Assembly (NCBI GenBank): GCA_964106915.2
Contig: OZ066914.1
From: Podarcis gaigeae
Taxonomy: Eukaryota
Strand: one strand, 5' to 3'
DNA length: 64,000 nucleotides
Made by a program: the position numbers and the translations under genes. Shown in pieces: positions 1-64,000 of this stretch (the first letter of the stretch is position 1; the number at the start of each line of letters is the position of its first letter). The notes beneath the pieces were generated by a model, which was given only the letters and a program-made list of their open reading frames with translations, had not been told where the DNA came from and did no database searches.

Positions 1-185
1 GCACTCCACACACCAAGGAGTGGCGCGATGACAATTCCCCCCCCCGAGCGCCACCCTCTGTCCCCGGCCAGAGAGAAACGAGCGCAGCCATTGAAGGACT
101 GTGCCCTGGATCCCCACGTCGGCAGCTGATAAGTTCAATGATGACGATGATGAAATATTTTCCCTTTTCTTTCCTTTAAAACCAG

Positions 186-446
186 CTATCTTGATAACAT
201 CCATGCTGAAGGACATCAACGCAGAAGAGAAAGATACAATAACCTTTGAAGTGACTGTTAATTATGAAGGCATTACGTACAAATGGTTGAAGAATGGCGT
301 GGAAATAAAATCAACGGACCGGTGCCAGATTAGAACTAAGAAACTTACACATTCACTTTCGATAAGAAATGTGCATTTTGGAGATGCTGCGGAATACAGT
401 TTTGTTGCTGGGAAAGCTGCTTCATCTGCAACTTTATATGTGGAAG
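186..446 (+). CDS. TTN: Titin exon 38 (proximal I-band Ig)
   Basis: accag|CT...GAAG|gtatta; 261 nt; ILITSMLKDINAEEKDTITFEVTVNYEG...ATLYVE is near-identical to recalled human titin. Confidence 0.95.
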
Positions 447-1271
447 GTATTAAGTTTTCTTCCATCTGTTTTAGCTCTTTAGCACTAAATTGAAGCAAAC
501 ATCAATCCAGAGCAGTGTGGATGAGCCGTTACAGTAACAGATCCACTACTGAACTGGTTTGGATAATCCCAAACCGACATGTGACCTAGCCTTTTTGGAA
601 TGCATGTAGCCCCTTCACTCCTTCCTTTGCATGAGCTGCAGTTATACCAGGAAGCCTCTAATTAAGCAGATTTTCTTTTTTTGAAATGATATTAAAAAAA
701 CTTCACGCCATAGTTTAATACCCTGGTTTGTTCCAAAGGTGGTAGTCATAGCTTCCCAGTTTGGACAAACCAGAAAACTGTGGTTAATTGAAAACTTACT
801 GGCTTATTTTCTTGCACCAGAAATAGGAGTGAAGGAGCTATATGCACATGCTAAAGACTCGTTCATATCTCAGCTTATTAATAAATTAACTTTTTGCCTA
901 TGCTCACCAAGCTATGACTGTCCAAATGTGGCTGAAATTGCTAATGATACGACAGGCTGAACTGGTTAAGTGACTTAAGAAATGCTTAAAGAAACCCATT
1001 TTCTTTAATCTTACTGCTATGCCTTAATTGTTTTCTTTTGTTGAAATTACTCTACCTGCTTCTTATTTTGTTTCTTGTTATTTTAATTTCAATACAAAAT
1101 GTTTTGCCGTGCTTTGTAAATGTGCATATTAACAAACAGGGAATTGTTGTTAGCTAATTATTGTTGCGCTCTGATGTGGAAAGGAGGAGTATAAATTAAG
1201 CAATTATTAATCGTCTGGGACTATAAAGTGGCTCATAATGCCAATATCTCTCATGGTTTGTTTTTTTCTAG

Positions 1272-1413
1272 CTCGCCACATTGAGTTTAGAAAGCACATC
1301 AAAGACATAAAAGTTGTGGAGAAGAAAAAAGCTGTTTTTGAATGTGAGATCTCAGAACCTGACATTTCTGTTCAGTGGATGAAAGATGGACAGGAGCTTC
1401 AGCTTGAAGACAG
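1272..1413 (+). CDS. TTN: Titin exon 39
   Basis: ttctag|CT...CAG|gtaatt; 142 nt; ARHIEFRKHIKDIKVVEKKKAVFECEISEPDISVQWMKDG. Confidence 0.95.
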
Positions 1414-1713
1414 GTAATTTGTGTTGTTGTTTATTTTTAAAAAATGAATATAAAGAAAAGTTGAAGTTTTGACCTGGGAGCTGCTGCTGCTTGTGACAAG
1501 CATTCAGGACATGGATCGTGAATTCAAATGTTACTTAGCAACATTGGCTAGTCATTGTACTAGCCATATCAACTTGCCATATGACAACTTTCAGACACAA
1601 CAGAACTTATTGGGCTAGAGAGAAGGCTTTGAGAGAAGATACCATATACATATAGTTATTGATATGTTAAGAGACCACACTTTCTAAGTTTAATTTCCTT
1701 GCATTATTTTTAG

Positions 1714-1879
1714 GATAAAAGTTCAGAGAGAACGGTTCGTTCATCGCCTCCTGATTACTACCACAAAGATGTCTGATTCCGGGAAGTACACGGTAGTGGC
1801 AGGAGGAAATATGTCCAGCGCTAATTTGGTAGTGGAAGGGCGTGATGTTCGCATCAGGAGCCTTCAAAAAACCGTCCAG
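1714..1879 (+). CDS. TTN: Titin exon 40
   Basis: tttag|G...CAG|gtatag; 166 nt; IKVQRERFVHRLLITTTKMSDSGKYTVVAGGNMSSANLVVEGRDVRIRSLQKTVQ; phases fit both neighbours. Confidence 0.95.
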
Positions 1880-2893
1880 GTATAGTACTTCCTATTGTTT
1901 TGATGACCAATATAGCCGACCTGCCCCTGATCACTGAAACGTCAGTTTCTCAAATAGATTTTCCAAACTCGGTGCCAAAAATCTGTGGAGAAACTTCGGT
2001 TCCACCAAACAATAATGTTCATGTGTTAATTATAAAAAAGAAACAAACAACCATACTAACTTGTAGAAGCATTTTGCTCAAAGATCCTCCCAGATCTCAG
2101 TTAGAAAAAATACTGAATTCCCCATTGTGAAAATGTAAGCAAAATCAGATGCCAAAGAAGGCACACAGCCATGTGGAGGAGCATTGCTCTCATGGACTGA
2201 GCGCTTCTTAAAGTGAACAATGATCTTTCTCTTCAGCAGTTGGAACAAAACTCTGTGCACAGGGCCCTCTCACACGTATTCATGTCCCCTTAGATATTTT
2301 TTAACACACCCCAAAATACAAAATATAAAACTATATTTCCCTCCTAACTTAATTTAAATCAGTTAATGTCAACGCATACAAGAAAACTTTATAGTTCCCT
2401 TTAAGAATTCTTCAACCCCCCGGCAAAATTATGAGAACCATCTTATTTTCCCAAGTGCACACTGCGTTGATCTGATATTATTCCTTCACTGGTGTCTAGA
2501 GAAGTGAAGACTGTAGTATAGGGACAACTGATCATTTTGTTGGCAGATCTCACCCAGATCTGGAGTTGCTTATACATTGTGATGTGCTTCCCCACTTATT
2601 TTGAAAAGTTATTCATCTTGTAAACTATGAGAAAAAAGATCAGCTGCAAAAATAGTCTGTTAAGGTTCAAGGGCTTCTGCTTGGTGATTTCAAGGGGCTT
2701 AGGAATGTTGAGTGCCAATTGAAAAATTGGAAAAAAGGAAGGCACAAACAAACAAATGAACAAATGAAAAGCGGTGTGTGTGGAATTGACCTACTTGAGC
2801 TCCCAAGGACTTGCAGTAGCTTGGGAATAGCATGGCAGGCCAGCACCCCACAAGGTAAAAAAAATCCCCCTGAACAAGGCTGCAAGACTGCTA

Positions 2894-3248
2894 AAAAAGG
2901 ACCCCTGACCGTCAGGTCCAGTCGTGACCGACTCTGGCGTTGCGCACTCATCTCGCTCTATAGGCCGAGGGAGCCGGCGTTTGTCCGCAGACAGCTTCCG
3001 GGTCATGTGGCCAGCATGACTAAGCCGCTTCTGGTGAACCAGAGCAGCGCATGGAAACACTGTTTACCTTCCTGCTGGAGCGGTACCTATTTATCTACTT
3101 GCACTTTGATGTGCTTTCGAACTGCTAGGTTGGCAGGAGCAGGGACCGAGCAATGGAAGCTCACCCCATCGCGGGGATTTGAACCGCTGACCTTCTGATC
3201 GGCAAGTCCTAGGCTCTGTGGTTTAACCCACAGCGCCACCCGTGTCCC
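2894..3248 (-). mobile_element. Full-length Sauria SINE (lacertid type)
   Basis: Reverse strand reads GGGACACGGGTGGCGCTGTGGGTTAAACCACAGAGCCTAGGACTTGCCGATCAGAAGGTCAGCGGTTCAAATCCCCGCG...; 13-bp TSD TGCAAGACTGCTA at 2881-2893 and 3249-3261; family recognised from memory. Confidence 0.9.
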
Positions 3249-3523
3249 TGCAAGACTGCTACTACAGTCCTAAACAAGGGTACACTTATTAGGGTTGGGG
3301 GGTGTAACACAACCCATTCTTGTGGGTCCCTATTTTTGTTCATACAAATGGGAAATGATAGGTGATATATGTAACTACATCTATACAGTCCTTTTTTTAA
3401 AAAAAAATCACTGGTGTTTTGTTTGCACATTTTTGTTTGTATCACAGATTTATTTTGTATTGTTTGATGAATAGAATAGACTAACAGAAATGGGGGAAAT
3501 AATTAGTGTCTGCTTATTGACAG

Positions 3524-3755
3524 GTCATTGAGAAACAGCGAGCCGTGGTAGAGTTTGAGGTCAATGAAGACGACGTTGAGACTCGCTGGTATAAGGATGG
3601 AATTGAGATCAACTTCCACATTGAGGAGAGATATCACTATGTGGTGGAAAGAAAAGTCCATCGGATGACAATCACTGAAACTAGATATACAGATGCTGGA
3701 GAATACACCATCTTAGCTGGAAGAAACAGGAGTTCCATCACTCTCCATGTGAACG
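3524..3755 (+). CDS. TTN: Titin exon 41
   Basis: gacag|GTC...AACG|gtgtgt; 232 nt; VIEKQRAVVEFEVNEDDVETRWYKDG. Confidence 0.95.
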
Positions 3756-4039
3756 GTGTGTATACAGATTTATCTTGCTTTTTATTGGAATACTAATTAA
3801 TATAAGAAGCTACATTAGCAGTCTCCACAAACACACTTGCCAATGCTGAAGTTCAGCATGACATTGCAGTCAATGACAAGCAAAAGAAATGGCTGACTTT
3901 CAAGGCCATCCAAGATTTGTGTTCTGCATTATATCGCTTTCTCTTTTTTTGCGCTTCTTATTTTCTTTTGAACTATTTCAAGCTGCACTTTTCAGCAACA
4001 GTACGCAAGTAGTTAAGGTTCAGTCCTGTGTTGTCAAAT

Positions 4040-4151
4040 GCAGGGAACGTCTGGCCCTCCATATGCTGTTGGACTCTCATCAGCCGAACCAGCACGGCCA
4101 ATTAGGGATGATAGCCATTGTAGTCTAGCCACATCTGATTTCCTACCCCTG
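4040..4151. mobile_element. Degenerate hAT-type MITE
   Basis: cagggaac..ggccctccatatgctgttggactc..gtagtc..acatctg..cccctg resembles the copies at 38804-39191; ends approximate. Confidence 0.45.
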
Positions 4152-4888
4152 CTATACACACTTTTAGGGCAGTAAATCCAATTGGACTCTGAGCAGACAT
4201 CCATAGGCTTGCACTGCTTGTGATTAGCTATTTGTTAAGCTGTATCCTTCTGCATGTACCTGGTCATCTTGATCAGACAAGTTTATTTTTCTTAGAGGTG
4301 TCTACACTTCAGCCCTAATCTGAGATATAAAAATGATTATTTTCTAGTATTCACCATTACTTTATAGCACCGCACCGCCCCCATTTATCATTGGAACAAC
4401 CCCAGATTAAGGCTAAACTGCAAGTTAGGCCTGACTAGCAACACTCAGGGGAGAAAAGTGTAATGAAGTCTTTCAAGGACCATATTATTTCATGTTTGTG
4501 GTGGGACATTATGGGTTTGAATGCTCCAGCCACTGAAAACCATTGTGTCAGGGAAAGCTTTCTAGCCTAGTCGCCGTCCTGATGTGCTAGTTTCCTACAG
4601 CCAAGAAGTTGTTGATTTAATATGACAGAGGTTTCAAACATGCTATCTCCCATCACAGTACCTGTGGCTAATTTGTTCATGTGCAAATCAACCCTTTGCC
4701 TGTTGCCCAACATCTCTTTGTTGAGCTACAGCTAGCAACTGGTCCTCTCTCTTCCAGATCTAGTTACCTTGCATTACGTGTCACATAAATGCTGAAAAAC
4801 CTGCATGCAATCATAGGAAGGAAGGAATGGAATCTATCTTTCTAGAAATTAGTTGCATTATTATGTATATATATATTTTTAATTATAG

Positions 4889-5173
4889 CTCCAGAGCCAC
4901 CGCAGATTGAGAAGGAGCTTCAGCCAGCCACTGTGGAGTCTGGAAAGCCAGCCCGCTTCTGTGCTGTTGTGTCAGGAAAGCCGCAGCCCAAGATCTCATG
5001 GTACAAAGATGAACAGCCTCTTTCTTCAGGCTTTAAGGTCAAATTTCTTCATGATGCCCAAGAATACACTCTGTTGCTGATTGAGACTTTCCCAGAAGAC
5101 GCTGCCGTCTACACGATTGAAGCGAAGAATGACTATGGAGTCGCTACTTCTTCTGCGTCCCTTTCTGTGGAAG
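4889..5173 (+). CDS. TTN: Titin exon 42 (GC donor)
   Basis: ttatag|CT...GAAG|gcaagc; 285 nt; [30 protein letters not shown]...ASLSVE. Confidence 0.93.
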
Positions 5174-5282
5174 GCAAGCTCTCCCAGCAATCTCGAGCAT
5201 TTTTGAAACTGGCATTGTCAATATTTTGCACTGTGTGCTCTTCCATGGAGGCTAATAATCACTCTTTGATCTTTTTCCTTAG

Positions 5283-5408
5283 TCCCAGAAGTTGTTTCTC
5301 CTGATGTAGAAGTGCCAATTTACCCACCTACTATTATCGCACCACTCCGCGATGCTATTACTTCTGAGGGACAGTCTGCTTGCTTTCAGTGCAGAGTTAC
5401 AGGGACAG
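5283..5408 (+). CDS. TTN: Titin exon 43
   Basis: ccttag|TC...ACAG|gttagt; 126 nt; [42 protein letters not shown]. Confidence 0.95.
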
Positions 5409-6607
5409 GTTAGTTTAACCAAGTCATAAAACACTTTTGTACTCCTTGTTCGACCCGGTGCACTTAGTAGGTTAAAAAACAGCAACAAGCAAACAAACCA
5501 GTTACTGAAGCCAGGCTTCCCTATTGCCATGTAGATTCAGTTGTGTGTATACAATAACCTAACTTGTCTTATACTGACCGAGAGGTCCCATTACCAGGGA
5601 CTCCATTTTGCAGTGCTAAACATTAAAATGGTAGGCACAGTTGTAATCATCCTTACACTTTTAATTCAAAGTGGCATTTTGCCACACTCTCCTAGGTTTC
5701 AAATGAGCCTGAAAAATGAACAAAGCCTTGGATGTCAGCTTCTGACACAACTTTGCCGTGGAAAGAATGGATCTTCACTGAGCATCAATCCTCACTTTAC
5801 TTTTTGCACTTGGGTACATGTACTTGAGTAGAAATTCATGTGCATTTAAGTATGTAGGTTGAATTAGGAAGAAGATAATTAGGATTGTGTCCTTTAATCA
5901 TTTAAAAAAATCCCAAAAGGAATTCTCAGTAAAGGATCATGTGCTTTTCCTAGCAGACACATGCAATATTTTTTTTTAAAAGGAGAGACATACACTTCAT
6001 ATGTCTCTCATTTTTCTGGGAATATATATATAACAAGAAAGGCAATACATGACTAGGAAAGTTGCTTGAAAAGGAATGTGGAAGAAAGATTAGAACCTAT
6101 CCAAAATATTACTTGCAATCCATTCTGACCTCTCAACTTCATAATACTTCAGTGTCAGATGTGAATTTTGCACTTAGTTACACATACCTGAGTACCAAAA
6201 GTAAAGTGAGAATCAGCCCATGCTTCAGACATTTTATGGCTAAAAGTATTTATGTTACTCCTGCCCTGTCCACCATATTTCATGGAATCCAAGGATCAGC
6301 TAAACCAGCTCTGAAACCGAACCATTGATAACCAGTACCCCCAGTAAACCATGTATCTAACTGCAGAATGATCTCTTCATATATGCAAAAGACTTGGGCA
6401 AATTAAAATCACGTATGCTCCAATATCTTGCTGGTGTGAGATCCCTAATATGTACACAGAACTCCTTATAAAAGAGCTACTATAGGAACAAAGAACTATG
6501 AATGGAGGGGACAGTTCATCTGAGAGTCCATAGACCTCTTGATCCACAGTCCTGGGTCACCAGCAGTTCTGATCAGTTTGACTGTTTGCCTATAGTTACA
6601 GATATAT

Positions 6608-6644
6608 GGAGGGAGGGAGGGAGGGAGGGAGGGAGGGAGGGAGG

Positions 6645-6681
<37 letters not shown>

Positions 6682-6694
6682 AGGGAGAGAGAGA
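6608..6694. repeat. (GGGA)n/(GA)n polypurine microsatellite
   Basis: Directly visible. Confidence 0.95.
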
Positions 6695-7189
6695 ATTTGA
6701 GCAGTCTAGATATCTGGGTAAATGCCCCCCTAGCCGCCAAAACACTGAGCTTTATATAATTCTAAGAGAAGAATGAAGTGCCACGTCATAATTTTAAAAC
6801 CATCAGTATTGCCACAATAGTTCAACTTGCATATAAAAACACTCATTATAGTTCTTTTAATTCCCCCAGTGAACTTACTGAAACTCACACAATACTTCCC
6901 TTTTGCATATTCTAAAATTTGGATTAGATAGTTATACTTAAAGATTATACTTATACTTATAGATTTTAATATGACGCACATAAAAATCCAAATGGACAAT
7001 TCGCTTTTAAATTAGATAAATACAGACATGTACTCGAAATGAGATATTATCCCTAGGAAAACAATTCGTGAACGTATGATCCATTTGCACGATGGGTGTA
7101 TCGGTGATGAACTGAGGATCCCAAAAAGGGCTCAAAAAGTTCTCTTCCCCCACCTGCCCTGCTCCAGCCTGCACATGCACAAAATGACA

Positions 7190-7310
7190 GGGATGGGGTA
7201 CCTGTGGCCTTTTGGACTCCAACTCCCATCAGCCCCAGCCAACATGGCCTGTGGTCAGGGATGGTGAGAAGTGGAACCCAACAACATCTGGAGGGGCACC
7301 GTTTCCCTCA
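7190..7310. mobile_element. hAT-type MITE (ggactacaactcccatc family)
   Basis: gggatggggtacctgtggcc..ggactccaactcccatcagccccagcc..caacatctggagggg; similar to copies at 29095 and 38804; ends approximate. Confidence 0.55.
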
Positions 7311-8589
7311 TTCTTGCTTTGAGAGTTACACATACGCCAAGCAGAAACGAGTTGCACTGTGCAGGGGGCAGAAAGAGGGAAGGTGGCTTGGGGATGAAGA
7401 AGGCATGCACAGACTACTCATTTCCCCCAGACATAACAACTATGCTGCCTCTCCATGTGCCCATGTTGATATGTAGGTGGGATATACGGGTAAAGAGAGG
7501 AACTTCCAGGCATTGGTTGGCGCTACACTCATGGTGCATATGGATCGTGTCCCTAACTACAAAAAGAAAATTCTGATAGGACTTTTAAAAACATGTCATC
7601 ATAAAAAGCATGTAGGAGTTTACACTGAAAATATTGGCAAATTTTGAGCTGTGCAAAAGCATGTCAGAATGATTTATGTATATATACATATATATGCTCA
7701 TATGGGTATATATATCATTTTGATGTGCATGTTGAAAGCTACAGCATTTCTATATGTATATATTTGTGGAACCAGAGCATGGGGAATTGTTCTTGGGAAC
7801 GCCCGCTCTCTTTGTATTGTTCATGAATGTTTCTGCATATGACTCAGTACAGCATGAAATTATCCTTAGAATAGTTCTTTGTCATGGCCCAGGTCAAACC
7901 TGCTCATGTGCTCCTCCACTGCCCCCAAATATCCAAAGCTGCCAGTTTCCAGAATAGTATTGTTCATTTTTCATGCTCACTGAAATTCTGGATGAAAAAG
8001 AAGGAGAACAAAAGTTTGAGGTTCACTAGGTGTACACGGAGGATAGAACTACACGTGATGCTCAACATGGGACTGCCACCAACAGTGACCTGTGTCTTCC
8101 CCTGCCTTTCCCTGAAATATTTTAATCAGACTTCCTATGCCATTTCCCTGGCTCCACATCATTGGCTGTTGCTTGCAGGGGTAAGGGAACACCAGGTGGG
8201 GAGAAGTGGATTTCCCAAAATCAGTGAGAATATTGCTCAAAATTGGCATCAATCCTGGTACCACTTCTCCACCAGCTGTTGAAGGCGGCAGGGTGGGTGG
8301 CACAGGGGGCAGCGGGAAACAACATGGATTGGTCTAACTGTGCATTCTTAGGCTTCACTTTTCAGAAATCAGTCCTGTTGAATTCACTAGGACTTGTTTC
8401 CAGAATACTGTGTATTGCAGCCTAAACATTACAGTGGAGGGGGAAGAACTCAGTGCAGTGTTGCCATATCAAGTATCTCTTTAGTTCTGATCTCCCAACT
8501 TGTTCACCAGTTTGCTCCCCAAGAGTGAAACTAGAAACCTTACATGTATATCTCTCTCTTTTTTATTTTGTTTCTTTTCACTTGAGCAG

Positions 8590-8778
8590 ACCTCAAAGTA
8601 GCTTGGTATAGCAAAGACAAAGAGATCAAGCCATCCCGCTTCTTTAGGATGACTCAGTTTGAAGACACTTTCCAGCTTGAGATTGCAGAAGCATACCCAG
8701 AGGATGAAGGAATTTACACCTTTGTCGCAGGCAATTCTGTTGGCCAGGTGTCAAGTATGGCTGCACTGAAGCTGGAAG
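8590..8778 (+). CDS. TTN: Titin exon 44
   Basis: gagcag|AC...GAAG|gtacag; 189 nt; DLKVAWYSKDKEIKPSRFFRMTQFEDTFQLEIAEAYPEDEG. Confidence 0.95.
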
Positions 8779-10191
8779 GTACAGAGTGCTGTCTAAATAG
8801 ACACTGTGTAAATTTGCATGTGTTTTAACATTAATATATCTTTATATATATCTTTAAAACTATGTGTAATTGTCTGTCATGTCAGTGTCTTATAACTCAA
8901 ATAACCAACCCCATTGTCTGATGTCGATAGCGCCCATCTGGTCTCCGCAGTATAAATTCTGCAGAGTATCATTTCACGTTGTTCCAGTGTTCCATAGTTT
9001 TCATCTTTCCATTCTGTTTCCAATGAGTATCCAGCACGCACCAAAGATAAACGAATAAATAAACCCTCTCTGACATAACCAGATTCCCAGAATTTATTTG
9101 TCATGCCAAATCACATTTCTGTTGAAAGGAAGTGAAGGCGTGTATCTAAAGAACTGTGCGATATAACTCAATACAGACAATGGGGGTTTAGGTTTAGGTT
9201 TGTCAAACAGGAGCACTCCCAGTCCCATGTTGTGTGGCAAACCAATTCCGAGACTGAGGTCAGAAGGATACCTATTGGCTGGCAATGCTAAAAAGCAGTG
9301 TCCCAGAGTCTCCTCTTCCTCCTTTTTTGTATCTTGCAATACAAAAATGTGTGATGTGCTGATTGTTATTTCCGCCTGTTTACAAGTGGGAAGCTCATCA
9401 CAAAATGAGGCCACGTCACATGGTTTTTACATTAATACATGCTAAAAGGAAACAAAGAGAAGATGTAGAGCTGGGATGGCTGCAGCCACCATGCATGTGC
9501 CATAATATCTAGTTCTAGTTTTGCGAGGCATGAGGGTGCTTAAAAAGCAAATTGTGATATGGCATGTGGATGATGAGCGAATCTGTTTATTTTCTGTCCA
9601 TGTCACTTTCACACATGACTCCGTCCCATTTCCACATTAATTAAACGACATTAAATAATTAGGCATCGCTAATGTTGGCGAAATTGCATTTATGTATGAA
9701 AAAGAAGAGCACCTTACACTGAAATTAGAAATGAATGCCCCGTTGAAAAGAAATGTCTAACCTCCTTACCATTCCAACACCTGCTGAAACACAAGGGGGA
9801 AGCCCAGAACCTGCAATACAATATTGATTTTGTTGCTGTTTTTCAGGGTAATATATCTAGAATGATTTGAAATGCCTGTAGCAGGCATTAAAATCATTGG
9901 GATTTAATTGACTTGCATCATGCCAATTCAAATGTGAATATTTGTCAGAGGAAACAAATATTCAGATACGTGACACGAAGAGCATTTATACATTTAAACT
10001 CAGCTGGTTTTCAAATGTTTTGCTTTCCACTCTGCTTGTACCCAGAGCCTAAACATTGTCACTTAGGAAAAGGAAGAGTGTGATGCTATAAGAATGTGTT
10101 TGTAAATAAAGAGAAAGGGCATGTAGGGCGGCTAGAGAAAATTGACTGGTGTGCAGGGTAAGAAATTAAAAGTTGACATGCTTCTTTTCAG

Positions 10192-10563
10192 GCTTTAAGG
10201 TTGAAGAAGTTACCTCACATTCCCAAAGGCATGTTTCTTCATCTTTCTCCATTAAGAAGGACCCCGTTGCCCAAAGGCCCAACTTTATCCAGCCCATCTC
10301 AAGCTGCAGCGTATGCAGGGGGGAAACAGTCAGATTCCAGGCCAGGGTTTCCGCCATGCCGAAACCAGAAATCCTCTGGTTTCATAATCAACAGCTAATG
10401 TTGCCAACCAAAGGCGTAGTTTTCCATTTTGATGAGTCGACAGGCACAGCCACATTGATAATAGTAGATGCTTTCTCAGAAAATGCCGGGCAGTACTCTT
10501 GCAAAGCCAGAAATAGTGCTGGAGATGCAACTTGCATGGCTACACTTACAGTGACTGCTGAAG
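10192..10563 (+). CDS. TTN: Titin Novex-1 exon (45), one Ig
   Basis: tttcag|GC...GAAG|gtaaag; 372 nt, phase 1-1; GETVRFQARVSAMPKPEILWFHNQQLMLPTKGVVFHFDESTG matches recalled human Novex-1. Confidence 0.9.
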
Positions 10564-11239
10564 GTAAAGCCCCGCTTTTGTTCCTAGGGAATTCTGTTTG
10601 TTGCATAAACCACACTTTTTTTCTACACTGTGACTAATGACCTTCTCTTCTTCCTCGTTTCACACTTTTAAATTTTATTTTTAGAACTAGCAGTGCCGTC
10701 ACTAATGTCAGTAGTCCTAGCGGTAACCAAATAAACCACTCTCGTTTCCTGTACTTTCAAAGTGTCGTGTCATTTAGAACTTGCATCCTGGTCTATTGCT
10801 CAGATAATACACCTGTTTTTTGGTAGACTAAACACATGCACACACTTCAAGGCAGTGAGTTGTTGGCAGTTGGTAGCATTCTCCGACGTTTGCTCTACTC
10901 GGTTTTTAAAGGGAAAGAAGGGATATTGTTAGGGTATCAAAAAAAAAAAAAAAACCTTCAAATTGCCATGGACAACTGCAGTGGAAAGAAGAGTCAAATA
11001 ATTACCACATATTACCAGCATGAGCATATTTCATTTTTTCCCATCCATCATTGTGGCTGTTCTTTTCTGTAAAATATTTGCTGCCTCCTGAGGGCACCTT
11101 TAATGAATGCAGCTGGCATGCAAGGCTTTCAAACGAAGACATTTCATTCTTATCATCTATGGCTTAGCGTTTTGCTTTTAACGTGGCCCACTGCAGTGCA
11201 TTAGATATTAATCATATGTTTTGTTACTTGATTACACAG

Positions 11240-11818
11240 TGCAAGCCTTAGATAGGCTAAGTTCTGGGAAAGATGTAAAAGAGTCTATCCAGGCAAAATC
11301 AGAAGTGCATATTGCTTCCCCCTTTGCAAAGAAGGAAACTCAAGTGTATGTAAAAGAAATTAAGTCCAAGCAGGAGGCGTCACGGGAAATGGTTGTGCAG
11401 GCCTTTGAACACCTTTCTGGAACTTCTACTGTGAAAGCTGAGATTGGGAAGGAAGGAGAAAGCTTCAGTGCCACAGCCATTACTCAGAAGTCAGAAAGCG
11501 CCACGGTATCTGCAACCTCCATTCAAGTGCTGAGAGAGGCGCCCCCAAAGATTCTTCTGAAACTTCATGATCTCACTGTGAGATGCGGCGATACTGCTCA
11601 GTTTATGTGCGCTTTGGAAAGCGAAAACTTCTCGGAGGTTTTGTGGTCCCACGAGGGAGAAACGTTACAGGAATCTGAACGAATAAGGCTGTCACAAAAT
11701 GGAAGCGTTCTCTTCCTCACTATAAGCAATGTCCAGCTTTTAGATCAAGGACTGTACAGCTGTACTGTTCGTAACGACTATGGAGAAGTAACAACAACTG
11801 CTATACTAACCGTAGAAG
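11240..11818 (+). CDS. TTN: Titin Novex-2 exon (46), linker plus Ig
   Basis: acacag|TG...GAAG|gtggtt; 579 nt, phase 1-1; VQALDRLSSGKDVKES and CGDTAQF...DQGLYSC match recalled human Novex-2. Confidence 0.9.
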
Positions 11819-13014
11819 GTGGTTATCTGATTTTTAACATTATGTGATGTTACTTCATTTCATCCTCATCATCACTGCCTATAGCTCCTGTGCTAGTATT
11901 TAATTTAGAATTACAGTTTTGAGTTCCATTTCCCCCAACCCTCTACATTTCGGGCTCTATTCATAAAGTAACCACATGCACAGGTACTCTGTGTGATTTG
12001 CTAGTAAAGTAGGAACCATACCTTTCCCTGGCAAGTTACAGAGGTATCGGGTTCATCTCCAAAAGCAAGGACTAGTCAATTTGCAGTGAAATACTGAAGC
12101 AATTTGGAAGTTTCCTATAGGATCAAAGAGAAGTACAAGAAGTTGTTTACAATTATTTCTCCTTTACTGGCTGTTAATTTTTGTGAAAGCTTTTTTTAAA
12201 AAACAACAACAGCTATGTAGTCTAACTTTTAATTTTGGCTATTCTAGTTTACAAAGGGTTTTATGCAGATATTGACTGCCATTAACAGAACCATTCTCTG
12301 AATGCCCTTTTCCACCCATACCAGTTTTCTTTTAAAATTGGAATTTTGCATCTTTTTTTCATTCTTTTATTGACCACAACAATTTGTTACGGTTAAGGCA
12401 AAGAAACTCCCACATGTCATGTGCCTTGCTTTTCCTTGTCCAACACCAGATGATGAAGGTGCCACAAATGTTTTTACCTATAGTCCTCTCTTGTGTTTAA
12501 GCAATGAAGACTAAGAATTGACTTTTGGTTTTCTTCTCATGGCATGGAAATAGCTGCACGATTAGCACACAGAAGAGTAGGAACAACAACTTGAACCCCA
12601 AACAGTGCCAAATATCCTGCTTTTACAAACTGGTGGATTTCCTGACTTTTCTACACATCACTGAAAAGCATTGCAGCTGCAGCTGCCTTGTAGGCTATGC
12701 AGAAGAAGCCTTGACTAAAACTGAAGATGTCCTTGTAAAAATTACTGTGGGCCAATCCTATTTCCTCTGATGTCAGTGACGCAAATCCTGTGGATCTAAT
12801 TGCACCTTCTATTTAACCTGGCATGAATAGAGCCCTTAAATGTGGAACAGGATAGTATAAAAGACTGAAAATTCAATTGTTTTTTGCACTAACACGCTGA
12901 ACATTCCTTTTACCATACTAATGGCTTTTATATACATATATAATTGCTGAGTATAGATTTTTTTTTTTTTTGCTGCAAAACATCTAATCTTATCCTAACT
13001 TTATTCTTGCCTAG

Positions 13015-13536
13015 CTAAAGAAGCACAAGCCAGAACAGTAACAAAAATTACCCTTGAATCAGATACTAAAAGCATTAAAACAAGCAAAGAGTCTCAGATT
13101 AAAACAGCCTATGAATATAAACAAGAGTCTTCCACGGAAACGACGAGCGTGACAATATCTACAGCTCAAAAAGCACAAGAAGCTGAGAAACTGAGGATCA
13201 GAGACTACTACCCTGATGTTGTGCCGTGCGAAGACATCGCCGAAACTGGTGCCACAGTACCAGTCTTCCTTGAAACTCTGCCCCCAGAAAGCTTTGTCAA
13301 AGAAGGAGATAATGTCTCGCTGTTCTGTGTAATCAAGGGGTTCCCTACACCTTGTGTCATCTGGCTGTATAACCAGCTAATAGTTGAGGATTCTGCATTG
13401 TGCTCTTTGAGGCACGATGGCCCACTGTGCAGTTTAAACTTACTGAAAGTTAAGGAGAATCAGAGGGGTATATACAAGTGCAGAATAGTTAATTCTGCGG
13501 GACAAGCCGAGTGCAGCACACATCTGAGAGTGACAG
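13015..13536 (+). CDS. TTN: Additional Novex-like titin exon (about 82-aa linker plus I-set Ig), no known human counterpart
   Basis: cctaac branch point; ttattcttgcctag|CT...ACAG|gttggc; 522 nt, phase 1-1, stop-free; PVFLETLPPESFVKEGDNVSLFCVIKGFPTPCVIW...GIYKCRIVNSAGQAECSTHLRVT. Confidence 0.8.
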
Positions 13537-13810
13537 GTTGGCAACTGCATGTTCCTTCCATATACTCCTCTTGCGTACCGTCGTTGAAACCTGTTCAATC
13601 CACAGTCCGTGATATAATGAAGCGGCTGTGGATTGTTGAATATTTTCCTCATGGTGTTAAAGGCATGTTAAAGGCATGTTGAATTAGAAAAAGAAAGAGA
13701 GGGAGAGGGTGGGGAGAGGGAAAGGCTCCATTAAAATGCTGTGGGGGAAAATCCCCAATACTTTAGCATCCTCCCACTATTTGTTTTCAACTTATCAGGC
13801 ACTTCCTGGC

Positions 13811-13850
13811 ATGTATGTGTATGTATGTATGTATGTATGTATGTATGTGT
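13811..13850. repeat. (TATG)n microsatellite
   Basis: Directly visible, about 100 nt upstream of exon 47. Confidence 0.9.
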
Positions 13851-13947
13851 GGTTTTTTCCTCCCCCTATCAATGCATCATTTTTATTTTCTTCTCTTGCA
13901 ACATTCAACTCGCTTTCCATTAAATCACACTTTTATTTTTATTACAG

Positions 13948-14004
13948 CCCTGGAAAGAGTTCTGCAGGAGAAGATAGAACAACAGATTGAAATGGAAGTG
14001 AAAG
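13948..14004 (+). CDS. TTN: Titin exon 47
   Basis: ttacag|CC...AAAG|gtacag; 57 nt; ALERVLQEKIEQQIEMEVK resembles recalled human APESILHERIEQEIEMEMK. Confidence 0.93.
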
Positions 14005-15139
14005 GTACAGTCGCACACAAACGTTTATATGGAAAGGAAGGTTTAGCATAAAAAAAACCCCAGTAACCCCTTTGAAAAGCTGATACGTATGACCAAGAAA
14101 GCAAAACATATTCTGAAGCATATCTGAATATGCCGCATGTTTTGTTTTAATATGCTCAGGATAACCTGCATTATTACAAAAAGGATACAAGTTTTAAAGT
14201 CCATTTAAAACTTTTCATTTTCACAGATTTGCCCGTCTTTACTTTCACATCGTGCTATGCAGCTGGTTGCAAAAGCTTTTCTTTCGTATACCTTCTTGTA
14301 ATGCATGGGACAATTTTAGACTGAATTGCTTCGGATGGTTTCAGAACACATTAGTCCTCTAACATGAATGAGTTGGTCAAAAACCATGGGCTGGCATCTG
14401 ATTAAGATGCAACACTTTGCAAGATGGGAAAGGGGCCTGTTTCCATTGTTGCCCTCCCATTTCATGAACATGATATTAATTCTCCTTTATGGAAATTCTT
14501 ACACTGGCTTGCAGATAGCATAGTTGGGCCATGTTGCTTGCTTTCTTTCCTTTTTTCTTTTTTTGCATAACATTGTGAAGTTAGCAGCTGTATTAGTTCG
14601 AATAAACGCCTTCTCATTTTGTTTTAGCAAATTACTTACAGTTGATTTTTTTTTCATATCTTTGAAAAATATCTTTTCTATTGTTTGACCATTTTAACCC
14701 ACAATCAAAGGGATCAGAAAGGGCGTTTATTCTACTGTCTGCAAGTCAGGTAAGATTCCCCTCCCCTTCTTTGCAAAGAAGAAATGCAAAAAAAAAAAAA
14801 TTACAAAAAAATAAAAAGCTTTTCAGGCAGTAAAACATGCACCCACAGGAACATGTCATTTTGAGATTCATTTTGCTTGTTGATGAAGAAATTTCCGCAG
14901 TTGGAAGAAAGAACCGACAGCGAACGATTTTCGTGTCAGAATCTTTAAAACAGAGCAAGGCGTTGCGTTTATTCGAACAAATATGGTGAGTGAATTTTTT
15001 TTTAATGGATTTGTGATGAATCTGTTGCATGCTCATTATTTAATTTCATTTATAGCTATTTCATTTCTTTTCATTTTTTTTCCCAACTGTGTGATTGAAA
15101 GGACGGAGTACGCTGTAATGTAATGGTATTCTTTTGCAG

Positions 15140-18100
15140 AACTGTTCTTCGGTGAAGAGCCAGAATATGCAGAAAACCCAGCTGGCAAACAGGCTGCTTC
15201 TGCTGATTCCGTAGATCTTCCGCAACATGGATCTCTCCCGGATCTGAAGGGCACAAGTGGAATGTCATTTATGCATTCCTGGCCTGAGAAACAGAAACCT
15301 TCTTTCACACAAAAGTTAAAGTATCGGTCTGTTATGGCTGGAGAGCCAGTTGTTTTCCAGTGCAAATTGAGTGCCCTTCCTTTGCCCCAAATAACATGGT
15401 ACCATAACAACAGGCAAATCCCCCAAAGTCTGCGAAGGCGAATAAAGAGTGAGAGCTGCATGGATATGCACAGCTCCAGTCTAGAGGTAAAAGAAGTTCA
15501 GGAAAGGGACTCAGGGAGTTACAAGGTTTTTGCTATTAACAGTGAGGGTTCAGCTGAGTCCACTGCTTCATTGTTGGTAGCACATGGTGACAAACAAAAT
15601 GCCAAATACCTAGAGTTTTTGAGACAGTCAGAGAGTACTTGTGAACGTATAGAGCATCTGGTGCAGAAAAGGAGTGGCGATAGGCTCAAAGTTGATCTGC
15701 GGTGTATTGGTTCTCCGTTTGATAAGAAGCAGGAAACCGAGAAAGCGCTGAGAGCTTTTTCTCCTACCAAAGGGATGGTGAGGACCATAAGCTTTGAAAG
15801 CCTCTCGTCCTTAAGAAAAGGATTTGTATACGATAAGGATTGGGTAAGAAACAGGCGTGCAGGTAGGTGGTGTAGTGAGGGAGAGGCTTTGCTTGACGAG
15901 GAAACAAAAGTAAAGTTGCAGCGACTTCGCGAGGCAAAAAAAGCCATGCTGGAAAAGAAAAAAGTGCTTCTATCACAGGGATCGACAGAGGAACACCTTC
16001 CCTCTGCGAAAATTGTAGGAATTGGGAATAAAAGAGGCCCGTTGGCTCGTTCAATCTGTGCAGCATCTCATGTAGAGACAAAGGGACTTGCTTTCCAAAC
16101 TATAGAGCAGATTAATGAAAAGGCCATGTTACCGACAGTGTCAGGCACTAAAGAAGTTACGGTAGGAAGTTCTAGCAGGCAGCTTGAGAAAACATCAGAA
16201 AAATTTCAGGTTAGAATGGAACGGATCCTGGGCCTTCCTGGGCCTCCTCAGATTCTCCAGGATTTTCCTGATAAAAGCAATAGGGGAGGAATGTTCCGGA
16301 GACAGGAGGTAGTAGCCTCTAAAGGGAACGTGAAGCCACAAGTTCCAGAAACAGATCCAAAGGCAATCGGGAACACAAGATGGATGCACCATACTTATAC
16401 CCATGGAAAATCAGAAGAAGCAAGAATGGATACTCAAGACTTCAAGGCGACAAAAACCATTAAGAAAAACCCCTCTCCCCTGGTATATGTACTTTTGACT
16501 GATGATGTCAGTGAGAGAGAGAAGGATGATGTCAGTGTGAGAGAGAAAGATGATGTCAGTGAGAGAGGGAAACCTGACATGATGATGTCTGATACAATCA
16601 CATTGAACATTAATGAACCTGTGCCTGTTTTTGAGATCAGGGAAATGAGCAAAACTGTAGAAACGGCAATGTCAGTAAACAAATGCTCCCTTGAAACCGA
16701 AGAGTCTGTGTTGACTGAGGTCACTGAAACAGAAACGGAGATAACAGAACCACCTGACAAATTGGTGATGCCTCTTCCGAAATATCTGGAGCCATGCCCC
16801 CCTTTCTTTGTTCATGAAATTGAATCACAAGAAGTAAGCGAAGGAGAGAGCTGTATTTTTAATTGTGATTTCCAAGGCCATCCACAGGTCACTGTCACTT
16901 GGTATAACAATGACAAGCCGCTGTCACGTAACCAAGAATGTAACATCAGAACCACAGAAAATAGTTCTACACTGACATTCTCCACCATTGTCCGTGATCA
17001 GGAAGGCTCCATTACTTGTGTGATATTTAACCAGCATGGGACTGCTACAACTTCAGGAACGCTAAAATTGAAAGGAAAGGAAAAGCCTGAATTTGAACCA
17101 TTCAGTATATGTAAAGTTGAGCTTTCACCAGACTATGCAGAAGAGGAAGAGGAACTCAGTTTGGCATTTGAGTATTCAAAAAAAGATGAACCTGATTTAA
17201 GTATGGATGGCAGAGCCACTCTCCTGCCTCCACAGATTAACCTGCCCAGACCTTGCATTTCTGATCCAGATCTGCTTTCACTTCCTGTGGAAATAAAAAT
17301 AACTGCTCCAACCCCAACTCCAGAACAAGATGAAGAATTTAAAGAATTAACTCAGTTTGTTGAGTTTGTGCCTGAAGAACCCCCTGAAGAACAAACTTCT
17401 GCAGGACTAAAGCATAAGTTTAAATTTTCATTTGATGTGGCTCATGAACCCCCCAAAATCTTAAAAGAAATTCAACAACATGTTAGATGTAGAGAAGGGG
17501 ATTCGGTGGTACTTGAATGCTTAATATCTGCAGAACCACTGCCAATTGTAACATGGCTGCAGAATGATGGGATTTTAATCCCCACTGAAAAGTTTTACTT
17601 TGAGGAGGGAGATGGCGTTTATAGGTTGCACGTTTGCAAGGTTTCCATATCTGATGCTGGCACGTACAAATGTGTTGCCGAAAACAAAGCTGGCATAGTC
17701 GAAACTGTTTGTTATCTTTCAGTTGATCCCACCTTGGAAATATTTTCGGATGAAACTGAGCTCAAAGCTGTCGAAAGCCAAGTCAGAGGAACTCAGGACC
17801 AGATTGCAAAAGAACATTTGGGGAGTTATTTTGAATCCTCAGTAGGACTTACGGAAAGTAGTTTTAGCGATAAAGCATATTCTGTAAGCCAGCAGTTCCA
17901 CAGTGTTAGTAAACTGGATTTCGGAGGGGAAGAAACAGGTAGACCAGCCCAGGAAATGGAATCCCAGCTGCCAAATTATCTAAATGATGTAATGAAGTCT
18001 CTACTTGCTGATGAAAGTGAACACCCACATTTCCAGATCTGGGAGCAAAAAGAAGTATATAAAGAGATGGAGTCAAATGCAAAAGAAGAACAAAGGGTAG

Positions 18101-21100
18101 CCAGTATTTCAGAAATTTTAGCAGACACTCCACTTGTTGAGGAATTTAGAGATACAGCTGCTGAGCAAGCCAAAGTAGAAAGCACATATAAACACGCAGC
18201 CATGGAAATATCATCAAGCTGTCAATTTGAAATGGTTGTAGAGAGTCATAAGGAAAGAGAGAGGTCAGTTACAGGAGAAGACATTTCTGTAAGTCATGAT
18301 GTAAAAGATGAAGGGAAAGCTGTAAGAGACATATTTGAGAAGATGCAGAAGATTTCTAAAGATCAGGAATTCACACTAGCATATCTGGAACCAGAATCGG
18401 AGAGTCTTCAGTATGGACCAACTCAAGGTATATCACACAAGGAAATACCTTCAAGTGAGGTAATCACAGACATACCATTTAAGGAAGTTAAAGAACAAAT
18501 CTGCACTTTTGAGCAGGAGTTAAGTGCAAAAGAATCTATGGATCATAGGTTTTCCACACTGCTGCAAGAAGACAGTGATATCCATGAGAAGGATCAATGT
18601 TTTACTGATATATTAAGCAAGAATTCTCAGGATCAGTCAGCCATAGAAGAGAGAAGTATGTTACATCTGCAAAATATAAACAATGAACTCCAAAGTGCAC
18701 CTAAGGAAGAACAACTTGACAGTGAGGTTGTAAACAAAGAAAATCTGCAGGAGGCAGTAGCCAATGAACACCAAGAACTGTTCAGAGTAGAAAAAGAGCA
18801 AGCATTCAGAAGTTCTATCTCTGACAAAGAGAAAGACACTTTGATCCATGAGGAAAAGTTCACTAGCTTTGGTGAGGGGAAAGAGAAGGAAATCCATTGT
18901 GGTGAAGAATTGGTAGGAAAAGCAGATGTAAGTGTGCCTGAATTTGTATTTGATTTAAAACAAATGCTTACTATTGAAGACAACGTAGATAAGAATGCTC
19001 AAGAACAAACTGAAACTCAGGAACTCATAGGCCCAAGCTCAATTGATGGCAAACTTGATATCTCACTTGATGGAATGCCGGTTCATGCAGATACAGAAAC
19101 TGCTGATGAACAACAAAACAGACTTAAGTCAGAGGAAGTGTATGCCAAAGAAAAATGTTTGGTTTCTGAAATAATACAAGCTAATACAAACAAAATCACA
19201 GAATCAGCACAAATCGGCATATCAGCTCTAGAACAAAGATTGGATTCTAGTCAAGGTATTTCTAAAGAGGGTGAACTTGTAAAGGAAGCAAATTATGCCC
19301 AAGAAGATGCATTATGCCTAGAGAAGGAAGAATTTGGTTTACATCCAGCTTCCTTAGGCACAGAAACTGTTGTTGAGGAACGAGAGGAAATCGTTATCAA
19401 AGAACTTTCAGATTTTGAAAGAACAGACCTAGGCAAGATAATAGAAAGTGCAGAAGTAGACACATCAGCTGAGAGTTATAGCCAGGATATCAACAAAGAG
19501 AAGGAACTGGGAGAAGGAATATTTGATTTAAAACAACTTTCTCTGCATGTAGAAAATGATAGTCAAAACCAGGACAATGTCCTTGTGAAAGCTCTGCATT
19601 CCGGTTCTGAAGAAATGAAACTAGATGTCAACAAAACCCCAGAGATTGTACAATCTCCCACTTTGTTTCTAGAGCAAGGAAGAGCTTCTCAACAAGAGCT
19701 TTCCCAAGATACTGAACCAGTAAAGACAGAATATAGTTTCAAGGAAGCTATCTTATCCTTTGAAGAAGAATTTCCCTCCAAACAATCTAATTATAACATA
19801 GAAATTGTTGTTCAAAAGGAAGTTCGCATTGAGGAAAAACAGACTCATGAAAAGGATCAAGATTCTGTTTTTACTGTTCCAGACATAGAAATTATTGGGG
19901 GAAAATATGTTAAAACTGAATATTCAGTTGCTGAAAGCCTGGAAACTGACGTGGCTGAACATGCACACAAAAAATCGGATTTAGAGGTTTCTAAAGTAAA
20001 TGAAACTATAAAGGAAAAAAGTGCTGCACTGCAACAATCATTACCCCCTAAAAATGGCATTTTTGACTTAAAGCAAGCTTACTCAGATATAGAAAAAAAT
20101 AGCCACCTACCAGAGACAGAAGAAACATACTTAAAAAACCTCTATTCCGCTTCTGAAGGAGTTCAGGCTGATACACAGAGTACCATGGAAAATGCACCTC
20201 AAATAATGCATTCTTGCCAAAAAGATTCCTTCTCTTTGAAAACCATGATGGAAGAAGATAATGTTCAGGAACGTATATCCCCAGAAAACAAAGACATTGA
20301 TTTAAAATTAGCTTTTCTGAATCTAGAAAGTGTTGATCAACAGCAAAAAGAGAAGTTGCCACAGGGGCAAATACCTCTCAAATTCCTGTATTCTGCTTCA
20401 GAGGAAATGGAAGCCTTTCAAGGGCAGCAGTTGAAATCCACTGAAAGCAATGTCCTCTACAAGAGCAGCAACCACAAAGAATGCACCCTGTCCCCAGGGA
20501 AAGAACTACAAACACAAGAGCAAATGTTTGATCTGAAAGCACATGCTGCATCTTTATCACAAGGCTTTTCATTGAAGGAGGCTGAAACATTACCAGAGAA
20601 AGAAGTGGGTTCCTTTAATCTGAGGTCTGCTTTTGAGACCGTGGGTACAGAGACAGAGAGTTTCATAAAACAGCTACAGAAGGCAAGCGTACCAGAGGAA
20701 GGAGTTTCTCTAAGTGAGGAACTTCGTCAGAGCTATAAGGCGCGGCTGGAGGGAGATAATTCCCTAGAACAAAAATTACAAGCGGAAGCAGAGCTGACAG
20801 TGACACAAATACTGAAGAAGGCCTTAGAAACGATTAGCCTTTCTACTGAACAGGAGCCTGCTACAAATCGGCATTGCGATCAGGAGGGGAAAATTTCTGA
20901 GGAGGAAGTGCTTAGGATGCCAGATGAAGCCTTTCTGTGGGGGCAGCCAGAACCCATCCCTCTCAGTCAGTATTTTCAAAACCAAGTGAAAGAAACTGGT
21001 GTCCTCGAAGCGGATAGTTTCATATCTGATTTGAAGAAAGCTGCACATGGAAAGAAGCCTCAAAGCGTTCATGAAACAGGGGGAGAAAAGACACGTGCTA

Positions 21101-23550
21101 CTGAGCAAACCATTATCAAAGCGAGGAGTTCTTCCACTGAGGGGGCTACTGATATCAAGAAGCCTTTTGATAGTCAAATAATGCCTGACAAACAACCATC
21201 ATCACACAGCTCAGCCAAGGAACCCTCGTTGACCCAGTTCCTTCTTTCCTTAAAAGATGAATCACTTATAAGCCAGGGAGGTGTGACAGGAGAATGTGAA
21301 ACTACTGAATTCATGAATCCTCCTCTAGGAAATCTAACTGAAGGGGCTACCAAAGAAAGTACTCTTCATGCTCAAGAACCTCCTCCTCCTCATGAAGGAG
21401 CAGATTTCTCTCTTACAAAATATTTGCTTGCTGCCAGAGAACAGGAGATCCCAGTTGTCAGAGAGAGCTCATCCAGGACTCTGACCAGGGAGGGATCTAT
21501 CACATCCTTGGAGGTTGAAGATGTTACATTTAGCACCGTTTATGATTATTACAAGCAACAGCAAGAACTGACCCGCCCTTTTTCTCCTGAGTCAGAAATG
21601 TCTATTGATATTGACAGCATGAGCGGAGACGAAATGGGAGAGGCTGAGGGATTCTACACACCACCGTCGTCAGTGGATAATTTTGAATCTCCCATGTCTT
21701 TTGAGTCTTATCACACACCAATTGGCAACCCGGAACGATATTCTACACCTTCAGAGGAACGATACTCTACACCATCAGAGGAGCGATATTCTACACCGTC
21801 AGAGGAGCGATATTCTACACCATCAGAGGAGCGATATTCTACACCATCAGAGGAGCGATATTCTACACCATCTGCAGAGTCGAACAGAGCTTCAATGAGG
21901 TCTCCTGCAAATCTAGTGAGGGGAAGTACCCCACCAGAACATTACCAAACACCCCGTGGCTCTCGTTTGCAACACAGGAGCTCTTCTCTCGAAGAGCTAC
22001 GTGCTGAAATGTTCGGTACACCTTGTGAAGCATTGGAACCAAAGGGAAACGAAATTCCCCCTGCATTTATTAAGCCATTGACTAAAAGAAAAATCTATGA
22101 GAACACCACATTGCGTTTTATTGCCGAGGTCATAGGGATTCCCATACCTGATGTGAAATGGTATAGAAATAAGTCATTGCTTGAGCAAGATGAAAGGGTC
22201 AAAATACAAAAAGAAGGTGATGTTTGTATCTTAGAAATCCGCAACATTCAAAAAACAGATGGAGGGGAATATATGTGCCATGCAATAAATATCATAGGCG
22301 AATCCAAGAATATCGCACAAGTACAAGTGTTACCCCATGATGGAAGAGCTTTGGCTCTTCCTCCTCCAGTAACTCATCAACATGTTATAGAGTTTGATAT
22401 AGAACAAGGGTCAGCGTCACGAACACCTTCGCCTCAGGAAATTCTCCTGGAAGTAGAGCTGGATGAAACTGAGATTAAGGAATGTGAGAAGCAAGTGAAA
22501 ATAGCCACTATTCCTGAACTCACTTCTGATAATCAAAGTATGATTGTGTCTCTTGATGTTCTCCCTTTATCTCTGGTGGAACACACAACGGCTTCTTTTG
22601 GGAAAGAGAACAAAGATGTTACAATTGACTTTGAAGTCACCGAGATGCCTCCACGCTTTACCACCCCTGTCTTTGACATAGAGGTTCCAGAAAAATCTGA
22701 GGCATTGTTTCATTGTACAGTCGCGGGCTGTCCTACCCCAGTAGTGCAGTGGTTTAAGGCAAATCAGTGCATTTCTTCAGATGCTTTGAAGTACACTGTT
22801 AGAAGTGAGAATGGAAGTCATAGTCTTAAAATTCAGAATGTACAGCATTCTGATAGTGGCATGTATTTGTGTAAGGCTGTTAATGCTGTTGGAGAAGCTA
22901 TATGCAGGTGCTTGTTAGCTGTAACCGAGGGCCAAGGGGCTCTTGCAGTGACCAATGATGGAAGTCAGGCAGATTTAAGTTTGGATAGCACTAGTGGTAG
23001 GCCTCAAAAGATTGATTTGCTTGTTGATAATACTATCCAAAATGGCAACCAGACGGAAATAGAGCTGGAGTTTGAGTTTGAAGGTGACACTGATGATTCT
23101 CAGAAAGCTGTTAAATTGGTAGCTGTTACAGAACAGGAGCAGGAAGAGGAAGGAGAAGCATGTGTAAGTATTAACTTTGATGTATTTGCTGAACCATCCA
23201 AAGAAGAGCAGATTGAATTTAAAGGTGAGAGCACAGACAGCTGCAGCTTTGAATTTCAAGTTACAGAAGCACCTCCAAAGTTTATGAAACATATTTCTGA
23301 TTGTGCTTCTTTCAAGGGTACCTCTGCAAGTTTCCAGTGTTTAGTAGTTGGTTCTCCAAAACCGGCAATAAGCTGGTTTAAAAATGGGGCGTTGATTCAT
23401 GAAGAGAGATACTGTGTGGAGGAAAGTCAGGAAGGTTGTCACAGTCTGACTATAAGAAGCTTAGTCCAAACTGATGAAGGCGAGTATAAGTGTGTAGCAA
23501 CCAACAAAGCAGGGACTGCCTATAGCAGTGCTTCGTTAACAATCTGCTGA
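15140..23550 (+). CDS. TTN: Titin Novex-3 terminal exon (48), coding part, about 2803 aa, six Ig-like domains
   Basis: tttgcag|AA CTG TTC; open to TGA at 23548-23550; KPSFTQKL, INSEGSAESTASLLV and LDEETKVKLQRLREA match recalled human Novex-3; Ig-like domains start near 15295, 16798, 17449, 22057, 22648 and 23272. Confidence 0.93.
16501..16572 (+). repeat. Coding 24-nt tandem repeat x3 (DDVSEREK)
   Basis: gatgatgtcagtgagagagagaag-like unit three times. Confidence 0.9.
21733..21876 (+). repeat. Coding 24-nt tandem repeat x6 (ERYSTPSE)
   Basis: gagcgatattctacaccatcagag-like unit six times. Confidence 0.97.
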
Positions 23551-24943
23551 ACGTTCTGCTTTCAAAATGTATGTATTCTTAAAGAGACAGCACATTTGCA
23601 CCGCATTTAGAGATCCATCCTGGTAGACTATGTAGCAGTAATTTTGATGCTTCTTGTTATTTGAAGCAACCTTATGAGTGGGATTCACTGGCCCCTCCCC
23701 AAGGCTCTCCCTACTGGGAACTACTGTGGAGATGAAGTGATGCTTAGCTCTTATTACAGGCTAAGCTTCACTCAAAGCGAGTTCCATTGATCCCAACACC
23801 GTACGCATCCTTGTAATGATATCATTGTAATTGTCACCCACATGTGTACATCATCTTTGTCTGATACATGTAAATATGATTGTTTTATTTAAAAGGTGCA
23901 TTCACATTTTTGTTAAGAGGGTCTTGAAATATTTGATACCCCCTTTTTTTCTTATAACTGACTTTTTTGGAATTGTACTTTATATGCACACTGAATTTTA
24001 AACGCAGTACCAGAAAAAAAATGAGGATTTCCCTCTCGCAATGTTGTATCAGAAAATAACATTCTCTCTTGAACAGATCCTGAAATCATATGTTATTTCT
24101 CTCCCACTGAAGTAACTGAGACTTATGTTGATCTCATTCCAATTCAAATGAAGAGTATTAACATGACACCAGTTGAAATACCCTGATTCAAAGAGAATCA
24201 GAGACCAAATTGGCCCGTTTGGGTTTTCTGTCACAGTGGAGATTGCAGAAAAAACTTTCAGATTTATTTTTCTTTTACCAAGTTAAAACTACCTGTTAAC
24301 TAGAGAAAAAGCAATGCAAAACAGGCAAATATGCTAATGTGAACCTAGCATAAATAAAATATATTGAAATTAAACTTCTTAGAGATGGTTACACTTTAGG
24401 TGGGTCAATTAATCTCTAGCAATGGATAAAATGAAACAGAACCCTGAAATCCATCTCAAGCCAAGGCCTTGATAGCCAACATTTTTTTCAAAATACAATT
24501 CTTTATCGAGGGATATTCATGTTATTCTGTTACAGCAAAATAGTAGTCTTGCGAACCTTCAAAGGCTAGCAAATTTATTATGTCACATTCACACAAAAAA
24601 TATACCATAATAAATTTGATAGTCTTTCAAGTATCATAAAACTCTTTGCTGTTTTTAAACTTCTGTCATCATAGACTAGAAGAAGTATGAATTTAAAACC
24701 ATGTTTTTCAGTATATGAACAGACATGAATATTGTCCACTGTACAAATTTCATTCAGTAAAATGTTTTGTGCTGTGGTTGCATGCAAGCTTAGCTGGGAC
24801 CAAATCCCATTGGAGACAATGGGGTTTTACTCCTGAGTAAACATGCCTAGGTTTGGGACTCTAAGGCTGCAGTTCCAGACCCTATATGTCTGAGAGAAAA
24901 CCTAAATCAACGCAATGGGGCTTACCTCCAAGTTGATCTGTAT

Positions 24944-25129
24944 CATAGGAGCCAACTCCTAGGGGCTGAGCTCCTTTCGCCCTCCCGTATGTTATTTGAG
25001 GGGGTTGGTGGCTCTTCAAAGTTGATGGGCATTGCCATTTAAATGGGCGGGTGTGCCATGTCTTGTGATCAATTATGTGGGGTGAGGCTTACCTACCCCC
25101 TCAATATTTTATTCAAGATGGCACCCCTG
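24944..25129. mobile_element. hAT-type MITE
   Basis: Imperfect TIRs CATAGGAGCCAACT / AGATGGCACCCCTG; 8-bp TSD ATCTGTAT / ATCCGTAT. Confidence 0.65.
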
Positions 25130-25396
25130 ATCCGTATAGGACTTCACTCCCTGTGTATATGAAAAAAAGAAAAAGAAAATACATAGGTAATCTAGTCACT
25201 ATTGTGATCAGCACCAAAAGCACATTCTCTAACTCTGACATATTGATAAATGAGAATAGCCTTTTAACACTAGAAAAGAATACACCACTTGACTCTGAGA
25301 CAGCTACCTTTAAATATGAAACTGTACTTTTGAGAGTTCCTGCTTTATATTATTTTCAACACTGATATTTAAAAGAAGCATGATAATTTATACTTA

Positions 25397-25402
25397 AATA
25401 AA
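25397..25402 (+). terminator. Candidate poly(A) signal for the Novex-3 transcript
   Basis: AATAAA followed by U/GU-rich sequence; alternatives at 24353, 24609 and 26723. Confidence 0.3.
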
Positions 25403-25612
25403 TTGGTGCATTTATATTCTCAGTTGTGCACATGCATGCTCTTATTTCTATATTTATGTGCTCAGTCTTTCATCAAAAATCTGTGGCTTTAGGCTCCACA
25501 TAATCCCAAAACTGATGCTATATTACTAGGAATTGCTGAAGTTCCCAAATATGTTAGAATTACTCTTCAAAATATAGAGCAGGTCATGTAAAAAAAAAAA
25601 GAGACACCCTGT

Positions 25613-25714
25613 AAATATGCCCGCCCCATACCATCGACTTTTATCTGTGGTTCTCATCACAGAATCTTACATTGGGCAAAGACAGAAGCTTTGCTTCGAA
25701 ACGCAGAGCTACTT
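25613..25714 (+). repeat. About 100-bp direct repeat, copy 1 (copy 2 at 27521-27622)
   Basis: Shared ttatctgtggtt..cagaatcttacat.gggcaaagac..aagctttgcttcgaaac. Confidence 0.9.
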
Positions 25715-27237
25715 GCCCGAGACATGCATAACATGTTTTGTCAAATAGCTTGGGTGATCTGTGGAAGGCAGCCTGTATGGCTCCTTTATCACAGGATCCT
25801 CAGAACGGAAATCTCGCCGCCACTGATTTCAAAATTACAAGTTTGATTCTGTTTCCAGCCAAGCCATTTTCAGTCTCAGTTGACTAGAAATTTCAAACAG
25901 TTTAGACACCTGGTAACATACTAGGCATTTATATGTAAAAACTAAGGAAAGAAGTAAAAGGGGGGGAGGGTGTTTCCTTTTGGAAACACTAAACTGATAC
26001 AATGGATATCACAGGGTATTTCAGCACTCTCAACGTGCTGACAGTAGGCATTAAAATAATTTGCATGGCAGTTAAAATGTTTCAATAGTGTAAGAGTATA
26101 AGAGAAATGAAATTTCTGATCCAACATTGAGCTGGGTAGAAATTGCTCATAGCATTGTGTCCATTGTCATTCCCGATATAGTTGACTAGCAGTTTTGGAG
26201 CAAATGAAGTGCAGCTATCCCAGCATATATGAGAAAAGGCATTGAATGTATTATATGGTCTGATGCTATCAGAAAGCCCACAGAAGTTCAGCCACCATAT
26301 CTGACCTTTCACACTCACTTCCAGCTTGTAGTATCTTTGCATTCACTTTATCTGTGGCCTGATCCTGTAAATCCAAACCGTTGGTTACGGTCAAAATCAT
26401 GGCCAAGCAGTTGTGATGAAAGCAAAGACTGGCAGCTACACCTGTAGCATTGCATGCAACTATGCCCTACTCAGAGTTGACCCATTTAAATTAATGGATG
26501 TAATTTAGTCATACCCATTAATTTCAGTTGGCTCTAAGTAGGACTAATGTTGGCTACAATTCCCATCTTCCAAAGCTAGCATTTAAGCTATACACTTTTC
26601 CAGTATCAACTCAGATGTCTTTTTTCATAGTTACAGGGTATTTTAAAAAAAAAGAGGAACGAAAGAGCTTTATTTGTTCATATTTGATGTTACATTTTAA
26701 ATGTCAATGTATATATTGTTTTAATAAAAGTTCAAAATACAGTACTCGACTTTGGTTTCGTATTCTTCATTGAGCATACATTGATGAATTAATTATCGAC
26801 CTTTAAACAATGGTGGTATGTATGTGAAGGTCATAACCTTTATGCCCATCCTTCTAGACATATGAAACTAGAAACACATAATTTTTTCTAGAGTTGAACA
26901 GAGGGTGGGATGTTGGGAAAGTTCTCTTTGTAACTGTCAAACAAAGAACAGTTAACTTACTCTGGCATTTAAATTTAAAAGCATGTACCAGTCATTTGCA
27001 CACATGCTCAATTAATCATGAGTAGACAGCTGCAGTGTTCTAACAGAGTACTTTAAATGTTTGTAGGGGAAATGTAATGTTGCATACCTGCAGTTTAAAG
27101 CCCCAAATGTATAGAGGCCTCCCTAGAACCTTGAAGGTACAGAAGACTCCCATGGTTCTCTGTGACAGAGACAAAGAAAATTCTGTGCTGCCAGGGATTC
27201 TTCCCCCCCCCCCTAGTTTTTAGGTAGAGCTATATCA

Positions 27238-27350
27238 TTTGATTGATTGATTGATTGATTTAAATTTGTATACCGCCCTATGCCTGCAGGTCTCAGGGCA
27301 GTTACAACATAATATCACAATAATATAAAAACACAAAATACATAATAAAA
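27238..27350 (-). mobile_element. (GATT)n tail plus LINE-like 3' end fragment
   Basis: ttgattgatt..tttgtataccgccct..ctcagggcagttacaac is a typical squamate retroposon 3' end (from memory). Confidence 0.5.
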
Positions 27351-27520
27351 AAAGAAACAGAAAATATCTTTATTGCACCACTTGACCTGGAAGTAATAGC
27401 TGTATAGTCCTCCTCATATCATAGTTTAACCATTTGTGGATCTTAATTGCCATTTTAGAAAAAGGGAGGAATTTGTAGTATTTAGTGTGGCAAAATTGAG
27501 TGGTTTTGTAAAAGTCCCGA

Positions 27521-27622
27521 AAACATGTCCGCCTCCATACCATCAACTTTATCTGTGGTTATCATTGCAGAATCTTACATAGGGCAAAGACGAAAGCTTT
27601 GCTTCGAAACACTGAGCTGCTT
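27521..27622 (+). repeat. About 100-bp direct repeat, copy 2, flanked by a 32-bp duplication
   Basis: Flanks at 27469-27500 and 27640-27671: gaatttgtagtatt(t/a)agtgtggcaaaa(t/g)tgag. Confidence 0.9.
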
Positions 27623-28089
27623 TGTTTTGTAGTTTTGTAGAATTTGTAGTATTAAGTGTGGCAAAAGTGAGGGCATGGATTAGGAAGTCAATATCTAACT
27701 GATCCATGCCCCCATTGGAAAGGGCATAAGAAAGGATGGCAACCAATTGGTGGGGAAAGCCAAATTGTTTCCTGACTGCTTGTCTGCCTGGCACAGTGTA
27801 TGTGGACCATTTGTGGACCACAGAGCAGCCTTAGGTCTTCTGATCAAGAGCTGAGAACCACGTGGCCTCTGAGTATTAAGAAGATGAATGTTTTCCTTCC
27901 AGAGGAAGGCTATACTACCTAGGATACCTTATATGATCAAATACCTCTGGGTAGAGAAAGAAACACTGGCACTATCAATACTGAACCATATGGTTGATGG
28001 TCCGACTTGGCACAAAATAGTTGTCTGTGTCTTTGACTTGGAACTAATTTTTGCTGGCTGAGCTCTAGAACATCCTGCCTTAGGGCTAA

Positions 28090-28178
28090 TATTGTATTTT
28101 AATATTCTGTTGGAAGCCACCCAGAATGGCTGGGGAAACCCAGCCAGATGGGTGGGGTATAAATAAATTATTATTATT
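28090..28178 (+). mobile_element. LINE-like 3' end with (ATT)n tail
   Basis: gaagccacccagaatggctggggaaacccagccagatgggtggggtataaataaattattattatt. Confidence 0.55.
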
Positions 28179-29094
28179 TCCAACACCATAATTCTATGTT
28201 TCTACTGAATGGCATGAAGTGGAGTGCATTAGTTGTGCTTGACTGTTTAATTCAGTTGAAATGAATGGGATTTATGGTTCATTGATTTCAATGGGACTTA
28301 AGCATCAACCCCCCCCCCCGGATTGGTGCTGTATAATCAGTAGCACCATTTCAGTGAATACCTTTTATTTCACTTACCATCCTACACCTCAGACCACATT
28401 ACTTTTTCAGATATAAAACAGCCCCATAAAGCAAATCCAATAAGAATAATTGTTGAATCTACCTCCAGGTGTTAAGTGTACTTTAAGTCACACAAAAAAT
28501 ACGTAGAAGATTATATACCAGTGTAAAAAATTATTACAGGTTTAATATTTATTATTGTGTGATATGTTACTGAATCCCTAACCCAATTAATATTCTCTTT
28601 ATGACTTTATGACTTGGAGTGAGATTTCCTTTTCCATTAATAGAAGGGTTCCTTTCTTCTGCAGAAGTTTCTCTGTTCCAATAGAGGATCCCGCTGACAG
28701 AAAATGTGAGAGATAATTTTTGTGGATGCCTCCTTCCCCTTGCATTCTCATGCCACAGGAGGGTTCCCCAAATTTGCCAGAGCAAATTTTCAGGGGGATG
28801 CAGGGTGAAGCAGCAAAATTTTCCTTTTCTTCCTTCTGTCAGCAGGAACACCCCATCATGAGCATTCAGCTCATGGATCTGCAGTACCAATTTTTTTAAG
28901 GGAGTATTTAAATCATCAAACATTTATTGCAGACTCTTGTATCTTCCAGATCAACTTTCCTCAGCCTGGTATCCTCCATATTTCTGAGGCTCTCAGTTCC
29001 CATCTTCCCTGACCGACAGCCATACTGGTTGGAGCAGATGGAAATTGTAGTCCAAAACATCTGTAGAATAGCAGGAGAGGGAAGACTGCCCTTG

Positions 29095-29190
29095 ATGGGG
29101 AACTTGTGGCCCTCCAGACTTTGCTAGATTTCAATTCCCATCAGTCCCAGCCACAATGGCTAATGTTCTAGAATGATGGGAGCTGTGATT
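29095..29190. mobile_element. hAT-type MITE fragment
   Basis: gatggggaacttgtggccctccaga..caattcccatcagtcccagcc..gatgggagctgtg. Confidence 0.5.
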
Positions 29191-29330
29191 TTGCTTTTTT
29201 AGTACTAATGGAAAAGTGAACATCTGAGTCTGTCTATACATATTAAACACCAACCCATATATCTGAGATGTATTATGCCTTCAGTTTATATGCAGATATT
29301 CCCCAATATTCATGCACTGATTAAATGGGA

Positions 29331-29568
29331 AATTGTACCTTGGTACTTGGTTCCCAAACAAATCAACTCCCAAACGCCGCAAACCTGAAAAGTGTACTGG
29401 GTTACAAATGTTTTTCGGAAGCCTAATGTCCGATGTGACAGACAAGTGGCTTCCGATTGGCTCTTCTGATTGCAAGAGCCAATCAGACGCTGTGCCTTGG
29501 AAATTGAACGTTTCGGAAATTGAATATCCTTCTGGAATGGATTACGTTCAACTTCTGAGGTATCACTG
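29331..29568. mobile_element. Tc1/mariner (Tigger-like) non-autonomous element remnant
   Basis: Ends GAGGTATCACTG+TA (Tigger-like TIR, TA target); internal gattggctctt..aagagccaatc hairpin; left end uncertain. Confidence 0.5.
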
Positions 29569-29762
29569 TATAAACTGAATCCTAAAATAATGTCCACCCT
29601 TTGATTCAAGGTATATTTTAAAATATATGAATGTTTTAATCATCTTGCAGCATTACGAAGTGTTGTCCTAACATGATAATTGATTGATAGTATCTGGTAG
29701 ATACAAGATGAATTTTTCAAGAAAGCATTTTAGTAAAATGTAAATAATTTTTCCCCATACAG

Positions 29763-32700
29763 AGATTTCTAGCTCTATTATTGTGTCTTCTGAGGAAGAA
29801 AGAACTGAGAGTTACACCAGCGGCCTACAATTATGTGATAGAGATAAAACACTTGAACTCATGCCTGAAAATCCAGTTTATTCTAGCAGTTTAGAGGTGA
29901 AAAGGGAGAAGAGCAATGTCCCAACCTTCCTCAAGCATGTGTCAAATGTTGAAATAAGTTTAGGAGATTTAGCTAGACTTTCTGTTGTAGTTACTGGGGA
30001 TCCAAAACCACAGATACAATGGTATTTCAATAGTGTTAAGCTGACATCATCTGCAGACTATAAGTTTGTGTTTGATGATGAAAACTATAGCCTCATTATT
30101 CTCTCCACAACATTTGACCATGAAGGGGAATATACTTGCATTGCTAGTAATATCCATGGAGAGACAGCCTGCTCTGCTTATCTGAAGGTCAATCCTAAGG
30201 GAGATGAAAGGGAACTGGAGGCAGAATTCACTGCAGAGAAGACAGGAAGTCCTCAACCTCCATATTTTGTTAGGAAGCTAGACCCTGTTCAGTGTGCTCA
30301 AGGTGCTCCTGCTGTGTTTGAGTACAAAGTGGCTGGGGATCCACCTCCAGAGATTCAGTGGTTTAGGGGAAACAACCAGATTTTCTCCTGTGCACGATAC
30401 ACTATCATTCATAATCGAGATGGTTCTGGGTCACTAATGGTGAATAACTGCCAGGGGGCCGATGGTGGCTTATACATCTGTAAGGGAATCAACCTCATAG
30501 GTGAAGCCTCTAGCAGTGCAGAACTTCTTGTTCTCTTAGACGTGCCTAGGGAGGCTCCATATAAGGAAAAGAAGAGTAAACAGAAAACACGCACCAAGTC
30601 ATATAAAGAAACTGTAAGTGACGAGGCTACTGTCTCACGGATATATGCCGTTAAACTGCCTGGTGATGATAGGCACGATGGGCAGCATGTGATGTATACA
30701 ATTGGAACTGAAGATAGGCATTCACTACATAGTGAAGAGGTAGATGTTTTGCAGGTGGCTTCCTACTCAACAGCTACTGTACAGCAGGAAGCCCTTCTGA
30801 CCCAACAAGTAGCCTTGCTTGAGTCTCACAAAGTTGGAGAAATTGCAGATCCATCTTCTCAGACCAATGAAAAGGTGGCTTCTTCAGCTTTTACCACAGG
30901 TGAGGTGAAGGAGCACCCCGGTTTCCTAGAGCAACACTCTGAACCAATTCAAAGCCCACCAATAGTCGAATTGCCGGGTTCCTGGTGCCACCAAGTTTCT
31001 GACCTCTGTTTACCTGTTGTGGAGGAAATAAACCAAGAAGACAAAGAAAAGGGGCTGCAAACCAAGCTTCCAGAAATGGTCAGGCCAACATCAGCCATAG
31101 AGCAAACATCTCAGTTTGCCTCCATTCTATCTGAGGAGAAATATGTGGTAAGCCCCGGTGAGTCTGTTGTATTCTCAGTCCCAGGAGCTGAGGAAGTTAT
31201 TGAAACCAGTGAGCCTAAACATGCAGTATGTGTTCCTAGAATTGAGGGCATCCAAGAATTGTCCAAGGAAAGTTCTTTGGCAGACCACACACACAAGTGG
31301 GAGAATATCACACCAGCTAAAGAACGAGGCAGCTTTTTTCAATCTGCTGTAGCAGCAGAACAATGCAAAATAAGTGAAGCTCATGCTGAGGCAATCGATT
31401 ATGCTGATTCACCTGCAGAAGTTAGTCATACCCAAGAATCATCCAATGTATTACATGTGGCTATGATTGCCTCTGAACAGATGTTCCCCAAAGAGTCCGC
31501 CTTTGATGCAACCACTGCAGAGCAGCAGAAGGGCTCACTGGAACAGGGCAGGCTCGTCCAAACAGCTCTGGTTGCTGAAGAAAAGCAGCAGCTCTCTGAT
31601 GAACACACTGAGGACCTTCCCAGGTTAGACTACACGGTGGTAGCAGAAATCCAAAGAGAGGGTGAAAAGCCACTGCATTTGCCTGTTGTACATGGACAAG
31701 GCTCGCTTCCTAGAGAAGAGCATTTTAATTCTGAGGTGCCCCTGGAAGATGAGGCACTGTCTAGGAAAAGCCCATGTTTGCTACACTGCTTAGTAACAGA
31801 AGAACAAGTCTCCACCTCTTGTGAAGATGCTAAGCACTTTCCTCCTCTGGCAGAGGCAGTTAGCATTCAGGTCACCCAGGAGCCCATTTCTGTGTTGCAT
31901 CTCCAAATGAGCCAAACTGAGCAAGTGTTGCCTAAGGAAGGCATCTTGGCTGTACAAGAACCCGAACCCCAAAATGCTTTGCAGAAAGCTGAAATAATGC
32001 TCAAACGTTCTGTGGCGTCTGAGGAAAAAAACCAGATAGCTGTTGAGGCCCTAGAGGCTTTTCAGAGTGACATTGCTGGAGAATACCCTGTGGCTAAAGC
32101 AGAGCCTCAGCTTCGTAAGTGTCTGACCACTGTGGCTGAGGAGATGCTTCTGCCCAAAGAGGAAATCCTCCCCAAAGCAGGAAAAGAGCAGAAAGCTACC
32201 CTGAGGAAGGAAGACTTTCAACCAGTGATGCAGGTATCTGATGTGACTGAAGAGAGGGTCTTGGATGTAGGACATGCTGAGCCATTTGAGGCTGTTCAGC
32301 CCATGAGTTGTGAGGTGGTGTCTGAGCCCAGGGTGCCTTCAGAATCCACCTGCGTTGAGGAGCAAGGTGTTCCGATAGAGAGCATCGATCTCTTGGAAGC
32401 CACAGAGCAAGAATTTGCAGCCCGCATCCAAGAAGGTCAGTCAGTCAGGCTCCCATTGTTATTGGAGGAAAAACAGCCATTAAAGGAAGAGCACTTGGAC
32501 AAGATCGCAAGGCCAGATGCTGAGAACGCAACAGCCCAAAAGCAACTGGGGCTGCTTATGGATGTGCCTGAAACATGGGAAAACAAAGTGCTTCGGAAAG
32601 AAGAAGAACTTGCAGCTGAGACTCCAGTATGTTGTAGCTTAGATATGAAGGCTCAGATCAGAAGGGCCCTGAAAGTAGCTCTGACAAATGAACAGCACTT

Positions 32701-33626
32701 ATTTCCATTGGATGCTTTCGATGATATTGAGAGCGTTCAATTGAAGACTGTAACAGTGATCAAAGAATCTCAACATGCAACATGCACTTGCCTTATAATC
32801 TTGGAAAGTTCCAATACTGCAGAAATAACTCTCTCTCTAGATGGAATATATTCTCAGACAGCTGATTTCAAAAGTGAATTGCAAGCTGCTGTTCACTCTA
32901 TTATTTATGAAGAGAAACATGTTCTGACAGCAGAGGAACCCAGTGCCATAGCAGAACCTAAACACCACAAGTTGCTTACTTCTTGTTCACCTTCCAAACT
33001 AATGCAGTCTGCTACTGTAACTGAGACACCTGTTCAGCAACAATCTGTCAGTAATATTATTGGTTCACCCGAGCTACATCATGCTTACCTGAGTACTGAA
33101 TCAGAAATACAGGAGGAGCAACTTGTGTCTATTCAAGAAGTCCAAACTATTGCTCTCAGTGAGCACATTAAAGATGTAGGTACAACCACACTCACCCTTG
33201 ATATTCCTGTAGCAGCAGCCCCAGTTGAGAGGTTAATAGATGCTCTAAAAGTGAAAGAGAGAAAGGAAGAACTTTTTGAGGAAAATGAAGAGGAGGCACA
33301 TGTAGTTAAGGCTAGCAAACAAGAAGACAGTCTAGCGAGCAGGGGTTGTCCCATCATGCGCCAAAGTTTTATAGACACTGTTGTTGAAGAAGGTGACAGC
33401 GTAAGTCTTACTTCCATTATAGAAAATGTTAAAGTGGTGAATTGGTATTTTGGGGATAAGCTGGTATCTTCAGGAAATGAGTTCAAGTGCTTGCAAGACC
33501 ATGACACATACACACTAGTAATCAACCAAGCATTCAAGGAAGTGCATCAAGGAGAGTACACCTGTGAGGCTCTGAATGAAGGTGGAAAAACAACAGCAGC
33601 AGCGAAACTCACAGTTGTAAAAAGAG
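29763..33626 (+). CDS. TTN: Titin N2B exon (49): Ig I24, I25, N2B unique sequence, Ig I26; 1288 aa
   Basis: catacag|AG...AGAG|gttgga; 3864 nt, phase 1-1; ADYKFVFD, YTIIHN and KCLQDHDTYTLVI...AKLTVVKR match recalled human N2B. Confidence 0.95.
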
Positions 33627-34023
33627 GTTGGAATATGGGGATAAAATATTGCTTTCCTATTTTCACTCATTTGCTAACTGAATAGAACACACATATACAT
33701 ATTTGTATCTCTAGTAGCATTTTGGATACAGATATAAGAAGTATATAAACTTCAGCTGTGCATCACCAAACTAATCACACTTTTTGTTTCCTCTTTAGAA
33801 CTTTTATTTCTTTAAATATATTTCTTATTCACACCTTTTATTTGCATTTTGCACTTTTTGGTACTGAAACAAAATTAACTTTTGTTTCATGAATGATGAT
33901 TGTAAAATAAAACTATTTGTATATTTCAGATTTTTTTTAAAAGAGTGCATGTCTTAGGAGCACTTTCATCCCCATATCCACAGAGCAACTTGGTTCACTT
34001 TTCCTTTTCATTGCTACAATAAA

Positions 34024-34110
34024 GATGCAATCCTGAACACGCTTACTAGGGCGGAAGCCCCACTGAGCACAGTGAGACTTGCTTCTGAGTAGACGTGCCA
34101 AGAGATTGCA
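34024..34110. mobile_element. Short hairpin-type squamate repeat (MITE-like)
   Basis: tgcaatcct..aagccccactgagcacagtgagactt..gattgca; related copies near 24790, 38570 and 43360. Confidence 0.5.
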
Positions 34111-34518
34111 CAGCACGTTGTAGAAGTCATTGCACCATTCTAGCATAATGTCACACATTTCATGTTGAAAATGTTCTGGTACAACCTGGTATAATTTCAT
34201 ATATCATGTTGTTTGCATGCCTTTAGTAGTAAGTAGCACATCAGAGTATCTTCAGAGTTCCATTATGCACTGCAATGTATGTAGCCCTCTGGTAGACTGA
34301 GCACTGCTTTCGGTTTGCTTTCACCTCTGACAACCATTTTTCTTTACAGCCACTTTCCTTGGATAGCTCATGAAACCACACATCTCATTTCTGTTGGTCA
34401 CTTTATTAACAGTGTTTTGGAATGTACACTTATAAGCACCATACATGCTATTAGTATTACAATATCCACATAAACATGGGTGGTTGTAACCACATTATTC
34501 TTTGACTTTTAACTTCAG

Positions 34519-34797
34519 TTGGACCCATACTGAGGAGAAGGCTGGAATCCCAAGAAGTCGCTGTGAACCACCTTGCCAAGTTCACCTGCGAGATCGAGAT
34601 GGCGCCAGACGTACGGTTTCAATGGTACAGAGCCGGTCGGGAAATCTATGATGGCGACAAGTATACCATACACACCGCTAATTATACATCCACTCTTCAA
34701 ATCCCGAGACCGCAAGTAGTTGACTGTGGTGAATACAGCTGCAAAGCTTCCAATAAGTATGGCAGCGTAAGCAGCAAAGCAACCTTAACGGTAACTG
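34519..34797 (+). CDS. TTN: Titin exon 50 (Ig I27)
   Basis: ttcag|TT...CTG|gtaagt; 279 nt; HLAKFTCEIEMAPDVRFQW. Confidence 0.96.
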
Positions 34798-35893
34798 GTA
34801 AGTGTGAGACATGAACCCTGTGCTGCTTCCTTGTTAGGTAACTGAATGTGTTCACCATTAGTATGTGGTAAAATGCATCTAGGGCCAATAACAGACTAAG
34901 GATTTCCATTTCTGTGCATATAGAAATAGAAGAAAATACCAGGTATTTGGCCCCCAGGTTCAACATACATATCCAGGAGCAAAAAATATATTTTCATCGG
35001 AAGCTGAGTCAAAGAACAGATTTGTAATTATTGTATATTATTTCCGAACTCTTTTAAGCGTGGAGGAAAACTTACGAATAATAAAGGGGATACTCTAGTT
35101 CATTTCAGATGTGCACCATTTGGTATAAGCACACACACTACAAGCACCTTTCTCTAGTGATGGAAGAACTGCAGTTGGTGAAGGAGATTGTAGGCAAGAA
35201 CTTCCACACTTAAAGCATTTCACTCGGGTTGGGAAGAGAGAAGAATGCAGCAATGGCATGGATTGTGCCCAGAGGCATTTGAAATGTTTTTTGATTCCGT
35301 CATATTCACCTATAAACATTCGCTCTTAAATGTCTTAAGCTTCTCAAAAAGATTATAGTATTAACTGAGTCGTCTGATCATGATCTTGCTGGGATGCAGT
35401 CGATTTTATTTACTCTTTGAGATCCATGCTTACAGACGTAGTGGGTGGTGGGAGCCATCTTGAAGTGAATAAAGGATACATAATGACATCACTCTTTTAA
35501 AAAGATCTCCCTAATCCTTTTTATTACTATAATAATTGCCTATATCTTTCATCTTACTGGAATCTGTATTGCTGGTTAATTCATGACATGCACTTCAAAT
35601 CGTCACATGTAAACCTAATTTCATGACTAAATAACTCTTGCTAGATGGCTTTTAAAACTGCTCTTTTAGATAACAAATAACTCTTGCTAGATGGCTTTTA
35701 GAACTGCTAGATCATCCTAATGATTCACTGGATGTATTGAGTCTTGGGAATCTTTACTGCACATTATTTCTAGGCAATTTAATGTGTGTATATGGAGACA
35801 GCGTTTCTGTCTCCTTTCTTTGGTGCTGGGGTGTGGGGGAAAGGTTGCTGTATTGGCCAAGTCCATGTCAACTTTCCCCCCTTTCTTTTGCAG

Positions 35894-36457
35894 AAGCGTT
35901 TCCTCCAACCTTTCTAACCAGACCCGAATCTATTACTACTTTTGTGGGTAAGAGTGCCAGGTTCCTCTGCACAGTGGCAGGCACCCCCGTAATCGACACA
36001 GTGTGGCAGAAAGATGGTGCCGCAATTTCTTCCACAGAACATTGCAAGATTTCAGCTTCTGAGAATAAGCACAGTTTAGAGATTCCACGCCTCACCGTAA
36101 ATGACAGGGGGGTATATACCTGCAAAGCCTCAAACAAATTTGGAGCAGACATCTGCCAGGCAGAAATAGCTGTCATTGATAAACCACGATTTGTCAAGGA
36201 ACTGCAGTCTGTTCAGTCTGCAGTCAATAAGAAGATACATCTTGAATGCCAAGTGGATGAAGACAGGAAAGTCACAGTATCCTGGAGCAAGGATGGAACC
36301 CGAATACCTCCAGGCAAAGATTACAAGATTTGCTTTGAAGACAAGATAGCATCACTTGATATCCCTCTGTCTAAACTTAAAGATTCAGGAACATATGCAT
36401 GCACTGCTGCAAATGAGGCTGGAAGTAGCTCTTCTTCAGCCACTGTAACAATCAGAG
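35894..36457 (+). CDS. TTN: Titin exon 51 (two Ig)
   Basis: ttgcag|AA...GAG|gtaagg; 564 nt; EAFPPTFL...NKKIHLECQVDEDRKV. Confidence 0.96.
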
Positions 36458-37124
36458 GTAAGGAAATTGTCGGTCTGCTAAACTTGGTGCCATTTATGTC
36501 CTTTTATTTATAGTAGTTGCGCTTCAAAGAGGAGCTGCCAGAGTCACTCCACGGGTTTAAGTGGGCCCCGGCCACGCTCCCACAGCGCCCTGAATGGCCA
36601 CCTGGCCGGGTCACCCTCAATGTGACGCAGGACGCTATCCTGCACCATGCTGAGGCGGGGGTGGGGCCTGGTGGCCTGAGCGCAACCCGGTCCCACGTGG
36701 AACCGATTTGTTAGTTCCGAATAATGAAGAAGTGAGAGGTAACATTAAGAAGGAAAAAGCTAATCATAGCACATTTCTCCAAGTGTGGTGTGGTGTTTCT
36801 TTGTAAAAAGAAAAGCTACAATCTTTTTCACTCGTCTTTGTGTCTTTACTAAAGCTTATTGTCTGATTTCCTTAAATGTGCAAACTTTATTCCAGTGTTG
36901 ACTAAAACTGTCATTTATTTATTTTTCCGTCCTAGGTGATTCTTTAGAGAAGTTCTGGTTACCATGATAAAAAGCAGAATTAAGAGCAATGGCAGGAATT
37001 GGAGTTTTGTCCTGGATAGATATCTGCATGCTTCTCAATAGCTTGTCTTTGTAATCGTCCTATCAAATCGGTCTTCTTAAGGTGTTATATTTCAGGCTTC
37101 TTTCTTTCTGAACTTTTCTTCTAG

Positions 37125-37406
37125 AGCCACCATCGTTCCTGAAGAAAGTGGACCCCTCTTACTTGTTGACTCCTGGAGAGTCAGCACACCTTCAGTGCAA
37201 AATCAAAGGGTCTCCTGAGATCCAGGTGACATGGTACAAAAATAACAAAGAAATTAGAGAGAGCGACACACAGAGGATGTCTTTTGCCAATAACGTGGCT
37301 GTGCTAGATATTACCAATGTGAAAGTTGATGACAGTGGAAGTTACTCATGTGAAGCAGCTAATGATGCTGGCAGTGACAGCTGTAGTACTGAGATTGTTG
37401 TCAAAG
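37125..37406 (+). CDS. TTN: Titin exon 52 (Ig; 6-Ig super-repeat 1, position 1)
   Basis: AG/GT, 282 nt, EPPSFLKKVDPSY. Confidence 0.95.
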
Positions 37407-37510
37407 GTTTGTTCTTAAACCCAGGGATGCTTTCTTTTCAAGGTGCTCTGTTCTGTTGCAAGTGTACTATCGGTCACTAATTCTTTATTCATGCTTTGAT
37501 GATTTTATAG

Positions 37511-37789
37511 AGCCTCCTACTTTCATCAAAACTCTTGAGCCGGGCGACATAGTGAGAGGAATGAATGCCACTCTTCATTGTGAGGTTTCTGGTACTGGAC
37601 CGTTTGAAATCAGTTGGTTCAAAGACAGGAAACAAATTCGCAGTAGTAAAAAATACAGGTTGACTTCCCAAAAGTCTCTTATCTCTCTGGAGATTTCTTC
37701 ATTTAATAGTGCAGATGTTGGTGAATACGAATGTTCCATAGCGAATGAAGTTGGAAAATGTGTTTGCAGTGCAACATATATACTTAAAG
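37511..37789 (+). CDS. TTN: Titin exon 53 (Ig)
   Basis: AG/GT, 279 nt, EPPTFIKTLEP. Confidence 0.95.
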
Positions 37790-38803
37790 GTTAGTGAGCA
37801 AGTGAACAAACAAAACCTATTTTTAACATAGTGCAAAAGGAGAAAATAACTCTTTCGTGGAAACCAATTTTTCTTTTTTAGTTGTCTCCTTTCCTTTCCT
37901 TCTCTTTCTGTGTCTTGTTACATCTTGGAATCTTTTCTTATATTCTTGAATGCAGGAATAAAAGCAGAGAACAGATTTCATTGAAATTAATTCCCAAGCA
38001 AGAGGCTGTTTTACACAGTCAATTCAGTTCTCTTTTAAAGGTGACCTTGCCTTTCAAAACAATATGCAGACCAGAACACAGCCATCCTTTAAAATTCACA
38101 CTTCTTTGAATTTTGCAATGCAGTGTTCCAACTGGGAAATGAACACTAAAATGAAAAATAGTTTTGGGAAATACTGAATATTGGGCATTAAAAATGTGCA
38201 TAAAAAAATAGCATTAAAAATGTGTGTAGTAGAAGAAATTCATACTAAACTGCTGATAAATTTTCACGAGAACTTCTTTTAAAAACTGCAAACTGATGTG
38301 GAAATGTGAGGACTCAATTTAAGACTTTTAAAAAAGAGGAACTGATAGGTTTGCCCATCCCTACACATGATATGTAAAGAGTTTATTGCTTCTGTCAGCT
38401 TGTGATACAAATGTAAAACCTACCCAAGTCAGCATTCTAATTTGCAATGCTAATGCATCTTTTCATCTCCCATCCCCAACATTATCAGTACTCAAAATTC
38501 CACCAAGTAATGAAAGAGGAGCTCAAAGGCACTTCATATGTTAAAAATGCTCTTAGCATTCCCACACACTTACTTAAGAGTAAGCGTCACTGAACTCAAT
38601 GGGACTTACCTCTGAGTAGGCACGCCTATGGTTGGTCTGTTAGCCTTTCCTTTGATAAGTATAGTGTCATGAAATTAAGGGGTTTCCAACATAAAGCATA
38701 GCCAAAAGGCAAAATCTCTACTCCTGACATCCTTCTGAGAAGCAAGCTTTGGTGCCCAGTAAAAGAATTCCTCTTTTACTCTTCCTAGTCCCCTCATTTA
38801 CAC

Positions 38804-38923
38804 CAGTAGTGGGGAACCTGTGGTCCTCCAAGTGTTGCTGAACTACAATTCCCATCAGCCCCAGCCAGCATGGCCAATTTGTAGTTCATCAACATCTGGA
38901 GGACCAAAGGTTCTCCACTCCTG
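38804..38923. mobile_element. hAT-type MITE
   Basis: cagtagtggggaacc...ggttctccactcctg; degenerate 8-bp TSD ATTTACAC / GTTTACAT. Confidence 0.7.
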
Positions 38924-38931
38924 GTTTACAT

Positions 38932-39191
38932 CAATGATGGGGAACCTGCAGCCCTCCAGATGTTGTTGGACCCCATAATTCCTGACCATTGGCTAATGGA
39001 GTGGGAGTTGGAGTACAATATCTAGAGCAGTGTTTCCCAACCTTGGGCCTCCAGCTGTTTTTGGACTACAACTCCCATCATCCCTAGCTAGCAAGACCAG
39101 TGGTCAGGGATGATGGGAATTGTAGTTCAAAAACAGCTGGAGGCCCAAGGTTGGGAAACACTGATCTAGAGTGCCACAGGTTCCTCACCTC
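38932..39191. mobile_element. Older hAT-type MITE interrupted by the 39028-39163 insertion
   Basis: caatgatggggaacctgcagccctccagatgttg ... ccacaggttcctcacctct. Confidence 0.6.
39028..39163. mobile_element. Young hAT (Charlie-like) MITE, 136 bp
   Basis: About 58-bp near-perfect inverted arms starting CAGTGTTTCCCAACC; perfect 8-bp TSD ATCTAGAG at 39020-39027 and 39164-39171. Confidence 0.9.
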
Positions 39192-39447
39192 TACTTCACC
39201 TGGATTAATTTGCCTGCTGTCAAATGTAAGACATTTACTTATTGCTCAACAAATAATGGTCCCTCTGTCTCCAGATTGAAATGGTAAATTTCCCCCTAAC
39301 ATTCAGAGGTAGAAATCCATAAAAGACGTTGCCATTGTATCCGGAAGGCAATTTATTTTCTTTAAAAAGCCTTAAATGCAGCACCAAGCACCATATGATG
39401 CATTGATAGATAAGGGTTTTTCTTCCTTCCTTTCTTTTTCAAATTAG

Positions 39448-39726
39448 AACCTCCCTCTTTCATTAAGAAAATCGAAGATGTTACCGCACTCGCTGGGGAT
39501 GAAGTTTTCTTACAGGCAGCTGTGAGAGGCTCAGCTCCTATTTCTGTCTCTTGGATGAAGGGGAAAGATATTATTAAAGAAGATAACAAAGTCAAAGTGA
39601 CCTTTGAAAATGGCATTGCAACTTTGCAAATCACAGATGTCCAGATTAGTTCTGGTGGTAAATATACATGTCTGGCTGAGAATGATGCAGGAAGCCAAAC
39701 ATGTTTTGGAGAATTAGCAGTTAAAG
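39448..39726 (+). CDS. TTN: Titin exon 54 (Ig)
   Basis: AG/GT, 279 nt, EPPSFIKKIEDV. Confidence 0.95.
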
Positions 39727-39824
39727 GTCAGTGTAGGAGCACTTTAAGATCGCACAATTCTTCTTATACACAGGCATATTGTTCGCATTAGGTCTATAAT
39801 GACCACTGTTTAATTCTGTTATAG

Positions 39825-40103
39825 AGCCTGCTACCATTGTTGAGAGAGCTGAATTCATTCAGGTCACAGCAGGGGACCCAGCAACTCTGGAATACACTGT
39901 TGCAGGCACTCCAGAGCTAAAAACGAAATGGTTCAAAGACGGAAAGCCTCTGGCTTCTAACAAAAAGTATAGAATCAGTTTCAAGAACAATGTTGCTCAG
40001 TTGAAATTCTACACCGCCGAATTGCACGATACTGGCGAAATCACCTTTGAAGTTTCAAACGATGTTGGACGCAGTTCATGCACCACCTCATTTACTGTGT
40101 TAG
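39825..40103 (+). CDS. TTN: Titin exon 55 (Ig)
   Basis: AG/GT, 279 nt, EPATIVERAEFIQVTAGDPATLEYTVAG; absent from the ORF track. Confidence 0.95.
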
Positions 40104-40235
40104 GTTGGTAATCCAGCAGCGCTACTGCGATTTAGATGGTAGAACAATTAGAAGGCGGGAGGTGGGAGGGGACACTCCTAAAACACTCTTTTTGATATAT
40201 ATTGGTTTTCTTTTCTTTGCTGTGCCTTGGAACAG

Positions 40236-40523
40236 ATCGCACCCTTCCTCCATTCTTTACCAAACCTCTGCGGAACGTCGATAGCGCGGTTGGTGGCTCC
40301 TGCCACTTTGACTGCAAAGTATCAGGTTCTCTTCCAATAAAAGTGTCTTGGTTTAAGCATGACAAAGAGATCACTGCCAGCGCCAAGTATGCAATACGCT
40401 ACGAAGAAGGTTCAGCGTCTTTGGACATCAAACACCTGGATACCAATGACGCAGGAGTGTATTCCTGTAGAGCTACTAACTCTGCAGGGGGCAAGGAAAG
40501 CCATGGAACTTTAACGATAAAAG
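40236..40523 (+). CDS. TTN: Titin exon 56 (Ig)
   Basis: AG/GT, 288 nt, DRTLPPFFTKPL. Confidence 0.95.
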
Positions 40524-40656
40524 GTTTGACATCTTCTTTTGCATTCTCTTCTCAGTATCTCTTTTAACCGTTCTTTCCCCACCCCCTTTTTAACTCCTCA
40601 CTGCATTAAGTTGAACTACTGATTCTTTCCAACTCTTTCTTTCAAACAATGTGTAG

Positions 40657-40935
40657 AGCCACCTAGCTTTGTGACAGAGCCAGAGTCTCAAGAAATATCT
40701 CCCGGGTCAACAGTGCGTTTGAAGAGTACATTTAAGGGAACAGCGCCACTCTCTGTACAATGGTTTAAGGGTGATGCTGAGCTAACCACTGGTGGAGCTT
40801 GTTACATCATGACGGAAGCTTTGTCGAGTTACTTGGAGCTTTACGCTGTGAAACCTGCTGATTCAGGCGCCTATTCTTGCAAAGTCAGCAACGTGGCTGG
40901 TTCAGCCTCATGCAGTGCAAACTTGTTTGTCCAAG
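40657..40935 (+). CDS. TTN: Titin exon 57 (Ig)
   Basis: AG/GT, 279 nt, EPPSFVTEPESQ. Confidence 0.95.
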
Positions 40936-41050
40936 GTTTGCACAACTCTTTCTCTTATGATGATATGCTTGGGTGGCGATTTGAGGTGCCTCTTATTTTT
41001 CCTTAACCTCTTTCTACAACTCTTCTTAATAACATTCTTTAATTCCACAG

Positions 41051-41332
41051 AACCCGCTACTTTCGTGGAAAGACTTGAGCCGTCGCAGTTGATTAAGAAA
41101 GGAGAATACGCCCAATTAGAATGTAAAGTTACAGGCACGCCTGAAATTAAAATCTCTTGGTTCAAGGATGACAGGGAAATTAAAGACAGTGCCAAACACA
41201 AGATGACTTTGGTGGGCTCCACAGCAGTACTCAGACTCCTGGATGTCACTCTTGAAGACTGTGGTGAATATACATGTGAGGCAAAAAATGATGCTGGGAA
41301 AGATACCTGCAGTAGTGTCGTGGTTGTAAAAG
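41051..41332 (+). CDS. TTN: Titin exon 58 (Ig; 6-Ig super-repeat 2, position 1)
   Basis: AG/GT, 282 nt, EPATFVERLEPS. Confidence 0.95.
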
Positions 41333-41444
41333 GTGTGTGCAAAAGTACCCCTCCACTCAATTTTCTCAGCAAGTCTTTCGAGCCTTTTAAAGGTCCCAGA
41401 ACCAATTAACAACCCCCACTCTTTCTTTCTGTCTTGTGCTATAG

Positions 41445-41723
41445 AGTCACCTTACTTTGTCAAGGAATTTGAACCAAGGGAAGTGTTAAAAGACTCAGAT
41501 GTGATACTGGAATGTGAGGTCTTAGGTACCCCTCCATTTGAGGTCTATTGGTTAAAGGACAACAAACCTGTGAGGAGCAGTAGAAAGCACAGAATAAGCA
41601 TTGAGAATTCCTTGATTAGCCTCCAGGTTTTCAAGTTTGACTCTTCAGATGCAGGAGAATACCAGTGCAGGGTAACAAACGATGTAGGAAGCTGTGTCTG
41701 TAGCTCTGAGTTGGCTCTGAAAG
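41445..41723 (+). CDS. TTN: Titin exon 59 (Ig)
   Basis: AG/GT, 279 nt, ESPYFVKEFEP. Confidence 0.95.
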
Positions 41724-41808
41724 GTCAGTACCGCCTGGAAAATATAATAATTTAATTCTGATGTTTAGTTGAGGCTAATACTCACCAAGGCATCTATTCT
41801 TTCAATAG

Positions 41809-42087
41809 AACCCCCACAATTTGTGAAGAGGATTGAGAACATTAGCTCACTTAGAGGAGGCACAATAGTGTTTCAAGCAACTATTAAAGGTTCCATGCCT
41901 ATAACAGTCTCTTGGCTGAAAGATAATGATGACATTGTTGAAGACGATAACACCAAAATGACCTTTGTGAACAATGTGGCCACTCTTATGATCAGGGCCA
42001 TAGAAGTGAAGCACGATGGGAAATATTTTTGCCAGGCTAAAAACGATGCTGGAATCCAAAGATGTTCTGCTTTACTAACAGTAAAAG
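41809..42087 (+). CDS. TTN: Titin exon 60 (Ig)
   Basis: AG/GT, 279 nt, EPPQFVKRIEN. Confidence 0.95.
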
Positions 42088-42191
42088 GTTTGTAGAGCTT
42101 CCTCCCGCCTCCTTAATTTATAGCATCGTGTTTTGCTAACATCTACACTTCAAGTCACCCAGACTCATATTTGCTCCTGTATTTATCACAG

Positions 42192-42470
42192 AGGCAGCCA
42201 CCATCACTGATAAAGCTGTTTCAATTGATGTCACGGAAGGCGACCCAGCCACATTGCAGTGTAGATTTTCAGGAACAAAAGATATTACTGCCAAGTGGTT
42301 CAGAGATGGAAAGGAGTTGACTTTGGGACACAAATATAAAATCAGTGTTACCGATACAGTCTCTATGCTAAAGATTGTTTCTACAGAAAAGAAAGATAGC
42401 GGCGAATACACATTTGAGGTTTCAAATGATGTCGGAAGCAGCAGCTGTAAAGCTAGCATTAATGTCTTAG
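42192..42470 (+). CDS. TTN: Titin exon 61 (Ig)
   Basis: AG/GT, 279 nt, EAATITDKAVSI. Confidence 0.95.
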
Positions 42471-42616
42471 GTTCGTATTGTGTATCCCTCTTCTCTTGGA
42501 GGTGGGTCGGTTGGTGGGTGCTGGCCACAACTGCAATTCTTATTTTCTTTTTATGCCAAAGACCAGCAAAGTGGGAGCCTAATCTAATATATATCTTTTT
42601 GGTTTGTCTTGGGTAG

Positions 42617-42904
42617 ATCTGATCATACCGCCTAAATTCACCAAAAAGCTAAAGAAAATGGATAGCATTAAGGGCTCTTTTGTTCACCTTGAGTGTATAG
42701 TGTCTGGTTCACACCCAATAAGTATCCAGTGGTACAAAGATGGCCAAGAGATAACTGCTAGCGAAAAGCACAAGTATTCTTTCCATGATAACATGGCATT
42801 CTTGGAGATCAACCAGCTTGAAGGTGCAGATAGTGGATCTTATACCTGCGAGGCAACAAATAAAGCTGGAAGCAACCAGTGCAGTGCCCATTTAACCGTC
42901 AAAG
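42617..42904 (+). CDS. TTN: Titin exon 62 (Ig)
   Basis: AG/GT, 288 nt, DLIIPPKFTKKL. Confidence 0.95.
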
Positions 42905-43036
42905 GTTTGGACATCTTGTACTTTTTCTCCTAGGCGGCAGGCTTATTTGCCACGTCGCTTTGATTCTGGTTTTTGTTTATCGTTCCAAAATGAATGACCT
43001 CCCTCTTTTCCTGGTCTTTCTCCCCACTCTTTGTAG

Positions 43037-43315
43037 AACCCCCATGCTTTGTTGAAAAGCCACAGTCACAAGATGTGGTACCAGCTGCCAGAGTCCAACT
43101 CAAAGCTCTCGTGAGCGGCACGCCTCCCATACAAATAAAGTGGTTCAAAGATAGCAAAGAACTCCTTTCGGGAGCTTCTCGCTCAGTTTACAAAGATGAC
43201 ACTTCAAGCGTGCTGGAACTCTTTTCGGCCAAGACATCTGATTCAGGGAACTATATCTGCCAATTAAGCAATGACGTCGGGACAACAACCTGCAAGGCAA
43301 CTCTTTTTGTGAAAG
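43037..43315 (+). CDS. TTN: Titin exon 63 (Ig)
   Basis: AG/GT, 279 nt, EPPCFVEKPQSQ. Confidence 0.95.
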
Positions 43316-43358
43316 GTTTGCACTTTTACATCCCGGGTTATCAGTTGCGATTTGCGCA

Positions 43359-43440
43359 GCTCAATCCTATGCATGTCTACTTGAGTGTAAGTCCCACTGT
43401 GTTAGATGGGGATTACAGTAAGTATGTGCATAGGATTGCA
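43359..43440. mobile_element. Short hairpin-type squamate repeat (MITE-like)
   Basis: caatcctatgcatg..aagtcccact..tgcataggattg inverted ends. Confidence 0.55.
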
Positions 43441-43523
43441 ATCTACCTTAGTTTTTTTGGTTGGTTTGTGTTTTTTAAAGCCAATTACTATTTTCTAAAT
43501 AATTATTTTTAATTTTATTTTAG

Positions 43524-43805
43524 AGCCCCCTAGGTTTCTTCAGAAGCCTAGCCCTGTAGTAGCTTTGAGAAAAGGACAGTCTACCACTTTTGAATGCCAG
43601 GTAGCGGGTACACCGGAAATCCGTGTCCTTTGGTACCTTGATGGGAACGAAGTGCTGGACCATGCTAAATATGGAGTCTCATTTGTAGACAACATGGCAA
43701 CTTTTAAAGTTTCCAATGCTAAAGTGGAGGATAGCGGGACTTACATCTGCGAGGCCCGCAATGACGCAGGTAGTGAGAGTTGCAGCATTGAACTGAGAGT
43801 GAAAG
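43524..43805 (+). CDS. TTN: Titin exon 64 (Ig; 6-Ig super-repeat 3, position 1)
   Basis: AG/GT, 282 nt, EPPRFLQKPSPV. Confidence 0.95.
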
Positions 43806-43902
43806 GTTAGTTGCTAAGAATGTCTTTTCCAGTTCCTTCAGCCATGCGGTTGGGTTCCTCCCCTTATTTCTGAGGTTGCTTTGTTTTCTTCTACTACTTT
43901 AG

Positions 43903-44181
43903 AACCTCCCACATTTGTGAGGGAGCTAAAACCTGTGGAAGTAGTAAGAACCTACGATGCTGTGTTAGAATGTGAAGTCACAGGGACTCCTCCGTTTGAA
44001 GTGACCTGGCTGAAGAACAACAACGAGGTCCGAAGTAGCAAGAAATACACCATGACTGATCAGCAATCTGTTTTTGCCCTTCATATCATGAACTGTGATG
44101 TTCAGGATGCTGGCGAATACCAGTGCATTATTTCAAATGAAGGGGGCAGCTGTTCCTGTAGCACAAAAGTCAGTTTGAAAG
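43903..44181 (+). CDS. TTN: Titin exon 65 (Ig)
   Basis: AG/GT, 279 nt, EPPTFVRELKPV. Confidence 0.95.
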
Positions 44182-44308
44182 GTCAGTTCAGTAATCATAG
44201 TAGGGAAAAAGCCTAAGAAACATTCCGTTTGTTCTCTCACCTCTTTTAGCAAATTTTAAACTTTACCCAGGTTTCATTCCGGCTTTTTTATATTTTTAAT
44301 AAACACAG

Positions 44309-44587
44309 AACCCCCATCCTTCATCAAGAAGTTGGAAAACGTCCACGCTGTTTTGAAGAGCTCTGCTGTATTTCAATGCACTGTGGCTGGTTCTCAGCCT
44401 TTAACGGTGTCTTGGATAAAAGATGAAAGAATCATCGAAAACGATGACAGCTTCCACATTACATTTGAAAACAATGTGGCGAGACTGAAGATCAGGCATG
44501 TTGACCTCGGTCACAGTGGGAGATACACTTGTCAGGCAAAGAATGAGTCAGGAGTTGAGAAGTGTTTTGCTTTACTTTTAGTGCAAG
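44309..44587 (+). CDS. TTN: Titin exon 66 (Ig)
   Basis: AG/GT, 279 nt, EPPSFIKKLENV. Confidence 0.95.
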
Positions 44588-44692
44588 GTTTGTGAGTTTT
44601 GATTCCTATTTTGATTCCTCAGTAAGCACCAGTCTTCTGCCGGTTACTCATTGGAAGACTTCAATATATTTGTGTTTTTATTCTTACTCCAG

Positions 44693-44971
44693 AACCTGCT
44701 CAGATCATAGAAAAAGCTAAATCAATTAAAGTTACGGAGAAAGACCCAGTCACTCTAGAATGCACTGTGGCTGGAACACCAGAACTTCAAGTAAAATGGT
44801 CCAAAGATGGCAAACAACTCATGCCCAGTAGATATTACACCATGAGCTTTGACAATAATGTGGCTAGGTTCAGGATTGAATCCATTATGAAGGAGGACAG
44901 CGGCACATACACCTTTAAGGTTGAAAATGAGTTTGGAAGCAGCACCTGTGAGGCTACTTTGTCTGTACTAG
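44693..44971 (+). CDS. TTN: Titin exon 67 (Ig)
   Basis: AG/GT, 279 nt, EPAQIIEKAKSI. Confidence 0.95.
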
Positions 44972-45108
44972 GTTTGTATTTTGTTTGGTCAAAATGGAGC
45001 ATGTTCTTTTTCAATCAACATTTTAATTGCCTGTGTATTTTTCATGAAGAAGAAAGAATAAAACAAGGAATCTGATGCTACTTGCCTTCTTCCCTCCCTT
45101 CTGGGCAG

Positions 45109-45396
45109 ATCAAGCAATCCCTCCTTCGTTTACCAAAAAATTGCCAAAAATGGATAAAATTCTGGGATCATCTATTCATATGGAGTGTAAAGTCTCTGGC
45201 TCACTCCCAATTACTGCAAAATGGTTTAAAGATGGAAAAGAGATACCCGAGAGTGCAAAATACAGGCACCTGTGCCATGAGAACACTGTATCGCTCGAGG
45301 TTAATTACCTAGAGTTGACAGATTCTGGAAATTATACTTGCAGCGTAACAAATGTTGCAGGAAGTGACTCATGTAGCGCCGTCTTAACTGTGAAAG
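45109..45396 (+). CDS. TTN: Titin exon 68 (Ig)
   Basis: AG/GT, 288 nt, DQAIPPSFTKKL. Confidence 0.95.
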
Positions 45397-45636
45397 GTTT
45401 GGATTTCTATCTTCTTTCTATACACTGTATTAAAATATAAATCTTTTTCAACTTCACATCATTATCTTAATATCTTTGAATGTAGATCCCATTTAATGTT
45501 ATCTATACGGAACCTTTCTTTTCTTATTAACTTTGACACATGTTTTATTTCTCTTTATTGGTTTGCTGTGGCTTGCCAGGCCATATTTCTTGCTCCGGAA
45601 CCTAATTAGTTTTCTTTTGTTTCTTAAAACCTTTAG

Positions 45637-45915
45637 AGCCACCAAGCTTCTTGGTAAAACCAGAAAGTCAATCAGCTATACCTGATTCAACAGTGGAATT
45701 TAAGGCATCTTTAAAGGGAACACCGCCTTTTAAAATAAAGTGGTTTAAAGAAGATTTAGAACTTGTGTCTGGACCTAACTGTTTATTTGGGATTGAAGGG
45801 TCAACTGGTTTCTTAAATCTTTATTCTGTGGATGTATCAAAAAGTGGAAACTATACTTGCCAAGTTTCCAACGATGTTGGCAGCGATTCTTGTACAACCA
45901 CACTAAGCATAACAG
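45637..45915 (+). CDS. TTN: Titin exon 69 (Ig)
   Basis: AG/GT, 279 nt, EPPSFLVKPESQ. Confidence 0.95.
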
Positions 45916-46125
45916 GTGTGCTAATGTGTTCTGTGTTGCTCTTTTCTTAATTGTCTTCTGCAGTCTTTTGTGTAAATGTTTCTGAGTTACTTTTCTTCCT
46001 GCATTGCTAAAACTAGAAGTTAAGCGCCCTTTTAGATTTCTCTCCCCTCTTATTCTATATACCTTTCAACACAATCCCTCTTTTCTTCCAATTTACCTTG
46101 CTTTCATTTTTCTTCCGTTTCCCAG

Positions 46126-46407
46126 AACCTCCAAAGTTCATTAAGAAGCTAGACCCGTCTAAAGTGATTAAACAGGGCGACTCCACACGACTTGAATGTA
46201 AAATCAGTGGCTCTCCGGAAATCAAAGTGGTATGGTACAGAAATGACACTGAAGTCCATGCTAGCGAAAAATTCCAGATGTCATTCACAGATTCTGTGGC
46301 AGTCATTGAAATGAGGCATCTTGGTGCAGACGATAGTGGAGATTACATATGTGAAGCTCAGAACCCTGCTGGCAGGGCAAGCTGCAGTACTAAACTCCTA
46401 GTCAAAG
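46126..46407 (+). CDS. TTN: Titin exon 70 (Ig; 10-Ig super-repeat 1, position 1)
   Basis: AG/GT, 282 nt, EPPKFIKKLDPS. Confidence 0.95.
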
Positions 46408-47569
46408 GTTAGCAAACATGCCTTGGCGGACTTCCTTCTCTTTGACTAACTGTCTCTAAAAAGATTGAGATTAGTTCATTCTGATTCTTGTATGGCCAAG
46501 CTAACTGTTAGATTGCTATAACTGCCCATTGTGGACAGGGTCCTATTTCTCATCTAATTAGCCTCCAGGTTAATTTTAAACAAGTATTCTCTAACCTGTG
46601 GCTTTCACTCTTTCCCTCAAGAATGTTCAAAGGGATGTGGTGTATTTACTATTATTTATATAGGTTATTTAATTATTACAATATTTGTATGCCACTATTA
46701 AACCAAAAAACCAAAGTGGTCTACAACAACCACATAGTAAAAACTACATTTAAAAAAACAACAAAACCCAGAGATAATCAATTAGCTATTACAGAAAGAT
46801 GTTTTCTTAATTACCTGCATAAGCTTGGTGGCAATTATAACCCACTCTTCATTAACGTCAATGAGTGGGGTACTTAAATCAAGGCTGCAACCATCAGTCA
46901 ATCAAATATGCACCACAACACTGAGAGGGTGACAAAACTCCTCCTCCAGTCAACTAATCAAATGCTTGAGTAGATGTCAGGTTTGGCGTCCACTGAATCT
47001 GCAAGAGGCAGCAGTGACCATCCCAGCTCTCTGCCTCTTACAGAAAGGATAAGTAATCAGTCAGTTGGACTACATTCCATGTGAAAGGAGGAGAAAAGGG
47101 TTGTTAAATGCATTCCTGCACTCACCCTTTTGGCTCAGCATTCCAGGATGGTCATTGCTTTTATTACTGAAATGACCAATTACCCTATTCCGGGTGGGCA
47201 ACAGTTGCAGCCTCTTGCGGGCTGGCTGCCAGCCATTCCCAAGTGCTGGGACTTGTGTGCACACTGAAGATCATTCGGCCAGCTGCATTGCAGGGCGGGA
47301 TTGCCCACCAAATACACTAAACTTCCCAGTCATGGGCATCTTAGTGGGTGGAGCTTTGCTGGCAGACTGGGACATGCATGCTTCCATTCCAGTCCATTGG
47401 CTACCTTTAAAAACCAGCTGTGAAAAGAAAAGGTGCTTCTTCAGCTGCATGCATGCCTTGGCAGTGGAACAGATACATATATGGCAATTCTCACATTATA
47501 TTCATATTAAAGGTATATATATTGAGGTAACTTTCTTTAAATGATACCTGATTCTTTCTTTCATCCTAG

Positions 47570-47848
47570 AACCACCCATCTTTAGCAGGAAGCCGTCTCC
47601 AGTAGATACACTCAAGGGTACTGAGGTTAGCCTTGAATGTGAGATTTCTGGGACACCACCTTTTGATATTACGTGGTATAAGGATAAGAGGCAAATCCGT
47701 AGCAGTAAAAAGTACAAAGTCGCATCCAAAAACTATCATGCAAGTGTTCACATTCTTAATATTGAAGTATCTGACATTGGTGAATACCAGTGCAAAGCTC
47801 AGAACGATGTCGGAAGCGACACTTGCGTTTGTATGGTAAAACTTAAAG
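47570..47848 (+). CDS. TTN: Titin exon 71 (Ig)
   Basis: AG/GT, 279 nt, EPPIFSRKPSPVDTLKG. Confidence 0.95.
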
Positions 47849-47952
47849 GTAGGTATTATTTGAGGAAATACGGTGTGCAATCATCGTTGTCTTTATAAAA
47901 ATGCACAATTCTTGTTGGAACTCTTGATGCCCATTGGCTCTTTCCTCTTCAG

Positions 47953-48234
47953 AACCACCAAAATTTGTGACCAAAATTAACAACCTTACTGTTGTGGTGG
48001 GTGAACCAGTAGAGTTGCAGGCCACCTTGGAAGGCTCTCAGCCGATTTCAGTGACGTGGCTCAAGGACAAAGAAGAGGTCATCAGAGAAAGTGCTAACAG
48101 GACAATAACATACGTGGAAAATGTTGCCACTTTGCAGCTTGCCAAAGCAGAACCAGCAAGCGCTGGGAAGTATATCTGTCAAATCAGTAATGATGCTGGA
48201 ACCCGGGAGTGCATAGCAACTTTAACCGTTCTAG
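47953..48234 (+). CDS. TTN: Titin exon 72 (Ig)
   Basis: AG/GT, 282 nt, EPPKFVTKINNL. Confidence 0.95.
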
Positions 48235-48681
48235 GTTGGTAATGACACAAACTTGGCTTTTTATTTTCTTTAAAAGAGAGAGAGAGAGAGTTACTTTTAA
48301 AAGATGGGAAGGCTAAATAACATTCAGAGCCTTGAGGTTGTGAGGGGGGCATGTCATCAGTGTACATGGTGCATTACAGAGTATTGGAGAACAGGTTCTG
48401 AAGCAAAATGTTCAGGTAACCCATTGGGGGCTTTGTACTGCTCTGCTCCTATTGGTTGGGCAGTCAGCTCCTCTTCTCTGAAAGACAGATAAGTGGCACG
48501 GTGGTGTTTACAGTGTTTCTCAATTCTAGAAAAGAAAAGCCATTAAAAGCTTTGTAGTGGCTCCTTTCCAAAGCAGAAAACTGTGGCTTTAGAGAAGTGA
48601 TTTCTGTAATTGCAGTATTAAGCCATGTGGCTAAGGAGACAGTGATATTCACAGGTAGATATTGCTTGAATCTCTTTCCAG

Positions 48682-48960
48682 AGCCAGCTGTCATCACTGA
48701 GAAGGCAGAACCAATGAAAGTCACCGTCGGAGACATTTGTACCCTAGAGTGCAAAGTGGGTGGAACACCAGAACTTTCAATAGGCTGGTTTAAGGATGGA
48801 AAAGAATTAACAACTAGCAACAAATACAAAATTACCTTCTACAACAAAGTGTCCACACTTAAAATTATTGATTCAGAAATGGAAGACAGTGGCTTATACA
48901 CTTTCGAGGTGCAGAACAATGTTGGCAAAAGCAGCTGCACAGCTTCCGTTGATGTTCTGG
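48682..48960 (+). CDS. TTN: Titin exon 73 (Ig)
   Basis: AG/GT, 279 nt, EPAVITEKAEPM. Confidence 0.95.
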
Positions 48961-49055
48961 GTCAGTTCTGTTGCTTCTCTTCATTGTATTCCCACCAGAA
49001 AATGGTTCTCCTTTGTGGGGTCCTCATTTTCTTTTGTTTACCTCCTCTTACACAG

Positions 49056-49343
49056 ATCGGATTATTCCACCTTCTTTCACAAGAAAACTTAAAGAAACTC
49101 ATGGTGTACTGGCTTCTTCAGTGATTCTTGAGTGCAAAGTGGCTGGCTCCCTTCCCATTACAGTCGCTTGGTTCCATAATGGACATAAACTCACCAGTGG
49201 GGGAAAACATCAAATCTCATTTTCAGACCATGTTTGCAGTTTGCAGATTGGTTCACTGAACTCATCTGATACAGGAACTTATGCATGTAAAGCTGCTAAT
49301 GTGGCAGGCTCTGATGAAACCAAGGCTGCTTTGATTGTACAAG
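49056..49343 (+). CDS. TTN: Titin exon 74 (Ig)
   Basis: AG/GT, 288 nt, [12 protein letters not shown]. Confidence 0.95.
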
Positions 49344-49498
49344 GTCAGTATTCAATAAGTGGCTAACACTTTGCAGAAATCTTCCATAATCTTTATTCTT
49401 GCAAAATTGCATTCTCTTTGATTTGAGGAAATTTTTATTTTCACTTTATGATTCCTTCATTATCGACTGATCTGTTGTTACTTTCGATGCTTCTTTAG

Positions 49499-49777
49499 AA
49501 CCACCCTCTTTTGAGAAGGTACCTGAATCTGTGGATATTTTACCAGGCAAAAGTGTTACATTTTCTGCTGTTATTAGAGGAACACCACCATTTAAGGTGA
49601 GGTGGTTTAGAGGCGTCAATGAACTCGTACCAAGTGATAAATGTAACATCTACTTGGAAGATTCGGTCACAGACCTGGAGCTGTTTGATGTAGAGCCACA
49701 ACAAAGTGGAGAATATACTTGTGTTGTGACTAATGAGGCTGGCAAAGTGTCTTGTACGGCACATCTTTCTGTAAAAG
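49499..49777 (+). CDS. TTN: Titin exon 75 (Ig)
   Basis: AG/GT, 279 nt, EPPSFEKVPESV. Confidence 0.95.
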
Positions 49778-49865
49778 GTTGGTATAGGTTGCACTTTTTC
49801 GGTTTGGATTGTTTAGGTGTTTGTGCAGTGTTGATGCCAATACTTGACTTCTTATTGCTCACCAG

Positions 49866-50144
49866 AACCAGCCGTTTTTGTGAAGAAGCTCAGCGACCAT
49901 TGTGTGGAGCCAGGCAAATCCATAATTCTAGAGAGCAGGTACACTGGTAGCCTTCCGATTTCAGTGACATGGAAGAAGAACGGCGTAACTTTAGGCCAGT
50001 CTGAAAAGTGCAGCATCACCACAACAGAGAAGTCATGCATTCTGGAAATTCTTAACAGTACAAAGGATGATCAAGGAGAATACACATGTATGGTTGAGAA
50101 TGAGGCTGGAGAAGATATCTGTGAAGCACTGGTATCCACTTTAG
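49866..50144 (+). CDS. TTN: Titin exon 76 (Ig)
   Basis: AG/GT, 279 nt, EPAVFVKKLSDH. Confidence 0.95.
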
Positions 50145-50253
50145 GTCTGTCTGTAGCACCTTCTTAATAATTTTTTTTATTTAAAAACCTCATTGTTTCT
50201 TCATTGTAGTGTTCAGGTGCCATTATCCTAATGCTCACTCTTTGTGTCCCCAG

Positions 50254-50532
50254 AACCTCCTTCTTTCATCACACACTTGGGACCTCTTGAGGTGTCAGTT
50301 GGAGACTATACCACTTTGCAATGCCAAGTTACTGGGACCCCAGAAATTACAATATCTTGGTTCAAAGGAGATACAAAATTAAGATCTACTCCTGAGTATA
50401 AGATGTACTTCAAAGATAATGTTGCTACACTTATTTTTAACAAAGTGGATGCCAGTGACAGTGGGGAATATATTTGCAAAGCAGAAAACAGTGTCGGAAC
50501 GGCCTCTTCAAAGGCTGTCTTAGCAGTTCAAG
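50254..50532 (+). CDS. TTN: Titin exon 77 (Ig)
   Basis: AG/GT, 279 nt, [12 protein letters not shown]. Confidence 0.95.
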
Positions 50533-50656
50533 GTGATTATTTTATCTGGGATTGGTTAAAAACTCATACTTACAGATCTTTCACTCTTTAAAATATTTTC
50601 ACCTGTCCAGATGCCTGCATAAGCCGTATGTTTATTGCATACTTCTTTTCTTGCAG

Positions 50657-50944
50657 AGCGAAAACGTCCACCTTCTTTTGCAAGGAAATTAAAGGATACA
50701 GAGCAAACCGTTGGCTTCCCAATCAAATTAGTTTGCCGTCTAAATGGATCAGAGCCTATTAGTGTTACATGGTATAAGGATGGTGTGCCTTTAAGAGATG
50801 ACTTTAATGTGCAGGCCTCTTACATAGATAACGTGGCAACTCTTCAGCTGTTGCAAACTGAGATGAGTCACACTGGGCAATATTCTTGCACAGCGACCAA
50901 TCCTGTAGGAACTGCTACGTCTAGTGCTAGGCTCACAGTCTCAG
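50657..50944 (+). CDS. TTN: Titin exon 78 (Ig)
   Basis: AG/GT, 288 nt, [12 protein letters not shown]. Confidence 0.95.
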
Positions 50945-51080
50945 GTTAGTTTCATACTGACTCTCTTGTTTTCATCTGTTACGTTCAACCTCTCTTCCTA
51001 ACCTCTAAAAAGATTTTACAGTATTTAGCTTTACCGCGTCCGAAAGAAATCCAATCGTTCCTCTTCATTTTATTCCCCAG

Positions 51081-51368
51081 AACGCAAACAAGCTCCCTCC
51101 TTTGATATCACACCCGAGTCCAAAGATCTTCCTGTTGGAGAAAGTGCTGACTTTGAGTGTCATGTTACTGGAGCCCAACCTATACATGTAACATGGGCTA
51201 AAGATGGCCGTGAGATTCGTACAGGAGGAAACTATGCCATTACCTTTGTAGCAAATACAGCCCATTTGAGAATTCTGAGAGTAGGCAAAGGAGACAGCGG
51301 ACAGTATACTTGCCAAGCTAGCAATGATGTTGGGAAAGACTTTTGCTCGGCTCAACTTAATGTGAAAG
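51081..51368 (+). CDS. TTN: Titin exon 79 (Ig)
   Basis: AG/GT, 288 nt, ERKQAPSFDITPESKDLPVGESADFECHV. Confidence 0.95.
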
Positions 51369-52449
51369 GTATTTGAATTTAAGTTGACTGATCTTTTATG
51401 CAGAAAAGGGATTTTCTTGGGATTTCTTTTCCACAGAATTCTTTGTTTCTAAAAAGAAAAAGGCAGACCTCTTTCAAATTAAAAAAAAATTCATAGGAAA
51501 CTATCTGTAAGTATTTAAGATCCAAACTATTTTCTTCTCCTTACTGTGTCTTGAAACCCAAGTAGAGCAAAAGAATAATGTTTGCGCTCATAGAAATGTG
51601 ATGGATTCTTATGACAAATTACATGCGCCGGTTGTGATTTACAGATACCCACATTAAATGTAGCTTTTATAGCATTCTTTGGTTTTTGCCGTTGTAAAAG
51701 CCGAGGCGGATTTGATTCATTTACAGTTTATGTATAATTTCCATTCTAAAAAATAGTTGCATGGGAAAATATACATAGATAGCTTGATCCATTAGCAGGG
51801 ATTTACCAAGAGTTTTGCACACCTCTCCAGTAGATGTCAACAAGTTGAAAGGGGAGTGGGGAAATAGCAATTGGCCTCTGCACTTGTGCACCTGTCAGGG
51901 ATGTCATCTTAGCATCCCACCCCCAGGCTGAAATTTTGAGAGGGCTTTGAGTGCCAGTCAACAAACAGATGAGATGGAAGCAGATGGAACGCCTGGGCAC
52001 AGATAGGCTCCTTCCTCCCCTCCTCCAGATTATTGTACCTGGGAGAGGCTTATCTCATAAGTATTGCTTCTCAAAATATCCATCTGTTTTGGGGAGCACA
52101 GGTGCAGGAGAAGAGTTCTCCTATGTTGAGTCTGGGTGCTAATTTCCCACCAATCTCCCTTCTTTGTAGTGGACTGGCGTTAAGGGAGGCATGAGAAAAC
52201 AAAGGCTGTATTTTGCTGTGTTTGCTGTTCAGTGAATCAGTGCCATGGCTTATTTCAGCAGAAATGTCAGAATTTTTGCAGTTGTTGTCGTTTTTTTAAT
52301 GGAGGTTTCTCATACACTTACTAATTTTTGTTGTTATCCTCCTTGATAATACCATATTATGATTTCCACTGCATTTTTTTTTTTTTGCGTGTTCTTAATA
52401 GTTCTTATTCCTCTCTATATTGAATATTACTTTCCTTCTGGCTTGTCAG

Positions 52450-52731
52450 AACCTCCTAAATTTGTGAAGAAACTGGAACCATCAAGAATGCTGAAACAGG
52501 GCGATTCATGTCAACTTGAATGCAAGATCAGTGGTTCCCCAGAAATCAGAGTTGTGTGGTACAAGAATGACCACGAAATCCATGCTAGCGACAAGCACCG
52601 TATGGCATTCAGTGATGGCACAGCAGTGCTGATCATTGTTGATGCTACCCATGAAGACAGTGGAGATTACATTTGTGAAGCGCTTAATTCTGCTGGCACC
52701 GCAAGCTGCAGCACAACAGTCACAGTGAAAG
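52450..52731 (+). CDS. TTN: Titin exon 80 (Ig; 10-Ig super-repeat 2, position 1)
   Basis: AG/GT, 282 nt, EPPKFVKKLEPS. Confidence 0.95.
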
Positions 52732-52810
52732 GTTAGAAGCCAATGTCTACTCTGACTTCCTCCACTCTACCCAACCCTTAGGAGCACTGGAAGGTGTTTT
52801 GGTTTTTCCC

Positions 52811-52988
52811 CATACGGAGTCAGACCATTGGTCCATCTACCTCAGTGTTATCTTCACTGACTGACAGTGGCTCTCCAGGATTTCAGTCAGGACTCTCTCC
52901 CAGCCCTACCTGCAGATGCTGGGAAGTTGAACCTGGGGTCCTCTTCATTCAGAGCAGATGCTCTACCAGTGAGCTGCAGGCATTCCCC
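52811..52988 (-). mobile_element. tRNA-derived squamate SINE (Squam3-like)
   Basis: Reverse strand GGGGAATGCCTGCAGCTCACTGGTAGAGCATCTGC..CCCAGGTTCAAC (A/B-box-like)..TAGATGGACCAATGGTCTGACTC; family name from memory. Confidence 0.7.
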
Positions 52989-53291
52989 TACTTTACCCTT
53001 AAATGGTTGGATGATAATGCTATAATGCTGGGGACGCATAGTCAAAAGTACTGACAAAGGACTGATATGTTTGAAATCCAAAGACTCCTCGACTGTAGTG
53101 AAAATGGTGGCAGTGCTGATGAGGAGGTCAGGCACACTACGCAAATAGAGATAGTAAAGCAGTCTCGAAAATTTTAAGAGGGGGAGAAGCAGTCTTAGAG
53201 GATCAGTGGCCCCTCTAGCCTTTACCTATCACTGGCCTGTGTCAGAAATTACAGAACTGTGAAGTAGCACAGGAAGGAAAAGAGTAAAATC

Positions 53292-53336
<45 letters not shown>
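53292..53336. repeat. (TAT)n microsatellite, probable retroposon tail
   Basis: Directly visible. Confidence 0.9.
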
Positions 53337-53339
53337 CAT

Positions 53340-53487
53340 CAGTGCTTTTTTTCTGGGGAGATGCAGGGGTACACATACCCCTAAACATTTTGTAAATCTA
53401 AGTTTGGCCTCATTGAGGGCCAGTATTTCAATATGAGTAGGAAAATGAGAGTACCCCTAAGCATTTTTTTTAGGAAAAAAGGCACTT
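53340..53487. mobile_element. MITE (probably hAT) inserted at the end of the (TAT)n tract
   Basis: TIRs CAGTGCTTTTTT / AAAAAAGGCACT; ttattatca occurs on both sides. Confidence 0.6.
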
Positions 53488-53835
53488 GTTATTATCAATA
53501 TTCCCTGCCTGTTTCCTTGACTGGACTTAAGGTGGCTTACAGATAAAAATAAGAACCACTACCAACACAGAAAAACAATCATTAAAAAACAATTAAACAT
53601 TGACAGAATTAAAGCTATATACATATCTAAACATCTGTTAAACCCATACCAATAATTACCATAAAAACAACACAGCACCAGCCCTTTCACTAAAAGCAGT
53701 CAATTCCCAAAATCCTGTTGGAACAAGAAAGTCTTCACCTGCTGGCTGAAAGACAAGAAGCAGGAAGCCAGCCTAGCTTCTCTAGGGAGGGAGTTCCAAA
53801 AAAAGTCTGGGAGCAACCACCGAGAAGGCCCTCTA
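53488..53835 (-). mobile_element. LINE (L2-like) 3' fragment
   Basis: cttaaggtggcttaca..gtcttcacctgctggctgaaag..gggagggagttcca..ccaccgagaaggccctct; similar remnant near 62200-62320; family from memory. Confidence 0.5.
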
Positions 53836-54596
53836 TTCCCTGAAAATTCAGTTTACAGGCAGTGAAAGGTTTAAAGATAACCTATGCCTCAGTTAGGATA
53901 TACTCCTTGAGCATCTGATTAATAGCTAGGAAGTTGACAAGAAGAGGCAACAGGTGAAGGGATCAAAGACGTGGGTGATAATGCAAGATATAAGGTTACA
54001 GGAGTAGGAGGATCAGTTTTCTTTTGTGTGTGCCAGCTACACAATCTGCCAGGTGATCATCTGTTACTTCCTAGCAACACTCTATAGTTAGATAAGACAT
54101 AAGATGTGAATTGCAGTTGCAGGGGACAGTGGGGAAAGAGTTAGAGGATTTCTTCTATTTAAAAATAAAATACAGTACTTATAGGGATAAGGAGGAGGAC
54201 TGTAAGAAAATAAACCTTTGGCCATGGAAGGTTTAGAGCATGTGTTTGAGGGTGTCAGTTTGAGAATAGCAGATGTGGGAGTGGAAAACGTTATGCGGAG
54301 GTACACACCCATGCTTATTAACTGCATTTATTTGGAAAACTCAGTGCCACATGCAACAGGAATTTGTGGGGGGGATGACAAAGTTTCCCAGCAAGACTTT
54401 GCAGCTTTAGAAATAGAAATGACCTAAAATTGACCTGCTATGCACTTGGGAGAACTAGAGAAAGAATCTTCTTGGGCACCTAAATGGGGATTTACAAGCA
54501 TACCTTCTGCCTTCTGTTTCTGGATGTCTTGCCCCTGTTAGCAATAAACCCCTCCCAGGAGTCCCGTTACATGTCCTCGTCTCCTTTCTTTTATAG

Positions 54597-54875
54597 AACC
54601 TCCCGTTTTTAGCAAGAAACCCAGCCCCATAGACACACTCAAGGGCTCCGATGTCACCCTTCAGTGTGAAATAGCAGGCACACCGCCATTCGAAGTCGTC
54701 TGGTTCAAGGACAGAAAGCAAGTCAGGAGCAGCAAGAAGTTCAAAGTGACAACCAAGAACTTCAGTGCCAGCGTCCACATTCTCAACCTCGAAGCGGCAG
54801 ACCTTGGGGAATATCAGTGCAAAGCCACAAATGAGGTCGGAAGTGACACTTGCTCTTGTGCTGTGAAGTTCAAAG
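54597..54875 (+). CDS. TTN: Titin exon 81 (Ig)
   Basis: AG/GT, 279 nt, EPPVFSKKPSPIDTLKG. Confidence 0.95.
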
Positions 54876-54990
54876 GTTAGTGATGAGTGCAACCGCGGTG
54901 CAAAGTCTTCCGGGCACCTTTTCCTTTGCGTTTCTTTTGCGGCTTCCTTGCCACCTTCCTCTTACCATAAGGAATTCTCTTCCCTGCCAG

Positions 54991-55272
54991 AACCTCCTCG
55001 GTTTGTTAAGAAGCTGAGCGAAACCTCCACCTATGCCGGGGAACCCACAGCACTGCGGGCCGTAGTAGAAGGCTCCCAACCCATTTCCGTCGTTTGGCTT
55101 AAGGACAAAGGCGAAATAATACGGGAAAGCGAAAACCTCAAGATTTCCTTTTCGGATAACATCGCAACTCTTCAGATTGCAAGTGCCGAAGCCACCAACA
55201 GCGGGAAGTACATCTGCCAGATTAAAAATGATGCTGGAATGAGAGAATGCGCAGGGCATTTACAAGTCCTAG
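54991..55272 (+). CDS. TTN: Titin exon 82 (Ig)
   Basis: AG/GT, 282 nt, EPPRFVKKLSET. Confidence 0.95.
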
Positions 55273-55400
55273 GTTGGTACAGGCACCTATCCCCTTCTAA
55301 AGAATTGAATCTTGGCTGCCTTTGCCATTGCAGCTAATTTGCTTCTTAAGTCTTGGTTTTCTCGAAACTCAAGTTTTCTGGATTGTCTCCCTCATTCCAG

Positions 55401-55679
55401 AGCCGGCTGTGATTTTAGAGAAGCCCGAGCCCATGACGGTGACCTCTGGCAATGCTTTTACTCTGGAGTGCACGGTGGGTGGCACTCCAGAACTAATTAC
55501 CAAGTGGTTTAAGGACGGAAGAGAACTCACCAACAGCCGCAAGCACCAAATCAGCTTTTCCAACAAGGTGGCGACACTTAAGGTTCTCTCCGCAGACATG
55601 AATGACAGGGGATTGTACACTTTTGAAGTACACAATGAAGTGGGGAAAAGCAGCTGCACTTCCTCCGTCGACATTTCAG
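55401..55679 (+). CDS. TTN: Titin exon 83 (Ig)
   Basis: AG/GT, 279 nt, EPAVILEKPEPM. Confidence 0.95.
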
Positions 55680-55772
55680 GTTAGCTTGGGATCTTTTTCG
55701 TTTCTCACTTGCCCTTCTCTGCTGTCGTTTCTCCTCTTAAAAGTTGGCTCTTTGTTGCCTTTTCCTACCCAG

Positions 55773-56060
55773 ACCACGTCGTCCCTCCTTCTTTTATAAG
55801 AAGATTGAAAGAAACCTTTGGCATGCAGGGCTCCTCGGTTGTTTTGGAGTGCAAAGTTGCCGGCTCCCTTCCTATTTCAGTCACTTGGTTTTATGGAGGA
55901 AATGAAATTTTCCCAGGGGACAAATACGAAACCGGCTTTTCAGATAATGTCTGTGCTTTGAAGGTGAATGCTCTGGACTCGTCTGATACAGGTCCCTACA
56001 CCTGTGCTGCCCAGAATGTAGCTGGTTCTGATGAATGCAGTGCCTTTTTGACAGTGCAAG
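55773..56060 (+). CDS. TTN: Titin exon 84 (Ig)
   Basis: AG/GT, 288 nt, DHVVPPSFIRRL. Confidence 0.95.
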
Positions 56061-56200
56061 GTCAGTAAAGGATAGACAAGGCATCCGTTGCAAATCTTTC
56101 CCGTGCGTGTTTATCTTGCTTTCTTGACAACCTGTTTTACACAGATGTTAGCTACCTGGCACATTTGCGTTAACTTTTTAAATGTTGTGTGTAATTCTAG

Positions 56201-56479
56201 AACCACCCTCTTTTGCAAAGACGCCAGACCCGCTGGAGGTTTTACCTGGAATGAGTGTAACGTTCAGGAGTCTGATTAGGGGAACTCCTCCATTCAAAGT
56301 GAACTGGTTTAAGGGGAGTAGAGAACTGGTGCCAGGGAAAACGTGCAACATCACCTTGGCAGATTCATCTGCGGAGCTGGAATTGTTCGAAGTGGGACCA
56401 CTCCAGACCGGAGATTACACCTGCCTTGCCACAAACGATGCTGGCAGTGCTTCTTGCACCACACATCTTTTTGTAAAAG
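56201..56479 (+). CDS. TTN: Titin exon 85 (Ig)
   Basis: AG/GT, 279 nt, EPPSFAKTPDPL. Confidence 0.95.
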
Positions 56480-56604
56480 GTTTGTCCAAATGCTATTATT
56501 ATGGCATGTACACATGTTAAGTGTGCGTGCACGTCTGTGTGATATACACACACCCATAGAGCAGTTCTTGGTTTAACCACTTCTTTCATATGGCTTTATC
56601 TTAG

Positions 56605-56883
56605 AGCCTGCTGTGTTTGTGAAGAAGCTGAGCGATTTCAGCGTAGAACATGGGAAATCCATAATTCTAGAAAGCACATTCAGCGGAACTCCTCCACTCG
56701 CAGTAACGTGGAAGAAGAACGGCTTGAACATCACACAGTCTCCAAAATGCAATATAACCACCACAGAAAAATCAGGCATTCTGGAAATTCTTAATAGTTC
56801 TACAGAAGATGAAGGAGAATATATCTGTGAAGTTGCAAATGATGCTGGGGAGGATGTATGTCACGCCCTGGTATCAATCATAG
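56605..56883 (+). CDS. TTN: Titin exon 86 (Ig)
   Basis: AG/GT, 279 nt, EPAVFVKKLSDF. Confidence 0.95.
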
Positions 56884-56988
56884 GTGTGTTGCTGTCTTAA
56901 TAGTTGGTTAACCATTCTTGTACTAATTGCCATCTTCTGATGTGCTTAGATTGACTGTGGGTATTGACTATGATTATTTCTGCTGCAG

Positions 56989-57267
56989 AACCACCTCATT
57001 TTATTAAGCACTTGGATCACTTGGAGGTGACCATCGGAGAGCCTGCAACTTTACAGTGCCAAGTGGCTGGAACACCAGAAATTAAAGTGTCATGGTACAA
57101 AGGAGATACCAAACTAAGATCTACACAGGCTTATAAAATGCACTTCAAGAACAATGTGGCTTCACTCGCTTTCAGCCGGGTAGAGAACGCTGACATTGGC
57201 GAATATACCTGCAAAGCAGAAAACAGCGTTGGGTTTGCTACTTCAATGACAACAATCACCATCAAAG
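56989..57267 (+). CDS. TTN: Titin exon 87 (Ig)
   Basis: AG/GT, 279 nt, [12 protein letters not shown]. Confidence 0.95.
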
Positions 57268-57723
57268 GTGATGGCTCTTTTTAAAATAATTGACCCTTGT
57301 CATATTACACACAACGTTTGTGTGTAATATGCTGAAGTGTGTGACCCACTTGAATCACAGGCATGGTGACGGGGCTCTCAGCATGTCCACAAGCTGCTTT
57401 GCTGAGCTGTAAGAAGACTGAGATATCTCTGAGCTCTTCCTGTGTATCTGTGCAGCCTTTATTCCTTTCTCCAAACCCTGCAAATTACTGAACTTGCATG
57501 AGTTCGAAAGGGATGACTGGATAAGGGTATGGGAGGCACACACAGACCTCCTATTCCCTGTGTGTGCCTATATGGGTGGGGGGCATGAGAGCTTAGGAAC
57601 AGAGAACATGGCTCTATTTTTATTGGAATTCTCCACATGTGCAGGGCATACTGGCCCAGGTATTCTTTTTAGTCTTCTTGCATGGCCAGTTATCATACCC
57701 TGTAATTTATTTATTTTTTGCAG

Positions 57724-58011
57724 ATGTTAAACTTCCTCCTTCATTCACAAGAAAACTGAAAGACGTGCAGGAGACTCTTGGTTCTCCTATAGCCTTTGAC
57801 TGCCGCATTGTTGGCTCTGAGCCACTTGAAGTGTCTTGGTCGAAGGATGGGGTGCAGCTGAGAGATGACGACAACATTCAAACCACCTTCTTAAGCAATA
57901 TAGCGACGCTTCAGATCTTGCAAACCTCCATGGCTCACGCTGGCCAGTACACTTGCACAGCTCACAATGCCCTTGGGACTGCTTCTTCCAGTGCCAAGCT
58001 CCTACTCACAG
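57724..58011 (+). CDS. TTN: Titin exon 88 (Ig)
   Basis: AG/GT, 288 nt, [12 protein letters not shown]. Confidence 0.95.
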
Positions 58012-58174
58012 GTTTGTAAACAACTAAGTCCGAAGTTGTTGCATGCTGGTTCAGTTTTAAAGAGCGAGAACAAGTCACAGGGCCGTAACAACAGACTAAG
58101 AGTTTGCTGTTTGAAGGGAAGGCAATACGTCCTGCCATGCCTTTTCACTTTTTTATTTTCTTTCTTTTCCTTAG

Positions 58175-58462
58175 AACACCTGAAACCACCATTCTTTGAT
58201 GTGAAGCCTTTGCCCCTTGACGTTGCTCTTGGGGAAAGTGGTTCTTTCAAGTGTCATGTCACAGGTTCAGTGCCAATGAAAGTCAGCTGGGCAAAAGATA
58301 ACCGTGAGATCCGCCCTGGTGGCAATTACAAGATTACACTGGTAGAAAACACTGCCACACTGACCATTCTTAAAGTAGGCAAAGGTGATGGTGGACTGTA
58401 TACTTGTTATGCAAGCAACAGTGCTGGGAAGGATTCTTGTGGCGCTCAGCTGAGTTTCAAAG
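58175..58462 (+). CDS. TTN: Titin exon 89 (Ig)
   Basis: AG/GT, 288 nt, EHLKPPFFDVKP. Confidence 0.95.
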
Positions 58463-58487
58463 GTAATTTGATGGAAAGTGCTGTCAT

Positions 58488-58570
58488 TTCTTCTTCTTCT
58501 TCTTCTTCTTCTTCTTCTTCTTCTTCTTCTTCTTCTTCTTCTTCTTCTTCTTCTTCTCCCCCCCCCCCCC
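58488..58570. repeat. (TTC)23 microsatellite plus poly-C run
   Basis: Directly visible; starts 26 nt into intron 89. Confidence 0.97.
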
Positions 58571-58915
58571 ATTTTGTAAAAATAAAGACATGTTTGAATC
58601 TTCCAGCTAAAATGGGCACAAGTGGGTGGCATTCTGTATCTAGAGTAGCAGCTGATAAAAATCTTCTTGAAGTTATTTTCTTGAGCATATTAATACCACA
58701 CCGGGGTTTTCGTTTATTGCTTACAAGCCTGTTTAAAATTAGCAGCCTGTGGAAATTTATTAGGCCGTAAACAGGCTGAACATAGAGTCTCCTTTTAATA
58801 TGTGACACTTGAGTTGTGGTATCATGTTTTCCACTGAAGTGCGATTAAGCTGGGAAATCTGTGGTCCAGAATAAGAAAAAAAACTTGGCGTTTATTCGTG
58901 TGATAAGAAAATACA

Positions 58916-59209
58916 GTGTTGTATCCAGTCTTCTCTCTCCATTGATAGAAGGCTCCTGGATCCACTGGAGGCTTCCATCAGTGGAACAGGGAGGGAGGTG
59001 ACGTCAAGCAATTCTCCCTCCCCACAGTCCACAACCTCTCATACCACCTTTCACTATGTTTCAAAGGATCCCCCAACCCTCTGGAACACTTTTGATGGGT
59101 GCCTGGGGCTGCTGATGGGAGGGGAAATTGCAAACATTTCCTTCTCATTCTTCCAATGGAATCTTCCACTCAATCAGTCCAGTGGAGGGACACCACTGGA
59201 TTGCAACCC
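58916..59209. mobile_element. Possible MITE
   Basis: Imperfect inverted ends GTGTTGTATCCAGT / ACTGGATTGCAACCC. Confidence 0.35.
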
Positions 59210-59854
59210 ATGCAGCCGTTATTTAAACGGGCAAGAGTGTTATGAGCTTCCATAACTTTAACTGGACATAGACAAGCTTTAGGGAAAACTTTAGGCCGGA
59301 TCTGAAATCATATTACATAGAGAAATCAGCCTTCAGATATTGCACGTTTAGAAGGAATCTGAGTGGCTATTGATGTAAACAGGCCTGCTGAGTTGTTTCT
59401 ATCAAGGCCCTAGGCATTGTATGAATAGCAGAGATTCAATACATGGAGCTTTCCCCAGCATGATAATGCAACAATAGGGGAAGCTTTACCTGCTGAATAC
59501 CCTCCTAATGCACAGTTGTCAAATGCACAAAATCACTGCTCACCTGCCTAATCTCAGAATACTAGGCTAGATTTAGAAGTAAGCCCCATTCCGCAGAGAA
59601 TGTGTATGGAAGGCATGTTCAGCCAGGTCCACTGCATTTCCCTAGCCTGGTACAGTGCAGTAGTGATGGTAGATGTCAGTTCCTGGCTGTCTCCATGCAT
59701 ACTAGGAGGAACACAAGGAAGGAAGAGGAGCAAAATGTTGCTGGGGTAGTGAGCAATATTGACAGCCTCCTTCTTAAAGTTGGAAGGGAGGCTCAAGCAA
59801 ATAGATCACAGTGTGGGTTACTAACTATGGATAAATTTGCAACGGTATGTGCAC

Positions 59855-60080
59855 AAGAGTTCTGCTGGATCAGATCAAAAGGTTCTCTAGTCCAGCATCA
59901 TCTTTTCCACAGTGGCCAATCAGATATCTCTGGGAATTCCATAAACAGGAGATGAGGGCAATAGCTCTCCCACTGTTTCCCTCCAGCCATTTCTATTTGG
60001 AGGCTTGCTGCCTCTGATCTGATCCTGGAGGTAGCCTACAGCCATCATGACTTCCATCCATTGAGGGCCTAATCCTCTGT
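59855..60080 (-). mobile_element. CR1-like LINE 3' fragment
   Basis: ctgctggatcaga..tctagtccagcatc..cacagtggccaatcagat..ctgcctctga..ctggaggtag..agccatcatgact is a typical squamate CR1 3' end (from memory). Confidence 0.6.
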
Positions 60081-60442
60081 GGTTATATTTATCAGTTGTA
60101 TTTCTCCTTTTTTGTCTTAGTGTAGTGTTGCATATAATGGAGATAATTTAAATTTTACAAGGAGGGGCTGATAGAATCCCCTGTGCTTCCATGTGTTCTT
60201 CTCCAGTCTTTTTATCATACCACCACCATGAAATATACTTCTGAGGCAGATGTGGTTTGAACTGTTCTTGAGTGCTCTATGGCTTGACTTGTAAGGGATC
60301 AGTTTGCCTCCGTAGATTGACTGTAAACTCTTTGCCAATACACTTTGATGGCTAATATAGATGACACACATTTCTGAGATCTTGCAAAATTAACACAAGC
60401 AATTTTATGTATTCATTTCCTTTCCTTGTTGTTTTTTAATAG

Positions 60443-60724
60443 AGCCACCGAGGTTTATTAAGAAGTTAGACTCCTCCAGAGTTGTGAAAGAGCACGATTC
60501 GACTAGATTTGAATGCAGAATAGGTGGCTCTCCAGAAATTAACATTGTGTGGTACAAGGGTGAAACTCAAATTCATCCCAGTGACAAATTCAGCATGTCA
60601 TTCATCGATTCTGTGGCAGTCATTGAAATGCACGGTCTGAGTGTTGAAGACAGTGGAGACTACACTTGCGAAGCCCAAAATGCAGCGGGTAGTGCGAACA
60701 GCAGTACTTCACTGAAAGTGAAAG
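60443..60724 (+). CDS. TTN: Titin exon 90 (Ig; 10-Ig super-repeat 3, position 1)
   Basis: AG/GT, 282 nt, EPPRFIKKLDSS. Confidence 0.95.
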
Positions 60725-60985
60725 GTCAGAACCTGCTCTTCCTTTGCTTTCTCTACCCTTCCTGTTGTAGAAGGTTGCTAGGGCTTGTCGTCTCCTACTA
60801 AGCAAGCCAATATCGGTTTCCATTAAAGGCCACTAGTAGGCCCCTTTATTTGGAATGGGAAATTTCCTTTGCATGTCTCTTCTCTCCCATTTCCTTGCAA
60901 TCCTTCATTCTTAATGGTGTGCTCTCTGTTCTTTCAAACGTTGCTCCTTTGCATTTAACAGAAATCCAAACCTCCTCTTTTGTAG

Positions 60986-61264
60986 CTCCTCCTGTTTTCC
61001 GCAAGAAACCGCGGCCAGTAGAGACTCTGAAAGGTTTTGATGTTCACCTTGAATGTGAGCTTCAAGGCACTCCTCCCTTCCATGTTTCATGGTACAAAGA
61101 TAAAAGAGAAATAAGAAGCAGCAAAAAGTACAAGATTTTGTCTGAGAATTACCTTGCTAGTATTCACATTCTCAACGTTGATGCGGCAGACATTGGGGAA
61201 TATCACTGTAAAGCTGTCAATGATGTGGGAAGTGACACTTGCATCTGCTCTGTGATGCTGAAAG
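60986..61264 (+). CDS. TTN: Titin exon 91 (Ig)
   Basis: AG/GT, 279 nt, APPVFRKKPRPV. Confidence 0.95.
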
Positions 61265-61367
61265 GTTGGTAAAAGACTTTCCATTGCCATGTTTCCCCCG
61301 GCCGCTCCAGGTTTTTAAAATCTTACTCTCTTTTCCATCACTTACATATTTTCCACCTCTTGATCAG

Positions 61368-61649
61368 GACCCCCAAGGTTTGTGAAGAAACTTAATGATA
61401 CCACTGCCGTTGTTGGGGATCCAGCAGAACTGCAAGCAACGGTAGAAGGATCTGAGCCGATTTCTGTTGTTTGGATGAAAGACAAAGGTGAAATCATCAG
61501 AGAAAGTGAAAATGTCTGGATGTCATATTCCGATAAAGTTGCCATCCTTCAGGTTGTAAATGCAGAACCAAGCAACACTGGGAAATATACCTGCCAGATT
61601 AAAAACGATGCCGGAAGTCAGGAGTGTTTTGCTACTTTATCAGTTCTAG
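61368..61649 (+). CDS. TTN: Titin exon 92 (Ig)
   Basis: AG/GT, 282 nt, GPPRFVKKLNDT. Confidence 0.95.
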
Positions 61650-61758
61650 GTTGGTATAGAGTAAAAACAACAACAACACAAAAGCATGCTGAAGAATAAA
61701 TATTTTAACATATTAACATTTTATTTACAAATGTGACTCGCTTTGCATCTTATTCCAG

Positions 61759-62037
61759 AGCCAGCATCTATAGTGGAGAAACCAGGACCAATGAAAGTCA
61801 CAACTGGAGATTCTTGTACTTTGGAGTGTACAGTAGCTGGGACACCAGAGCTGACTGCTCGGTGGTTCAAGAACGGACATGAGCTCTCTTCCGACCACAA
61901 ATACAAAATCACTTTCTTCAACAAAGTAGCTGGGCTTAAGATTCTGAATACAGGAGTAGAGGACAGTGGAGAATATACGTTTGAGGTGAAAAACAATGTA
62001 GGCCAAAGCAGTTGCAAAGCATCAGTCCAGGTTTCAG
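61759..62037 (+). CDS. TTN: Titin exon 93 (Ig)
   Basis: AG/GT, 279 nt, EPASIVEKPGPM. Confidence 0.95.
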
Positions 62038-62523
62038 GTTAGTTGAATGACTTGGGAATATCCCATCTGCGTCTTGATATATGGACTTATCTAATTCAGT
62101 GATTTCATATACTGCTTAACCACTGAAATTTCCAAGTGCTGTATGATCAAACCAGACAGCAGATAAAATAAATTTAAGTGAATGATTAAAGATGGAAAGC
62201 TTCCTTAAAATGCCTACTGAAATAAGAAGGTCTTCAAAAAGTGCCTGATGTTGAACAGAGAGCGGGCTGCTCTAATGTTGGCTAGGAGAGAGTTCCACAT
62301 AATTGGGTCCACAATACTGGATGTGGAGACAAGGAGAAGCCATGGACATGCCTCTAAAATGAAGAGAGTGCCTGTCTGCTTTCAAGATCCATCTCAAACT
62401 TCTTATGCCAATAAATAGTTTAATTATTGTTAAGCCCTTGGGAATCTATTACTTTTTTTAACTAAATAAAAAAGCTTGTGAAGACAAGCCATAACGTTTC
62501 TACCTTTCCTTTGTGCTCCACAG

Positions 62524-62811
62524 ATCGCATTATACCACCTTCATTCACAAAGAAGCTGAAGGAAACACATGGGCTCTTGGGTTCATCTGCTGTACTTGAG
62601 TGCAAAGTAATTGGGTCACCTCCCATTTCTGTCTTTTGGTTCCATGACGGAGAAGAGATCACTAGTGGAGAAAAGTATCAAGCAACTCTTACAGATAATA
62701 CTTGTTCTCTAAGAGTGAATGCTGTTCAAGAGTCAGATGCTGGAAATTACATTTGCACAGCAACTAATGTAGCTGGATCTGATGAATGTGATGCATATTT
62801 CATTGTCAGAG
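62524..62811 (+). CDS. TTN: Titin exon 94 (Ig)
   Basis: AG/GT, 288 nt, DRIIPPSFTKKL. Confidence 0.95.
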
Positions 62812-62970
62812 GTAAATACTGAAACTTGGATAGATAATGAAAACAGGATATCAGTTTTAAAAAAACAAAACAAAACCCTGTTCCTTATATTCTTTATATC
62901 TTTTGTAAATGCAGCTGCTTGCCTTTCAACCATAACTATGTTTTATTAACCTCTTTTTACGTATGTCTAG

Positions 62971-63249
62971 AACCTCCATCTTTTGTGAAGAAACCAGAAC
63001 CTCTGCAAGTTTTATCTGGGGCAAATATAACTTTCACAAGTATCATTAAAGGAAGCCTTCCCCTTGATGTGAAATGGTTTAGGGGTAGCGTTGAACTATC
63101 CCCAGGACATAGATGTAACATCTCTCTGGAAGAATCAGTGGCTGAACTGGAGCTGTTTGATGTACTCCCAGCCCAAAGTGGAGACTATACTTGCATTGTT
63201 AGTAACGAAGCTGGCAAAATCTCTTGCACAACCCAACTCTTTGTAAAAG
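62971..63249 (+). CDS. TTN: Titin exon 95 (Ig)
   Basis: AG/GT, 279 nt, EPPSFVKKPEPL. Confidence 0.95.
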
Positions 63250-63347
63250 GTTTGTTCTTTGTTTCGGCTTCCTTTGTTTACACTGGAACAAAATCCCAAA
63301 TCTCAGACAATTATCTTAAACGTTTGCTCTCATGTCATTTCTGATAG

Positions 63348-63626
63348 AACCAGCGAAATTTGTGAAGAAACTGAATGACTTCAATGTTGAGAAAGGAAAA
63401 CAATTAATCCTGGAATGTACATACACTGGGACACCTCCTATTGCAGTGTCCTGGAGGAAAAATGCTATAAATATAGCACAGTCAGAAAAACACAGTATCA
63501 CCACTACTGAAACATCTGCCATACTTGAGATCTCTAGTAGCAAACTGGACGATGCTGGGCTGTATTCTTGCCATATAGAAAATGACTCGGGACAAGATAA
63601 TTCACAGTCTACGGTCTCAATACTAG
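63348..63626 (+). CDS. TTN: Titin exon 96 (Ig)
   Basis: AG/GT, 279 nt, EPAKFVKKLNDF. Confidence 0.95.
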
Positions 63627-63738
63627 GTTTGTAGATTGTTTTAAAAGTGACCGCCCTTTTTCATTAACTTTATGGTTGTTGTGACATGTGGAAGGGTGTG
63701 ACTGGTTTTGTAACTGAGTCTGTGTGCTTATTCTCTAG

Positions 63739-64000
63739 AACCACCTTATTTTGTCAGAAGCCTGGAACCTACTCAGGTGACAGTAGGGGATTCTGCATCA
63801 TTGCAGTGCCAAATTGCGGGCACACCAGAAATCACTGTGTCGTGGTACAAAGGAGACACCAAACTGAGAGCAACTGCTACCTCTAAAATGCACTTTAAAA
63901 ACCAAGTTGCCACGCTGGTGTTCACTCAGCTGGGTAGCAACGATGGTGGAGAGTATGTTTGCAAAGCAGAAAATAGTATTGGAGAAGCTTCCTGTTCAGC
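63739..64000 (+). CDS. TTN: Titin exon 97 (Ig), truncated by the window end
   Basis: ctctag|AA; [32 protein letters not shown]. Confidence 0.93.

Follow-up and report, generated by a model that had tools for sequence, protein, structure and literature searches.

Titin often gains and loses Ig exons, and the exon that we describe here, which we call exon X, is not a new kind of system. Its closest described counterparts lie in the same exon 44-47 cluster: Novex-1 (exon 45, Ig I16) and Novex-2 (exon 46, Ig I17), each of which, like exon X, joins a unique linker to one I-set Ig domain in a phase 1-1 exon ahead of exon 47. The Ig domains of Novex-1 and Novex-2 nevertheless share less than about 30% identity with that of exon X and fall into separate clades, and only exon X has the full triad of cysteines at the B, F and G strands, whereas Novex-1 has F and G and Novex-2 has B and F. 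Novex-3, a neighbouring isoform-specific exon, resembles exon X in combining Ig domains with unique sequence, but it is terminal, carries a stop and extends over several kilobases, while exon X, an internal cassette, measures 522 nt and has a working donor. The stop and poly(A) arrangement of the Novex-3 type does not apply to exon X, in which the tail past the donor is variable and frame-shifted and the donor is used. Another extra exon of the Novex region, exon 48', also came from cross-species comparison (PMC5852582); it is a frame-shifting exon of 85 or 100 nt that follows exon 47 and is conserved in human, whereas exon X precedes exon 47 and is in frame. Titin domains I67 and I69 (PMC5766482) share cysteines at the B, F and G strands with the exon X Ig, which differs in its three additional cysteines, in the Q or H that replaces the D of DxGxY, and in the long linker encoded on the same exon.

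Exons 44-48 of eight species, including chicken, anole and frog, have been compared with human (PMC5852582). That comparison, anchored on the human gene, missed exon X, which lies within its chicken 'intron 46' (1898 nt). For elephant shark titin, only Novex-I, -II and -III are listed (PMC12241362). No fourth Novex exon or Novex-4 was described in the literature that we searched, chicken and zebrafish titin papers lying outside that search. An earlier reading of the locus, made from its sequence only, had called the exon undescribed. This is correct for the searchable literature, in which exon X is apparently unnamed, but the exon is already present, whole or in part, in mislabelled automatic gene models: XP_046777693 (chicken 'MYLK-like'), XP_037998766 (wagtail 'myopalladin-like'), KAF7245011 (Varanus), CAI9556857 (Staurois), A0A8C4SB43 (reedfish) and XP_074076053 (bilby). 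All six are fragments with wrong or empty names, and none is labelled as a titin exon. Chains of Novex exons are also entered as nested genes at L001 10001-12148 and in P0168, P0169, P0183, P0197, P0206, P0236, P0239 and P0260, under the RefSeq and GenBank names MYLK-like, SPEG-like, myopalladin-like, peroxidasin-like and VSIG10-like.

Structure of exon X and its neighbours

The window, by which we mean the whole 64,000-nt stretch of Podarcis gaigeae DNA that was analysed, is part of the lizard titin gene, and its Novex-2 shares 92% identity with a fragment from Podarcis muralis. The sizes of exons 44, 45 and 47 agree with the lizard column of Table 1 in PMC5852582, and contigs and reads confirm the joints 8778-10192, 8778-13948 and 10563-13948, as well as that from exon 47 to Novex-3. 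Exon X sits between Novex-2 and exon 47. As the sequence-only reading had it, Novex-1 and Novex-2 can both be identified separately beside it, with read-confirmed joints for Novex-1. The splice signals that it described are all in the sequence: a CCTAAC at 12994-12999, a pyrimidine tract and a CTAG acceptor ending at 13014, and, after a stop-free segment of 522 nt, the donor AG/GTTGGC at 13536/13537. The phase matches not only Novex-1 and Novex-2 but also exon 47.

Features of the Novex region of the window (positions are those of the window)
Feature	Position	Strand	Details and basis
Exon 44, 189 nt	8590..8778	+	Splice joints; size as in PMC5852582 Table 1
Novex-1 (exon 45), 372 nt, phase 1-1	10192..10563	+	Spliced on both sides in run X1
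Novex-2 (exon 46), 579 nt, phase 1-1	11240..11818	+	Open frame, splice sites
Two CTAAY elements, branch-point candidates	12984-12988, 12995-12999	+	Conserved upstream positions across species
Pyrimidine tract and AG acceptor of exon X	13000..13014	+	Conserved in 8 species
Exon X, optional titin cassette	13015..13536	+	522 nt, phase 1-1, adds 174 codons
S/T/E/K-rich linker, residues 1-80	13017..13256	+	Predicted unstructured
YYPDVVP motif, linker residues 64-70	13206..13226	+	Conserved; candidate docking site
I-set Ig domain of exon X	13257..13532	+	Pfam, cysteine alignment
Triad cysteines of exon X	C104 = CysB 13326; C155 = CysF 13479; C166 = CysG 13512	+	
Exon X 5' splice site GTTGGC, then TGCATG	13537..13551	+	Same position in 8/8 species with DNA
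Exon 47, 57 nt, phase 1-1	13948..14004	+	Splice joints in contigs and reads
Novex-3 terminal exon (exon 48)	15140..23550	+	Frame open to 23547; run X23 joins exon 47 to 15140

Exon X holds 173 whole codons and zero stops. Of 20,000 shuffled versions of the exon, 1 kept that frame open, and open runs in the flanking introns reach at most 102-135 codons. Donors starting with GTT form the majority among the 54 Ig-exon donors of the window, and the exon X donor is normal in this respect. Further downstream, a block at 14097-14213, between exon 47 and Novex-3, is 72% identical to chicken and is probably the exon 48' region of PMC5852582. At about 8.4 kb, the Novex-3 exon of the window compares with lengths of 6.5 kb for human and 8.0 kb for anole in Table 1 of PMC5852582; at about 21620-22000 its other frames show an 8-residue periodic pattern, which suggests a 24-nt tandem repeat inside the exon.

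The earlier reading gave the encoded protein an S/T/E/K-rich linker of about 82 aa and an I-set Ig. We place the linker at 80-81 aa, and the Pfam search agrees on the Ig: I-set PF07679 covers residues 87-172 (E 3.5e-17; 62.7 bits vs a cut-off of 23.7). Serine or threonine accounts for 19 of the first 61 linker residues. In the AlphaFold model pLDDT is below 50 for residues 1-76 and averages 52 overall; given this weakness, we took no disulfide geometry from the model, and a Foldseek search with it, to be read as one from a low-confidence model, returned mostly I-set domains of muscle proteins as best matches. Within the linker, YYPDVVP is identical in a teleost-like contig, turtles and birds, and frogs have YFPD(I/V)IP.

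The Ig contains the six cysteines (104, 113, 129, 138, 155 and 166) and the Q in place of the D of DxGxY that the earlier reading had counted; the linker adds C71. In an alignment with the other Ig domains of the window, C104, C155 and C166 fall in the columns of the triad. The CysB/F/G triad was defined in PMC5766482, and in human I69 it makes a buried CysB-CysG bond and isomerises under force. Alignment at the B, F and G positions places the exon X Ig in this cysteine-triad class. CysF and CysG are invariant across the exon X orthologs and CysB is missing in one copy (L005), while Q or H occupies the D position of DxGxY in every ortholog. The L005 copy, which is squamate-like (610-1134), carries C104S, C113F and C129Y, so that three of the six Ig cysteines are replaced in an intact frame.

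Age and constraint

Titin exons were searched individually. A protein search returned close matches from a tortoise, a Pelusios turtle, budgerigar and reedfish, and cluster members added chicken, eagle, wagtail, potoo, penguins and the frog Staurois. Among the broader searches, phmmer against 50% representatives drew overwhelmingly multi-Ig proteins and no more than five true matches, a metagenome scan with exon X found two loci in birds and a single MYLK paralog (L011), and an Atlas search gave nothing beyond generic I-set clusters. Chicken exon X (L001 11505-12023) is 72% identical across 173 aa and that of the Komodo dragon (L012 9150-9674) 83%; the order 44 / Novex-1 / Novex-2 / X / 47 / Novex-3 is common to the window, chicken and the Komodo dragon (Varanus). 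Further copies include two that are squamate-like (85% and 80%) and one that is turtle- or archosaur-like (78%). At greater distance, exon X is 57% identical in a frog-like contig and 46% in a teleost-like contig (58% within the Ig), which also carries exon 44, Novex-2 and an exon-47-like piece; 'frog-like' and 'teleost-like' are labels given by sequence similarity. The reedfish match reaches 67% within the Ig.

In a tree of Ig domains whose outgroup row was the rodent-like MYLK paralog L011 from the metagenome scan, eight exon X copies form one clade (100/99), apart from the domains of Novex-1, Novex-2, Novex-3 and MYLK. The Igs of exon X, Novex-1 and Novex-2 each form their own supported group, exon X has no supported sister, and the deeper branching is unsettled. 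The nearest paralog of the exon X Ig in the window is 32-34% identical. We rejected an origin of exon X as a copy of Novex-1, Novex-2 or another Ig of the window, given this best paralog and the lack of a supported sister. The separate clade, the distant paralogs and the fish-to-bird orthologs together argue that exon X is old in its own right, and its distribution would place it at least as far back as the split between ray-finned and lobe-finned fish. The claim that it is an additional exon, distinct from Novex-1 and Novex-2, is upheld by its own Ig clade and by the presence of both neighbours. One of the two origins that the sequence-only reading had proposed, a sauropsid or squamate gain, is refuted by the frog, reedfish, teleost-like and bilby matches.

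The same tree bears on whether exon X is part of a small gene of its own that lies within titin, of MYLK-like, myopalladin-like or SPEG-like type, as the RefSeq entries in chicken, wagtail, eagle, penguins and bilby would have it. We regard this as extremely unlikely: those models are assembled from Novex-1, Novex-2 and exon X, with names that differ among species for the same sequence; exon X has a splice acceptor at its start and is joined by splicing to titin exon 47; and a true MYLK Ig is just 35% identical and falls outside the exon X clade. The nested MYLK-like genes are an annotation artefact built from Novex exons.

The teleost-like contig (L007 1-3364) shows no Novex-1 between exon 44 and Novex-2. 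In it, 2164 nt separate exon 44 from exon X and 286 nt separate exon X from exon 47. In zebrafish, 'intron 44' is 2350 nt, 'intron 45' is 357 nt, and exon 45 ('Novex-1') is 390 nt (PMC5852582 Table 1). Since the spacing in the contig resembles these introns, the zebrafish 390-nt 'Novex-1' may be exon X.

To measure constraint on the exon, we calculated pairwise Nei-Gojobori dN/dS with bootstrap intervals. The ratio was 0.16-0.39 for the whole exon, with every interval below 1, and 0.10-0.28 for the Ig, while residues 1-61 gave 0.2-0.7 with intervals that often reach 1. For comparison, Novex-1 gave 0.43 and Novex-2 0.21. Squamate pairs fell at 0.30-0.39, not near 1, and again with intervals below 1; the frame was unbroken in all five squamate copies examined, and a near-identical individual or species differed by synonymous changes only (dN 0, dS 0.033). 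The intact frame had been taken as a sign of selection, and the whole-exon ratios confirm this, as do the ortholog lengths of 513, 519, 522 and 525 nt, which differ by whole codons only. The dS to chicken was 0.46 for exon X, 1.06 for Novex-2 and 0.80 for exon 44, and the low value for exon X fits splicing signals within the exon.

Were exon X a relic decaying in squamates as in mammals, one might expect linker intervals that reach 1, substitutions such as C104S and C113F in L005, and runs from the closest relative that show no spliced use, all of which were observed. Such a history is nonetheless very unlikely in view of the five intact squamate frames, squamate ratios comparable to those of Novex-1 and Novex-2, and the near-identical copy that differs at synonymous sites only.

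Use and proposed control of the splice sites

Four runs were aligned to positions 8560-14030, with two repeats skipped (10930-10965 and 13805-13859). Runs X1, X5 and X6 were taken as RNA by guess; no holder of exon X was recorded as RNA. Run X6 comes from a relative about 89% alike, and its contigs behave as RNA in being spliced. One contig of this run joins 13536 to 13948 across a 411-nt GT..AG intron, and at its other end continues 38 nt unspliced into the upstream intron. The depth of the X-47 joint was 4.5 vs 64.5 for the Novex-1-to-47 joint (about 7%), figures to be read with care, since contig depth measures level poorly. The reads and contigs of the four runs yielded no joint into the acceptor at 13015. 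In run X1, from a closer relative in which titin is clearly expressed, exon X occurred in unspliced contigs only, at a depth of 3-5, and none of the ten reads of run X23 fell on exon X. The new titin isoform proposed from the sequence, with junctions on both sides of the exon, is therefore seen in part: the donor joint 13536-13948 is present in one contig from one related species, but the upstream joint into 13015 was not seen.

In automatic models from birds, Varanus and bilby, Novex-1 or Novex-2 is spliced precisely onto the acceptor of exon X, which implies that this site is used, and the frog model P0203 joins exon X to exon 47; the chains are Novex-1 + Novex-2 + X, Novex-1 + X or Novex-2 + X. 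Exons 45 and 46 have been found together in chicken and frog (PMC5852582). Exon X is probably the cassette of a minor isoform and mostly skipped. As a separate observation on its neighbour, the path 44-Novex-1-47 had a depth of 80.8 in run X1 vs 66.3 for 44-47, and was the only one of the two listed in run X6; Novex-1 looks like a major path in the lizard RNA contigs, as far as contig depth, a crude measure, can tell. In human muscle, Novex-1 is reported to be very low (PMC5874998).

A different product would arise if exon X acted mainly as a terminal or intron-retained exon, with read-through of its donor to a nearby stop yielding a very short titin that stops past this Ig, a kind of mini Novex-3. 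Most bird RefSeq models do end in this way, the first 20-30 nt past the donor are strongly conserved, truncated transcripts that retain intron 46 occur in chicken and frog heart (PMC5852582), and unspliced contigs of run X1 span exon X and its flanks. We nevertheless consider this product unlikely. The read-through tail shifts the frame, ranges from about 13 to 51 residues and varies even in close relatives; there is no conserved poly(A) signal, three of seven species having none at all in the X-47 intron; run X6 splices the donor to exon 47; and the splice site together with TGCATG accounts for the conserved bases past the donor. A seemingly conserved C-terminal peptide, 'GWQLHV', was rejected as intron read-through.

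TGCATG, the RBFOX element, lies at 13546-13551, +10 to +15 past the donor, and is found in all eight species with DNA. Among the 54 Ig-exon donors of the window, that of exon X is the only one with TGCATG in the first 30 nt. RBFOX bound downstream of a cassette promotes its inclusion in muscle, and inclusion of exon X is plausibly promoted by RBFOX, to judge by this motif. Upstream of the acceptor, sauropsids carry CTAAY elements at about -31 and -20, and the frog-like and teleost-like contigs have theirs at about -31 to -33; besides being candidate branch points, these could possibly be QKI-type sites as well.

Conserved splicing signals raise the question of whether exon X has been kept as an RNA-level regulator, a set of decoy sites or a binding platform that tunes Novex-1, -2 and -3 and is seldom translated. 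Its very low inclusion would be expected in that case, as would flanks that are 80-82% identical to chicken across 40 nt, the reduced dS, and the bilby sequence described below, which seems to retain the acceptor and the 5' part despite a stop. But the dN/dS of the Ig, core residues that are invariant from fish to birds and the whole-codon length changes all speak for selection on the protein, and make a purely regulatory role quite unlikely.

Probable loss in mammals and proposed role

In the bilby, the RefSeq model XP_074076053 (P0239) runs from Novex-2 into the exact exon X acceptor, continues for 51 linker residues and then ends. Of 48 positions compared with the lizard linker, 30 are identical; the score is 141, and the best of 5,000 shuffles reached 64. 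Because lizard, chicken, frog and L006 have a CAA codon at residue 51, where the model ends, a single nonsense change would explain the ending. We take the bilby linker to be a putative decayed remnant of exon X on the strength of this gene model, in which an assembly error is possible. In the bilby assembly GCA_037893015.1, one chromosome also carries a pair of almost identical Novex-2 models plus a nested fragment of Novex-3 (P0239 and P0253); a local duplication could explain this, as could a problem of annotation or assembly.

An intact mammalian exon X was absent from every protein and metagenome search, and none of the Logan matches to Novex-2 was mammal-like; these searches were limited by length and sampling, so that a blank for mammals means little. 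The published maps of human, pig, mouse and rat show no counterpart of exon X (PMC5852582 Table 1; PMC5874998), in agreement with the earlier statement that human TTN has no third internal Novex exon. From these maps, which carry the placental part, and from the bilby, we infer that exon X was lost across mammals. The other proposed origin, an ancestral exon lost in mammals, thereby gains support from the truncated bilby model and from orthologs that extend from ray-finned fish to birds.

Overall, we consider it probable that exon X is an ancient, rarely included, in-frame titin cassette that fish, amphibians and sauropsids have kept and that decayed on the line to mammals. It would have been present in the common ancestor of bony vertebrates and held since then by selection at the protein level in the first three groups. 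All three internal cassettes being phase 1-1, exon X could be included alone or with Novex-1 or Novex-2. Inclusion would insert 174 residues ahead of exon 47, at the end of the proximal tandem-Ig segment; this site adjoins the positions of I16 and I17 (PMC11033294). At about 0.37 nm per residue, the unstructured spacer of about 80 residues would give the spring roughly 30 nm more contour length, and the CysB/F/G Ig may unfold and refold in a manner dependent on redox state; this mechanical and redox effect is drawn by analogy with other titin domains. RBFOX, bound just past a weak donor, would probably switch inclusion on in some muscle type or stage.

A bolder version, which we think improbable, makes exon X an RBFOX-switched signalling and redox module in which YYPDVVP docks a partner beside the six-cysteine Ig. 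It would then define an unrecognised class of non-mammalian titin isoforms, perhaps including the zebrafish 'Novex-1', and its loss would have been a step towards the shorter, stiffer cardiac titin of mammals.

Titin numbering is anchored on human, and an exon lost in mammals is therefore invisible to the standard map. If exon X is the ancient cassette that we favour, the ancestral Novex cluster had three internal cassettes, the titin models of chicken, frog and fish need correction, and several 'MYLK-like' and 'myopalladin-like' database genes are titin fragments. The mammal line would then offer a datable loss of a spring element, with a marsupial remnant, and non-mammalian muscle would offer a test case for how RBFOX splicing and cysteine redox chemistry tune passive stiffness.

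What the first reader, a model, noticed from the sequence alone, without database searches (positions are those of the whole stretch)
30540..33345. The N2B 'unique sequence' is a hidden tandem array of 74-aa (222-nt) repeats, expanded relative to human
Seen: two motifs recur at a near-exact 222-nt period. Motif A, with the first acidic-pair codon at 31133 (ILSEEKY), 31355 (AVAAEQC), 31577 (LVAEEKQ), 31799 (LVTEEQV), 32021 (VASEEKN), 32249 (DVTEERV, +6), 32465 (LLLEEKQ), 32687 (ALTNEQH) and 32909 (IIYEEKH). Motif B starts at 31037 (EDKE), 31259 (LSKE), 31484 (FPKE), 31706 (LPRE), 31928 (LPKE), 32150 (LPKE), 32369 (VPIE), 32591 (LRKE) and 32813 (NTAE). That gives at least 9 degenerate units. Known (from memory): the human N2B exon is 927 aa with a 572-aa spring usually described as non-repetitive and disordered. 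This exon is 1288 aa, and the 361-aa surplus is close to 5 x 74. The extra sequence appears to lie on the N-terminal side. Inference: the cardiac N2B spring is modular and its length is tuned by repeat copy number. The conserved spacing hints at repeated binding sites or residual structure, and a longer spring would suit a compliant ectotherm heart.
Basis: partly seen in the sequence, partly recalled or inferred. Interest (0 to 1): 0.8.

Follow-up and report, generated by a model that had tools for sequence, protein, structure and literature searches.

The report
Ancient 74-residue repeats in titin N2B spring
The "unique", supposedly non-repetitive spring segment of heart titin in this lizard is nine tandem 74-residue repeats that date back at least to the common ancestor of sharks and bony vertebrates; the lizard did not expand them, because birds and mammals each lost the front part of the array on their own.

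Summary
**Observation: confirmed.** All 18 motif positions are present and in frame.
- Protein autocorrelation at lag 74 gives z = 8.4-9.9; the shuffle maximum is 4.3-4.7.
- Profiles of the orthologous units match each other at full length and in register, with E down to 5e-13.

**Interpretation: partly right.**
- The array is nine units, u01-u09, at window 31037-33034, plus a possible degenerate remnant upstream.
- It is old, not a lizard expansion. Skate, ray-finned fish, frogs and lizards carry the same nine units one-to-one.
- u02-u08 has about ten times fewer indels than the flanking spring sequence, a rate like that of an Ig domain.
- Birds lost about 397 residues and mammals about 351, both at the N-terminal side. 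The breakpoints differ, so the two losses were independent.
- These lineages show no copy-number tuning and no change by whole units.

**Other results**
- The last 1.5 units match the alpha/beta structural domain reported in human N2B-us (PMC11530556), and AlphaFold2 reproduces it here.
- Each 74-residue unit looks like a duplicated 37-residue module.
- Spliced contigs from two related species carry the whole 3864-nt exon.
- I found no paper or Pfam model that describes these repeats. A long reptile N2B was already known.

The scan had noted this same stretch once before.

The parts
29763..33626 (+). Titin N2B exon (human exon-49 equivalent), 3864 nt = 1288 codons, phase 1-1
   Evidence: Spliced contigs from runs X1, X3 and X5 lie on 29761-33626 without gaps. 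They continue into window 13976-14004 upstream and 34519 onwards downstream. AG at 29761-62, GT at 33627-28. A single ORF covers it.
29921..30190 (+). First Ig (I-set) domain of the exon
   Evidence: Pfam I-set on ORF aa 47-136, E 6e-55 for the protein
30275..30532 (+). Second Ig domain of the exon (approximate limits)
   Evidence: Pfam I-set/Ig_3 report 3 stretches, and V-set lies on ORF aa 199-250. It aligns to the second Ig of the orthologues.
30545..31036 (+). Pre-array part of the unique sequence (ORF aa 255-418). It holds a conserved helix (aa 318-353) and a possible degenerate unit remnant (aa 297-348, nt 30671-30826). The 'u00' slot (30815-31036) is not supported as a unit.
   Evidence: The unit HMM hits aa 297-348 with iE 3.5e-6. 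hhalign gives no support for pre1 or u00. AF2 predicts a helix at aa 318-353 with pLDDT up to 78. This region is indel-rich, at 2.2-2.8 events per 100 aa.
31037..31258 (+). Repeat unit u01 (ORF aa 419-492)
   Evidence: hhalign u01-u08 E 2.8e-6, in register. Leave-one-out: 0 of 300 shuffles reach it.
31259..31483 (+). Repeat unit u02 (aa 493-567, 75 aa)
   Evidence: hhalign u02-u03 E 2.4e-11 and u02-u07 E 1.9e-7
31484..31705 (+). Repeat unit u03 (aa 568-641)
   Evidence: hhalign u03-u04 E 5.1e-13 and u03-u05 E 1e-10. AF2 helix at aa 569-607, pLDDT up to 81.
31706..31927 (+). Repeat unit u04 (aa 642-715). The bird deletion ends 12 aa into this unit.
   Evidence: hhalign u04-u05 E 4.6e-8. Bird breakpoint mapped.
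31928..32149 (+). Repeat unit u05 (aa 716-789)
   Evidence: hhalign u05-u06 E 1e-7. AF2 helix at aa 728-758.
32150..32368 (+). Repeat unit u06 (aa 790-862, 73 aa)
   Evidence: hhalign u05-u06 E 1e-7 and u03-u06 E 1.5e-5
32369..32590 (+). Repeat unit u07 (aa 863-936)
   Evidence: hhalign u02-u07 E 1.9e-7. AF2 helix at aa 868-894.
32591..32812 (+). Repeat unit u08 (aa 937-1010)
   Evidence: hhalign u08-u09 E 1e-6 and u01-u08 E 2.8e-6
32813..33034 (+). Repeat unit u09 (aa 1011-1084)
   Evidence: hhalign u08-u09 E 1e-6 and u07-u09 E 2.8e-5
32636..32935 (+). Alpha/beta structural domain (helix, three strands, helix). It spans u08 position 16 to u09 position 41, ORF aa 952-1051.
   Evidence: AF2 predicts H952-969, E985-994, E998-1007, E1010-1020 and H1026-1051, with pLDDT 53-70. 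The topology and homologous sequence match the 115-aa domain shown by experiment in human N2B-us (PMC11530556).
33035..33349 (+). Non-repetitive, acidic, indel-rich C-terminal tail of the unique sequence. The 'u10' slot is not supported.
   Evidence: hhalign and leave-one-out give no support for u10. Indel rate is 3.0-3.6 events per 100 aa.
33350..33616 (+). Third Ig domain of the exon
   Evidence: Pfam Ig_2 on ORF aa 1190-1278

Best explanation
The stretch is the unique sequence of the titin N2B exon of a squamate.

**Shown**
- Its core, ORF aa 419-1084, is nine tandem copies of a 74-residue unit. The consensus is roughly LPKE..L, then A....LhS.v.EEK..L..EH...L, then kEPK..LhLqvI.
- The array was already complete in the common ancestor of cartilaginous and bony vertebrates. 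Since then each unit has evolved as its own orthologue, with no homogenisation.
- In skate, ray-finned fish, frogs and squamates the number and exact length of units u02-u08 have been held almost free of indels, even though sequence identity is only about 30%.
- Birds removed the pre-array segment plus u00-u03 and 12 aa of u04, as a single block of about 397 aa.
- Mammals removed the pre-array segment plus u00-u02 (about 309 aa) and a second 42-aa block across the u03/u04 boundary.
- These are two independent truncations of the N-terminal end of the array in the two endotherm lineages.

**Probable:** each 74-residue unit is itself a duplicated 37-residue module.

**Inferred**
- Units u01-u07 act as a mostly disordered entropic spring with a helix-prone segment in each unit. 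Their contour length is set by residue number: 666 aa x 0.38 nm is about 250 nm for the nine units.
- The periodically spaced short motifs are multivalent docking sites for LIM-domain partners such as FHL1 and FHL2.
- u08 and u09 make the force-sensitive alpha/beta domain.
- Shortening the array by 130-150 nm of contour length stiffens the cardiac spring in birds and mammals.
For: **Periodicity and unit homology**
- Lag-74 autocorrelation z = 8.4-9.9.
- Profile-profile matches between units are full length and at offset 0, with E from 5e-13 to 3e-6. They link all of u01-u09.
- The unit HMM hits only this exon in six-frame translations of the 64-kb window.

**Age and orthology**
- Lag 74 is the top or a near-top lag in most orthologues analysed on their own.
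- Lizard unit k is the best match of unit k in skate (8/9), salmonid (9/9) and two amphibians (7/9 and 8/9).
- Named anchors: Phrynosoma, Leptodactylus, Rhinoraja, Salvelinus, galliform birds and Castor.

**Length constraint**
- u02-u08 has 0.18-0.20 indel events per 100 aa. The flanking unique sequence has 2.2-3.6 at equal identity.
- ORF aa 558-800 (243 aa) corresponds to 242-244 aa in 22 of 24 ectotherm orthologues.

**Losses**
- Breakpoints were mapped with an HMM of the ectotherm exons.
- The unit HMM, trained without birds or mammals, finds 5.5-6 units at 68-75-aa steps in a galliform, the beaver and a second mammal.
- P0010, sister to birds in the tree, still has the full array.

**Half-unit:** hhalign of half A against half B gives E = 8e-5 in register. 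The score is 14.2 against 2.7 +/- 1.0 for column shuffles.

**Structure**
- AF2 reproduces the alpha/beta domain in u08-u09 and places helices at equivalent unit positions in seven units.
- PMC11530556 shows the human domain by experiment. It also predicts 24 FHL2 sites, 13-14 of them in N2B-us aa 79-308. By beaver coordinates that region is u04-u07.

**Expression:** spliced contigs from two related species contain the whole exon with no internal joint.
Against: - Most orthologues are unnamed ORFs from Logan assemblies. Their class was inferred from a gene tree with six named anchors, and that tree misplaces mammals next to birds.
- u00, u10 and the upstream remnant are not established as units, so the original copy number (9, 10 or 11) is open.
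- The 37-aa half-unit rests on moderate statistics.
- AF2 gives low confidence: mean pLDDT is 41 for the whole unique sequence and 52 for u03-u05 alone. It shows no fold for the middle units, so it cannot explain the strict length conservation.
- The mapping of FHL2 sites to the repeat register is only at region level. No list of sites was available.
- No mechanical or binding data exist for any non-mammalian N2B-us.
- The tissue of the RNA-like runs is unknown, and they come from related species, not from this genome's own animal.
Confidence: 0.85

Rival explanations
1. One reading: the array was expanded in this lizard or in ectotherms by added copies, and spring length is tuned by changing the copy number.
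For: The lizard exon (1288 codons) is about 350-430 aa longer than the mammal and bird exons, which are 857-942 aa. The difference lies at the N-terminal side.
Against: Skate, teleosts, frogs and squamates have the same nine units one-to-one. No sampled lineage has extra units. There is no DNA-level similarity between units, and the lag-222 signal is strongest at codon position 2. The bird and mammal gaps are not whole-unit multiples and have different breakpoints.
Confidence: 0.03
2. The periodicity is a chance or compositional artefact of an acidic, low-complexity disordered region.
For: Sequence identity between units within this one species is low (13-16% at lag 74). TRF finds nothing.
Against: z = 8.4-9.9 is specific to lag 74 and its harmonics, while lags 72 and 76 are negative. 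The same lag appears independently in most orthologues. Profile matches are full length and at offset 0, with E down to 5e-13.
Confidence: 0.01
3. The array is, or originally was, a chain of folded alpha/beta modules like the u08-u09 domain. Each three-stranded sheet would be packed between the helix of its own unit and that of the next. On this view it is not an entropic coil, and the strict 74-residue register reflects a fold.
For: u08-u09 are homologous to the other units and form a folded domain (PMC11530556). The indel rate of u02-u08 equals that of an Ig domain. Helices recur at the same unit positions. The conserved hydrophobic positions 1, 7, 38, 46, 64-69 include positions 1, 7 and 64-69, which fall on the strand positions of the domain.
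Against: AF2 with orthologue alignments predicts no sheet and low confidence for u01-u07 in the whole unique sequence. It predicts none for u03-u05 alone either: pLDDT 52, pTM 0.14. In human, deleting the 115-aa domain removed the only unfolding step (PMC11530556). However, mammals have lost or shortened the earlier units.
Confidence: 0.15
4. The length and register constraint comes from a periodic partner rather than from spring mechanics or a fold. The 74-residue (or 37-residue) spacing would match repeated binding of LIM-domain proteins, small heat-shock proteins or a filament lattice.
For: A few positions per unit are nearly invariant (E4 95%, E34 76%, E59 75%), while the rest drift. Multivalent FHL2 binding is predicted and measured along the human N2B-us (PMC11530556). 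The pull-down region aa 79-308 coincides with u04-u07.
Against: No site-level mapping was possible. Birds and mammals tolerate the loss of four to five units. No partner with a matching period is known to me.
Confidence: 0.3

Closest known systems
Titin N2B element (human exon 49: I24-I25 Ig domains, N2B-us, I26) and its 572-aa unique sequence
   Same: The architecture is the same: Ig, Ig, long acidic unique sequence and Ig, all in one exon. It sits after a Novex-3-type exon. The gene is orthologous by sequence.
   Different: The lizard unique sequence is about 940 aa and keeps the complete nine-unit array. In the literature I could search, the human unique sequence is described as non-repetitive and mostly disordered. 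By homology (beaver, P0019) the mammalian version keeps only parts of u03 and u04 plus u05-u09.
The 115-aa alpha/beta structural domain of human N2B-us (Sun et al., Nat Commun 2024, PMC11530556)
   Same: AF2 gives the same helix, three strands, helix topology in the homologous lizard sequence, ORF aa 952-1051.
   Different: That paper treats the domain as an isolated island in disordered sequence. Here it turns out to be the last 1.5 copies of the repeat family (u08 position about 10-16 to u09 position about 41-52).
Titin PEVK segment (26-28-residue PPAK repeats and poly-E motifs) and the 45-residue Z-repeats
   Same: These are tandem-repeat segments of titin outside the Ig and Fn3 domains. 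PEVK is likewise an entropic spring whose length sets passive stiffness.
   Different: PEVK units are short and lie one per exon. Their number varies by splicing and between species. The N2B units are 74 aa (2 x 37), all in one exon, fixed in number and length for more than 400 million years, and unrelated in sequence. The unit HMM hits nothing else in the window, and no Pfam family matches the unique sequence.
Long N2B element of the turtle heart (Honda et al. 2018, cited in PMC11033294)
   Same: A reptile N2B element of about 1300 aa against 876 aa in rat, linked to a more compliant ventricle.
   Different: As cited, that work reports only lengths. It does not report a repeat architecture, orthology of units, or the separate bird and mammal truncations.

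Membership tests
Titin N2B exon / N2B element | One large exon encoding Ig, Ig, long unique sequence and Ig | tested here: met
   Single ORF. Pfam I-set/Ig hits lie at ORF aa 47-136, about 165-250 and 1190-1278, with nothing between them. Exon limits come from spliced contigs.
Titin N2B exon / N2B element | Orthology to titin N2B exons of other vertebrates | tested here: met
   Only 33 hits in 1.84 billion representatives, all N2B-exon-type ORFs. Named members are titin-like proteins of Leptodactylus, Rhinoraja, Salvelinus and Castor, a Phrynosoma Ig-domain protein, and galliform bird proteins.
Titin N2B exon / N2B element | Position downstream of the Novex-3 exon, with splicing from the preceding Ig exon to the following Ig exon | tested here: met
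   Contigs join window 14004 to 29763 and 33626 to 34519. They skip the 2762-aa ORF at 15262-23550.
Titin N2B exon / N2B element | Heart-specific inclusion | not testable with these tools
   The tissue of runs X1, X3 and X5 is not given.
Titin N2B exon / N2B element | Contains the alpha/beta structural domain of N2B-us | tested here: met
   AF2 predicts helix, three strands, helix at ORF aa 952-1051, with pLDDT 53-70. The sequence is homologous to the human domain printed in PMC11530556.
Tandem-repeat protein region | Three or more adjacent units that are demonstrably homologous and in register | tested here: met
   Nine units are linked by hhalign at offset 0, with E from 5e-13 to 3e-6. Autocorrelation z = 8.4-9.9.
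   One-to-one orthology from skate to lizard. Deletions have non-unit sizes and breakpoints.
PEVK / PPAK repeats | 26-28-residue P/E/V/K-rich units, one per small exon | tested here: not met
   The unit is 74 aa, lies in one exon, and has a different consensus. No Pfam match to the unique sequence at E up to 1.

The most novel reading that the evidence does not exclude
The core of the cardiac N2B 'unique sequence' is not a featureless entropic coil. It would be an 18 x 37 (9 x 74)-residue repeat scaffold whose register has been held as strictly as a folded domain for more than 400 million years. The reason would be that it either folds into serial alpha/beta modules like its last 1.5 units, or binds a periodic partner. 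Birds and mammals would each have cut away its front half independently as their hearts became stiffer and higher-pressure.
Probability: 0.3. Interest if true: 0.8.

Novelty: new member of a known kind. Interest (0 to 1): 0.6.

Why it matters
N2B-us is one of the three springs that set the passive stiffness of heart muscle. It is also a signalling hub for FHL1/2, ERK2, PKA/PKG and small heat-shock proteins, and a site of cardiomyopathy variants. It is normally treated as a unique, non-repetitive, disordered sequence.

Seeing it as nine ancient units gives three things:
- **A coordinate system.** Phosphosites, cysteines, FHL sites and the 2024 structural domain can all be placed on unit and position, and compared across species.
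- **A puzzle that can be tested.** The array has Ig-like intolerance to indels in a region that is predicted to be disordered.
- **A natural experiment.** Two independent N-terminal truncations occurred in the two endotherm lineages, which can be tested against ventricular stiffness.

Tried and rejected
- **DNA-level repeat detection.** TRF and seed-based direct repeats found nothing relevant. The signal is at the protein level only.
- **Global-mode hhalign.** It under-called the weaker unit pairs. Local mode showed they are full length and in register.
- **Cyclic-rotation test of the unit profile.** It was uninformative, because gapped global alignment absorbs small rotations (last lines).
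- **u00, u10 and the pre-array segment as units.** They are not supported by hhalign or leave-one-out. Only a weak HMM hit at ORF aa 297-348 remains.
- **Pfam on the unique sequence.** No family at E up to 1.
- **PDB sequence search.** No hit at E up to 0.1.
- **Foldseek of the AF2 model against PDB.** Only noise, with E above 0.01 and rmsd 9-11 Å.
- **AF2 of u03-u05 alone.** No fold.
- **Organism names for the Logan ORFs.** The look-up of encoding contigs gives only a run accession, so classes were inferred from a tree with named anchors. The first tree script failed to return.
- **List of FHL2 sites.** It is not in the text or the held supplements of PMC11530556, so sites could not be mapped to the unit register.
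- **Human sequence.** The sequence printed in that paper was read by eye only and was not sent to any tool. Mammals are represented by the beaver protein P0090 and by P0019, P0015 and P0022.
- **Literature.** Seven full-text searches found no description of repeats within N2B-us. Subscription-only papers, such as early interspecies surveys of I-band titin, could not be searched.
Full report
**What is there**

Window 29783-33685(+) is one 1300-codon ORF. Its translation reads Ig, Ig, about 940 residues of acidic unique sequence, then Ig. This is the layout of the titin N2B exon.

Contigs from three runs of two closely related species are 97-98% identical to the window. They lie on 29761-33626 without any gap. 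They then continue into sequence that matches window 13976-14004 upstream and 34519 onwards downstream. With the AG at 29761-62, the GT at 33627-28 and the upstream donor at 14005, the exon is 29763-33626.

These contigs are therefore spliced transcripts. They include the whole exon and skip the 2762-codon Novex-3-type ORF at 15262-23550. Consistent with that, the best named relative here is Phrynosoma at 63% identity.

**Check of the observation**

- BLOSUM62 autocorrelation of the unique sequence peaks sharply at lag 74. The z-score is 8.4 over ORF aa 255-1190 and 9.9 over aa 401-1070.
- Harmonics appear at 148, 221/222 and 296, while lags 72 and 76 are negative. No shuffle exceeded z of about 4.7.
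- At the nucleotide level, lag 222 gives 34% identity against 27% (z = 6.4). The excess is strongest at codon position 2.
- TRF and seed-based repeat finding see nothing.

The repeat is real, old, and preserved at the protein level.

**Extent of the array**

In this one species, leave-one-out HMMs support seven units clearly, and u00 and u08 marginally. u04 fails that single-species test, and u10 also fails.

I then collected 30-odd orthologous exons and built one profile per orthologous unit. Local hhalign links all of u01-u09 through full-length alignments at offset 0:

| Unit pair | E-value |
|---|---|
| u03-u04 | 5e-13 |
| u02-u03 | 2e-11 |
| u03-u05 | 1e-10 |
| u04-u05 | 5e-8 |
| u05-u06 | 1e-7 |
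| u02-u07 | 2e-7 |
| u08-u09 | 1e-6 |
| u01-u08 | 3e-6 |

The slots u00 and u10 and the pre-array segment are not supported as units. A family HMM does give a weak hit at ORF aa 297-348 (iE 3.5e-6), which may be a decayed earlier unit. The supported array is nine units, window 31037-33034.

The consensus has near-invariant E at positions 4, 34 and 59, and hydrophobic positions at 1, 7, 38, 46 and 64-69. The first and second halves of the unit profile match each other in register. E is 8e-5, and the score is 14.2 against 2.7 +/- 1.0 for column shuffles. Lags 37 and 111 also appear in many species. A 74-residue unit made of two 37-residue modules is probable.

**Age and direction of change**

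The periodicity is visible independently in most orthologues. In a joint alignment, units u02-u08 are each 74 +/- 1 residues in a skate (Rhinoraja), ray-finned fishes (including Salvelinus), frogs (Leptodactylus) and squamates.

Unit-by-unit scoring puts lizard unit k against unit k of the skate, salmonid and two amphibians as the best match. The counts are 8/9, 9/9, 7/9 and 8/9, and diagonal scores are several times the off-diagonal ones. So the nine-unit array predates the split of cartilaginous and bony vertebrates, and it has not been homogenised or expanded since. The lizard carries the ancestral form.

Birds (galliform cluster, 857-917-aa ORFs) lack ORF aa 257-653 of the lizard as one clean block. 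Mammals (beaver P0090, P0019) lack about aa 257-565 and aa 624-665, and they keep a recognisable piece of u03. The breakpoints differ. A GC-rich exon that is sister to birds in the tree still has the full array. Squamates, which are closer to birds than to mammals, are also complete. The two truncations are therefore independent.

A unit HMM trained without birds or mammals still finds 5.5-6 units at 68-75-aa steps in them. By homology the mammalian unique sequence is therefore also made of these repeats, although its own lag-74 signal is weak. That weakness may be why the repeats were overlooked.

None of the gaps is a whole number of units.

**An unexpected constraint**

Against the lizard, u02-u08 (518 aa) shows 0.18-0.20 indel events per 100 aa. 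The unique sequence on either side shows 2.2-3.6 at the same identity (30-37%). The third Ig domain shows 0.28-0.31.

Independently of any alignment, ORF aa 558-800 (243 aa) corresponds to 242-244 residues in 22 of 24 ectotherm orthologues. Successive HMM hits also step by 72-75 residues in the skate. A random-coil spring should tolerate indels, and this one has not.

**Structure and link to known work**

PMC11530556 (2024) showed, by AlphaFold2 and magnetic tweezers, that human N2B-us contains a 115-aa alpha/beta domain at N2B-us aa 354-468. The domain unfolds at a few pN. The same paper predicted 24 FHL2 LIM-binding peptides, 13-14 of them within aa 79-308. It does not mention sequence repeats.

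AlphaFold2 on the lizard unique sequence, with the orthologue alignment, has low confidence overall (mean pLDDT 41). It still reproduces that helix, three strands, helix domain at ORF aa 952-1051, which is u08 position 16 to u09 position 41. It also places helices at equivalent positions (about 13-40) of u02, u03, u04, u05 and u07.

In the beaver the domain starts at unit position 10 of u08. The FHL2 pull-down region corresponds to u04-u07. This assumes near-collinearity with human.

A separate AF2 run on u03-u05 gave no fold, only one helix. There are no PDB relatives by sequence or by fold.

**Mechanism**

*Shown:* an ancient, orthologously conserved 9 x 74-residue array. Its last 1.5 units form the known folded domain. 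Independent N-terminal losses occurred in birds and in mammals. The full exon is included in transcripts of related lizards.

*Inferred:* u01-u07 act as a mainly disordered spring with one helix-prone segment per unit and regularly spaced short motifs that dock LIM-domain partners. Contour length scales with residue number, about 250 nm for the array at 0.38 nm per residue. The bird and mammal losses remove roughly 150 and 130 nm, which should stiffen the spring at a given sarcomere length. The idea that a long reptile N2B goes with a compliant ventricle is already published for the turtle (PMC11033294, citing Honda et al. 2018).

*Unexplained:* the strict length conservation. A periodic partner and cryptic folding are the two candidate reasons.

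**Novelty**

No Pfam model covers the unique sequence. Seven full-text searches found no description of internal repeats in N2B-us, and the 2021 N2B review does not mention any. Older subscription papers could not be searched, so a prior mention cannot be excluded. I put that chance at about one in five.

The element itself is well known. What is new is:
- its repeat architecture;
- its age and one-to-one orthology;
- the indel intolerance;
- placing the 2024 structural domain inside the repeat family;
- the two independent truncations.

**Limits**

- Most orthologues are unnamed ORFs from public assemblies, and their classes rest on six named anchors and a gene tree.
- No human sequence was put into any tool.
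The exon was searched on its own.
- The RNA-like runs are contigs of related species and of unknown tissue.

Noticed in passing
window 15262-23550 (+): A 2762-codon ORF lies between the upstream Ig exon (which ends at 14004) and the N2B exon. It is a Novex-3-type giant exon. The spliced contigs that contain the N2B exon skip it.
   Followed up: partly
P0022 (unnamed Logan ORF, 720 aa): A mammal-like N2B exon that is shorter still. It lacks u03-u06 as well and keeps only u07-u09 of the array, so some mammal has a much shorter N2B spring.
   Followed up: partly
P0010 (unnamed Logan ORF, 997 aa, N-terminally cut): A very GC-, Ala- and Arg-rich N2B exon. It is sister to birds in the gene tree yet keeps the complete array. 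It may be a crocodilian or turtle. It dates the bird truncation to after that split.
   Followed up: partly
P0004 (Leptodactylus fuscus titin-like, 1042 aa): The frog protein lacks the second Ig domain of the exon (6 of 86 aligned residues) and parts of u01 and u02. This may be a real deletion or an annotation artefact.
   Followed up: no
window 29346-29571 and 34055-34094: The intron flanks of the N2B exon carry short high-copy repeats. Contig depth is 500-2600 there, against 51 over the exon, in the run that holds the window (X7). Many unrelated contigs end there.
   Followed up: no
window 30734-30841 (ORF aa 318-353): A conserved helix upstream of the array. It is among the more confident elements of the AF2 model (pLDDT up to 78), and the unit HMM weakly hits the same region. 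Birds and mammals have lost it.
   Followed up: partly
window 31706-31927 (u04), alignment A2 columns about 120-126: A cysteine is conserved across most fishes and squamates in the helix-prone part of u04 (TSCED / VTCED). This may be relevant to the known redox stiffening of N2B-us.
   Followed up: no
squamate orthologues P0043, P0044, P0045, P0001: Within squamates there are lineage-specific deletions in u03/u04: 33 aa in P0043, and 38 + 25 aa in P0044. There are also deletions in the pre-array segment (P0001, P0045). The 33-aa and 38-aa ones are near the 37-aa half-unit size.
   Followed up: no
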